In this document: positions 1 to 46,902 of the stretch, one piece after another
Position numbering within the stretch: the stretch's first letter is position 1
Layout: the number at the start of each line of letters is the position of its first letter
Assembly (NCBI GenBank): GCA_003990765.1
Contig: RBNJ01000050.1
Coordinates: 1 to 46,902, forward strand
DNA length: 46,902 nucleotides
Origin: Jimgerdemannia flammicorona
Taxonomy: Eukaryota
Reading direction: 5' to 3'
Position numbers and translations under genes: made by a program
The notes under the pieces: generated by a model
Databases searched by the model: none
What the model was told of the DNA's origin: nothing
The model's input: the letters and a program-made list of their open reading frames with translations, nothing else

Positions 1-43
<43 letters not shown>
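1..43 (+). repeat. Poly(A) tract at the window edge, possibly the tail of a retroposed (LINE) insertion
   Basis: 43 consecutive A directly before copia coding sequence; upstream context is outside the window. Confidence 0.6.
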
Positions 44-47
<4 letters not shown>

Positions 48-276
48 TAAATTTAAGCATAAAGTAGATAAGTATATATATACTTCTTGGATATAACAGA
101 GTGGTATATAGATTATAGAATCTATAGAAATATTATGTAGTTATCTCTTGTAATATTTAGTTCAAGAAGATCAAAGAGTAGAAAATTTATACTCAATAGT
201 ATTACTAATAACATCTATACTAACTTCAAAGGTGAGCAGAATAGTATATATACTAGTACTAGTATAACTTATATAT

Positions 277-737
277 TGTGATGGTATAGCTAGATTTGGA
301 AGAAGGAAATAGAGAACAGATACTTAATTGTACCCAGTCCCAAAGTAGCCACATAGTTAGCAGTCCTCAATTTTGCCATTTGCTAAATATTTTGCAAAGT
401 GTAAGATTGAGCTTCTCAATATAGTATAGCATTTTGCAACTGGCAAAATATTTCGCAAAGTGTTAAATGACTCATAACTTAGCCACATAACTCAGTAACC
501 ATCTCATAGCTAGCAAACTTGTGTAAATAACCCAGTATCTTCAAGTGAATAAACCTCAGATCAAAATAGTTCAAAGCAAAGAGATAGCAAAGGAACTAGT
601 AAGCCTGTGGGCAGATATACTTTGAACTCACCCACCCTCCCCTGCAACTCAAAGGACTCTGAGGAGTCAGAGAAGATCAAGTTTTCAAGATACAGAAATC
701 TGACATACTTTTAAGAATAAGCATCTGCTACATTACA
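277..737 (+). repeat. E1 5' LTR
   Basis: Starts TGTGATGG, ends CATTACA; colinear without gaps with 6519-6979; TATA-like TGTAAATA and AATAAA near 522-553. Confidence 0.97.
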
Positions 738-740
738 ACT

Positions 741-758
741 TGGTGCCCATTGGCTGGT
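741..758 (+). promoter_or_regulatory. E1 primer-binding site (tRNA not assigned)
   Basis: TGGTGCCCATTGGCTGGT begins 3 nt after the LTR; the initial TGG is complementary to tRNA CCA; identical in E2. Confidence 0.85.
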
Positions 759-851
759 GATTCAAGATGAATCCCTCACTTTCAAGCTAAACAATGAACA
801 ACTGCCACTACCCGAAGAACCATACAAACTGAACCCCAATACCCAGACAAG

Positions 852-3800
852 ATGGATATAAGACTACCAGTATTTCATGGATATACCTCAGATAAATCAA
901 TCATCATCTTCATTGATGATTTCAAGCAGTATGCTGCTGTAAGGACTCTGACAGCAGTACAGCAAGTAGCCCTCATACCCTTCAGCCTATGAGGTCCTAC
1001 CAGAGCAGCATTCATAGCTGCAACCCATGCAGGAAATGATGTTGATGCTATACTGACAGCACAGAAGACCTAGCTCTGAAATATATATTATACAGATGAG
1101 ATCAAGCAAGCCCTGAAGGATCAGCTCAATACAACATGCTAAGGAATGAGTGAGGATCCAAACACATTCTATACCAGAATTCAATATTAGATAATCCTTA
1201 CAGATTATGCTGCTGCTATCCAAGATCAAGTAGCTGAAGCAACCTTCATGAAAGGAGTCCATCCAGAAATAGCCATGGCTATCCACTCATCACCAGTGAT
1301 TCTGGATCTGCCACAAAAGGTCACCTATGCTCAGTGATACTGGATAGCCAGACACCTACAAGACCATACAATGGAGAGAGTTATAAGAGTCAGAATCAAG
1401 GCATCTAAGTCAACTAGTGTGATCCCCACCATAATGATCAATCGAAACACACCTCAGCCAAAAGCTACAGAGCAGCAAAAGAATAGTGACCCTATGGAGG
1501 AACTCACCAAAAGGTTTGCCGAAATGACTGCCCACCTGGGAGATATGGTAAAGGAAATCTGAGGAAGAGATCGCCACCCTGTTCAGAAGTTTGCCACCAT
1601 CTCAGACAAGAAGAAAGGTATCTGCTACAGCTACAGAGAAGAAGGCCACTACTCCTATGAATGCATGAGTGAAACCAAGTGCAAGGCTCAACCAAGCAAT
1701 GCCACATGAAACAAGGAGCAGGCCAATACAATCACCTTTGAAGAAATTGGAGAATCTGATGAAGAGAAATGGGAGGCCTATTCTGCTCAGACCACTAAGA
1801 AGGATGTTCACAAAGAACCCTACAAGAGACTGCCAGGAAGACCCAAGAAGAATCCAGTGGAAAAGTGGATGGAAACTGCCACAGAAAGCCAAGCCAAAGA
1901 AATGGACCAAGATATGGAGCTGGAGCAAGCAGTTCAAGATATTATCCAAGGAACCACCCCAGCCAGTGAAGGAGAAAAAGAAAAGAAGCTTCGCAAGACC
2001 AAGACCTTCAAGTATGATATCTTCAAGGACCTCAGTCAACAAAAGGTCAATGCAACCTTTGGTCAGCTCACAGAAATCCCAACATTCAGACAGCAAATGA
2101 GGTTTGGACTTGCCAAAATAACTAAGAAACAAGGATGGAAGATAACTGAGGCCAATAACGTTCAAGAGGACTCAGGAGAAGAAAGTGAGGATAATCGCAA
2201 AACCTCTGCTTATGCAACATGCCAAATCAAGAATAGAATCTTTGAAGCCATCATTGATATAGGAGCAGAAGGATGTCTCCTCAGCAAGAAGACAGCAGAC
2301 TGCCTAGGTTGGGATGTGGAAGAAGCAACTAAGCTGGTGTTCATCACAGCTGATGGCACAAGAGCCATACCTCTGGGAAAGATCCAAGATGTTCCCATCA
2401 AGATTAGAGGAGCAACCATCCCAGTAGATGTAATTGTAACCAATGCCACCAACTATGACATCCTCATCAGCAATCAATGGCTTCACAAAGTCAAGGCAGT
2501 AAATGATCTTAATGCCCAGAAGATGCAGATCACCTACTGGGGACAGAAGATACGAATTCCCATCAATGTCAACAAAGGAGTCCTGCCCAACATAGAGGAA
2601 AAAGAGAGTGAGCAAGAGGAAGCTTATATGGTGACTACTCTAAAGAAGAAGAAAGTTGGATAGATAAGTAAAGAAGAATGGTGCAAGAAGATTGCAGAAG
2701 GTTATGCCCCACAAGGAGTCTGTCCTCATGGGATCAAGATGTACTGTATGGAGCATGTCAATGATTGCTACCAGTGCACCATTGGAATCAAGAAGATCCA
2801 CCAGGAAAGAAGGCAGAAAGCTCTCAAAAAACAGATCAGGGAAGAAGAGAAGGAGGAAGATGATGAACCACCAGCCCTTCTAGAGGACAGTGATGATGAA
2901 GAAGAAATCAAGGATAAGATTTGAAAGATCCACCCTGATGCAGTCTTGCCAGAATACAAGTCAGAAAATGCAGCTGGAATGGACATTGCTACAGTAGAAG
3001 AAACTGTGCTGGAACCCCAGACAACCACCCTACTCACAACTGGACTGGAAATGATCATTCCAAAAGACCATATCGGGATCCTCAAGACAAGAAGCAGCCT
3101 GGCCAGAAGCGAAATTACTATTGAAGGAGAAGTCATCAATTCAGACTATACTGGAGAAATTCTGCTCATTGCCAGGAACCACAATCCTACAATTCCATTC
3201 CCAGTCAAGAAGAAGGACCGATTGGCACAGATGTTGATCTTCCCAATCATACAACCAAGGATCATAGAAGTCAAGAATCTGGAGGAAATGAAAAGAGGAA
3301 AGAAAGGATTCGGATCCACAGGAAGAGGAGTATTTGCCAGCACCAAGATCACCAAACTTGAGTATAAGAAGGAGGAAAACACAAGCAAGCACAGCTATAC
3401 CATCGGAAATAAATTTCCACTCAAGAAAGAACTCAAGAAAATACTCCACGAATTCGAAGATGTTCTTGCCACAGATTTCAAGGATATCAAAGAAAAGACC
3501 CCACACTACTATCATGAAGTGGATACTGGAAACACCAAACCAATTTATCAGAAGGCAAGACCTGTCCTGCCAGCCTACCGAGAATGGCTCAGAGAAGAAA
3601 TCAAGCAGATAGAAGAAGCTGGCATCATTAAAGAAGCCAGTAGCCCCTGGTCCTCACCTGTTATACTAGCCTTGAAAAAGAGCAGCAAGCCTGGAGAATT
3701 TGCCCCAAGACTCTGTGTTGACTACAGAAAGCTCAACATGGTTACCAAAAAGGATCGCCAACCACTACCCCTCATCAATGATATCCTTATAACACTGGGA

Positions 3801-4811
3801 GATGAAGCACAGTACTACAGCACTTTGGACTTATACTCAGGATTCCACCAAATTGGTCTCACAGACATGGCAAGTGAAAAGTCAGCTTTCATCACCCCAG
3901 ATGGAACCTACGTCTATCTATGAATGCCATTTGGAATGTGTAATGTACCAGCAAGTTTCCAGCGAATGATGAACAAAATCTTCTGCTATGACATAGGAAG
4001 ATGGATGATGGTCTATGTTGATGATGTAATCATCTACAGCCAGACACCAGAAGAACACCTGCAGCACATCTGGCAGATAATGGAAAGACTGAGAAAGCAT
4101 GGCCTATACATCAAGCCCAAAAAATGCAAATTCGCAGAAATCGAGATCTCCTATCTCAGCCACATCATCAACTGAGATAGAACACACATAGACCCCCTCA
4201 AGATACAAGCAGTGGCAGCATACCCAAGACCCACCACTGTTATAGAAGCCCAAGCCTACATGGAACTTGCCTCCTATTATCGCAGATTTATTAGAGAATT
4301 TTCTAATATTGTGGGACCAATCTATAAACTTAATAAGAAGGATACCAAGTTCTAGTAGACTGGCAGACAACAAAAAGCATTTGATGAACTCAAGTTCAGA
4401 CTGACCCAGGCACCCATCCTCAGAAGACCTGACTAGACTCAAGAATTCATCCTATAGTCTGATGCAAGTGCACAAGAACTAGGAGCAGTCCTAGCTCAAA
4501 AGAAAGATAAAGTGAAGTATGTCATCACATACCTCAGCCATGGAACCCAAGGAGCTGAAAAAGAATACGAATCCTACAAGTTAGAATGCCTTGCAGTCAT
4601 CTGGGCCATAGAAAAGTTCCACTACTACTTGGCTGGAAGACACTTCACCATCCAAATGGACCACTCAGCTCTCACCTAGTTACTGACAACCGGACAACCC
4701 AAAGGAATCTATACCAGATGGATAATGAAGTTGCAAGCTTATGATGTAACCATTGTACACTGCTCTGGAAGAACCAATGCCAATGCAGATGCCCTCTCAC
4801 AGACACCCTGA
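852..4811 (+). pseudogene. gag-pol: E1 gag-protease-dUTPase-RT-RNase H polyprotein (one frame, internal stops from transitions)
   Basis: One continuous frame from ATG 852: capsid-like MDIRLPVFHG, zinc knuckle CYS(Y)REEGHYSYEC, protease AIIDIGAEG, dUTPase, RT RLCVDYRKLN/DLYSGFHQI/MPFG/YVDD, RNase H SDAS..LGAVL/ECLAVIW/DHSAL/ADALS. Stops are consistent with CGA/CAA/CAG/TGG transitions. Confidence 0.93.
2925..3323 (+). pseudogene. dut: Trimeric dUTPase domain within E1 pol
   Basis: All five dUTPase motifs: AAGMDI, TRSSLA, EVINSDYTGEI, DRLAQM, RGKKGFGSTG. Confidence 0.93.
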
Positions 4812-4836
4812 ACTACCTCCAACCAACAAATCAATC

Positions 4837-6027
4837 ATGAATAAGGAGCTCTACTATGGAATTATCACATACCTGGGACAGTGAAAGATGCCCCAACATC
4901 TGGAAGAATAGACACAAATGATTATCAACAGAACATAGAAACAATTCGAAACTGATAGAGAAATACTGAAGAAAGGAAAACTACTAGTTATACCAGAACA
5001 CAAGAAGGAGCAAGTGATGAAATCAGTATATGAACTTGGTCATCTAGGAGGAACAAATACATATGACAAGGCAAGAAGAACAATATGGTGGCCAGGGATG
5101 GAGGAAGATATCAGACAATTCATCAAGACCTGTGACAAATGCCAGAAACAGAAACAAGACCAATGAAATCAAGCCCCAGGATCAGTACACATAGAACTAG
5201 TATCATTCGCCCACATTGTAATGGATGTAATTGGCCCTCTACCCTTGACTTTGACTGGCAACTGATACATTATTGTCATCATAGACCTTTTTACAAAATG
5301 GATAGAAGCAGGACCCATTATGGAAGCCAATGCATAGTCAATCGCAGATTTCTTCTACAAAGAAATCATATGCCAGTTCAAGACCCCAATACAAGTAACT
5401 ACAGATAGAGGAACGGAATTTGTGAACCAGTTCTTCAAAGTTCTCTACAAGAAGTATAAGATCCAGCATATTCAGACCACAGCATATCACCCTTAAGGAA
5501 ACAGACAAGTAAAAAGGACCAACAAAACCCTCAAGAACATTATTGCCAAGATCTGCAATAACTATGAGAACTGGGATCACTATCTGCCAATAGCATTATC
5601 TGCTCTTCAGGATATCTGATCACAAAGTACCCATTTTACCCCTTGAGAAATGCTGTTCAGAGAAGAATATTCTCAGAGAACCCTATTATCTAATAGAGAT
5701 GCTGTATGGAAACATGTGGACATGGAAATATGGAGACTATACCAAATCAGGAAGAAGGCTGAGGATTACATAACCAAGGCACAGACACTATAATGGAGGA
5801 ATGCAGAAAAGACCTACAAACTCTTGGAGATTATCAAGATAGGAGACAAAGTCCTAGTGTATTGGAATATGGTAGAAGCTTCATGGTCACGAAAACTGGA
5901 GCCCAAGTGGGAAGAACCTTACCTTGTGCAAGATATAAAAGGGACCACCTTTTGGCTATGAAAACCCTTAGGCACAATAATCCCCACCTCCATTCACTGA
6001 AACTGACTCAAGAAATATCATGGCTAG
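4837..6027 (+). pseudogene. E1 integrase in a separate (+1) frame
   Basis: MNKELYYG start; H..GHLG/WWPGM/CDKCQK zinc motif; MDVIGPLP, DLFTKWIEA, TDRGTEF, TTAYHP.GN; KLEPKWEEPY (GPY/F); ends H(R)N(R)LKKYHG*. No chromodomain. Confidence 0.92.
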
Positions 6028-6490
6028 TAACAAAAGTACTGCGATGGTACTCAAGATCACTAGTACTGCCCAAAGAGCCATTGAGAGGCAATGGTGCACC
6101 ACCAAGCCTCTGACCATAGAGGAGTCTTATGACAGTATCCAAAGCATTGTGCAGACTCATCTCTTTCAGATCTCACACTTCAGGGCCTATCAGCCTCGAA
6201 ATGAACTCCAAGAGTACTTCAAACTTGGCCAAGTACTCAACCAAGACCCCAAAATGACCAAAGAAAATTAGATCGCAGAATGCCAGCTCTCCTATTCCCA
6301 GATCACCATTGCTAAGAGCATCCACAAGCTATTCTGAGAGGATGAACCAGCACTAGCCCACCTGTGAGGAGTAACTCCCTCAGACTTTGACTGAGTCAGG
6401 CGACACCATTGGGAAACAGTAATGTAACAAATTGCACAATATAAGACCATACAGACCATTGAAGCCTGGGAGTTTGAATAGATGCTTTAA
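6020..6490 (+). pseudogene. E1 ORF3, unknown accessory protein (~156 codons)
   Basis: ATG overlaps the integrase stop. The frame continues past transition-type stops to IAKSIHKLF(R)EDEPALAHL(R)GVTPSDF, which aligns with the LTR ORFs of E2-E4. Confidence 0.75.
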
Positions 6491-6508
6491 GGATAAAATC
6501 ATCTATTC

Positions 6509-6518
6509 AGGAGGAAGT
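6509..6518 (+). promoter_or_regulatory. E1 polypurine tract
   Basis: AGGAGGAAG(T) directly before the 3' LTR; ATTCAGGAGGAAG also precedes the E2 and E3 3' LTRs. Confidence 0.85.
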
Positions 6519-6979
6519 TGTAATGGTATAGCCAGATTCAGAAGAAGGAAATAGGGAACAGACACTTGATCGCACCCAGTCCCAAAGTAGCCACATAGTT
6601 AGCAGTCCCTGATTTTGCCATTTGCTAAATATTTCACAAAGTACAAGATTGAGCTTCTTGATATAGTATAGCATTTCGCAACTGGCGAAATATTTCGCAA
6701 AGTATTAAATAACTCATAACTTAGCCATATAACCCAGTAACCATCTCATAGCTAGCAAACTTGTATAAATAACCCAGTATCTTCGAGTGAATAAACCTCA
6801 GATCGAAATAGTTCAAAGTAAAGAGATAGCAAAGGAACTAGTAAGCCTGTGAGCAGATACACTTCAAACTCACCCACCCTCCCCTGCAACTCAAAGGACT
6901 CTGAGGAGTCAGAGAAGATCAAGTTTTCAAGATACAGAAATCTGATGTACTTTCAAGAGTAAGCATCTGCTATATTATA
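6519..6979 (+). repeat. E1 3' LTR
   Basis: About 92% identical to 277-737 by eye, all differences transitions. Confidence 0.97.
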
Positions 6980-8106
6980 ATATATACCAATAAGGCTAAT
7001 AGAGCCAAGAATTACAGAAATCATAGATAAGGACAATGATGAGAAAACCTCTCTAAAAGACAAAAAAAAGTACAAATCTATATTATAAAATGAAGTTGAA
7101 GTAGATTTAGGAGATTATTAGAACTAGCCTAAGATATTCTATTATAATAGTAAATAATATCACTTAAACTACACTTATGAATATTTCTATATAACAATAT
7201 AAGAAAGAGTGGAAAAAGACTATGAACAAGAAATATGATTTACTTATTAAGAATAACACATGAGATCTAGCCTCTCTTTTGGTAAATTAATAAGTAATAG
7301 GATTCTGCTGAGTATATAAAATTAAATATAAAGTAATATTAATATAAAGTGATATAAGGCTTAATTTATAGCAAAGAGTTATTTATAAAGATATGGTGTA
7401 GACTATAACAAGACCTTCTTTCTAGTATTTAAGCTTACTTTACTTAGAATACTTCTTATGATTAAAGTCAAATATAATAATGAAATTTACCAAATAGATA
7501 CATATTAAGATAGTCTTCTTGAATGGTGATATATATACAAAGCTATACATTTATCAACTACAAGAATATAAACTATATATTGATAAGTAAAAGAAGTTCA
7601 TATATAAGTTATATAAAGGTTTCTATAGTATCAAATAAGTAGTAAGACTGTAAAATCAAAAAATTTACAAATATCTCTTAGGTAATAAATTTAAGAATTA
7701 CAAGGCCAATCTATGCATATATAGCTAATATATATATTCTCAGGAATGATATACTTAGAAATTTGGATAGATAATATCATTCTAGTCAGAATATTGAGTG
7801 AGATTAATAATATAAAGGTAATATTATATTAGGAATTCAAGATGATAGATATGGATAATATGTTCTATCTTCTTGGAATATTAATTATATATGATAGGTA
7901 TGAGTATACTATATATCTATTACAAGTAACTATACTTAAATAATTTGGTATAAGTAAATACAAACCTATTAGAATACCTATAAAGATATCTGTAAGACTA
8001 AGGAAGTTCAATACTATGCCTAAAGATAATAATATCCCCTATTTGCAAGCTGTGGAATTGCTCATATATATTATACTCAAAATGAGGTCCAATATATTAT
8101 ATATAG

Positions 8107-9706
8107 TATTACATAGTGGTCACTAAGTTCTTCAAATATATCAGATTCTCTCCAAGGTATATCTCTTAGACTAACTACAAGTTTGTTATAAGCAAGTTCT
8201 TATTGGAGTACCTTCTCAAGGTATTATAGTCCTCAAACTTCTTATCTTTAAACTATCTTATTATCTCTTAGATTGCTTGTGTAGAATTGAGGGTAAGTAA
8301 ACTGGAACTAACTTTATTTTAAAGGAAATAAGAGGAATATTTATACAAAATATAATTCAGTAGTTGCTAAGTTATAAAGCTAAATATAAATTCCAATAAC
8401 CAAATAAAATACTGGAACACAGAAAACTATAGTTGTAAGTATAAGTTTAAGTATATATATAAGTAGTTGTACAAGTTCAAGATACCAGTAGAATTTCAGT
8501 AATACAAGAAAAGGATACCAGAAGAATTTCTGAGTTATGTAAGATCAGAATGCCAGAAGAATAACAGTTACACAGAAAAAGGATGCTAGTAGAATTCAGT
8601 ATCATCAAGAACTTAGAGCAGAAAGTTCAGAACTATAGTAGCTTTATCTTCATTACTATCATCTAGACTAAAGGTCAGAGACAGGATATCTTCAAAGAAG
8701 ATGAGATCTATGAATATTTTGTCCATTTGTATATATTGCACATTTCATGTGCTTTATATATATTGTATAGGATGACATCATGACCAATGATGTCATCACA
8801 TTTAGCAGTAGTGGGGGCTCTCCAATCTATGACATTCTCTTCTATAAAATAAGGAACAAATGTGAGGTCTTGGGGAGGTCTAACCTGGATACTGGAGCCT
8901 TGGAATACTGAGATCAATCCTTGCAGGAATTGATCAGGATTGTTCTCAAGAATAGGGTTCCAGAACTCTTTTACCTCATCACTATTGAGGGTGATAGTAG
9001 ACTGGACTTTTGTGGCCACTATAGCCTTCAGTGCATTGGTGTAGTAGGCTGATAGTTTCTTGAAGTCTGAGGTTCTAATATACTCTAAGTTGGAGATTGA
9101 CCATGGTATATGTCTGAAGACCTGATGAATCTTTTTAGCTATCTTTATTTTACATATATCTATAGAGATGACATCTTGTATTTCTTAGTAACTGGCCTGA
9201 GAGAATTCCCAGCAGAGGAGGTTTCTTATTTCATACTTCTGCCATATCCAGAGGTATTCAGTAGTGATAGTGATCCTTATTTCCATTTTACAGCAGCAGA
9301 AGATATAATGATAAGGGTCACCAGTACCTAGGTTAAGACTAGGAGTTCTTTTTATGTGAGTTCTCAGGGCTCTTCTGATGTCTTGAAACATTCTTTCCTG
9401 GACTGAGAGGTCTTGGTGATTCCTGGACCTTGAGGTTTGGTGAGCAGCAGACATTTTGTATGTGGTAAGTCTTTTGAACTATTTTTGTGAGCTTTGTTTG
9501 GATTGCTGTGACTGCAGTTTCTTGATCCTTCTTTTATATTCCTCAAGATGTTGGTCTTGTAGTTACAATAACTCACAGTTGTTCATTATTGCTCATCTTG
9601 TAGCCTGGGTGAGTCATGCTATATGATCTTCTTGTGCTCCAATCTAGTGACTTGTAAGGAAAGGCTGTCTCCTATACTAATGTCATCATTTTGAATTACT
9701 GTTATA
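8107..9706 (-). repeat. E2 3' LTR (1600 bp)
   Basis: Colinear with 15208-16807 at an offset of about 7101; abuts the PPT. Confidence 0.95.
8613..9454 (-). pseudogene. LTR(U3)-encoded ORF of E2, 3' LTR copy (~280 aa consensus)
   Basis: Track ORFs 9185-9454 and 8708-9019 are one frame linked through a CAA>TAA stop. A 1-nt deletion near 8730 separates the acidic tail ending VLNFLL*. Confidence 0.8.
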
Positions 9707-10020
9707 TCTTCCTCCTGAATAAGGATCTTCTATTGATTATTTTTATTCATTGGTCCAGTTTGAAAAATTTGCTGATCTTATAACCTCTGATAGGGGATCG
9801 AAAAGTGGTATTTATGGACTGATATCTTTCCTATATATTTTTGCATAATGGTGAAGGATCACTCTCTTCATATAGAGCAAGGGCCTGATTCTGATTTTGA
9901 CTAATCAGTTGATGGTTCAAACTCCTCTAGCTTTAAAAGTTTCATAAATAAGTAGTTGCTGGTACCATATTCCTTAAAGAATGGTCCAGACAGATTGCCT
10001 GCTGGTCATGAGACATGCTG

Positions 10021-11261
10021 TTATGATTTGCAGACTAGAACCTCACAGGTAGTTATCACATTTTGCTTCTCTTATATAGATTCATGGTATCTCTTGAGTC
10101 TGTTCCTATGTATCATGGTAGGCAGTATGGTCTCTGAGAGTTTTCTAAGCCAAAAGGTAGTTCTCTTGATATTTTGTATATAGAAGAGTTCTTCTCATTT
10201 GGACTTCAGTTTTTATGACCATGAGGCTTCTACTATATTTTGATATAGTAGGACCTTTTCTCTGATTCAGATGGGTTCTAGAGTCTTGTGATTCTTTTCT
10301 ACATTCTTCTTTATCAGTGCTTATAACTTGATAATGTAATCTTCCTGATTTGGTGTAGTCTCTGGATTTCTGAGTCAATCTGTCTCCAAGTTAGATCTAG
10401 ATTTATGGCTGAGATTCCATCAGAATCTTCTTCTCTGAAGAGCAGTTCTTTTGGGGTAAAGTGTGTACTCTATGACTATATATCTTATAAGATAGAGAGG
10501 GCAGTTGGGAGGTAGTTATTCCAATTGTTATATGTGTCTGAGATCTTTACCAGAATGTTCTTGAGGATCTTATTGGTTCTTTCTATCTGTCTATTTCCTT
10601 GAGAGTGGTATGCAGTGGTCTTGATATGCTGAATCTTATATTTTGGATATATTATCTTATGAAATTCATGGACAAATTCTGTGCCATGGTCTGTAGTGAT
10701 TTGCCTTGATATCTTATAGTGGCTGATAATTTCTCAGTATAGGAAGTCAGCTATAGAGGGAGTATTAGCTTCTTGTAATGCTCCTGCTTCTATCCATTTG
10801 GTAAAGAGGTCTACAATAACTATAATATAGTAGTTTCCTAATAGTGTCACTGATAGTAGTCCAATGATATGTATCTATTACAATATAGTGGAAGAGAATA
10901 GGCACAATTCTTGATGACCCAGGTGCCTGGTCTTGCTGATCTTGTTTCTGTTTTTGGCACTTGTCACACTCTTTGACAAATTTGTATAGAACCTCTTCTA
11001 TCTTAGGCCACTATATGGTTCTTCTTGCCTTATCATATATGTTGGTTCTTCCTAAGTATCCTTGTTTGTATACTTTCTTCATTACTTGATACTTCTTGTA
11101 TTTGGATATTACAAGCTTTCCTCTTTTTCTGAGTGTGGTGTTGTCTAGTTCAAATTATTTCCAAGTCTAGTTGATAATAGTAATAGTCCAAGGTTTGAGG
11201 TGGTTAGGCATCTTTTGCTGCTGAGATAGCTAATTAATCCATAGTATAGCTCCTTATTCAT
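10021..11261 (-). pseudogene. E2 integrase in a separate frame
   Basis: Reverse complement starts MNKELYYG; CDKCQK, DLFTKWIEAG, TDHGTEF and TTAYHSQGN motifs. Confidence 0.9.
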
Positions 11262-11286
11262 ATTGAATAGTCTTGATGAGAATGTT

Positions 11287-14200
11287 TCAGGGTATCCTTG
11301 AGAGTGTATCAGCATTGGCATTATTCTTCCTGAGCAGTACTTGACAGTACAGTCATACTCTTATAGTCTGTAGATCTATCTAGCATATATTCCTTTAGAG
11401 TTCAGAGTGTGGAATAGCTAGACAAGAGCAGAATGGTCTGTTTGAATAGTGAAGTATTTCCCAGCTAGATAGTAGTGGAACTTGTCTACTACCCAAACTA
11501 TTGCTAAGTACTTAAGCTTATATGACTTATAGTTCTGTTCTACTCCACAGACACCTCAGCTTATATAGGAGATGACATATTCATATCTATCTTTCTTCTG
11601 AGCTAGGACTGCTCCAAGTTCTATAGTACTTGCATCTGTCTGCATAACGAACTCTAGGTTCCAATCTGGTCTTCTGAGGATGGGTACTTGGGTCAATCTA
11701 GTCTTGAGTTCATTGAAGGTTTCTTGGCATTTCTTGGTCTATTCAAATTTGGTCTTTCTTCGGTAGCTTGTAGATAGGGGCTGCAATATTGGAGTATCCT
11801 TTGATGAATCTTCTGTAGTAGGAGGCCTGTTCAAGGAAGACATGGACTTCTGTAGTTGTTTTGGATCTTGGGTAGGCTGCAATAGTCTCAATATTCATAG
11901 AGTCTGTGTAAATTCCTGTCTGGTTGATGATATGTCCTAGGTAGGCAATTTCCTGAGCTGCAAACTTACATTTCTTAGGCTTGATATAGAGGCCATACTT
12001 CTTGAGCTTCTTGAGAGCTAGCTGTATATGATTGATATATTCCTGTATACTGTTGCTGAAGATGATTATATCATCAATATAGATAAAGAGCTATTTTCTA
12101 ATCTTATTACTGAAGACTCTATTTATCATTTGCTGAAAACTTGCTGAGGTATTGTATATTCCAAATGGCATTTTCAAGTAGACATAGGTAGCATCAGGTA
12201 TGATGAAGGCTGATTTCTCACTGGCATCTTAAGTGAGACTAATCTGATGGAAGCCTGAGAACAGATCCAAGGTAGTATAGTATTTGGCTTTGCTTCCAAG
12301 GGTAGTAAGGATTTCTTGAATATTTGGCAAGGGCTGCCTATCCTTTCTGGTAATTGTATTGAGCTTTCTGTAATCAATACAGAGTCTTGGGGCAAACTCT
12401 CCAGGCTTGCTTTCTTTCTTTGGGGTGAGAACAATAAGTGAAGCCCAGGGGCTGATAGCTTGCTTAATGATTTCAGCTTTTTCCATTTCCTTGAGTTCTG
12501 CTCACAGTCATTCTCTATAGGCAGGTGGTATAGGTCTGGCTTTCTGGTAGATAGGCTTGGTATCACCAGTGTCAACTTCATGATAGTACTTGGATTCTTG
12601 ATTGTAGATATTTCTAAAGTCTGTAGTAAGTACTCTTTTATTCTGGTGCAGGATCTTGAGAAGTTGTTCTTTTAGGGGAAAGTTTTCTCCAATGGTATAT
12701 ATGTGCTTATTCTAGTACTTATCTTTCTTATACTCAAGTTCAGTAATCTTAGTAATAGTATAGGCTCCTTTTCCAGTAGATCCAAAGTCTTATTCTTCTC
12801 TCTTAGTCTTGATAAGTTTGATGACTTCAGTAATCTTAGACTTCTTGACTTTGTAGATCAGTATCTGGTCAATCCTGTCATACTTCTTGACTTTGAATGG
12901 AGTGGTGGGGTTGTGATTCCTGACTATGAGGAAGATCTTACCAGTGTAATCAGGGTCAATTACTCCTCCTTTAACTGATATTTTGCTTTTGGCCAGACTG
13001 CTCCTGGTCTTGATAATTCTGGTATGGTTCTCTGGCAACTTGACTCCAATTCCAGTATCAAGTAGAGTGGTTGTCTGTAGTTCAAGAATAGCATCTTGAA
13101 TACTGACAAGGTCTATTCCTATGGCTCCTTCAGTCTTATATTCTGGAATCTTGGCTTTGGGGTGAAACTTCTTAATCTTAAGAGTGATGTCTAGTTCTTG
13201 TTCCTCCATGTCATCACTGTCAGCTTGAAGCTCTGGGGGCTGGTCATCTTCTTCAGCTTTCTTTTTTACTTCAGCAGCTTCTTGTTCATGCTTTTGTTGG
13301 TGGATTTTCCCTACTTTACTGATACAGGATCAGTAGTTATTCAGGTATTTAGAGCAGTATATCCTGGTACCATGGGGGAATCTTTCTTAAGGGACATAGT
13401 TATCAATGATCTTATTGTACTACTGCTTATCTGTGAGCTTGGCTGTCTTGCTCTTGTTCTTATATACCAAGTATATAAAGACTTCTGTATTCTCTTTATC
13501 TCCTTCCACTATGTCTGATAGTACTCCTTTATAGACATGGATAGAGACTTGTACCTTTCTTTCTTTATAGTTGATCTGCATCTTCTGGATATTGAGGTTA
13601 ATGACAGCCTAGGTCTTGTGAAGCAATTGGTTGCCAATGAGGATATCATAGTTGGTAGTACTAATAACAATTACATCTACTGAGATAGTAGCCCCTCTAA
13701 TTTTGATGGGGACTTCTTGGTTCTTGCCCTAGAGGATAGCTCAGATACCATCTGCTGTAATATAGATCATCTTGGTGGATTATTCAATATCTCAGCCTAG
13801 ACAGTCAATTGCCTTCTTGCTCATATGGTATTCTTCAGCATCAGTATCAATGATAGCATTAAAGATACAATCTTCAATCTGATATAGAGTATAGGCTGAT
13901 GTCTTGTGCTGGTCTTCAGATCCTTTATCTGAGTCTTCTTAATAATCTTCTTGTATATTGTGAGCTTCTATGATCTTGTACTCTTGGTTCTTAATAGTGG
14001 TTACAAGTCCTACTCTCAACTACTATCTGAAGGCAGAAACTTCAGCTAGTTGTCCAAAAGTAGCATTGACCTTCCATTTCTTACAGTCCTTATAGATATC
14101 ATACTGGTGGATCTTAGTCTTGTACAGCTTCTGTTCTTTCTTGCTTTCTCTTTCTCCTGAGACTAGAGTAGTGTCTTTAATAATTTGATAGGCAGCTTCA

Positions 14201-15082
14201 TCTAAATCTATATCTTAATCAATCTCCTCAGATTGGGTCTTACTTTCAATAGTAATAGCTGGGGTCTTCTTTGGTCTTCCAACTGGCTTACTGTTGCCCT
14301 TCTTGTCATAGGGCTTGGATCAGGTTCTGGTACCTTCAGTAACAGGGTAGAATTTAGACTCCTTATAGTATTCTTCATCATCAGTATCACTAATCTCCTT
14401 GATGACTACTGCATTGGTTTGTTCTCTGGTTCTGATAGCATTGCTTGGTTGGACTTTACATCTTGTTTTGGTCATGCAACTCTTTGCATAGTGGTCTTCT
14501 TCTCTACATCTGAAGTATGTAATATTGCATTCTTCTGTAGCAGCTGCAAATCTCTATACTGGTCTCCTGTTAGTGCTTTGGACTTCTCTAACAACATCAT
14601 CAAGATGTGTAGTCATCTTGACAAACTGCTTGGCAAGTTCCTCCACTGGGTCAGGACCAGATTGCTAGGGAAATTTCAGAATAAACTCCTTTGAGAAAGG
14701 TTGAATCAGCTATTTGTTCCTTGAGACAGTTATCATAGCTAGCTAAGACAATCTGGTAGCAGATTCAGATATGGAATGAGTTGGGATCTTTACTGAATCT
14801 CTGGCAGATAGTGTTGAGTTGATTCTTGAGAGCTTGCTTAATCTCTTCAGTATTGTATATAGTTCTGAAGAAGGTCTTTATATTGGCAAGTTTGGCTGCA
14901 CCAGCATCAGTAATAGTGGCTACATTGAACTTATCTCTGACAGGTCCTCTGAGGCTAACTGATAGAAGGGCCAATTGTGCATCCACATTAAGGGCTCATA
15001 TAGTAGCAAATTGTTCAAAGTCTTCAATGAAGGTCAGAATTGACTCTTTAATAATATATTGATAGAATGTAGGGGAATACAT
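11287..15082 (-). pseudogene. gag-pol: E2 gag-protease-dUTPase-RT-RNase H (decayed, some indels)
   Basis: Homologous to E1: EEIKQALKNQLN, AIIDTDAE, dUTPase (~12770-13190: GAIGIDL, TRSSLA, GGVIDPDYTGKI, DFGSTG), PRLCIDYRKLN, DLFSGFHQI, YIDD; ends ADTLSRIP*. Confidence 0.9.
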
Positions 15083-15186
15083 TTCCTTCTTGTCTTGAAT
15101 TCTTGCAGGGTGACTCTTGTAGTCAGGGTAGTTATTGTAGTGGTTGTTCATTTTCCAGCTTGAAAGTGAGGGATTCATCTTGAATC

Positions 15187-15204
15187 ACCAGCCAATGGGC
15201 ACCA
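15187..15204 (-). promoter_or_regulatory. E2 primer-binding site
   Basis: Reverse complement TGGTGCCCATTGGCTGGT, 3 nt from the 5' LTR, identical to E1. Confidence 0.85.
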
Positions 15205-15207
15205 AGT

Positions 15208-16807
15208 TGTCACATAGTAGTCGCTGAGTCCTTCAAATATGTCAGATTCTCTCCAAGATATATTTCTTAGACTAACTACAAGTTTGTTATAAACAAGTTC
15301 TTATTAGAGTGCCTTCTTAAGGTCTTATAGTCCTCAAAATTCTTATCTTTAAACTGTCTTATTATCTCTTAGATTGCTTGCATAGAATTGAGAATAAGTA
15401 TACTGGAACTGACTTTATTTCAAAGAAAATAAGAGGGGTATTTATATAAAATATAATTCAATAGTTGCTAAGTTATAAAGCTAAATATAAATTCTAATAA
15501 CCAAATGAAATACTGAAATACAGAAAACTATAGTTGTAAGTATAAGTTCAAGTATCTGTTCAAGTAGTTACATAAGTTCAGGATGCCAGTAGAATTTTAG
15601 TAATATAGGAAAAGGATATCAGAAGAATTTCTGAGTTATATAAGATTAGAATGTCAGAAGAATAATAGTTATATATAAAAAGAATACTGGTAGAATTCAG
15701 TGTCACCAAGAACTTAGAGCAGAAAGTTCAGAACCACAGAGGCTTTATCTTCATCACTATCATCAAGGCTAGAGGTCAGAAACAGAATGTTTTTGAAGGA
15801 GATGAGGTCTGTAAATGTTTTGTCCATTTCACATATATTGTGTATTTTATATGCTTCATGCATGTCACATGGGATGACATCATCAGTGATGATATCATCA
15901 CATTCAGCAGTGGCAGAGGCTCTCTAATCTATGATATTCTTTTTACAAAATAAGGAACAAATGTGAGGTCTTAGGGAGGTCTAACCTGAATGCTGAAGCT
16001 TAGAATGCTGAGATTAATTCTTGCAGGAATTGATCAGAATTATCCTTAAAGATAGAGTTCCAGAACTCTCCTATCTTATCACTATTGAGGGTAATAGTAG
16101 ACTAGGCTTCTGTGGCCACCATAGCCTCCAGTGCATTAGTATGGTAGGCTGATAGTTCCTTGAAGTCTGAGGTTCTAGTGTACTCCAAGTTGGGGATCAA
16201 TCATGGTACATGTCTGAAGACCTGATGAATCTTCTTGGCTATTCTTATTTCATATACATCTATGGAAATAGAATCTTGTATTTCTTAGTGACTGGTCTGA
16301 GGGAATTTCCAGCAGAGGAGGTTTCCTATTTCATACTCCTACTATATCCAGAGACATTCAGTAGTGATAGTGATCTTTGTTTCTATTTCACAGCAGCAGA
16401 GGATATAATGATAATAGTTACCAGTATTCAGGATAAGGCTAGGAGTCCTTCTTGTATAGGTTCTCATAGCTCTTCTGATATCTTAGAATATCCTTTCCTG
16501 GACTGAGGGGCCTTGGTGATTCCTAAACCTTGAGATTTGGTGAGCAGTAGGCATTTTGTTTATGGTAAGTCTTTTGAACTATTTCTGTGAGCTTTTTTTG
16601 GATTGCTGCTACTATAGTTTCTTGATCCTTCTTTTATATTCCTTGAGATATCTGTCTTATAGTTACAATAACTCACAGTTGGTCATTATTACTTATCTTA
16701 TAGTCTGAGTGAGTCATGCTGTATGATCTTTTTATACACTGATCTGGTGGCTTGTAAGAAAAGGCTGTCTCTTGTACTAATGTCATCTTTCTGAGATCAC
16801 TATTACA
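15208..16807 (-). repeat. E2 5' LTR (1600 bp)
   Basis: On the element strand TGTAATA...TGTGACA; followed by the PBS. Confidence 0.95.
15714..16554 (-). pseudogene. LTR(U3)-encoded ORF of E2, 5' LTR copy
   Basis: Paralog of 8613-9454 with two 1-nt deletions near 15940-16000; intact acidic C-terminus DDSDEDKASVVLNFLL*. Confidence 0.8.
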
Positions 16808-17949
16808 ATAGTCAACAAAGTGATATAGTACTCATCCTGCTATGACAATCTATATTGGACAGTAATCAAGCACATTTTCAAGTACATTAAAGGTATAGTA
16901 CATTTTTGCTCAACTTAGGATAGGAGATAGTAATGATAAGGGATAAAGCAGGAGCAGTATAATATAGCTATCTGGTATATATGATGTTAATTGGACCAGC
17001 AATCTGGATGAAAGATGGTCTATAACCAATATCTCTTTAAAATCAGTAAAAATAGAATCATTTTATAGCAAACATATAAGCAATCTTTAGTGGTAATATC
17101 ATCTATGTAAATGGAGTATCAAGTATTGTCTATGGTAATAAAGAAAACTATATAACTTCAGAAACTGCTAAAAGAGTTAGGATATAATCAATAGCACTCT
17201 ATGCTACTCTAATAAGATAATCAATCTATGATTACTATAGTAAAGAACTCTATACATAATACTAGAATAATACATATTGATATATAGTATCATTTTATAT
17301 GAGAATATGTAGAAAATAGTACTATATATCTAAAATATATTCCAATAGAGTATATGATGACAAATTCATTGACTAAAGCCCTTTTAAAGGTAAAGTTTGA
17401 CTTATATATATAAGAAATAGGACTTACAGATAACTCTATACTAATGGAAACTATACATATACTAGTAAGTAACAATTCAATATCAGTGAGTGATAAGTAA
17501 TAGCAATAATAATAATATAGCAATAATAGAAAGTTTTTCAGAATACTAAAAAGCCTCTCACTATATCTTATATATATTTATTAATATTGCTTATATTTCT
17601 TTATTTATGAATAGATCTGAATTTATATTATAGGTAATTTATATATATATATATTAATATTGCTCTAGATCTCTATTTTTCACTACTCTATTAATCTATT
17701 TTTATATTTATAATAGGAAATTTCACCTTTTCCCAGTCATCTAGATAGCATCCTATTGATTATATTTAGTTTACTTAGTATTTTTTTTTTATTTACATAT
17801 TCTAGGATATATCTTATTTAGCAAAAGTATTGAAATATTAAAATATCTTAGTTATAGCAACTTGATATATAATGGTGTAGCCTGACTATATTATCACTAT
17901 AAATATTATCAATATGTATAAAAGTATATAAGCTAGTATTAATAAATAA

Positions 17950-20228
17950 TTGCTCTCCTCTCTCTGCTCTTCTTCAAGTATTCTATAATAGTTTTTTTAA
18001 GATCAGATTATAATCTCCTAGTAGTGTGACTTCAAAATCTACTTGTTCTCAATATTTCTAAATCTTGATAGGTAGTTTGGTGGCAATTGACTCAATAGGA
18101 TATAGTGTACTATCTATAGTAACTATACCATCATTCTTGAGTACTGGTTTGATGAGAATCTTAAGATTTTCAATAAAGTTCTGATTAATGAAGTTTCCTA
18201 TAGCTCTACTATCTATGAGTACTTGAATATTTTTTTTTTTTACTAGACTTTTAAAAATAAGTATAGCTTTAGCTTAGTTTTCAGTAAGACTTATTACTTA
18301 ATCAGTACTATCAAAACCTTTCTAGTCTCACTTGGTTTCAGATAGCTTTTAAACTTCTATAACCTTAGATTGACTGGCTTTTTCTAAGATTATTTGTGTA
18401 ACTTGGTCTCTATCCTTAACTATATAGTATTAATACTTCTAATTAATAAGTAGGACCTGAACTTATCCTTAATAGTCTGAGTTAATGATACTAGTACTAA
18501 TATCTAAATAATGTTTGACATAAGTTCTAATTATAGTATAATTCTAATTAGGATATTGAACTGCAATTCCAGTAGATACTAGAGTTCAGCCTTTGACTGG
18601 AATAGTAACTTGCTTGACAGAGTGTAGGTCAAGGCCAATAGCTCTTACTGATTGATATTGAGAGATCTGGGCTATCAGATGAAGCTATTTGATCTTAAGT
18701 TTAGATTGACTAGTAGTGGGATTGATAGATATATCTTAGGATAGCACAGTGACTGGTCTTGAGAGTTCACTGGTCTTCTTAGAATATTTAGTTGCAATGT
18801 GTCCTATTTAGTAAAAGAAGAAATAAGCTTCAGATTTCTTTAGATAATCTTTTTCTTCTAGAGTAAGCTTGGTATTTTTCTTATTCATAGTGTCTAGATC
18901 TATTGATACTGGGCCAACTACTTTGGGTTGGTTCTTGTGATAGTTCTCAAAGTAATTTTTCTTATAGTACTCTGATTCAAAGTGATTATCAAAGGTGATA
19001 ACATCAAATCTATTAGTAATTCTCATAGCTTCATCAAGGATCTGAAGCTCCTCTAGTTCAACCTTGACTTGTGTATTTTCTTTTAGATCTCAGATATAGT
19101 AATCTATCTTTTTATCTTCAGCTATTGCTAATAGTTTAAGTAGAATTAACAGAAATTATATATTGTAACTTTGTATAAACTTGAGTTACTTGATATTTAC
19201 TAGCTTATCTCAGGCTAACTTAGTAGTATTAGTAGACTTGAACTGCTTGTGAAAGGCCTTCTTGAAAGATGTCCAATCTCAGATTCTTATATCTGAATAG
19301 ATAGAAGTAGTCATGATATGATTATACTATCAATTAGCTATATTTTCTCAGAGAAGTATAACAGCAAATTAGATTTACATATCTTCTTCTATTCTTATAA
19401 ATTCAAAGTATTAGTCCAACTGGAAGGTCTATACATCTGTGGTCAGTTCTTCTCAGTGATTATCAAAGATATCTAGCTTGAGTAGCTTAAAGCTCACTAG
19501 TATAGCTATAGAATATGATATAGCTATAGTTCTTGTTTTCTGATATTCTACTTATACTTGAAGTAGTTAGATCTGATGGATCATAAAGGTAATTATTTTC
19601 TCCAGATTGATATATAGTTCTGCACCATCTGCTTCTTCTGTAGCAGAGAGAATCTGAGTAATAAGCTAGTTCTCTGTAATTCATTTGAGCTTATGTAACT
19701 AGTTGTAATTGATTTCAAAATTTGTGTGAGATTTCTTAATAAGATAAGATAATAACACTACTGCTACTAAGTGTAACAGTTCTAGTTTCTTTGGTTAAGT
19801 CCAATAATTATAGTAGATCTAAAGTAGCTTAATAAGATATTTGTAGATTTAAGTATTCTCAAAGGAATTCTAAGAGAAAAATATTCTAAGCTTATTTAAG
19901 CAGAGAACAAGAATATTTATACAAGATCTGAAAGAAAGATCCTAAAGAATCTTGAAAAAAAAAAAAAAAAAGGCCATGAAATAAGTTCTCAGTAAAGATG
20001 ACTATAGAATTTTACAATCTTTCAAAAGGTTCTATAACTAGATACTTGGTACTACTTAGTACTAAGAAAAGACAAAAATGTTCTAGTGATGTCTTAGTAT
20101 CAAGAGAAGATTTCTAGGCACTTAAAAGGTATTGAAAAATAATAGAATATTTAAGAAAAGATATGAAAAGACTAGTAAAAAGATGTGAAAAAGTATGAAG
20201 ACTAAAATATAACTATGAAATTATTATA
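17950..20228 (-). mobile_element. E5: truncated Ty3/gypsy relic of another lineage (LTR, PBS, gag, protease)
   Basis: Gag DWTSFKKAF..QF..LA(R)DKL..YI(R)DLK..LDEAMRITNRFD; decayed CCHC knuckle ~18790-18830; protease VLIDSRAIGNFINQ ~18181-18225. LTR at about 19772-20228 ends TGTTACA and is followed by TTAGTAGCAGTAGTG, a decayed tRNA-Leu-type TGGTGGCAGCGGTG. Confidence 0.8.
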
Positions 20229-20570
20229 TCTTAGCTGTATTTCTATTTACTATAGAAACTATAACCATTATATCTATTCTGAGAATATCTGCATCTACTG
20301 TATTCAATACACTTATACTGATTCTTTAATTCATCTATATTGACATTTTAGTATAGAGTAGCATATAGTATTTTTTTAACTACTAAGTGGGGCTCATAAT
20401 CTTTATGATAACTTATATAGAATAGAGAGTAGAGTGAGAAAGGGACATTGTTTTTATTAATTACTCATATATTTATTTATTAAGTAATATAACTTAAAAG
20501 ATAATATAGTTCTAAAAATTATATATCTAAGCTATATTATTGAGATATCAAAATAATAAGAATTTCAACA
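20229..20570 (-). mobile_element. Copia-F fragment: LTR, half-tRNA-iMet PBS and gag start
   Basis: LTR starts TGTTGAAATT at 20570 and matches 40406 onward; PBS GATTATGAGCCCCAC at 20387-20401; gag start matches 40630-40750. Confidence 0.75.
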
Positions 20571-20772
20571 ATATATATATCTTCTATATATAATCATTAA
20601 TAAATATGATGAAATATCTCTTTCTACAATAGGAAAAAGTAAACATTGGGCTATATATATCTATGTTGATAACTGAAAATATACTTTAAATATATAATAA
20701 AATATTTTATTCTTTATACAATCCTCACAGAAACTATTATACAGATGTATATATACTAGTAATATACCCCTA

Positions 20773-20867
20773 TTGGGTATTGGGAAGAGATACTGTAACT
20801 ATATCAACAGACTGATAATAAATAGTGAAGTTCAAGTGACTATAAAAAAAAAAAGAAAAAAAAAAAA
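20773..20867 (+). mobile_element. 5'-truncated LINE 3' stub (~70 nt plus poly(A))
   Basis: Matches the LINE-1 3' end at 28219-28290; flanked by TAATATACCCCTA (20760-20772) and TAATCTACCCCTA (20870-20882). Confidence 0.9.
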
Positions 20868-21659
20868 GATAATCTACCCCTAAAACTACTTTGAATCATT
20901 TATTTAAGACTTGAATTACTAATATAATCTAATTATTGATATTATTTATTAAATATATTAGATATAGTTATTGTATATAGAGATTATATAAATATTATCT
21001 TATTTTGAAGCTGTTATCAGTTTTCTATAATTATTTAAGCTATATATAGTTACTTTTTCCAAATATATATAGATCTTCTTATCTTTGCAAGTCATTATTT
21101 TGCTAATTAAAAATAGGTTTTTACCAATTTTCAGAGTATATAGTATATTTAAAAGAGTACTGATGAGCTCTACAATATTATTGTAGAGATATATCTCTAT
21201 ATTCTCTTTATCTTGAGTATTATAATATATCTGGCTCAATGGAGACAAATTATAAGGTTGGGGGTTAATATAGTTTGGCTTGAGCCCCTAGTTACTTTGT
21301 TAAAAGTAATAAAATATTCTTAGTATTTAGCAGTATAATAGTTAAAGCTAGATATCTGTAGGTAGTTCTGGCAATTTCCTTATTGGGACAGATTCTTGGA
21401 TATAGTAATGATTTGTGTATAGTATAGATGATTTGTATAATAGTCCCTATACAGTATGATGATCTCCAAAAGTATGTAATTTCTGCATGATGATCATATT
21501 CCAAAAGTATATAATTACTGGCATAATGATTTTGATATTATGATCTTATATAGCATAAGTGGATTTCTTATGTAGGATGATCTGGCAATTTGGCAGTTTT
21601 CTTCTTGAGTGGCAGATGATCTCTATGTAGTGTGATAATCTTGGTGAACTTCTACTTGA

Positions 21660-21965
21660 TTTGATATCGATTCTTCTAAATCAGTAGCTTACTGGGAATA
21701 GAGAATAGCATAGATTCTCTGAATCAGACTTACTAGAAATAGATGAATAACTCAGATAATATAGATTCTTCCTGAATCAGCTCTTCTGGAAATAGTGGTG
21801 AATAACTTGAAAAATGACAGATAATACAGATTCTTCCTAAATTGGCAGCTCTCTGGAAATAGCAGGTTTCTTGAGCAAAGTTGTATCAAGACTGACTTCA
21901 TTTACATAGAGTTACATTGTTAGACTGGCTCTATTGCAAAGTTGTATCAACAGACTAGCTTTGTG
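21660..21965. repeat. Degenerate direct repeats inside the solo LTR
   Basis: Four copies of GATTCTTC..AATCAG..CT..CTGGAAATAG and two of GCAAAGTTGTATCAA..GACT. Confidence 0.7.
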
Positions 21966-22637
21966 ACAAGATGGCAGATTTCTTAAAAATGTCAGCTTTT
22001 TTCTTAAGCAGCAGATTACTTAAATGATAGCAAAGTTCTTTCTTGAACTTATGTAATAGTTTCTTTAGACTTATCTGGTAAGTAAACCAAAAATGGACTT
22101 GTTCTTTATATCAGAAAGTGGACTGGAGTGGAAATGGAAATAGCAAAGCTTACAATCTTCTAGCAGTAGCTGTAGAGGCTCTCTCAAAATATAGTAGGCA
22201 GGCTTGTCTTTTGCTTTGGATTCAAATTTTGGACTGAGGTTTATTCACTCTTGTCTTTAGGGTATTTTATACATTATGATTGCTATCTGGATATTATCTG
22301 GATAATTATAGATTTACCATCTCTGGTAATGTTTGGGTGTATCCCACAGGATATCTACAGGATATGAGTGTGTCTACAGGACATGAGTGTGTCCTCAGGA
22401 TATAGATAAACAACTCTGATTCAATATTCTGGCTAATTATAAGTGTGGTGGACATGAGTAACTATGCTATACTAGGAGTTTATATTACATCTCTCTCTAG
22501 TAACATTCAGGTTACACAATCTTTGACAATACTCATAATATAGTTTTTAGAGAAAAGAGACTAGCGACATAGTGACCAATAGGTATTCTGAGGTGTGTAC
22601 TAAGTAGGGTGGCCCTAGCATATTCAACTGGCAGCAT

Positions 22638-24553
22638 GTGGGGAGGGGCCCTAGCTTGGGGGGAAGCATGAGAGGTCTGCTGGCAGGAGAACATAGAAGG
22701 GGAGAGAGTAGAGTTGGTGGACTGGGGATAGGGAGAGTGAGCTTCACAGATATGATAAAGGAGAGACAGCTGACATCTGGGCTGGAGAGCTGGCTGAGGA
22801 AGGGCAAGGAGGTGGTGAAGACTATAGGGTGTGAGAGAGTAGTCCTTAGTGGTAGGAATAGTGGAGCTGAGGGTATAGGGGCTGGGGTGAGCATAATAGC
22901 TGATAGTAACAGGACTGCCAATCTGGAAAAAAATCCAGATATGACTATGGGGCTTAGATAGATGAGAGATCTAGCAGATGATATAATGGGTCTAATGGTG
23001 GCCCCATTACTCAAGAAGTTGATCTTGGAGTTTATAGTCACTTTGTGCTTCTGGGGCTTAGCAGTAATAGCAAAAATGATACTGGGGCTGATTGCCAAGC
23101 AGGTGGCTAGAGCAGTATCTGTGAAGTTCCTGAAGGGTTTAGAAGGAGTAAAGGTGGGCTTTGAGGAGACTGGGCCACTGGAGGATAAACTGAAGACTGG
23201 GCTAACTGTTGGAGAGATGTGTGTCCCAATAGCATACTACTTTAGGTGGGACTCCAGGGTGGTACAACTGCTAGTAAAAGGGGTACCTATAGTGACCACT
23301 ATAGAGATGAGAAGGAGAGTTGAGGAAGTCATAGCCAAGTTTAGGGAGGTGATGGATGTTGGGTTCTGGGTCTGGAAAGGGACCTCATTTAGAACTGAGA
23401 ATGTTGATATTAGGATTCAGTTAGCAGAGAGGAAAGCTATCAGAAAGACTAAGAACTGGCCTTTAATAATAGTCTGGGGGGTATTCTTGTGCAAAGTAAT
23501 GAGGGTAAAGGAGAGTGAGGAGGAGGAAGAGGATTTGTTGGAGGCACTAAAAGAGCTAAGTGGTGCAGTAGAGTAGTGGGTAAAGGTTTAGAAGGTATAT
23601 ATAGAGTCAACACATTTGGAGATAGTAGATGGAAAGTAGATCCAAGTAGATAAGGGGCTGTAGGAAAGGTTCCAAGGATACAAGAGACAGAGAGAGCTGC
23701 TAGCAAGCCTAGAGAGTAGGGCAAAGAGAGATGCTAGTGGAATTGAGGATGTGGGGGGTGTCAAAGTGAGTGTCTGGGCTGGTGAGAGTGGAGGGAATAT
23801 AGAGAAGGGGCAAGGAGAGGACAAGGAGGTGACTGGCAATGACCCATATGCAGATGATATGTTTGAGGTCTGGGAGGACTCCCCTACTCCTACTCCTCTT
23901 ATCAGGTGAGGTCCAGCTTCAAGAGTCAGAGTGGTAGAGAATGTGTCTATGCAAGGAGTTCAGTAAGTATACTTTGGAGTTCCTGAGGTAGCAGAAGGGG
24001 GACAAGTGGTGGCAGCTGGTGAGAATGAGCTGGTGGATGTCCCTGAAGAAGAGTGGGATGAGATGACAAGTATAGAAGCAAATATGGCAATACTGGGTGG
24101 AGGGCAGCCAGCAACTCCTGGGGGGAAGAAGGTGGGAAACCTACTATAGATATGCTGAATGATGAACCTGAAGAGCTGGGAGAAGTGGATCTGAGGGTGA
24201 TAAGTGATGAGCAGTAGGCAAGGATCTTGTATGGTGATAGAGTGGTAGAGGCATTGAAGGCAGTGATACTTGCAGTTTTCCTAAAAGAGAAAGAGTATGA
24301 GATTGATAAAGAGAGAGAGACTAAGCTGGCAGTTGCTGCTGGTGAGCAGGCTGCCTTCTGTTGGGCAGGACATCATGGATTACAGCTCTGGCAGGAGGCC
24401 TGCCTGAAGTATCATGAGGATTTTGAGGAAAAGGAGGATGGGGTAATGACTGAGCTACTGGATGGATTGGAGGCTATAAGGGCTGAAGAGGAGGAGGTGT
24501 CTGCTGAACATAACCTAGACTTGGCACAGAAGAAGATGAACATGGAGCAGTAA
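22638..24553 (+). pseudogene. LINE-1 ORF1 (decayed)
   Basis: Long upstream frames homologous to LINE-2 ORF1, e.g. EFIVTLCFWGLAV versus EFAITLCFQGLVV; start approximate. Confidence 0.7.
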
Positions 24554-24599
24554 AGAATGTGCTTGATATTATACATTATTTCTTATGAACAGTACAACC

Positions 24600-27500
24600 A
24601 ATATTTTTTCTTTGAATATGAATAGGCTATGGTTTGTTTTGACATAAGAACATTTTTGCTTAGCTGAAGAGATTGGAAGCCAATCTCTTTCTTTTGCAGA
24701 ATGTCAGATGTGAGGATGATTTGGATAGACTGGAATGGACAAAGGAATGGGGAGGTGAGACAGTTTGGAAGGGCAAGGTTAGGATTCTAGTCTAGAGAGG
24801 CAGAGGGGAGATATGAGATATGAGGAGCCGAGAAGACAGGATAGTTTGGGGAGAGTGAATATGAACAGGACAGGAGCCAGTTACAGTGGGATCCTGTTAC
24901 TGTTCTACTATATAGAGTGAGCATGTGGATTGGGTGAAGGGTCTCCAAGAGAGTGGGGCCCTCACAGAGACTGGAGTTGATGTGCTCAGCAGGGACTTTA
25001 ATATAGTCAGAGATATACTGGTGGATAGAACTGATAGAGGGCAGGGGGCTGAGGGTAGGAGTGGAGGTCTGGAGATATAGGAGAAAGTAGAGAGGCTGAG
25101 TGTACTGATGGATACAGGCAGGAGATTCTGGAGTTATAGGAGGGTATACATATACTGGGCAAGTAGACTAGAGATAAGAATTGACTGAGTTTTGATGGCA
25201 AACTGCTGGGGCTTGGATGTTTGGAAGTCACTAGTAGTTAAATGGTATCTGTAGTCTGATCATTGGGGGTTACTGGGACAGGGACATTTAGGGAAGATTG
25301 GGGATGGACCTGGACATTGGCTCCTCAATTTCTCTTTGTTGGACAATAAGGTACTGTAGAATAAGTAGGCTGAGGACATTTGGCAGAGGGTGAAGGGTTG
25401 AATACAGGAAGGTGCTCTGGTTGGTATCAGGTAGATGAGGTTGAAAGAGGCTGCTAGAGTCTATTGAGGTGAGGCTGATAAGGTGGCTGGAAGATAGAGG
25501 AGGAGGAGAGTGATGTGGGCTTCTGCTAGACTGGCTAGGCTTCTGGAAGATTGGGCTGGTCTGTTGGCCCTGGAAGGAGTGGAGGACTGGAGATTGCTGC
25601 AGACAAAAAAGAAGATTAGAGAGCTATAACAGGTATTGTGGAAGGAGGAAGAGGTATGGGTACAGAGTTTGACAATATGGTTATATTGGCAGGAGGAGAG
25701 AGGCCCTCTAAGTTTCTCATGAGGGCCCTTTGGGTGAGGAGAGTTAAGCAGTGGTGGGAGGGAGTACTGGATGATAATGATCTACTGGTACACAGTATAC
25801 AAGATATTCTTAGATTGTTGAAGGAGAGGTGGAGTGGTTTGTAGAGTGAGGAGGAGGATGGGACTGGTACTGCTACTATTGACCATACTTTGGAGGATTA
25901 GCACCCACCAAAAGTGGAAGGACTGAGCAGTCTGATGATGTCAGTTCAGGAGGAGGAGATTCACTAGGTTCATGCCATGACTATACTGAGTATGGCATCA
26001 GGGGAGGATGGTCTGTCCTGGGATTTTTGGACGAAGATGGTAAGAGTCCCCAAAGTGCTGAGAGAGCTGATAGTACTTTGTGACTTGGTACTATAGTTAA
26101 GGAGATGGATGGGTGAGCAGAATCTGGGGCTAGTGATACTGCTTTATAAGGACAAAGGCAGGAGAGAGAACTGGAAGTACTGACAGCTGATTATGCTATT
26201 AGATATGAATAGAAAGCTGGTTACTAAGGTGGTGGTGGCAAGGCTGCAGAAGGTGGCCCAGTAGGTCTTAGAGAAGGAACAGTGGGGCTTTGTATGAAGC
26301 TGACTCATTAGAGATGATACAGCTTGAGTGCATGGCATTATTGAGGGAGCATGAGCCTGTGGACTGGATGGTACCTAGTTTTTCTGGATCAGGAGAAGAT
26401 ATATGACTATGTTCAGTGGGTCTGGTTGGTGAAGATATTAGATAGGATTGGCATCTCTCAGCAGTTCTAAGTAGCAATGGTCATTCTACTGGAAGAGAGT
26501 AGAGCTGTACTCATGTATAATGGGAATCAAAGGGTGGCTTTCTCTCTGAGTAGGGGTGTTCCTCAGGGGGACCCACTATCTCTCATTCTGTATACTCTTT
26601 TATTGAAGTCCTTGATAGTTAGGATCTGGTGGAAGATAGTAGGGCTTTCAGTATTTAGTATTGAGTGGAAAGTTGGAGCCTTTGCAGATGATATTGTAGT
26701 TGGTCTGAGATCAATTGCTGATGTTGAGGAACTCAAGGCAACAGTGGAGTGGTATGAGGTGCATTCTGGGGCTAAACTCAATTGGCACAAGTATGAGATA
26801 ATAGTGTTAGACAATGGCCTGATAAGAGGGGATGTTATTAGAATAATTGTCTCTACTAGGGAGATGGTGAGGTACTTAGATATCTACCTTTTAGTATATG
26901 GATCAGTATTGCTGAGAACTTGGTGGGTATAGTGAGTTGCAATATAGAGGGAGGCTCTGTAGAGTTGGAGTGATCACCATCTGTCTCTGGTGGGGTGTGT
27001 GTCTAATTTAAATATCTACTGGCTTCTGAAGCTATAATATTTGGCTTATCATCTGGACTTCCCAGCCTGGGTAGTGAAGAGATTGTTGAAACTGGCCAAA
27101 GGATAGATCTGGGCTGAGAGAAGGAGTCAGAATAGCTGGAAAATCTTATCTTTACTAGTGGCTAGAGGGGGTCTTGGACTGGTTGACTTTCCAAAGAGAT
27201 TGCACTGCCTGAGGGCATAGTGACTGAAGAGAGCAGTAGAGCTGAGAGGTGGTAGCTAGGTTCTCTTGATGAAGAAGATCTGAGAGATGAGGTCCTTATT
27301 GAGAGGCTCTATAGGTGATCTACTCTCCTTAATTGGACTTCAGAATAATAGATACATGTAATATAAAGGCTTCTAGTAGAGAGTAGCAGATAGGGTACAC
27401 CACATTAGAATTCCCTAGCAGGGAGATGAAGGAGAGTTGTCTTAGGGCCTAGCAATGTAGAGATAGGACCATATATTATTGAGGGGCATTCTCTTAAACA

Positions 27501-28226
27501 ACTTCAATATTAGTAATGGAGTCAAATATCAGAGGGGGTTAGGACAGGATCTGTGGCCCAGTGGATAGCAGCTGATAGGTATCAGAGAAGAGTGAGACTG
27601 GAATGGGGTCTAGGCCTAGAGTGCTGATATTAGGTAGTAATTGCCACTGAAGTATTGAGTGGTCTAGTAGTATATATTATAGAGGAATATCATGCTTAAT
27701 TTTCACTCAGACCATCTTGTTGTAGGGAGAAGCTTTGACTGTAAGGAGTACTATAATGTAGGATAAGAAGGGGGTTTTGTACAGATATCAGAACATTGGC
27801 TAGGAGAGTGCAAGGTGCTTGGCAACTTCTGAATAGTAGTTGGAAATTAATTGAGAGTTGTATATAGGGAGGATAGTGTGAGAGGTTGGTGGGAGAATTT
27901 GCAGAATAGATTGGTAGGGGGGTTGAAAAGGAGAGGCTTACTTTAGGTTAAATATTAGCTATATAGGTAGAGTTGGCAGGTTACTGGTTGTTTGTTTTTA
28001 AGAATGAGAGGTATCTAGACTTAGAGGTGTAGTTGCTGAGATGGAAAGGGTTGATGGAGGATACCTTGACAGGCTAGTAGCTTGGTTGGAGTCTGCAGGG
28101 TGGTCTGCAGTATCATTTGTAGAGAAAATCTGTAGGCAGAGTGGAGAGAGAGTTGTGGTAGTGAGTGATAAGGTGGTTTTCAAGTATAAAGATATAGGGG
28201 GGAGCTCCTCTAGGGAGATTGGGTAG
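24600..28226 (+). pseudogene. LINE-1 ORF2: AP endonuclease, reverse transcriptase, Cys motif
   Basis: IFSLNMN..LFLLQ, (G)DFNI, SDHWG, SGEDGL, GVPQGDPLS, AFADDI, RGGLGL, QISEHWLGEC. Confidence 0.9.
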
Positions 28227-29569
28227 TGAGAGGAGATACTATAACTATATCAATAGACTGGTAATAAATGGCAAAGTCTAAGTGACTATAAAAAATAAAT
28301 AAAAAAAATGAAAAAAAAGAAGTTCATATTATCTAGCTATATTATGTCATAGTATATAATATTATTATTATCTAGTTTAATTAGTACTAAATATTTGAAA
28401 GACTTATACATATATAGAAAATTACTCTCTATATATTATTATATATTACATAGTACTAGAATTTATAACTCAGACATTGTTATCATTAGCTATATTAGTA
28501 CTACATTCAGTAGATATATGGCTAAATATATAATTAGTAATAAAACTGCTCATGATCTGATATTGCTAGAGCTGGTAGAACTAGTATTAGTAGAACTTTT
28601 TATTTGTTGAAAATTATTATCTTTATATAGAGATATTACTTGAATAAAGAAGAGATCACTATTATTATTATTTATTTCAGTAGTATTTATATTGTTAATC
28701 TTTTCTTTATTACATCTATACTGACTTTTTCTATAATTATTTTCACCCTTTTCTTATATTTTCTCTATAATAACAATGGTATTTCCTGTATCTATATATA
28801 CTATAGTATTCACAGTAACTATTAAACTTAACTGATTAATTACTATTATATTGATTTTGAGTTAGGTTCATCTCTATTGAACTTAATTTTGTTAGCTATA
28901 CTAGCTTTGCTCTCATTTACTACTACTCTATCTACATTATCTTTAGTACTATTTCCTTAGTATATCTTTATTTATGAGACTTATAATTATATAAACATAG
29001 CCTGTTAGTCTTCTACTTTTATATATAGCTACAACTACTATATTATATATTTCTGAGAGACCTCTTGTAAGTACTAAACTTTGCCTTTATCTCTAATGTA
29101 ATTTATAGATATACTGAGAGAATTTATATAATAATATAACTTATATATTTTCTAATACTCTTTTTGAGCTTTATTTATAGGTTGAAAAGCTGAAATTTTA
29201 TATAAAATTGATTAGATATAAATAGTTACATATGATAGTTGTATAAAGTCTCTCATATCTTATAAGCTATCATAGTATACATTATGAGCTTTATTTGGAA
29301 ATTTAATAATATAGATATAATTTTCTATAATACTTAGTAATTATTTATAATATCATAATCTTGAATTTATACTTGCAGTTTTATATATATTGCTAAACTA
29401 CATTTATCAAAGAGATTCATTATATAGAAGATCTAAATAGTGTAATATTTACTATCAAAGATTGGAATAGACCTCTTGACTATATTTATACTAATAATCA
29501 AATTTATAATCACTCAGACTTCCATTTATTATCACTCTATCTATAAATATATATGTACCCAGATCTCTC

Positions 29570-32500
29570 TTCTTACTTGCCATCACTCTCTGCTGAAGTA
29601 CAACTCAACTACTCACTATCTGAACCCTCTTACCACTCTTCTTGCAAATATAATTCACCAGATTCTGATGGCCACCCCCACCTAGACCTCATCCTCTCTA
29701 CCAACCATTCAAAATGTCAAGTAATAACTATTCCCAACATGCTATCCTAGCTCCAAATGCCACCCACTGGCCCTTCTCAAAGATATGAAGTCAATGACTG
29801 GCCATCTCTACTCAAATTGTCAGGGCCCATCTTAAGGTCAACCATTCATCTCCCACTCTATCCACTAACCTTCACCAGAGGTCTCCCCATCTCCCTTCTT
29901 CCCCTTCCATCAGAGGCCTCAATCCCAATCTACTAGAAATACTGTGCCAAAACTCTCCCAAAACTTCACACTCTTCTAGCCAATGTTTAGGTGTTTGTAC
30001 CACTCCTCCCTCCTGACCAATGTCTATATATTCCTCACACTCAAATGTACTGTCCACCACCAAGTACCTAGACTGATAGTTCAGCATCACATTCTGTCTC
30101 AAGAACCTCTATCAGATCACTCAGAACTTAGGGGGAAGCTATTGTCTCACCTACTTACTTCAAGGCCAAATACCATTCCAGTCCTACTCCTTACCAATTC
30201 CCACTCTCTGCCATGCTTCAGGCCACATGTCCCCCCCAAGCCCCCAGCTGAAAGTCCTCCACCAATGTACCTTCCAGCAGTAGTCAGTTCTATCTCCACA
30301 TCTATGATCCCCAGTCCTCCACCCCCTCATCACTCCTCTACTGAAGTCCAATCCTTCTTACACTATTCACTACTCCCCATCAAAAACCTTTATAATATAT
30401 CCTCCTGCTCTCATCCATGGCCACTATTATAAGCAGATCACCAGTTGCTCCACAAGGGGAATACTGGACTTCCCACACCCTCTGCATAAGTGGCACCCAT
30501 TCTCAGCCTCACAACTCACTCACTCTCTTCAGCCACCATGCTTGCAGACAATATAAGAGCTTAGCAAAGTCCACTAAGCCCAACTCACCCCTGTCAACAG
30601 GTAAATTCAGAACCTTCCAGCCTATCTGACTTTACTGCCCAGCCCAAATCTATGATCTTGCTATCTTTAGAAGTCACCTGACCACCTACACCAAGAAGTC
30701 TAGATGATACCCTACATACTATAGCTTTGGCATCTAATACACATTCAGTATCATCACTCTTTCTACCAAGGATATATGCTGACCACCCCATCTCAAGAGA
30801 ACATTCCCACATATTAGTAGCTGCTGTTCCCACCATACACATGGCAGAAGGGACCCATATACTGAAAAGTATATTCCCAAGTACCATATCAGTTCTTCTG
30901 CTAGAACTACTGTCCCAATCATATTGTCATCAACTATTCTGCTGTCTAGCACCAGAGTCTCACATTTGTATCAGTTGAGTCAAGCACCAGAGCCTCTCTC
31001 ATACCACTTCACAGTTCACCTTAATTCTTTTATATCTACTAACCACCATATCATCTACAAAAGCCCCAACCTTCCAGTTAATCTCTAAAATGTCCAAACC
31101 TCCAATTTGATGCTAAATCCTATCCAATAAGGGCTCTAAAAAAAGGGCATATAGAATGGGTGACAAGGGATCCCCTTGTAGCACTCCATGATCTAGCAAA
31201 AAAGTTACACCTCTGTATTCATTCATCACTAATACTGCTTGACTGTCCTCCAATAAACTGATTAATGACTACCTGAATGCTGGGGGAACCCCCACACATT
31301 TCAGTACTCTCTCCAGCCAGATCCTCCTCACCCTGTCATATGCCTTCTCTTGATCTAGAAATACTAACCAGCCATCTACCCCAGCTGTCTGAGCCCCCTC
31401 TATCACCCCATAAATCCAAACAGTACTATCTCAGATCAACTGACCACCAACAAATCCCCTCTGCTCTACTTCTAGCATCTGCTGAGCAATCTCCTACAGC
31501 CTAGTCACTAAGATCTTTGTCACCAGCTTGCAGTCCATGTCAAGGAGCATGATCAGCCACCAGTTCCTCCAATCTTCCCTTCTCTCCTTATCCTTATAGA
31601 GCAAGGAGACCAGCCCTAGGCACTGGCCCCCAATCCAAGTTCCAGACTGAAGGACCTCACCACTTATCACTATTATCTCCTCCAATACTACCTCTACTCC
31701 AGCCATCTTATTCCAAAAATCCCCGAGAAGCCCATCCTCTCCTGAAGCTATCCTATTGCTTGTTGAAGCCAAGACCTTGCATACTTCCTCCCTCTGCACC
31801 AGATCTCTCAGTGTCCCTAGACCCAGTGCTGGGTCTGAATACCAATCCTCCAACTGCTGTTCAATGTTCAGAGCATCCTCACCCCCTTCTTCTTCACTCT
31901 ATAAATTCTCCCAGTGAGTCCTCAGCAATCTCAGAATCTTAGAAGTCCCTGCCATCATCTCTCCATCCTCATCCAAAATACCATTCTACTGCTGTCTAGT
32001 TCTCTGAGCTTGGAGCAACCATGAAAGAAACCTAGTAGACCTCTCTCCCTCCTCCAACCCCTGCCACTGCAACCTTGCCACCATTCCCTTCGGCTGAACT
32101 TCTTTCTCCATTTATAGCACTTCCTTTAACTCATCTACTTTCTTTTGTATCTGCAGAGTTCACCAATCAGCCACCCCCCAATCCTCTAGTGATCCCACAC
32201 ACCTTCCCAAAAGTGCCACCAATCTCTGTGAAGCCTATTTCACTTGCTGCTACTACTGAGCACTCTTTCCTTTCCTGGCCTCTCTTTAGTACCTCTGAGC
32301 ACTCAACTTCAGCTACTGCCAGTGATCCCCAATCTTCAATCCCTGCTCTCACTATCTATTAATCTTCTCAATAGCTTCCACCTCCTAGTCTGTCTATAAG
32401 GAACCATCTTCTAACAAAGAAGAATTCAGTTACCAATGCCCAGACCCATCCTCACTTCTCTCAAATCTTCCACACCCTATCAGACCCCAGTGATCTGACC

Positions 32501-33150
32501 ATGGACACCAAACCACCTCCAGCATATCCCAGACATCTTCTCCCCAGTACTCTGCTATCAATACTCAGTCAATTCTAGAGTCCAGCCCTGTCACCCAGTG
32601 GGTATAAATTCGGCAATCCTCCCAAAACTATCACCTCAAGTCAATCAAGGAGCTCAACCTCTCAATCTCTATCCAATCATTCAACTCTCTACTTCTATCT
32701 CTCATTCCTCTCCTGCCATCAGTTTTGTCTATTCCATTATTATATACTATGTTGAAATCTCCCCTCAGGCAATCAATCCCTATCTCACCCATAACACTAG
32801 TCTCTCTCAGATCTCTGACCCAATCCATGTATTCCCCCCTCTCTGCCAGGCAATAATATGACCCAACAGTCAAAGAGTTCCACCCAGATCTCTTCTATAC
32901 TCCCCACACCAATCTACTCTCCCAATGTCCAATGTCCCCAATATCTCTCATCTCCTTTTGAACCAGAATGCTCACTTGCCCAGTCTACACAGCTGCCCCA
33001 CCCCATTCTCTAGTCCAGTCCAGTAAGTCTCTGTCTACCTCATACTGTATATCCTGCAGTAAGAAGAGATCTGCATCCAGTCCCCTCAGCCAGCCAAAGA
33101 TATTCCTTTGCTGTACTGCTCCCCTCAACCCATTCACATTCAAAGAAAAG
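29570..33150 (-). pseudogene. LINE-2 ORF2: APE and RT
   Basis: TFSLNVNGLRG..DADLFLLQD, RGDFNI, PWSDHWG, ASGEDGL, GVLQGDPLSPILY, AFVDDM, FECEE..QTPKHWLEEC. Confidence 0.92.
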
Positions 33151-33243
33151 GTTCTAGTTATACTTTTTATATTGAAAAATGTTTGATATTGAGAGCCCAG
33201 TCTAGAATTTCATACTCATCTCATCCCCAGTCAGATCTAAATA

Positions 33244-35052
33244 TCACTCTGCCTCCAAAACATCCTCTGCTACAGTCTGAGTATCCAGTGCTTCCAAGAT
33301 TTCCTGACACTCCACCCCATCCACAACCTCTATTTCTGCCTGATAATCTGTATATACCACTCTCCACTTCTCCAACCTCTTTCTTGAGCCCCACAAGTAT
33401 GCCACCCAGTCATTCACAATCCCCTGAAGGACCTCCTCTCTCTTATCATTAACTTGATATTTCTCTAACTCCAAGAGCACCATCAGAATTTCATTCCTAA
33501 TCTTCCTTGGCACTTCTTCTCCATGAAGAATTTTCTCTCAATGCCAATCACTTAGTACCTGGAAGTCCTCTCCTCCAAGCTCCTCAGCTACCACCCCCTC
33601 CAGAGTCTTCCACAGTCACTTCTCTTCATTCACCACCTCAGCAACACCCTGGGCAACTCCCTCAACTTCCACCACAGGGTCCACTAAAATACTTCTCCTT
33701 CCTGACTCATCTCACTCCTCTTCCAGTATATCCAATAGTTCCTCCTCCCCCTCTGTCCTACTTAGGACACCATACTGAGGGTGAACTTCCTCTCTCATTT
33801 TAGCATCCTCCACTATACTGCCTAGTCCTTCCTTGCTTGATCCATCCAGTGCTCTCTAGCTCAGGTACTCTCCCTCAGTCCAGTACTACCTTCTCCCACC
33901 CCATCATTGGCCACCCCCTCTTCTATCTTCACCAACAACTTCTTCTGGATTCGCCTCCCCTGCATCTTCTCTCAGGTCCCCTTGTCTATCCTGATCCTTT
34001 TTCCATCTACAATCTCCACCACTGTCTTGGCCTCATACTCCTTCCAAGCCAGTCTTCTCCTCTCAAACACTCCTACCAGATCCTCCAGAGCCTCCAGCAA
34101 GTCCTCCTCTTTCTCTGGCATCTCTTTCACCCATGAGACCTTGTACTCAACTGGTCCTACTTAAGAGTAGCAGACTAGTCTCTCATCTTCCCCATGTTCT
34201 CTCTTCCAGCCAGCCTCACCCTGATATCAACATCTTCTGTCCTGAGTTCAGTACCCTCCCAGACTCAGAATTCAATATCTATGATCTCCCTAACCACCTC
34301 CATGATCAGCTCTCTGGCCCTCTCTTTTGACACTATAGAAAGATCCAATACTGTCAACTACACTACTTGAGGGTTCCAGCATATACACCTGGTCATAGAA
34401 ACCACCACTCTATCCACCACTACCCTCTTCTCTACAGTCTCCAATAATGATGCCTCTTTCTCAAATCCAATCTCAACCCCTTCTTTCCCCTTCAAGAACT
34501 TCACTGAAGCCACCTCCTTCACCTCCTATACCATCAACTCCAAAATCATACTCACAGTCACCACCAAGCCTTGGAAGCACAAAGTGATGGCAAATTCTGA
34601 CCTTGACTTTTTGAGTAACAGAGCTGACACCATACCAGTCACACCATCTGCCAGGTCCCCAGACCTCATGCTCTCCCCCTGCCCTAATCTGCCAACAACT
34701 ATTACATCTGGATTTTTTTCCAGATTCTCTTTTTTTTTTTTTTTTTTTTTTTTATAGTCTCTTGGACTTCTTTTTCCAGATTCCCAGTTACAGCTCCATC
34801 AGCAGTCACATCTCCAGCCCCTACTCTCCCCTCCCCCCTACTGCCCAGCCCTCCTATAGGGGCCCCTCCCTATCTCTTAACTGCAGCTGTTGATGCCTTT
34901 TCTAGTTCCAACCAGTTGTCCAGACCAGATGCTATTCTCTCCATCTTGACCTTATTAGCAAAGGTCATTCTTCTCCCTCCCTGTTGCCTCAATTCACCTC
35001 TCTCTCTACCACTAATGCCACAATCACCCACAGAAGGTTCTGGCATCCCCAA
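33244..35052 (-). pseudogene. LINE-2 ORF1 (decayed, interrupted by a micro-insertion)
   Basis: Homologous to LINE-1 ORF1 (TFANKVK..IASGLDNWL versus SFTDMIK..LTSGLESWL). Confidence 0.7.
34730..34770 (-). mobile_element. Micro LINE insertion (17 nt plus A24)
   Basis: Reverse complement GAAGTCCAAGAGACTAT(A)24 equals the LINE terminal motif; exact 13-bp TSD TTTTTCCAGATTC at 34715-34727 and 34771-34783. Confidence 0.92.
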
Positions 35053-35364
35053 ACCATCTCCTCATCTCCTCCCAAAATGCTGCCAGTCAAAAGTACCACT
35101 GTCCCCCTGGCTGACATGCTCACCAGTACAGTTATTGCTGTCTATATTGATAGTCTCCTTTCACCAAAAATGTTGCAGAAAGTGTTATCTGAGTCTTGTG
35201 TCACCTGAATGTTACCAGTAAAAGGTACTGAAACTATATTTTCTATAGTAATACTTATACTAGTTATAATGAAAACTATTTCTACTATTATCAGAATATT
35301 TATAATTAGTATATCTGTATTACTAGACTGATTTCAGCTCATTGTAAAGTTTTCTTATAGTATA

Positions 35365-36860
35365 TATTAGGATAACAACTCAATATATCAATATATAATT
35401 ACACCATTTTATTAGATTTATATTATTCATTAGTAACATATAAATATATGACTTCAAAAACTTCAAAAATAGCTCTCTCTCTTTTTACAATAAAGATTAT
35501 GAGTTCTGCTAGTACTAAGTGACTATAGTAAATTAATATATCTCTTTGAAATATACTATACTAAAATGTCAGATGACTAGTCTAGTAATATAAGTATAGA
35601 AATAGATATACCAATTATGAAAATTCTTTAGATATAACTACAATAACTATAGATATGAAAAACACAGTTCTGGATGTAGGTATAAATATAGCCAAGAGGT
35701 CTATTCTGATCTTTGACAGGAAAGATTATATAATCTAGGTATTCTATAAGATGAATCTCCTTAATAAATATAGCTTAGCAGAGTATATGAGACCACCAGT
35801 GTTGATTTAAGATTACAATGCTACAAATGACTGTCAAGTATTATATGAGATTATATTCATATTATCAAACTTCTAAATGAAGCTTATAATATATATAATA
35901 AATATTTATGAGATATGGGAGACTTTATATAATCATTTCATGTAAATATCTATGTCAAATTAATTTCATCTAAATCTCAATTATTTAATCTATAAATAAA
36001 GCTAAAGAAGACTATTTGCAAATATGCTAGTTGTATCAATGATCTGATAAATCAGGTGAATTTCCTAAGTATGTCAGCATAGTATATAAGTAATAAAGAT
36101 AAGGTCTTAGCACTTATAAGAAACTTTTCTGAAGCATATTATATCATAGTAGCAACTATGCAGAAAAGTGACAAGCTCACTAATTATGCTCATATCATCA
36201 TAAGTCTCATAAATGAGGAAATATATCAAAGAAATAGTACTATTAATAATGATGAAAATACCTTCTATGGGACCTATGAATGTAGTAACAGTACTAAATA
36301 AGATCAAAAGTGTAGACAATAATAAGGTCAATAAACTCAAACCCAAGCTTAATAATATTATAACAACTAATTCAGTCAATCAACTGAGTATGATAGTTAT
36401 TGTGAATACTGTAACAAGTATAGATATAGGAAGTATAATTATTATTATTAAGAAAATAACAAGAAGAGTAGTAAAAATAATAAGCAATAATATAAAGACC
36501 AGTGTAGGTAATATAGAGGTAGCAGAAAGATCTATCAAGGTAAAGAAAAGCATAATAATACAAATACTACCAAAACTGATAAAAGCAGTAGTATATTCTT
36601 TATATAAGTATTATATATTGATCACAGTTCCACTCTCAAATCCACTAACTCATCATCTATATCAATAAATTCCAGTCAATAGCAAAAAACTTTTCACTTG
36701 ACAAAAAGTAGTAATGATGTAAGCACTATTAGTAATAAATATGCTATAAATATAGCTAAAGATAATGATGTCTGGCAAATGGATTCCAAAGTTATATAAT
36801 ATATAACACCACATTGAGAATAGTTTTCTATATATGAACATTTTAAATACTTTGTATCTA
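35365..36860 (+). mobile_element. Copia-C: LTR, PBS, gag, start of protease (truncated)
   Basis: LTR start TATTAGGATAACAACTC (as at 41304); PBS-like GATTATGAGTTCTGC at 35495-35509; gag paralogous to 41400-42700; protease VWQMDSK. Confidence 0.8.
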
Positions 36861-37359
36861 AGCACCTATCTACAAGCTACTGAAGAAGGAAACCAAATTT
36901 GAATGGACCAAGGAGTACCAAAAAACCTTCAATAAACTCAAGACCAGGTTGACCCAAGTACCTATCCTCAGAAGATCAGATTGGAACCTAGAATTCATCT
37001 TGCAGACAGATGTAAGTGCTATAGGACTTGGAGCAGTCCTAGCTCAGAAGAGAGATGGACATAAATATGTCATCTCCTATGTAAGCCAAGGTACCCATGG
37101 AGCAGAACAGAACTATGAGTCATGAAAGCTCAAATGCTTAGCAGTAGTCTGGGCAGTAGACAAGTTTTACTACTACCTAGCTGGGAAACACTTCACCATT
37201 CAAACAGACCATTCTGCTCTTGCCTGACTATTCCACACTCTGAACCCCAAAGGAATATATGCCAGATGGATCTACAGGCTGCAAGAGTATGACTGTACTA
37301 TCAAGCAATGCTCAGGAAGAACCAACACCAACACTGATGTACTCTCAAGGACACCCTGA
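36861..37359 (+). pseudogene. E3 RT-connection and RNase H
   Basis: [34 protein letters not shown]; ends DVLSRTP*. Confidence 0.9.
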
Positions 37360-37384
37360 AACACTCTCATCAAGACTATTCAAC

Positions 37385-38630
37385 ATGAATAAGGAGTTAT
37401 ACTATGGATTAATCAGCTACCTTGGGCAGTGGAAGATGCTCAACCATCTCAAATCCTGGACAATCACTATCATCAACTGGACTTGGAAACAGTTTGAACT
37501 AGACAACACTATACTTGGAAAAGGAGGAAAGCTAGTAATATCTGAACACAAGAAGTATCAAGTAATGAAGAAAGTACATGAGCAAGGACACCTAGGAGGA
37601 ACAAATACATACGACAAGACAAGAAGAACCATGTGGTGGCCCAAGATAGAAGAAGACCTGTGCCAATTTGTCAAAGGGTGTGACAAGTGCCAAAAACAGA
37701 AACAAGATCAGTAAGATGAAGCACCCAGGTCATCAAGAATTGAGTCTATCCCCTTGCACCACATTGCAATAGATATCATTGAGCTACTACTAGTAACACT
37801 ATCAGGAAACTACTATATTATAGTTATTATAGATCTCTTCATCAAATGGATAAAAGCAGGAGCATTACAAGAAGTCAATGCCCTCTATATAGCTGACTTC
37901 CTATACTGAGAAATCATCTGCTGCTACAAGACACTGAAGCAAATTACAACAGACTGTGGTACAGAATTTGTTAATGGATTCTATGAGATAATGTATCAGA
38001 AATATAAGATCCAGCACATCAAGACCACCACATACCACTCTCAAGGAAATAGACAGATAGAGAGAATTAATAAGACCCTCAAGAACATCCTGGTGAAGAT
38101 CTCAGAGACATATGAGAATTGGGATAATTATCTCCCAACCACCCTCTCTATCTTACAAGATATATGGTCACAGAGTACACACTTTACCCCAAGGGAACTA
38201 CTCTTCAGAGAAGAAGATTCTGATGGAACCTCAGCTACAAACCTAGACCTAACTTAGAGATAGGTCAATGCAGAAATCCAGAGACTACACCAAATCAGGA
38301 AGAAGGCTGAATATTACATTATCAAGTCACAAGTACTGATAAGGAAGAATGTGGAAAAGAATCACAAAGCCCTAAAACTCATCCAAATTGGAGAAAAGGT
38401 TCTACTGTATTAAAATATAATAGAAGCCTCATGGTCACAAAACTAGAGCCCAAATGAGAAGGACCCTTCTACATGCAAGATATCAAGAGAACCACCTTCT
38501 GGTTTAGAAAAATCCCAGGGACCATACTGCCTACCATGGTACATAGGAACAGACTCAAGAAGTACCACAAACCTATATAAGAGAAGCAAAATGTGATGAC
38601 TACCCATGAGGTTCTAGTCTGCGAATCATA
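37385..38630 (+). pseudogene. E3 integrase in a separate frame
   Basis: MNKELYYG, HEQGHLGG, CDKCQK, TDCGTEF, TTTYHSQGN, KLEPK(W)EGPF, HRNRLKKY. Confidence 0.92.
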
Positions 38631-38944
38631 ACAGCATGTCTCATGACTAGCAGGTTATCTGTCTGGACCATTCTCTAAGGGATACAGCACCAGCAACTAC
38701 TCATCCATGAGACTTTCAAAGCCAGAGAAGTTTGAACCATCAACTGATTAGTCAAGATCAGAATCAGGCCCTTGCTCAATATGAAGGGAGCAACCCTTCA
38801 CTATTATGCCAAAATACAAAGAGAAGACACCAGTCCATAAACACTACTTTTTGACCCCTTGCCAGAGGTTATGAGATCAGCAAATTTTTCAGAACTAGAC
38901 CAATGAATAAGGATACTCAAGAAGATTCTTATTCAGGAGGAAGA

Positions 38945-40394
38945 TGTAAAGGTGACCCCAGAATGATGACATCAGCATAGGAGACAGTCTTTCCTTACAA
39001 GTCACCAGATCAGAGCACAAGAAGATTATACAGCATATGAGATAAGTGATAATGACCAACTGTGAGTCATTACAACCATAGTTCAGATATCTTGAGGAAT
39101 ATAAAAGAAGGATCAAGAAACCACAGTAGTAGCAACCAATAAGACCCACCAATCCCAAAATAGCTCAAAGACTTACCATAAACAAAATGCCTGCTACTTG
39201 CCAAACCTTAAGGTCAAGAAATCACCAAGGTATCTCAGTTGAAGAGAGGATGTTCTAAGACATCAGAAGAGCTATGAGGACCTGCTCAAGAAGGACTCTG
39301 AGTATCAACCTGGGTACCAGTGACCCTTATCACTATATCCTCTACTACTATGAAATGGAAACAAGGATCACCATTGCTACTGAATGCCTCCAAATGTGGC
39401 AGAAGTACAAAATAGAAAACCTCCTCTGCTAGGAGTTCTCACAGACCAGCCCTCAAGAGCTATAAGATGCCACTTCCATAGATATATACAAAACAAGAAC
39501 AGCTAAGAAGATCTATCATATCTTTATGTATGCACCATGGTCAATTCCCAACTTGGAGTATGTTAGAGTCTCAGATTTTAGAGACCTATCATCCTACTGT
39601 ATCAATACACTAGAAGCCAGGGTGGCTACAGAAGTCCAGTCCACTATCACCCTCAATAGTGATGAAGTAGAAGACTTCTGGCATCCTATCCTTCAGGACA
39701 ACCTAGAGCAATTCCTGTAAGGATTGATCTCAGTATTCTAAGGCCCAAGCATCCAGATTAGACCTCCCTAAGATCCCACATTTATTCCCTATTTTGTGGA
39801 AGAGAACCTCATAGACTGGAGAGCTCCAGACCTCCTTCCCACTGTTGAATGTGATATATATAAGATGCATGACCTATATGATGACAACAATGATGACAAT
39901 GAATTCATAGACCTCATCTCCTTTGAAGACATCCTGACCTCTGATGATGAAGCCCCCATGGTCCTGAACATTCTGCTCTAAGTCTCTTGGTTATACTGAA
40001 TAATGCCAGCACTGGTATTCTGATGTGACACCAAATTATACCATCATCCTGAATCTATACAACCATCAGTGTCAACCCTGGAACTTAACAGTTTTTTCTG
40101 TCCCGACATTTTATTTTAGTTATTGGAATTTATATTTAGCTTTATATCTTAGCAACTATTGAATTATATTTTATATAAATACCCCTCTTATTTCCTCTGA
40201 AATAAAGTCAGTTCTTCTCAGTATAATATATACACTTCCTTGCAAACAATCTAAGAGATAACAAGATAGTTCAAAAGATAAGAAGTTTGAGGACTATAAG
40301 ACTTTGGGAAGGCACTCCAATAAGAACTTACTTATAACAAACTTGAGTTAATCTAAGAGATATACCTTGAGGACTTAGTGACTACTATGTGACA
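38945..40394 (+). repeat. E3 3' LTR (1450 bp)
   Basis: Homologous to the E2 LTRs; TATATAAATA near 40172 and AATAAA near 40201. Confidence 0.92.
39187..39981 (+). pseudogene. LTR(U3)-encoded ORF of E3 (264 aa, no indels)
   Basis: One frame MPATCQTLRSRNHQ...PMVLNILL*; the internal stops are TAA/TAG at positions where E2 has Q or W. Confidence 0.85.
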
Positions 40395-40405
40395 ATAATA
40401 ATAAT

Positions 40406-41303
40406 TATTAAAATTTCTATTATTTTGATATCTTTTTAATATGATTTATATATATATAACTATATTATTTTTGAGTTACATTATTTGATATATAAAATAT
40501 ACTATCTGAAATAATAAACAATACTTTACTCTCTATCTCTTTCTCTAGATCTACTCTATATTTATAACAAAAGTTATGAGCCCTGCTTAGTAGCTAATAA
40601 GAAATATCTCTTTAAGACTCTATATCAAGATATCAATATAGACAAACTAAGGGATCAGTATCAGTATAAGTATACTGAACACAGTAGGTACAAATACTCT
40701 CAGAATTAGTATAATAGTCACAGTTTTTATGGTAAATATAAATATAGCCAAGAGGTTAATTCTTATCTTTAATAGCAAGGATGATGCTATTTGGATATTC
40801 TATATGAAAAATCTTCTGAAAGAATGTAGTTTGGCAGAGTATACAAAACTACAGATACAGATTCAAGATTATAATATTATAAATAATTACTAAGTATTAT
40901 AAGAGATTATGTTCATATTATCAAACTAGCCAATGAAGCTCATAATATATACTATAATAGTTTATAATATATGAAAAACTCTATATAATTATCATATATA
41001 AGTATCCTTATCAAATTGATTCTATCTGAAATCTCAGCTATTTTATCTATAAATAAAACTCAAGAAGAGTATCTATAAATATACCAATTATATAGATAAT
41101 CTGATAAATCAGATAATTTCTCTAAGCATATCAGCAGAGACATCAGTGATGAAGACAAGATTCTGGTCCTTATATAAGACCTTTCTGAGGTATATAATAT
41201 TATTATAGTAGCTATATATAAGAGTGAGAAACTTATAGACTATATTTATATAATAATAAGTCTTATCAATAAAGAGATATATCAAGAAAATAGTGGTAAT
41301 AAT
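40406..41303 (+). mobile_element. Copia-D: LTR, half-tRNA-iMet PBS, gag (truncated by Copia-E)
   Basis: LTR at about 40406-40569 ends TTTATAACA; PBS AGTTATGAGCCCTGC at 40572-40586; gag paralogous to Copia-C and Copia-E. Confidence 0.8.
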
Positions 41304-43286
41304 TATTAAGATAGCAACTCAATATATCAGTATATAACCTTATACCATACTATCTAATTTATATCATTCATCATTAAAGCATAAAATATACTAATACTAG
41401 AAATGTGTAATAATCAGCCTAGCAATATGAGTATAGAAACAGATATACTAATTACAAGCATTTTTCTCACAGGTATATCCTCAATAAGTATGGGAAACAT
41501 AGTTCTGATTGTTGGTATAAATATAGCCAAGAGGTCCATTATGATCTTTGATGGAAAGAATTATGCTATTTGGGTATTTTATATAATGAATCTCTTTGAT
41601 GAATATAGCTTGGCAGAGTATATGAAGCCATAAGCACTAATTCAAGATTATGATACTATAAATAATTACTGAGCATTATATGAGATTGTATTCATATTGT
41701 CAAATTCTCAAACAAAGCTCATAATATATATTACAATAACTTATAAGGTATGGGAAGTTCTATGTAATTATTATATGCAAGCATCTATATTGAATTGATT
41801 CCACTTGAAATCTCAGCTATTTAATCTTCAAATGAAGTCTAAGAAGAGTATCCATGAATATATCAGTCATGTTAACAATCTGATAAATCAAGTAAATTCT
41901 CTTAGCATATCTACAGATTGTATTAGAAATGAAAACAAGGTTATAGTACTTATAAGAAGACTTTGGGATATATATAATGTTATAGTAGCAGCTATGTATA
42001 AGAGCAGTAGACTCTCAGATTACATCCATGTGATAATAAGCCTCATAAATGAGAAAATATACTAAGAAAATAGTGCTGATAATAATAAAAACACCTTCTA
42101 TAGGTTTCATGGATGTAGTACCAAATAAGGTCAAAAGTGTAAGCAATAAAACCAAAGGGAATAAATCCAAACCCAAGTACAATAATGCAATAATCAGTCT
42201 ACCAATTAATCAAACAAGTGTGATAGTTACTATGAATACTGTAGCAAGTATGGATATAGGAAGTACTACTATTATTATTGAGAAAATAACAAGAAGAGTA
42301 GTGAGAATAAGTATGGTAAAAGTCAGCACAGAAACTATCAAGACAAATGGAAGTATGGTAATATAAATACTATTGAAACTGATGAAAGAGGTAATCTATT
42401 TTTTATACAAGCTATCAGTAATACCAGTTCTGCCAGTACAAGATCTACTACCAAATCCACTAATCTGTTATCTATGAATTCTAGTCAATAGCAAAAGTAA
42501 AATACTTTTCATCCAATAAAAAGTAGTAATAACATCAGTATACTCAGAAGTATGGGAATTGCCAACAACTATATATTCTCCAAGTATATATCTGATAAAT
42601 ATATTACCAATATAGTCAATAATAATAATATCTGGCTAATAAATTCTGGAGTCATATAATATATAATACTATACAGGGAATAGTTCTCTATATATGAGCC
42701 TTTTGAATACTCTATATCTATCAAATTAGGAGATAATAATATTATCTATATTCAAGAAAAAGAAAATATAGAGATATATCTCTAGGATAATATTATAGAA
42801 TCTACTGGCACATTTCAAGATATACTATATACTCTAGAGTTCAGCAAGATTATCTTTTTAATAAGAAAGATAATATCTCATAGTAATAAATAAATACAGT
42901 ATTGAGATACTTACTGACCTATAGGTGTAATAGAGCAATATCTTCAAATACTAGTATATGTTAATATATAGAGCACAGCTTTCATTCTTCTTAAGGAGAT
43001 TGCCAACTATCTCTCTTTCTTAATAATATATAATAAAGAAATATATATATATATAAAGAATACTATAATATATGATTTGTATGATAATGAGCTAATAATA
43101 GCTTCAAAATGTGAGAATATTTATATGATCAATAGCATATCAAATAGAAATGGTATGAAAGTCTCCACTTATACAATAACTATATCTGATACATCTAATA
43201 TATAGCATCAATGCTTAGGACATATCAGTAGAATGAGCCTTGAACATATAATAAGAAGTAGCTCAGTAAGTAGATTACTAATATAT
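41304..43286 (+). mobile_element. Copia-E: partial LTR, gag, protease, pre-integrase
   Basis: IFDGKNYAIW (copia gag N-terminus), LKSQLFNLQM, WLINSGV protease, (W)HQCLGHIS at about 43203-43230. Confidence 0.82.
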
Positions 43287-43459
43287 TGTGGCATTGGTTA
43301 TGTATAATGAACTTTGACTGCATGGCTCAATGTGTGCTACTTGGTGAAGCGCGCGATGTATAACTGAATGTGTTTGCGATGGTTACGGGTCGATGGTCAT
43401 GTGACAGGTCGTTCGATTCGTGTGATAATAATAATAGCGGGAGATTGTTCGACGATGGT

Positions 43460-44010
43460 GGGCTCAGGATGTCGGTGATGAGGTCATTTGGTTGTTCAAT
43501 GGCTCAGGACGTCAATGATGAGGTCGTTCAGTTGTTCAATGGCTCAGGACGTCGATGGCTCAATTGTTTAGTGGAAAAGGGCGGCGATTATGCTGGCTAA
43601 GTTTCCTGGTGGCGATTAACTTGGTGGCAAACTCAGCGATGACGGTTTTGGCTTTAAGCGGTTTGTGGCGCAGTAGGTTGGGAAAAATGGAGGTTGACAG
43701 CTCACTCGTCCATCTTGTTTAGCTTGAAAGGGCGGGGTAACTTGGGTCTTTGGCGGTCATTTGAGTATCTCAGCGGATCTTAGGCTGTGGTCTTGTTTGG
43801 CTGGGTATCCTTGGGTTCCTTGGTTTTCTGGGTCTTGAATCTCGAATGGCGGTCGAATGCGCAGAGGTCTGAATGGCAGTCTGAATGCACGGAGGTCCGA
43901 ATGCGCGGCAGTCATGTCTTGAATCCTTGGCTGGGTAACTTGGGTTTCTGGGTCTTGAATCCTTGGCTGGGTAACTTGAGTTCCTTGGGTTCTTTAATCC
44001 TTGGCTGGGT
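43460..44010. repeat. Short tandem and direct repeats in E4 U5
   Basis: GTTGTTCAATGGCTCAGGACGTC x2-3, CTGGGTAACTTGGG..CTGGGTCTTGAATCCTTGG x2-3, GAATGGCGGTCGAATGCGC-type x2-3. Confidence 0.8.
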
Positions 44011-44340
44011 CTCGGGTCTCAAATGGCAGTCGAATGGTGGTGGTCGGGTAACGTTTTCTTTCCGTGGCAAGAGAAAATTCTTTAACTCAAACTTCTGAGC
44101 GATCCATTGCTCTAGGTTGTTATCTTGTTCTCAGAATTTATCTGGTCTCTTGGAGGCAGTGGTTATTTCTCAAAACCAATTGACTGAGGTTTATTCACTC
44201 TAAGAATATGGGTTATTTATACAAGTTTGCTAGCTATGGGGGAGGGGGTGCGACTAAGGCTAAGGTATACTATGTTGTGGCGAACTTATGCTATTGGTTT
44301 GCACGATGCAAGGTGCAGGCTATTGTTTACTATGGATTGG

Positions 44341-44540
44341 GTTGTAGGGGATAGCAACACTGGATTCGGACCTGCTGACAAAATGCTGAAAACAGTGGTA
44401 CTGGGTAGCAATGCTGGAAACAGATGAACTGACATGATACAATGATTGTTGCCAGAAACGGTTGTGGAGGGTGGCAACGCTGAATTCGGACCTGCTGACA
44501 AAATGCTGAAAACTGTGGTACTAGGTAGCAATGCTGGAAA
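44341..44540. repeat. 80-bp direct repeat with 120-bp period in E4 U3
   Basis: 44341-44420 matches 44461-44540 (ATTCGGACCTGCTGACAAAATGCTGAAAAC.GTGGTACT.GGTAGCAATGCTGGAAA). Confidence 0.9.
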
Positions 44541-44587
44541 TGGACTTGCTGACAAAAGCTGGGTTCTCACGGCTGATGGGCGGTACT

Positions 44588-45574
44588 CTAGAGGAAATAG
44601 TACCCTTCATCTATAGCGGGCAAATCTTGCTGGGTTGTGATTTCTTCTTCATCATATCTCTCCTCAAAGGGGGGGAGCACCAGCCAAGAGGTGAGGGGGT
44701 AGAAAAGTGGCCAGTCATCTTCAACAACATTCTCCAACCCTTGAACAGCTTGAATGTGAACAGAGGACTGGTAGACTCTCTGTTGCTCCTCTTCTTCTTC
44801 TGAAGGCTCATCAGTTTCAGTGTCAGAGGGGGTTTCTTCAGGGGCAGGGTCTTGGAGTTCTTGGGCCTCCTCTTCAAAGACAGGAACTTCTTGGGCTTCT
44901 TCTTGATTTGGTTCCCAAATGATGAGGTGTGAATTGTGGCTGACAGGGTGGTGGGTGGTTGGGGTAGTTCCCACAGGTGCCTCTATAGTGATGGGCAGTC
45001 CTTCAAATATCTCCATAAGACTCATTAGGTGACCTTGATGGTTGTCTCGGAGTGGGGTGGTGTGGAAACCTGGCTGAGTAGGTTCGGTTTGTTGGTTTCC
45101 TATGGTGATGCAGTTGCTGCCAATAGCATTGGCTACTTCAGATTCTATCCAGTCAGCATCTTCAGTTGAAAGGTGGGAGAGGCTGCCAGCTGTTACTCCT
45201 TGTAAGTGTACTATAGTCTAGGGAATATGGCAGAAGATTTGATGGACACGGAGGGCTCTCTTGATTAGCTGGCTGGTGGTTAACATTTCGGCAATGAGGT
45301 CTTCCTGGTCGCCTTCTTGAGTCTCATTGCGAAGGCGGTGTCTGATTTCATAGTCATGCCAGAGAGTCATTCGTTCGGTAGTGTCTTTGAGCTGTTGGGT
45401 CATTATATACCAGTAGTTGATAAAGTGTCCAAGGTCCTCAGTGTAGAAGTTCAAGTGTTCGGAGGTATCTGGGCACCAGATAGCCTTCTTGATAGCTTCA
45501 AAGATCAGGGTCTTTGGGCCAGGCAAAGGGGTAGAGCGGTGGGAGGTCTGGTTGGTTCAGCAAATGGGAGGCAT
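44588..45574 (-). pseudogene. LTR(U3)-encoded ORF of E4 (328 codons, two transition stops)
   Basis: MPPIC(R)TNQ... Track ORFs 45218-45526 and 44588-45025 are the same frame. Homologous to the E2/E3 LTR ORF, with a long acidic tail. Confidence 0.85.
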
Positions 45575-46098
45575 TGTGTAGTGGGTACTTGGTTCTTTGG
45601 TGCTGATCCTTGAGGCGGAGTATGGTTCCTTAAATAACATGGTCTTCATTTTGGCTCGGATCATCTTGTCTTCTTTTGGGATGATCACCTAATGGGTCAG
45701 ACTGTCTATTTGATTGTCATGCCATTATATCTTAGCAGTCACCGGTACTCTATTGTCAATTGTGTACGTCACATCTGCTCCTTGCAAAATTAGAGCCGTC
45801 CTCAGCAGTGAGGGTTACACAGAGTTGGGTGGTCTTAACTCCAGGGACGAGCGGAATGCTGGCGCATTTATGAGGACTGGCCATCCTTGTCTAGGGCGAG
45901 GGCTCCCATAGTCGCAGCAGGGGGTTTGAACCCATCGGAAATAGTATTACTTGTAATCCAAGGCAATTTCTTAGTAATAATGTCTGTCATGTGGATGGGC
46001 TTGAGTCTGGTTCCAACATTGTTGGCTTTCTTGAGTTCTGAGTGAAACATCCGTCATATCTCCAGCGGAGACGACACAGACAGAGTGAACAGGATTGT

Positions 46099-46830
46099 TC
46101 AAATGCATTTTGCTTCTCTTGAGTAGTAGAGTCTTATGTGGTTGTGATGTATCTTGGTCTTGAGTATAACTCCATCCAAGGTCTTGAGTTGATAAGTGTG
46201 GTTCGAGAATACTTGGTGTATGAGATAGGGGCCTTCCCATTTTGGTTCAAGCTTGGCACTCCAATTTCCTTCTATGATAGTACGGTACACCAGAACCTTT
46301 TGTCCAATGAGCAGGGGTTTGAGGTCAGCTTTGCAGTCATAGTACTTCTTTTGATGTTCTTGTACCTTGGCGATAAATCCTCGTGCTTGCTGGCATATGT
46401 CGTGTAACTGGGTGATCTCTTCTGTGACTCATTTGACAGATCTAGCTGGACTGGTTCAGTAGGATCTTGTGCTTCTCAGCCATACACCAAATAGAAGGGG
46501 GTCTGTTGGGTAGCAGTTGCCTTAGAGGTACGGATGCTGAACAGAATTGCCAGTAGATAGATATACCAGTTTAGTTGATCTCTGGTTCTACTGAGACCTC
46601 GCTTGATGGTCTGGTTCATTCATTCAGTGAGTCCATTTGCCTGTGGGTGGTAGGCTGTTATTGGTCGTAGCTTGATCTTGAAGTTGCTTGCAAAGGTCTT
46701 CATGGCTTGGTTGACAAATTCTCGACCTTGGTCTGTAATGATTTCCTTGGGCACACCATGGCGGCTGAAAATTTCATCATACAGGATCCCAATAATTGTC
46801 TGGGCATTGGCAGTCTCGATGGCAAAGGCT
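46099..46830 (-). pseudogene. E4 integrase (C-terminal part)
   Basis: EIFSRHGVPKEIITDQGREF, TAYHPQANGLTE, TPFYLVYG, KLEPKWEGPY; ends HHNHIRLYYSREAKCI*. Confidence 0.92.
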
Positions 46831-46902
46831 TCAGATAGGGGGTGGGATCATTGTAATTATATGGGATAGATGGGTTTAATAAAGGAAGGGAGTCCACGCG
46901 AA

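Follow-up and report, generated by a model that had tools for sequence, protein, structure and literature searches.

A candidate stop-start junction between RNase H and integrase in gypsy-type LTR retroelements of soil eukaryotes

In textbook LTR retroelements, integrase is the tail of the Gag-Pol polyprotein, and the dose of the enzymes is set at gag/pol by frameshifting or readthrough. The +1 shift sites of Ty1 and Ty3, and those of antizyme and prfB, lie at gag/pol or within one gene and require no AUG. Other retroelements have part of pol uncoupled from the upstream ORF: Ogre carries an intron between protease and reverse transcriptase (RT), and foamy-virus Pol has its own spliced mRNA, so that uncoupling in both is achieved by splicing.

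The passages of PMC10275272 that deal with reinitiation describe a "scenario 2" layout in which, after a long ORF, the next start overlaps the stop or lies within 20 nt of it. Systems of this kind are calicivirus VP1/VP2, influenza B M1/BM2, the hypovirus CHV1 (UAAUG), the victorivirus HvV190S (AUGA), and the LINE SART1 (UAAUG); caliciviruses reinitiate at 3-20% efficiency, and viral reinitiation drops off beyond a stop-AUG distance of ~30 nt. The stop-start layout is therefore one that the SART1 retrotransposon and fungal viruses already use, as far as the relevant passages of these sources go (PMC10275272, PMC2699510). Among LTR elements, a dUTPase between protease and RT, as found here, is described for bdelloid rotifer Juno, Vesta, and TelKA and for basidiomycete elements (PMC5408684), and Vesta1b and Mag have no gag-pol frameshift (PMC5408684, PMC2864245). 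Unlike in our elements, their pol is given as PR-RT-RH-IN, and the sections that describe it mention no separate integrase ORF (PMC5408684, PMC2864245; compared by description). In the openly accessible literature, the scope of our search, we found no LTR element reported to encode integrase in a cistron of its own or in a reinitiated one.

Here, we analysed a 46,902-nt stretch of the Jimgerdemannia flammicorona genome (contig RBNJ01000050.1; hereafter the window), in which a single ORF spans gag through RNase H, and regulation would be confined to the RNase H/integrase boundary, where a conserved start codon replaces the cleavage site. Like Ogre and foamy-virus Pol, these elements have part of pol uncoupled from the upstream ORF. 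As in the Ty1/Ty3 and antizyme/prfB shifts, the downstream frame is +1 and overlapping, and a Pro (CCC) codon precedes the site; unlike in those systems, the break is at RNase H/integrase, the stop at the proposed site is decay, and the start Met is conserved. The closer likeness in layout is to scenario 2, where the upstream stop and an out-of-frame AUG likewise overlap or nearly touch and, in the systems described there, a minor downstream protein results. By contrast with those systems, a ~1250-codon polyprotein ORF of an LTR element lies upstream here, with integrase as the product encoded downstream. The octamer also differs (AUGAAUAA, with its start 5 nt before the stop), a TURBS-like 18S-complementary motif or upstream structure was not found in the three decayed copies, and elsewhere in the clade the start lies further off, 31 nt past the first stop in one member and 74 nt past the stop in another. 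Tentatively, and with somewhat less than even confidence, we propose that in an old clade of soil-eukaryote gypsy-type retroelements (81 of the 122 nearest RT-RNase H relatives, dUTPase-bearing members included) a stop-start replaces the RNase H/integrase cleavage junction, that integrase is its own cistron after a ~1250-codon ORF, and that it is reached here by reinitiation at AUGAAUAA without calicivirus-type TURBS.

Retroelements in the window and their junctions

The window holds the elements listed in Table 1. Traits of LTR retrotransposons were present, including direct LTR pairs, TG...CA ends, a primer-binding-like site, and a polypurine site; the target-site duplication reads ambiguously, the flank being AT-simple. 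In E1, Pfam matches followed in the order RVP, dUTPase, RVT_1, RT_RNaseH, Integrase_H2C2, and rve. The Ty3/gypsy-type order PR-RT-RH-IN, with dUTPase between PR and RT, was thus found in E1, as it was in the intact relatives P0384 and P0364 taken together. Aligned to the intact ORF1 protein P0384, E1 ORF1 was 69.2% identical over 1243 aa, with 16 in-frame stops and no frame change, and a single tblastn HSP covered residues 5-1258 of P0384 (67.7%). Over 408 aa, E1 integrase shared 77.7% identity with intact P0364 and was interrupted by 15 in-frame stops. The tblastn matches of E2 to P0384 and P0364 fell in several frames, and more 1-nt deletions lie on either side of its junction. The RNase H end of E3 was 85.8% identical to P0378 and its integrase 78.9% identical to P0362. 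At the DNA level, E1 was 67-71% identical to E2 and E3. E1-E3 are decayed copies of dUTPase-bearing Ty3/gypsy-type LTR retrotransposons with a naturally split pol.

Table 1. Retroelement features in the window, with coordinates counted from its first nucleotide
Feature	Position	Strand	Description
E1 5' LTR	276-738	+	TG...CA ends, then TGG... primer-binding-like site; self-BLAST partner 6518-6980, 91.8% identical
E1 3' LTR	6518-6980	+	Purine-rich tract just before it; self-BLAST pair with 276-738
E1 ORF1, decayed	1074-4844	+	gag, protease, dUTPase, RT, and RNase H in one frame; natural stop TAA 4842-4844
E1 CCC-TGA	4806-4811	+	Pro codon, then decay stop; Arg in intact relatives
E1 25-nt spacer	4812-4836	+	Frame 0 encodes the final ORF1-tail residues; +1 (integrase) frame also open
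E1 ATGAATAA	4837-4844	+	Putative integrase start 4837-4839 overlaps ORF1 stop 4842-4844
E1 integrase cistron, decayed	4837-6060	+	HHCC zinc finger and rve core; Pfam Integrase_H2C2, rve
E2, full-length decayed element, second family	8111-16805	-	1.6-kb LTRs 8111-9704 and 15212-16805, 85.2% identical
E2 junction	11254-11292	-	CCC 11292-11290, TGA 11289-11287, ATG 11261-11259, TAA 11256-11254
E3, 5'-truncated decayed element	36861-39827	+	82% identical to E2
E3 junction	37354-37392	+	CCC-TGA 37354-37359, ATG 37385-37387, TAA 37390-37392
E4, integrase fragment, more distant family	46108-46832	-	tblastn to P0364, 39-42% identity; RNase H/integrase junction past window end

The RNase H frame ends as ...AD(A/V/T)LS(Q/R)(T/I)P-TGA in each of the three junction-bearing copies, and the integrase frame, MNKELYYG(I/L)I(T/S)YL..., is +1 to it in E1, E2, and E3. 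The pattern CCCTGA-N25-ATGAATAA matched the window exactly three times (4806-4844 and 37354-37392 on the + strand, 11292-11254 on the - strand) and was absent from all 100 dinucleotide-preserving shuffles (0 expected). None of the three 25-nt spacers contains a +1 stop, and those of E1 and E3 are identical at 11 of 25 positions by hand count. An invariant 12-base stretch, ATGAATAAGGAG, is common to the junctions and includes ATGAATAA, within which a second conserved frame-0 stop, TAA, is found in all three copies (Table 1). Because the pattern occurs in two families diverged to 67-71% DNA identity, its geometry is not that of one duplicated dead copy. A preliminary description of this DNA had reported gag to RNase H of E1 as a single frame, integrase in the +1 frame, an identical junction geometry in E1, E2, and E3, and a spacer that differs between E1 and E2/E3 yet stays open in +1, and our results agree on each point.

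Intact relatives and the extent of the split

The intact 1258-aa ORF1 protein P0384 contains zf-CCHC, protease, dUTPase, RT, and RNase H and no integrase. ORF1 proteins ended in ...SRTPRNTP(I/T)KTIQHE in 3/3 members of an E3-like cluster (86% identity to E3) and in ...SRMPRRTQ(P/T)PYNHHE in all three members of an E1-like cluster that reach the end, while 4/4 members of a third cluster had ORF1 tails of equal length. Since the terminal ...HE of both window families corresponds to the TAA of ATGAATAA, these protein ends place the real ORF1 stop there, and the stop-start overlap in intact members can be deduced from their protein ends together with the window DNA. ORF1 tails of 12-14 residues past D.LSR recur in the dUTPase subclade (P0005, P0397, P0384, P0011, P0017, and P0133), which suggests that the stop has been kept near the AUG.

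The integrase ORFs of these families show a matching feature at their other end. Met stood at the putative start in all 15 family integrase ORFs that cover the site (MNKELYY in 14, MIKELYY in 1), as it did in all three window copies. For a clade-wide count, we took the best 150 matches from 1.84 billion protein representatives and examined the 36 that started at profile position ≤21. Among the 24 stand-alone integrase ORFs in this set, 22 had Met at the profile position, and 19 began exactly there. In the 12 longer proteins with an internal integrase match, by contrast, Met was found only once, and R, Q, T, E, or L filled the position in the other 11. As judged from these alignments, the integrase start Met is conserved, and the downstream ORF opens at a conserved AUG, as expected under reinitiation, both in the family and across the clade. 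The nearest integrase clusters in the Atlas bore the labels Rotifera (given as the commonest group) and Mucoromycota.

To place E1 among its relatives, we built a tree of its 122 nearest RT-RNase H relatives, of which 52 end ≤35 aa past D.LSR, 34 have a longer tail without integrase, and 31 have integrase in the ORF. E1 fell in an 81-row clade (SH-aLRT 93) that holds none of the 31 rows with integrase in the ORF. Neither in this clade nor in the family did we find a relative with RNase H and integrase in one ORF, and 4/4 metagenome contigs bridging the spacer did so without a gap. The frame break is therefore no chance indel, as had been argued earlier. On this comparison of sequences, the RNase H/integrase frame break is real and old, and the group that carries it is large and little described. 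In practical terms, when metagenomes or the genomes of fungi and invertebrates are annotated, an "integrase-less" gag-pol ORF and an "orphan" integrase ORF can be two halves of one intact element.

A metagenome scan returned 80 loci, 41 with an uninterrupted RNase H-integrase ORF, 24 with the two separated, and 15 without integrase. We read nine of the 24 separated loci in three frames (L001, L064, L008, L059, L022, L024, L049, L053, and L078) along with one uninterrupted locus (L079). Only L001 and L064 belonged to the split clade, their nearest neighbours being split-clade members only; the other eight resemble either ordinary in-frame elements that have suffered scattered damage or members of other lineages. 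L001 is intact, with ORFs of 972, 688, and 429 aa; RNase H and integrase share a frame with two stops between them, located 31 nt (first) and 18 nt (second) upstream of the ATG. In L064, likewise intact, ORF1 stops at 968-970, and integrase lies in the -1 frame, which opens at 988 and has its ATG at 1045, leaving a 74-nt gap and no overlap. These geometries rule out frameshifting for the two members, and a free frame relation among clade members is what would be expected of an independent cistron. Scans of viral contigs and genome contigs with the integrase alignment yielded no confirmed relative.

How integrase may be initiated

Integrase is probably a separately initiated cistron, reached here by termination-reinitiation at AUGAAUAA. 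Taken whole, this explanation is the best we have, and we hold it to be evenly poised between right and wrong. In a working copy, one long ORF would encode gag, protease, dUTPase, RT, and RNase H and would end ~13 residues past ADALSR at the TAA of ATGAATAA. The integrase cistron would start in the +1 frame at the ATG of ATGAATAA, which precedes the stop by 5 nt, with its start Met where the N-terminus of mature integrase is expected, so that a stop-start junction would stand in place of a protease cleavage site. A fraction of the ribosomes ending at UAA would then re-initiate on the overlapping AUG, and integrase output would be small relative to that of the gag-RT-RNase H polyprotein. We infer the coupling of AUG initiation to termination from the layout: reinitiation calls for a stop and an out-of-frame AUG that overlap or lie ≤~20 nt apart, and all three window copies have such an arrangement in ATGAATAA. 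If reinitiation is correct, it would be the first LTR-retroelement case in which integrase dose is set this way, would add LTR elements to the RNA viruses and LINEs already known to use the mechanism, and would leave to be explained how a free integrase gets into the particle.

Several observations weigh against reinitiation. The TAA is made up of integrase codons for Asn and Lys and could lie where it does by coincidence, and in intact family members the +1 frame is open for 18-32 codons upstream of the AUG, which permits frameshifting. With its AUG 74 nt past the stop, compared to a limit of ~30 nt, L064 fits reinitiation poorly, and the mechanism used across the clade may be something other than coupled reinitiation. 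TGGGA was absent from the 200 nt upstream in 3/3 copies, all of them decayed, and the junction RNA folded no better than shuffles (z +0.6 to +1.5; only decayed copies were folded).

Integrase could instead be made from the conserved AUG by way of its own RNA or by internal entry, through a spliced or subgenomic transcript, an internal promoter, or an IRES, with the stop-start overlap incidental. Foamy-virus Pol and retroviral env mRNAs offer a likeness. A conserved start Met is as compatible with this account as with reinitiation, and so is a free frame relation; the 74-nt gap of L064 fits it better than reinitiation (L001 has 31 nt between its first stop and the ATG), and a TAA arising from Asn-Lys codons needs no selection of its own. 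However, an AG acceptor is absent both from the E1 spacer and from the ~80 nt before the L064 ATG, and the 12-14-residue ORF1 tails of the dUTPase subclade suggest a stop held near the AUG. We regard separate RNA or internal entry as rather unlikely, while taking it seriously. Splicing of another kind, by an intron that restores the frame, was also considered and rejected: the ~45 nt between conserved RNase H and integrase coding in E1 are too short for an intron, unlike the arrangements in Ogre and foamy viruses, and no frame-restoring GT...AG was seen, the E1 junction having no GT and the ~80 nt before the L064 ATG no AG. Such an intron had earlier been named as a finding that would speak against a recoding site there, and none was found in either place.

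A +1 frameshift could also occur in the ORF overlap at Pro-Arg, where P-site CCC would re-pair one base on while a slow Arg codon is awaited, by analogy with the "hungry codon" site of Ty1, and would yield an RNase H-integrase fusion. The +1 frame is open from this site to integrase in E1, E2, and E3 as well as in all nine family integrase ORFs that extend upstream (by 18-32 residues), although a rough estimate of ~0.2 for the chance of a ~30-codon open +1 run makes this not unusual. The Pro codon is CCC in 3/3 copies, and Pro-Arg directly follows SR.x in most of the dUTPase subclade (P0384, P0005, P0397, P0007, P0011, P0017, and P0112, but not P0008 or P0019). Still, a frameshift can do without an AUG, whereas here the Met is conserved, and 19 of the 24 stand-alone integrase ORFs begin with it. 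Moreover, the lack of ORF overlap in L064 and the shared frame with stops in L001 mean that this is not the mechanism of the clade, and we think a Pro-Arg shift improbable even for the window families.

Finally, the split might be a defect, with these lineages non-autonomous and their integrase borrowed in trans. Every window copy is indeed dead, but the same families include intact integrase ORFs of 415-447 aa and an intact 1258-aa ORF1, integrase of the decayed copies remains about 78-79% identical to those intact ORFs, and the split is common to the 81-row clade, which leaves a defect very hard to credit.

The TGA after CCC

The model put first in the preliminary description was a +1 frameshift next to the stop of CCC-UGA, as in antizyme or prfB. 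CCC-TGA does occur in 3/3 window copies, CCC_UGA is a shift-prone sequence in E. coli, and no stop interrupts the downstream frame between the site and integrase in the three window copies and nine intact integrase ORFs. However, a shift of this type depends on an in-frame A-site stop in functional copies, and the residue after Pro was Arg in 10/10 intact-relative ORF1 proteins that reach the site, with the ORF running 10-11 residues more; TGA is thus not fixed among intact relatives.

The composition of the decayed copies accounts for the stop in another way. CpG observed/expected ratios were 0.13 in E1 and 0.02 in both E2 and E3, and TGA opposite Arg was the most frequent class of decay stop in the window copies (16 of 40 in-frame stops, those at 4809 and 37357 among them). 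With CpG this depleted, parallel decay at the same codon in three copies is expected. The TGA after CCC accordingly reads, against its intact relatives, as one of many CpG-type decay stops and as functionless, and we consider the CCC-UGA shift almost certainly wrong. The fallback offered with that model fared better: TGA as a decayed Arg codon agrees with the ten intact proteins, and a restart at AUGaaUAA is the best fit to the data, here as a mechanism that we infer. More generally, stops conserved among CpG-decayed copies can mimic recoding signals. An alternative genetic code was likewise rejected, as the stops fall where intact relatives have Arg, Gln, and Trp and follow a CpG/transition pattern.

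Seven sequencing runs contained window sequence, at shares of 0.05-0.10, with no RNA run among those listed. Separately, one read joint, from 4754 to 4820, skips 65 nt (single contig, depth 2.2, ends GT..TC) and does not join the RNase H and integrase frames; our reading is that the alignment broke a divergent E3-like contig in two.

Retroelement copies in the window

The whole window consists of AT-rich eukaryotic DNA packed with decayed retroelements. By self-BLAST, E1 shared only 67-71% DNA identity with E2 and E3, which makes two families. Pfam placed protease, dUTPase, RT, and RNase H all in one E1 frame, and the integrase zinc finger and rve core in a different frame. E1 aligned with an intact 1258-aa relative across 1243 residues in a single frame; there is thus no gag/pol shift, and the preliminary description was right to treat gag to RNase H (ORF1) as one frame. 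CpG was almost missing window-wide (observed/expected 0.09) with an excess of TpG and CpA, a sign that this host heavily methylates cytosines in repeats and that these then deaminate.

Retroelement copies, with positions in the window
Copy	Coordinates	Strand	Remarks
E1	LTRs 276-738 and 6518-6980	+	LTR pair 91.8% identical
E2	LTRs 8111-9704 and 15212-16805	-	LTRs 1.6 kb each; pair 85% identical
E3	36861-39827	+	5'-truncated; 82% identical to E2
E4	46108-46832	-	Fourth integrase fragment; continues past window end

An isolated dUTPase-like fragment at 18304-18699 (minus strand; 28% identity to residues 616-751 of the related protein P0384) is presumably a remnant of another element. Two stretches had extreme GC skew of opposite sign (22001-28000, +0.39 to +0.48; 30001-36000, -0.37 to -0.53), with no match to each other by self-BLAST and no tandem repeats inside either; a LINE-like reverse transcriptase fragment (26471-26932, ...FADDIVVG...) lies within one.

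The RNase H-integrase junction

The arrangement CCCTGA-N25-ATGAATAA occurred three times in the window and in 0 of 100 shuffles. In each of the three copies, the RNase H frame (frame 0) terminates ...ADxLS(Q/R)xP-TGA, while integrase (MNKELYYG...YL) lies in the frame +1 to it, as first described. Across copies the spacer was most diverged and ATGAATAAGGAG was invariant, and a second conserved frame-0 stop is the TAA within ATGAATAA.

Protein searches turned up intact relatives of both families among metagenome assemblies. Their ORF1 ends ...ADALSRTPRNTP(I/T)KTIQHE in 3/3 members of an E3-like cluster (86% identity to E3), ...ADALSRMPRRTQ(P/T)PYNHHE in the three members of an E1-like cluster reaching the end, and ...SRTPRT(T/A)GTQGR(A/V)AK in 4/4 members of a more distant dUTPase-bearing cluster. 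All 10 intact ends carry Arg at the window's TGA position and continue for 10-11 residues; the terminal ...HE of the window families is CAT-GAA directly before the TAA of ATGAATAA, where ORF1 stops. Among 40 in-frame stops in E1 and E3 aligned to intact relatives, 16 were TGA opposite Arg (4809 and 37357 included), 11 TAA or TAG opposite Gln, and 7 TAG opposite Trp; integrase residue 110 is likewise a stop in two of three window copies. With CpG observed/expected at 0.13 in E1 and 0.02 in E2 and E3, it is expected that three copies almost devoid of CpG should lose the same Arg codon in parallel. On these alignments, the TGA after CCC is decay, the fallback in the preliminary description; its leading proposal, a stop-adjacent +1 shift at CCC-UGA, fails against the ten Arg-bearing ends and is the least probable route to integrase.

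The frame break itself, judged by sequence comparison, is genuine and old rather than a chance indel, as had been argued. No indel was listed over 4300-5400 in contigs of four runs from four studies, and the four contigs bridging the spacer had 0 gaps. We classified the 120 best RT-RH matches plus two added cluster members: integrase lies within the ORF in 31; 52 others stop ≤35 residues past the D.LSR motif and 34 carry a longer tail, both groups being integrase-free; the remaining 5 have no such motif. In a maximum-likelihood tree of these relatives and E1 (midpoint root; one of 123 rows left out for its short match), E1 fell inside an 81-row clade (SH-aLRT 93) of 48 short-tail, 29 long-tail, and 3 no-motif rows plus E1. 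None of the 31 rows with integrase in the ORF was in this clade; they occupied other well-supported clades, and three short-tail rows were placed outside.

ORF1 tails vary among relatives. A sister subclade (P0012, P0024, P0044, P0049, P0051, P0054, P0102, and others) has no stop after RNase H and carries a 200-350-residue Cys/His-rich extension with a conserved block (...RGGSKCT..CD.ENHH.HTYC..C.RNLPYG...PWW.EP) and no recorded Pfam integrase domain. The subclade of P0140, P0147, P0157, and P0142 has a conserved 25-27-residue tail past ADALSR, ending ...ERLPK.GPFLPD(Y/F), so a post-RNase H tail can be a selected peptide.

Routes to the integrase start codon

The start-site Met was present in 15/15 family integrase ORFs covering the site (MNKELYY in 14, MIKELYY in one); six begin at it, and nine open 18-32 residues farther upstream in the same frame. 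We searched 1.84 billion representatives with an integrase profile and examined the 36 of the best 150 matches that start at profile position ≤21. Stand-alone integrase ORFs had Met at the site in 22 of 24 and began exactly there in 19 (consensus M-[NDE]-x-x-x-Y-x-x-[IL]-x-x-Y-L), whereas longer proteins with an internal match had R, Q, T, E, or L in 11 of 12 and Met in one. One stand-alone ORF (P0249) has an ALSR-like stretch in frame upstream, so some members may be unsplit.

Other geometries occur in the clade; the 12 nearest neighbours each of metagenome loci L001 and L064 are all split-clade rows. Intact L001 has ORFs at 1-2916, 2898-4961, and 4977-6263. Its gag and PR-RT-RH are separate, overlapping by 19 nt (2898-2916), making three cistrons. 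RNase H and integrase (ATG at 4995) already share a frame there with two stops between, so fusion would require readthrough of both. In L064, ORF1 stops at 968-970 and integrase, in frame -1, is open only from 988 (ATG at 1045); frameshifting is impossible. Three frame relations with one conserved Met are what an independently initiated integrase cistron would predict.

The sequence comparisons show the split, the true ORF1 stop, and the start Met; how ribosomes reach the integrase AUG we infer from the layout. With about an even chance, we favour termination-reinitiation, in which ribosomes ending ORF1 at the TAA of ATGAATAA would restart on the overlapping AUG; the stop-restart part of the earlier fallback thus stays preferred but conditional. 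In the window family the AUG begins 5 nt upstream of the stop. Reinitiation after long ORFs has this layout, and passages in PMC10275272 describe such reinitiation for caliciviruses (3-20% efficiency) and the SART1 LINE. However, in the decayed window copies no TGGGA lay within 200 nt upstream of the junction and its RNA folded no better than shuffles, L001 and L064 have wider stop-AUG gaps than the viral cases, and the TAA is made by integrase codons and may be incidentally placed. A separate integrase mRNA or internal entry is possible but distinctly less likely. A +1 shift at a Pro-Arg site inside the ORF overlap is improbable, and as a clade mechanism frameshifting conflicts with L064, whose integrase frame opens only after the ORF1 stop. 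A defective lineage is very improbable.

Relation to known elements

Ty1, antizyme, prfB, Ogre, and foamy-virus Pol are known comparison systems. In its parts the window element is an ordinary gypsy-type element; its expression layout is unusual and clade-wide. Full-text searches of openly accessible papers yielded no LTR element whose integrase is initiated separately. Like the window elements, the bdelloid rotifer families Juno, Vesta, and TelKA and basidiomycete elements bear a dUTPase, between PR and RT, but the passages describing them give the order of pol as PR-RT-RH-IN and mention no integrase ORF standing apart from it (PMC5408684, PMC2864245). The Atlas clusters nearest to the integrase are labelled Rotifera and Mucoromycota. 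P0210, P0212, and other 2000-3500-aa matches are very long gene models matching the integrase profile only from position 41, possibly predictions bridging element junctions by artificial introns; P0210 and P0212 are named as from a pseudoscorpion genome, so related integrases are present in arthropods.

Follow-up and report, generated by a model that had tools for sequence, protein, structure and literature searches.

A predicted, apparently undescribed protein gene inside the long terminal repeats of dUTPase-bearing Ty3/gypsy elements in Jimgerdemannia flammicorona

The DNA analysed here (the window; 46,902 nt of Jimgerdemannia flammicorona contig RBNJ01000050.1) is made up solely of repeats, and no Rfam family matched within it. 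It holds the LTR retrotransposons E1 to E4 and four copies of one open reading frame (ORF), two in E2 and one each in E3 and E4. All four copies lie inside an LTR and in sense orientation, neither antisense nor between the 5' LTR and gag. The coordinates of the features are given in Table 1.

Table 1. Features of the elements and of the LTR-borne ORF in the window.
Feature	Coordinates	Strand	Remarks
E1 5' LTR, 461 nt (comparator)	277..737	+	same PBS as E2; no ORF
E2 3' LTR, 1600 nt	8107..9706	-	PPT 9716-9707 ahead, CTAT behind
ORF copy in E2 3' LTR	8613..9454	-	1 stop within first 248 codons; 1-nt deletion before tail
E2 internal region	9707..15207	-	gag (CCHC), protease, dUTPase, RT, RNase H, integrase; Pfam scan
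E2 5' LTR, 1600 nt	15208..16807	-	CTAT ahead; AC + PBS TTGGTGCCCATTGG (15205-15192) behind
ORF copy in E2 5' LTR	15714..16554	-	most decayed copy: 7 stops before first frameshift, at least 2 frameshifts
E3 polypurine tract AGGAGGAAGA	38935..38944	+	directly before LTR; same tract ahead of E2 and E1 3' LTRs
E3 3' LTR, 1450 nt, TGTAAAGG...TGTGACA	38945..40394	+	three-way alignment with both E2 LTRs
28-nt block with TATAAAAG (39100-39107)	39094..39121	+	identical in 3 of 3 decayed E2/E3 LTR copies
ORF copy in E3	39187..39981	+	264 codons + stop; 6 in-frame stops, frameshift-free; pseudogene
E3 TATA-like box TATATAAATA (40172-40181) and AATAAA (40201-40206)	40172..40206	+	presumed core promoter/poly(A) module ending U3
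E4 TATA/AATAAA module	44180..44238	-	TATAAATA 44221-44214; AATAAA 44195-44190; ~365 nt past ORF stop
ORF copy in E4, divergent subfamily	44588..45574	-	328 codons + stop; 2 in-frame stops
E4 PPT-like AAGGAGCAGA (45783-45774) and first base of presumed LTR (TGTGACG, from 45773)	45773..45783	-	199 nt before ORF ATG

Pfam was run on three frames of the E2 internal region, with stops read as X. RVP_2, dUTPase, RVT_1, RT_RNaseH_2, Integrase_H2C2 and rve were found in this order, which is PR-RT-RNase H-IN, and no chromodomain was found in the same scan. The 5' and 3' LTRs of E2 are 85.3% identical and have the ends TGTAA...GTGACA; the target-site duplications are 4 bp long, CTAT for E2 and ATAT for E1. 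In E1 and E2 the PBS TTGGTGCCCATTGG lies 2 nt past the LTR, and the PPT AGGAGGAAG(A) stands ahead of the 3' LTRs of E1, E2 and E3. The carrier thus shows the hallmarks of Ty3/gypsy elements: TG...CA direct terminal repeats, PBS, PPT, target-site duplication and the PR-RT-RNase H-IN order.

The E3 tract is followed by TGTAA, which sets the LTR start at 38945; the same tract precedes the 3' LTR of E1 at 6509-6517. Measured from the PPT/LTR start, the ORF ATG lies 242-252 nt downstream in E3 and in the two E2 LTRs, which begin at 9706 and 16807. The original prediction had placed the ORF between the PPT and the TATA box. This order holds, with the PPT upstream and the TATA-like box downstream, but the tract does not stand just before the ATG. 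Since the LTR starts ~245 nt further upstream than first assumed, the ORF is even more clearly inside the LTR, and the corrected boundaries enclose the whole of it.

The E3 TATA/AATAAA module falls within the best-conserved segment of the LTR (86-89% identity). A second TATA-containing sequence, TATAAAAG, is found at -80 nt from the ATG in E2 and E3, and the 28-nt block around it is a candidate promoter of the ORF itself. In E4, TATTTAAG is located ~65 nt ahead of the ATG. The E4 LTR boundary was set by likeness to E1, E2 and E3, because the window contains no second E4 LTR. Across E2, E3 and E4 the distance from the PPT/LTR start to the ORF is ~200-250 nt, and a further 190-365 nt separate the end of the ORF from the TATA/AATAAA module. 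This position is kept in E4 even though its integrase shares no more than 38-42% identity with the integrases of the other three elements.

Element E1, whose second LTR (6519-6979) follows the same PPT as in E2 and E3, does not carry the ORF: tblastn with five family proteins gave no match in E1. The gene would accordingly be dispensable in cis. The TATA/AATAAA module is common to E1 and E4 (88% identity over 60 nt). A derivation of the E1 LTR from an E4- or E2-type LTR by deletion was considered and rejected, as E4 aligns with it over the 60-nt TATA module only and E2 nowhere.

Translation and alignment of the window yielded homologous long frames at 39187-39981 (+), 9454-8613 (-) and 16554-15714 (-), in agreement with the claim that both LTRs of E2 carry the frame of E3. 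The E3 frame itself had been described as 264 codons free of indels. tblastn with the intact homologue P0003 covered residues 1-271 in one frame (64% identity, E 1e-108), and the E3 ORF is therefore frameshift-free; with six internal stops (five TAA and one TAG) it is not intact. The E4 ORF showed 26% identity to P0004 (E 1e-15) and is close to database protein P0013; its stops are a TGA at codon 6 and a TAG at a conserved Trp.

The frame is far more open than chance. Six stops were counted in E3, one in the first 248 codons of the E2 3' LTR copy and two in E4, whereas the remaining five frames of these copies contain 7-27 stops, for an expectation of 14-15 from base composition. Each of the stops checked (9 of 9) is a single C>T or G>A change away from a Gln, Trp or Arg of intact relatives. 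The four copies in the window are pseudogenes, which decayed via C>T/G>A changes.

Conservation of the frame extends beyond E2 and E3, to the E4 homologue and to 19 database proteins, all of them entries of ENA or JGI assemblies without a functional name. These relatives fall into three subfamilies (A, B and C), and five of them are full length (271-342 aa). Judging from these records, intact relatives exist in other assemblies, known here as protein sequences. Another candidate, P0014 (E 7.6e-4), proved to be a repeat protein of low complexity and was left out of every alignment. Outside this small family no match was obtained among 1.84 billion representative proteins. Pattern scans of metagenome contigs (355 and 241 stretches), viral contigs (34) and genome contigs (254) gave no confirmed case.

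The original prediction that the protein belongs to no known family was borne out, and no known transposable-element domain was matched in Pfam, PDB or fold searches. Pfam returned no family at E <= 1 for P0001, P0002 and P0012, and for 22 family members only chance-level matches to ATG5_HBR (4 of 22, best E 0.028) and Importin_rep (1 of 22). Both the PDB sequence search and the PDB profile search were empty. The best ESM Atlas score, 0.88, was to an unnamed cluster, with no usable named match. The wide VIA-align search, run from a low-confidence model (mean pLDDT 48), reached a best Z of 4.5, and Foldseek against BFVD, with the low-confidence model as query, gave no match at E <= 0.001. No description of this LTR-borne protein gene was found by literature search.

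The predicted structure consists of a helical N-domain of ~215 aa and a disordered tail, at low confidence (mean pLDDT 48); an earlier AlphaFold model built from 7 close sequences had a pLDDT of 34 and was unusable. The N-domain is mildly acidic (pI 5.2-6.5), not basic, and matched no known DNA-binding family or fold in Pfam and fold searches. The tail contains 17-28 acidic but 3-6 basic residues and has a pI of ~4.05. The tails of subfamilies A and B have the recurrent motifs DLIxF and LNF (P-x-x-V/I-L-N-F), which the E4 subfamily lacks; in subfamily C the tail is acidic and rich in W, F and Y. An acidic C-terminus with bulky hydrophobic residues, by which acidic-tail transactivators are recognised, is thus present in the tail sequence. 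In eight intact database proteins no TM segment or signal peptide was detected (maximum 19-residue Kyte-Doolittle mean 0.59-1.25) and the N-termini are polar or basic, which supports the earlier view that the ORF is not env.

The E2 and E3 copies were also compared with one another. Both indels within the ORF are 24 nt long, as against 3 multiples of three among the 13 indels in the rest of the LTR. Transversions per site are lower in the N-domain (0.037-0.040) than in the flanking U3 (0.050-0.080) and reach 0.14-0.15 in the tail, which is fast evolving. Counts by codon position in the window copies were 10/4/10 for transversions and 37/28/56 for transitions; a neutral LTR-pair control is itself uneven (40/22/34). 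This signal is weak because a post-insertion transition decay of ~15% swamps the divergence between lineages.

By their sequences, E2, E3 and E4 represent a clade of chromodomain-less, dUTPase-bearing Ty3/gypsy elements with a predicted gene for a family-less protein of 270-340 aa wholly within the LTR. What is known of the frame and its relatives argues that the ORF is a genuine, long-retained and apparently undescribed accessory gene of this clade, placed in U3. The assignment to U3 follows from the position of the ORF relative to the conserved TATA/AATAAA module, which is probably the genomic promoter and poly(A) site; occurrence of the module in the ORF-less E1 and its location within the best-conserved LTR segment are consistent with this assignment. 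A gene in U3 would form part of the 3' terminus of the genomic RNA and would recur in all LTRs, solo LTRs included.

A chance open frame is excluded by the stop counts against expectation and by the intact homologues. The related idea that Pol has a C-terminal extension, integrase being read on into the LTR, could appeal to the frame past the SH3-like domain of the E2 integrase, in which stops remain sparse across the PPT. The ORF uses another frame, however; in each E2 copy a TAG stands 8 codons ahead of the ATG, with the same TAG letters in E3, and the E4 integrase ends ~525 nt before the ORF. Moreover, the full-length database proteins begin at a shared Met-Pro, and no fused form was found among 3388 longer candidates. 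This reading is close to refuted. It is also improbable that TATAAAAG is the genomic promoter and that the full-length RNA has the ORF as its first cistron, located in a very long R or U5. The canonical form of TATAAAAG, its perfectly conserved 28-nt surroundings 80 nt before the ATG in E2 and E3, and the corresponding TATTTAAG of E4 would suit such an arrangement, and extra upstream ORFs are described for plant elements, such as ORF0 of Retrosat2 (PMC3485330). Against it, the one module that the ORF-less E1 has retained is the downstream TATA/AATAAA module, common to E1 and E4, and no other part of the LTR is as well conserved as the segment with this module. An R of ~1.1 kb with a 5' poly(A) signal that has to be ignored would, on general knowledge, be unusual.

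The gene might instead be a passenger that was picked up a single time, either from the host or from some other mobile element, and that plays no part in the life cycle of the carrier. An orphan protein with no recognisable function, its absence from the close relative E1 and the fast evolution of its tail are all compatible with such an origin. Yet place and orientation have been kept across lineages whose integrases are ~40% identical, five independent full-length frames are open, all four window copies are LTR-borne, and neither fused forms nor matches beyond the small family were found, so that a passenger has little probability. Somewhat less unlikely, but still doubtful, is a post-transcriptional cofactor, which might serve as an adaptor for RNA export or packaging, associate with the particle, or target integration by binding both Gag or integrase and a host partner through the tail motifs. 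A folded domain with a tail rich in short linear motifs would serve such a cofactor as well as a regulator; the non-basic N-domain suits protein-protein adaptors better than DNA binding, and the Leu/Ile/Phe-rich stretches of the tail could act as export-signal-like motifs. On the other hand, no known fold was matched with the low-confidence model, and a likeness to the element's own Gag was rejected (hhalign probability 0.07).

The best explanation as a whole is a U3 gene, carried by the LTR, that codes for a trans-acting regulatory adaptor; we give this reading a probability of about 0.45. The mechanism on its own, with the protein acting as adaptor or transactivator in trans, is a tentative proposal with the odds against it. 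For the functions named in the original prediction (transactivator, anti-silencing factor or integration-targeting factor), the one point of support is the strongly acidic tail with its hydrophobic motifs. The helical N-domain would attach to the element or to its chromatin, and the acidic disordered tail, through DLIxF and P-x-x-V/I-L-N-F, would recruit host machinery that switches on LTR transcription or holds it open, in the manner of foamy-virus Tas and other acidic activators. The protein could be made from a short mRNA that starts at a TATA box within 200 nt of the LTR start and ends at the LTR AATAAA, or from a spliced subgenomic RNA. That each LTR is a self-contained gene, with its own TATA box, an ORF of 270-340 aa and the LTR poly(A) signal, feeding the whole family in trans, is conceivable but unlikely.

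If each LTR is such a gene, full-length elements and solo LTRs would keep making a factor that activates or shields the family, and ORF-less relatives such as E1 would behave as free-riders. The gene would then be a "public good" of the retrotransposon, housed in a part that is hard for the genome to remove. The arrangement seen in complex retroviruses, a U3 regulator with an internal promoter, would have arisen here anew and independently of retroviruses.

MMTV sag and HIV/SIV nef, the latter overlapping U3, are retroviral genes located inside the 3' LTR, and MMTV papers use the phrase "LTR encodes". Like these, the gene described here is a sense-strand gene past the PPT and inside U3; so placed, it is copied into both LTRs and lies at the 3' terminus of genomic RNA. 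Unlike these, the entire ORF including its ATG lies within the LTR, the protein has neither a Pfam match nor a TM segment or signal anchor, and the carrier is an env-less Ty3/gypsy retrotransposon and not a retrovirus. No homology to sag, nef or bel/bet was found by Pfam (22 family members) or PDB searches.

Foamy-virus Tas/Bel1 is an intracellular protein of ~300 aa, encoded at the 3' end and transcribed from an internal promoter, with a folded domain and an acidic tail. The LTR-borne protein shares its size, its 3'-end coding position and the succession of a folded domain and an acidic tail with hydrophobic motifs, and to judge from the TATAAAAG block it may have its own internal promoter. 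It differs from Tas/Bel1 in having no recognised DNA-binding domain, a non-basic N-domain, no sequence match and, with the low-confidence model, no fold match.

Extra genes of other kinds have been described in LTR retrotransposons. In the Botrytis element Boty, brtn is said to run antisense (attributed to Zhao et al.). It has been called only "additional ORF" (10.1101/2021.04.13.439636), and "add. ORF" of unknown function is drawn in some fungal gypsy elements by Novikova et al. (PMC2864245). The bdelloid elements Juno, Vesta and TelKA have an ORF3 downstream of pol and a dUTPase between PR and RT (PMC5408684), and ORF0 of Retrosat2 is placed upstream of gag-pol (PMC3485330). These genes, like ORF0 of the plant element Ogre and the env-like ORFs of plant Athila-Tat elements, are lineage-specific additions of unknown or non-canonical function to gag-pol elements, as is the ORF studied here. 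In contrast to ORF3, ORF0 and brtn, this ORF is wholly within the terminal repeat and is unrelated by Pfam; the signal peptide and TM segment of env-like ORF3 are absent from it.

Extra genes in LTR retrotransposons and U3 genes in a few complex retroviruses were known already. For env-less Ty3/gypsy elements, a complete conserved protein gene lying entirely within the LTR has apparently not been described so far. An LTR, even a solo LTR, may then be a gene and not a promoter alone. Pipelines that mask LTRs never call this gene, and it has been recorded so far by metagenome gene callers only. The orphan family offers a function that can be tested directly, and ORF-bearing elements beside ORF-less relatives provide a natural system in which to ask whether trans-acting regulators evolve in retrotransposons and are open to exploitation by relatives.

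Soil-metagenome contigs were also compared with the window. One contig has a loose end precisely at 38945, a weak observation. Summed contig depth (X1), a measure that cannot rank parts of a gene, was 709-1123 over the LTR of E3 and 401-497 over its internal part, and 145-229 and 59-70, respectively, for E4. The contigs of four soil-metagenome runs include many pieces 85-99% alike over E3 and E4.

The window was found to contain a nest of decayed retroelements, including four related Ty3/gypsy elements, E1 to E4, which are listed below with the copies of the LTR-borne gene (ORF). E2 codes for gag (with CCHC knuckle), protease, dUTPase, reverse transcriptase (RT), RNase H and integrase, and was found to have no chromodomain. 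A dUTPase placed between protease and RT is reported for a small number of elements in basidiomycetes and bdelloid rotifers, and gypsy elements with dUTPase have been described from basidiomycetes, bdelloid rotifers and Tuber (PMC2864245, PMC5408684). The closest public sequence comes from soil metagenomes.

Coordinates of the retroelements, the ORF copies and other repeats in the window
Feature	Coordinates	Strand	Remark
E1 LTRs	277-737 and 6519-6979	+	461 nt
E2	16807-8107	-	
E2 dUTPase domain	12772-13158	-	Pfam E 3.9e-23; between protease and RT
E2 ORF copies	9454-8613 and 16554-15714	-	
E3	internal part from ~36.9 kb; LTR 38945-40394	+	5' end truncated
E3 ORF copy	39187-39981	+	264 codons + stop
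E4 integrase	46.8-46.1 kb	-	element extends past window end
E4 ORF copy	45574-44588	-	
AT-rich repeat family	20772-21220, 28218-29507, 35648-36860, 40704-42874		

Three-way alignment showed that the E2 repeats start 252 nt upstream from the ATG, and the ORF therefore lies wholly within the LTR. The original prediction had this location right but put the beginning of the LTR immediately ahead of the ATG, which is wrong: the gene lies deeper. The repeats of E2-3' (the 3' LTR of E2) and of E3 start with TGTAA immediately 3' of the purine tract AGGAGGAAGA, and the E2/E3 repeats end with ...TATGTGACA. The 5' LTR of E2 is followed by AC and then by TTGGTGCCCATTGG, the PBS, and CTAT is present on either flank of E2. 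Independent support for these boundaries comes from E1, which has the same PPT context and identical PBS and leader; its duplication is the 4-bp ATAT. One soil-metagenome contig ends precisely at 38945, a weak indication.

The predicted frame is present in E3, and homologous frames were found in both E2 LTRs. The claim that it is intact was not borne out: the E3 copy carries six in-frame stops (five TAA, one TAG), the E2-3' copy one stop within 248 codons followed by a 1-nt deletion, and the E2-5' copy seven stops ahead of the first of at least two frameshifts. No other frame is nearly as open: stops number 6 in E3, 1 in E2-3' and 2 in E4, versus 7-27 in the other five frames and 14-15 expected from composition. 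All nine stops occur at sites of Gln, Trp or Arg in the intact relatives (homologous database proteins), each a single C>T or G>A step from a codon for the relatives' residue. The ORF copies in the window are dead, and decay is general: the E2 LTRs are 85.3% identical (1362/1596), with 186 transitions, 15 transversions and 11 unpolarised sites among their differences, and CpG is essentially gone from them.

The fourth copy, in E4, was detected by tblastn with the intact relatives (26% identity, E 1e-15). It starts 199 nt 3' of a PPT-like AAGGAGCAGA plus TGTGACG and ends about 365 nt ahead of the TATA module, so that the layout (PPT, ORF, TATA module) is that of E2 and E3. The E4 integrase shares only 38-42% identity with its counterparts in E1, E2 and E3, and pol DNA identity is 68-75% for E1 versus E3 and 83-87% for E2 versus E3, values that give the rough tree (E4,(E1,(E2,E3))). 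From these comparisons the gene is old within this clade, and the E1 lineage lost it or had it swapped out.

E1 (277-6979, + strand) is a close relative of E2 and E3 with short LTRs, about 91% alike across their first 300 nt; tblastn with the intact relatives found no ORF in its 461-nt LTR. E1 may be a free-rider on relatives bearing the ORF, or may show the gene to be dispensable. In E4, the LTR may have its 3' end at ~43.9 kb or ~43.3 kb. Downstream of the E4 TATA module, tandem repeats (periods 40, 28 and 36 nt) occupy 43461-43557 and 43843-44010. Several soil-metagenome contigs match the integrase side of E4 and diverge into A-rich sequence at 45860, just upstream of its presumed LTR, an indication of relatives that share its pol and differ in the 3' end or LTR.

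Signs of selection on the ORF are indirect. The frame has remained open in lineages sharing 26-40% identity. Within the ORF, the two E2/E3 indels are each of 24 nt; in the rest of the LTR 3 of 13 are multiples of three. Transversions, which hardly arise from the decay, amount per site to 0.037-0.040 for the N-domain, 0.050-0.080 for the U3 on its flanks and 0.14-0.15 for the tail. Codon-position counts within the window are only suggestive.

Outside the window, a word-indexed search yielded five homologous proteins, a profile search run exhaustively over 1.84 billion representatives five credible matches and one spurious, a profile search of 90% clusters two further homologues and cluster look-ups eight more. 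The family totals 19 database proteins in three subfamilies, all from ENA or JGI assemblies and unnamed or annotated 'hypothetical protein'; five are full-length (271, 324, 325, 331 and 342 aa) and share a Met-Pro start. No longer fused form was found in the database search, and no match to the element's own Gag. Pfam, PDB sequences, fold libraries and the ESM Atlas gave no match either, in agreement with the proposal of an undescribed accessory gene. The ORF represents a real and apparently undescribed LTR-resident accessory gene family.

The protein comprises an N-domain of ~215 conserved residues, modelled as all-helical and followed by a small hairpin, and a tail of 55-120 residues, predicted to be disordered. 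The structure model is of modest confidence (mean pLDDT 48; 60-82 across much of residues 11-160). The N-domain is mildly acidic and the tail has a pI of ~4.05; tails of two subfamilies carry DLIxF motifs and, near the C-terminus, P-x-x-V/I-L-N-F, and that of the divergent E4 subfamily has an acidic end rich in Trp, Phe and Tyr. As predicted, the protein is not env, because it has neither a hydrophobic segment nor a signal peptide.

With position, orientation, conservation and architecture of the ORF established, its product is best taken as an accessory protein encoded by the element, which would be made from the element's 3' part or from the LTR itself. We tentatively prefer a regulatory adaptor or transactivator (probability about 0.3-0.35 on its own), whose acidic tail would recruit host machinery to the LTR. 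A cofactor acting post-transcriptionally, in the particle or in targeting is a weaker candidate, and a passenger gene is improbable.

The best-conserved stretch of the E2/E3 LTR holds TATATAAATA and, 29 nt on, AATAAA (86-89% identity versus 61-82% in the remaining segments); its counterpart, 88% identical between E1 and E4 across 60 nt, is the sole LTR stretch common to these two. This segment probably represents the genomic core promoter and poly(A) module, and the ORF would thus lie in U3. Upstream, a 28-nt block is identical in all three decayed LTR copies and includes a canonical TATAAAAG whose distance to the ATG is 80 nt; E4 has TATTTAAG ~65 nt ahead of its ATG. These features may be the ORF's own promoter; less probably they are the genomic promoter, with the ORF in the leader, a reading we consider unlikely. 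A consensus 5' splice-site motif, GTGAGT, stands between LTR start and ATG in E3 (39062-39067, + strand) and at the corresponding sites of both E2 LTRs.

In position the ORF is comparable to MMTV sag and to the part of nef that overlaps U3, and in architecture to foamy-virus Tas; by sequence it belongs to none of these families. The brtn gene of Zhao et al. is reportedly antisense. The extra ORFs of LTR retrotransposons described in PMC5408684, PMC3485330 and PMC2864245 sit either downstream of pol or upstream of gag, whereas the present ORF is wholly inside the LTR; BcGypsy1 has been noted to carry an additional ORF, brtn (10.1101/2021.04.13.439636). Full-text searches of open-access papers turned up no gypsy element described as carrying an ORF within its LTR.

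Two LINE-like elements with RT domains occupy the region 21000-35500 in opposite orientation (+, ~22-28 kb; -, ~29-35 kb). Both show extreme GC skew (+0.33 to +0.50 and -0.38 to -0.54), the sense strand being G-rich and C-poor, which reflects either C loss from one strand or an intrinsic bias. These elements and E3 are flanked by the AT-rich repeat family, whose copies have 22-30% GC and are 70-82% alike; two of them stand in tandem at 40704 and 41483. A run of ~40 A opens the window (1-42).

Follow-up and report, generated by a model that had tools for sequence, protein, structure and literature searches.

A decayed 328-codon frame beside Ty3/gypsy integrase remains, probably a copy of a lineage-specific accessory gene

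In the window analysed here, the whole stretch of 46,902 nucleotides, LTR retrotransposons of a eukaryote are nested, and close to its end, in an element designated E4, lies a frame of 328 codons with a terminal TAG and two internal stops (45574..44588, minus strand). Is this frame the remains of a gene that is shared with other elements of the nest, and if so, where does the gene lie with respect to the LTR, how might it be expressed, and what kind of protein does it encode? We lean, with some reserve, towards the explanation that a lineage-specific accessory gene of a Ty3/gypsy group survives here as a decayed copy, and this leaning extends to the explanation as a whole, including the layout of E4, an mRNA of the gene's own and an adaptor role of the protein.

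A Pfam search of the 144 stop-to-stop frames of the window identified pieces of Ty3/gypsy protease, dUTPase, RT, RNase H and integrase, together with copia gag fragments. E1, on the plus strand, has two LTRs of 463 bp each (276-738 and 6518-6980, 92% identical), both without the accessory gene. In E2, on the minus strand, the gene is present in both repeats, which are 85% identical over 1596 nt: the 3' LTR (8111..9706) carries it from 9454 to about 8613, interrupted by one stop (codon 90 of the ORF) and, near 8711, by a frameshift, and the 5' LTR (15212..16807), followed by the PBS-like TTGGTGCCCATTGG, carries a second, more decayed copy (about 16555-15714). The 3' LTR of E2 is preceded by a polypurine tract (PPT), the PBS-like sequence after its 5' LTR is identical to that of E1, and its flanks show a possible 5-bp duplication, ACTAT. 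E3 is truncated at its 5' side; its gene copy (39187..39975, plus strand), which has several stops, lies inside the 3' LTR (about 38945 to about 40411). E4 is cut by the end of the window inside the integrase, the remains of which are spread over three frames on the minus strand (46847..46102; rve core 46847-46623, C-terminal part to 46102), and the 328-codon frame follows about 0.5 kb downstream of them; its 5' LTR would lie beyond base 46902. At least E1 and E2 of this Ty3/gypsy group encode dUTPase. The PPT and PBS of E1 recur in E2, and its TATA/AATAAA block, 55 nt long, recurs in E4; the LTRs of E1, E2 and E4 look modular, suggesting either gain and loss of the gene-bearing part or recombination between lineages.

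Homology, decay and relatives of the E4 frame

With the frame translated through (P0001, X at both stops), tblastn against the window matched the LTR of E3 (39187-39768, plus strand, E 2e-11, 26% identity over 201 aa), the 3' LTR of E2 (9391-8873, minus strand, E 2e-9) and the 5' LTR of E2 (16248-15973, minus strand, E 3e-3), and BLASTP of P0001 against P0009 gave an E value of 4e-11. Another tblastn match, in E1 (6131-6376, E 2.2), was taken as chance. The Smith-Waterman scores of the E4 frame were 148 against E2 and 168 against E3, compared with a mean of 34 for shuffled sequences (sd 5, z 24-25); in both comparisons all 1000 shuffles stayed below the observed score, so the alignment withstood the shuffling that the initial annotation had named as a possible refutation. 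The remaining five frames of the E2 LTR score 27-42, i.e., one of the six frames matches, and blastn of E4 against the E2 3' regions returned no match at E <= 1e-3, in line with the annotated dissimilarity of the E4 LTR in other respects. Since the match is confined to a single frame of the protein and has no counterpart in the DNA, the likeness of E4 and E2 is real, frame-specific and situated at the protein level. As far as sequence comparison goes, the E4 frame is confirmed as a diverged homologue of the LTR-borne ORF of E2/E3, as had been proposed from four short peptide matches, all of which were recovered (MPATCQT in E3; MFQDIRRAL, TTEYLWIWQKYEIRNLL and IAKKIHQVFRHIPWSISNL in the 3' LTR copy of E2). 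Its position is also that of the E2/E3 gene, in sense orientation, 3' of the integrase and upstream of a TATA/AATAAA block. Set side by side, the E4 integrase and those of E1-E3 share 38-42% identity, and for the accessory protein the figure is 26-33%.

The frame is nearly intact, as had been noted, with exactly two internal stops, a TGA at codon 6 (45559-45557) and a TAG at codon 119 (45220-45218). It consists of a helical core (about codons 15-195) and an acidic, aromatic-rich tail (codons 196-328), and the 133 residues of this tail, with a net charge of -32 and 9% F/W/Y, bear out its earlier description as rich in D/E with aromatic residues. In the alignment, the position of the codon-6 stop is Arg in the intact relatives and Cys in P0008, and the position of the codon-119 stop is Trp in all five relatives spanning that site; these residues agree with the changes that had been proposed, CGA>TGA and TGG>TAG, and either stop could have arisen by a C>T or G>A transition. 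With its two stops, the copy in the window is a pseudogene. Between positions 43300-46902 of the window and metagenome contigs (runs X1, X2, X5 and X7), the differences are almost all transitions, and A/T in the window where the contigs have G/C is commoner than the reverse (from window to contig, run X1 shows 53 A>G and 42 T>C versus 26 C>T and 27 G>A). This excess of A/T suggests that the window copy decayed through C-to-T changes, and the two E4 stops are changes of the same kind. The gene is covered by metagenome contig pieces that are 85-99% alike (four sequencing runs assembled), and one contig of 792 nt spans 44619-45410 with 33 differences from the window. Near-identical pieces occur in 10 sequencing runs, each with at most 0.20 of the words, and the labels of these runs are mostly soil metagenome, with none listed as RNA.

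Open relatives of the frame were identified for more than one type. A word-indexed search for the E4 type (2 matches among 672 candidates, a cluster of 6) gave P0002 (325 aa, 76% identical to the window frame), P0004 (324 aa) and P0008 (331 aa) as well as fragments, and the search for the E2 type (3 matches among 390 candidates) gave P0010 (271 aa), P0011 and P0012. A profile built from the E4 and E2 types detected 12 proteins at E <= 1e-3 among 1.84 billion representatives (6 at E <= 1e-10 and 4 at E <= 1e-30; 2 of the 12 were already in the seed alignment). A third subfamily comprises P0013 (342 aa), P0014 and P0023 (291 aa, from the metagenome locus L001), and P0017, P0020, P0021 and P0022 are more distant members of the family. 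The scan of metagenome contigs yielded one related locus, of 1535 nt, out of 119 pattern matches, and among the 64 pattern matches in the scan of viral contigs none was related to the accessory gene. The intact E4 and E2 types (P0002 versus P0010) are 33% identical over 206 aa (E 4e-22), the protein of L001 is about 30-36% identical to those of E2/E3, and the subfamilies, of which there are at least three, are mutually 26-36% identical; full-length members of all three share the same MP(P/A) start. All members that were looked up come from JGI/IMG or ENA metagenomes, on short contigs, and none from NCBI or UniRef. The resemblance to an expanded domain in arbuscular mycorrhizal fungi, which the initial annotation had suggested, found no support in these searches: the profile matched those 12 proteins only, the members looked up are all metagenomic, and no named protein was linked to them. 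Judged by these searches, the accessory family is an orphan.

That frames of 271-342 codons have stayed open while identity fell to 26-36% speaks well for selection at the protein level, and for the family as a whole the full-length open relatives in three subfamilies uphold the purifying selection that had been proposed; because protein databases list open frames only, the share of dead copies is not given by them. Among the decayed copies of the window, omega (Nei-Gojobori) was 0.31 in frame and 0.80 and 0.89 off frame for the E2 3' LTR versus E3, and 0.56 in frame and 0.43 and 0.92 off frame for the two LTRs of E2 as a neutral control; these noisy values give a hint of selection. Very probably, then, the sequences represent a real and conserved accessory gene family of gypsy elements. 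The E4 copy is the third and most diverged witness of an old, selected gene.

Could the likeness reside in conserved non-coding DNA of the LTR, or be due to chance, rather than to a protein? U3 regions do carry conserved regulatory DNA, but E4 and E2 match significantly in a single protein frame despite the lack of similarity in their LTR DNA, and frames of the length given above have been kept open over low identities (26-36%), which reduces this reading to a next to negligible probability. A host gene captured by one element through transduction, with no role for the element, is another way in which a gene could have entered E4, and LTR elements are known to capture genes (PMC7264820). Here, however, the gene occupies the same place in the same orientation in at least two element types with integrases 38-42% identical, and gene and integrase show similar divergence; moreover, no cellular homologue was detected among the 1.84 billion representatives, and the members looked up are all metagenomic ORFs on short contigs. 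We consider transduction very improbable and retain the reading of the E4 frame as a copy of an accessory gene of the elements themselves.

Position of the gene and its possible expression

In the E2/E3 type the gene lies wholly inside the LTR, beginning about 250 nt after the LTR start (252 nt in E2) and ending about 260 nt before the TATAAATA/AATAAA block. Being upstream of this block, the gene is located in U3, and being inside the LTR, it is present in two copies per full element. The signals TATAAAAG (9540-9533), TATAAATA (about 8349) and AATAAA (about 8316) can be read in the sequence of the E2 3' LTR on the minus strand. TATAAATA, followed about 25 nt on by AATAAA, stands downstream of the gene in both E2 and E4, and the short LTR of E1 displays the same order and has no other candidate promoter there. 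In E4, the TATA/AATAAA block with TATAAATA (44184..44238, minus strand) is situated about 350 nt downstream of the gene stop and is 88-93% identical to the blocks in the two E1 LTRs (505-564 and 6747-6801). Since it matches the block of an LTR that is free of the gene, it represents the ordinary promoter region of the element, and we presume that it provides the genomic promoter and the poly(A) signal of E4. E1 transposed with its 463-bp LTR without the gene, so the gene is not needed in cis.

The extent of the E4 LTR is judged from several signals around the gene. A candidate PPT (45785-45774) followed by TGTGACG from 45773 (together 45773..45785, minus strand; a by-eye match in a single copy) resembles the junctions between PPT and TGTGATGG/TGTAATGG of E1 and E2, and would set the start of the E4 3' LTR at about 45773, 199 nt upstream of the ATG. 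The PPT follows the end of the integrase at about 370-400 nt in E2 and E1, and the candidate PPT of E4 does so at about 315 nt. A unit of about 81 nt occurs in two copies (44340..44540, minus strand), 90% identical and 120 nt apart, in the stretch that separates the gene from the TATA block. Other E4-related sequence covers 43301..44183 on the minus strand, with tandem arrays at 43461-43557 and 43843-44010; it is a possible R/U5, with a candidate LTR end ...TTATACA at 43301. A 48-nt block upstream (45857..45903, minus strand) is 79% identical to positions 10-57 of L001, and in E4 as in L001 some 300 nt separate it from the gene downstream; with 0 Rfam matches in 43000-46902 and 0 tRNAs in a scan of the window, it was left unmatched. 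Loose contig ends at 45860 and 46038 were considered as LTR borders and rejected, as they reflect local divergence or variant spacers. With an LTR beginning near 45773, E4 would have the same layout as E2/E3, and, with the candidate PPT and its distance from the integrase in favour, it is fairly probable that the E4 gene copy lies inside the LTR. Against this placement, an LTR from 45773 to 43301 would measure 2.5 kb and its R/U5 about 0.9 kb, far longer than in E1/E2, and a short LTR like that of E1 would leave the gene outside.

The gene may also possess a promoter of its own, for which we see a chance not far below even. Upstream of the ATG, TATAAAAG is found at -86 in E3 and in both LTRs of E2, and at -82 in L001, which belongs to the third subfamily. 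A leader of about 21 nt beside the ATG matches at 25/27 to 27/29 positions when L001 is compared with E2/E3; beyond this leader no further DNA similarity was found between them. The leaders are free of any upstream ATG, and their base at -3 is A. In E4, a TATA-like TATTTAAG (45629..45636, minus strand) stands at -62 from the ATG, and its leader is partly similar, again without ATG and with A at -3; this TATA is weaker than the others and spaced differently, which argues against a separate promoter in E4. According to the proposed mechanism, a short mRNA would start inside the LTR at its own TATA box, cover the gene and end at the poly(A) signal of the LTR, and because the message would end at the LTR's own signal, either LTR could express the gene. 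A comparison of sequencing depth, in which the gene and the TATA block had a greater summed depth than the integrase, was set aside because depth cannot rank the parts of an element. A run presumed to be RNA, which covers parts of the gene without the integrase, was likewise set aside, as its kind is a guess and missing coverage proves nothing.

Both the placement and the message can be read differently. The LTR of E4 might start only after the gene, as a short, E1-like repeat around the TATA/AATAAA block, and the gene would then be internal: in the 463-bp LTR of E1 the shared block stands at an offset of about 230, the same geometry puts the start of the E4 LTR at about 44470, below the gene stop, and LTR elements often carry extra ORFs at such a place (PMC7264820; PMC10309623). 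However, the sequence between the E4 gene stop and the TATA block holds no purine-rich tract, a start at about 44470 falls inside one of the 81-nt repeats, a PPT-like tract with TGTGACG, like the E1/E2 junctions, is instead present 199 nt upstream of the ATG, and the E2/E3 type, which is homologous, demonstrably carries its gene within the LTR, so that we regard a short E4 LTR as somewhat unlikely. As for the message, the position of the gene near the 3' end of the genomic RNA would suit a spliced subgenomic mRNA, and the protein might then handle RNA, as a Rev-like or CERV-like export factor (PMC10309623), which is the chief rival with regard to function. Such expression appears quite unlikely to us, as no splice signals were identified, the TATA box and the ATG-proximal leader are conserved across subfamilies, and the protein has neither a basic region of RNA-binding type nor, in the searches described below, any likeness of sequence or fold to known proteins.

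If the placement inside the LTR and a separate mRNA are taken together for the whole group, a broader scheme can be put forward tentatively. In a Ty3/gypsy clade of a soil eukaryote, probably a fungus, the LTR would have turned into a self-contained gene, with a U3 that holds a promoter and a conserved ORF of 270-340 codons for an acidic adaptor, followed by the promoter and poly(A) signal of the element; both LTRs, and even solo LTRs, would be able to express it, and the arrangement would be an independently arisen counterpart of the accessory genes in U3 of complex retroviruses. Provided that this layout and a separate promoter are borne out, a protein of the element could potentially be expressed from any LTR of the family, whether solo or not, which would change the annotation of such LTRs and the judgement of their effect on the host.

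Features of the encoded protein

An AlphaFold model computed from 9 sequences was poor (pLDDT 42.6), and a model from 14 sequences is usable for the N-domain only, with a pLDDT of 70-91 for residues of about 15-160, which are all helical and include a helix of 38 residues, and below 50 for most of the rest. The N-terminal domain is thus predicted to be all-helical and to comprise about 150-195 residues. The tail, disordered in the model, has 80-150 residues with a net charge of -16 to -32 and 8-11% F/W/Y. The N-terminal part has a pI of 5.4-6.6 and is not basic, hence direct binding of nucleic acid is not indicated. Hydrophobic segments are lacking in the 6 members tested (maximum Kyte-Doolittle mean over 19 residues 0.55-1.15). 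An env-like ORF was considered and rejected, because signal peptide and transmembrane anchor are absent and the protein is acidic and largely disordered.

Searches for known families and folds gave no match at the thresholds used. Pfam assigned 0 families to P0001 and none that was shared by more than one of the 14 members, a sequence profile search of the PDB gave 0 matches at E <= 10, and Foldseek retrieved nothing from PDB or BFVD at E <= 1e-3. In the VIA wide search, which is independent of Foldseek and covered 48,161 chains, nothing stood out (best Z 3.5); the ESM Atlas contained no usable match for P0002, and the best for P0013 was 0.88, below the lead level of 0.9. The predicted fold of the accessory protein was recognised in none of the libraries searched, which does not by itself show it to be new.

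The tail contains a short motif, [DN]LIxF[ESK], in 6/6 tails of the E2 type and the third type and in 0/3 tails of the E4 type; it is also absent in P0020 and P0022 (2 of the 11 sequences scanned). The motif resembles clathrin-box or SUMO-interaction motifs, and we claim no function from it. A folded domain joined to an acidic-aromatic tail is the architecture of acidic transcriptional activators, and the location of the gene at the 3' side, in U3, brings to mind regulatory genes of complex retroviruses. By analogy, the protein could be a regulatory adaptor, the helical domain of which would bind a partner from the element or the host, and the acidic-aromatic tail of which would attract host machinery much as acidic activation domains do, although we hold such an activator or adaptor role to be doubtful.

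Known systems and other sequences in the window

To our knowledge, almost none of the extra genes in LTR retrotransposons has a known role, and the cases of LTR-encoded proteins that we know of are those of vertebrate retroviruses. Genes located in U3 of the 3' LTR of these viruses, or overlapping it, are sag of MMTV, nef of primate lentiviruses and the tas/bet region of foamy viruses; of their products, Sag belongs to the type II membrane proteins, and Nef carries a myristoyl group. The accessory gene described here resembles sag, nef and tas/bet in that its frame lies in U3, upstream of the genomic promoter, and in being accessory, i.e., not needed for the core chemistry of replication. No likeness in sequence to these viral proteins was seen, the PDB searches by sequence and by fold being empty, and the protein described here contains no hydrophobic segment and starts with MP-, not MG-. 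In the full-text literature, searched by phrases and therefore with some risk of missing reports, no conserved protein gene contained entirely within the LTR of such a retrotransposon came to light. The family belongs to the known class of retrotransposon accessory genes, among which its location within the LTR makes it notable. As soil metagenomes are the one source from which it is known to date, it points to a host lineage that has been sampled poorly.

Among Ty3/gypsy elements, CERV of Cer1 is an accessory ORF with a shown role (PMC10309623). The present gene is like the extra ORFs of the CERV type in being in sense orientation, specific to a family, located 3' of the integrase and without homologues outside the element lineage, and in having a function that is not evident from the sequence. 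It differs from them by lying inside the LTR (as seen in E2/E3), by being duplicated in each element and by having its own TATA box upstream; no likeness of sequence or fold to CERV or to env-like proteins was found, and the accessory protein is without a membrane segment. The rice elements Retrosat2, RIRE3 and RIRE8 have LTRs of over 3 kb and an orphan ORF0, which is internal and upstream of gag-pol (PMC3485330). ORF0 is comparable in that it, too, is an additional orphan frame of Ty3/gypsy elements whose LTRs are unusually long, and in its divergence, which is faster than that of pol, whereas its internal position upstream of gag-pol and its occurrence in plants set it apart, and no homology was detected. 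For fungal gypsy elements, another paper reports one family of Postia placenta with dUTPase between protease and RT, and a figure legend in it mentions an 'add. ORF', with no LTR position given there (PMC2864245). E1 and E2 resemble that family in having dUTPase between protease and RT (2925-3320, plus strand, and 12793-13329, minus strand; Pfam E 6e-26 and 1e-22). A third, dUTPase-like fragment, 31% identical, is located at 18304-18684 on the minus strand.

Several other sequences were observed in the window. The GC skew of two blocks, 22001-28000 and 30001-36000, is extreme, with opposite signs (+0.39 to +0.48 in one, -0.37 to -0.53 in the other); they contain many open frames, with no Pfam match save an RVT_1 piece (26471-26929), and look like another unusual repeat in an inverted arrangement. 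A repeat of 300-400 nt is present in three copies, 72-76% identical (35648-36082, 40704-41139 and 41483-41918), and beside it are gag fragments of the copia type (36083-36298 and 41799-42062), so that a copia-like element appears to be interleaved with E3. The window begins with a run of 43 A (positions 1-43).
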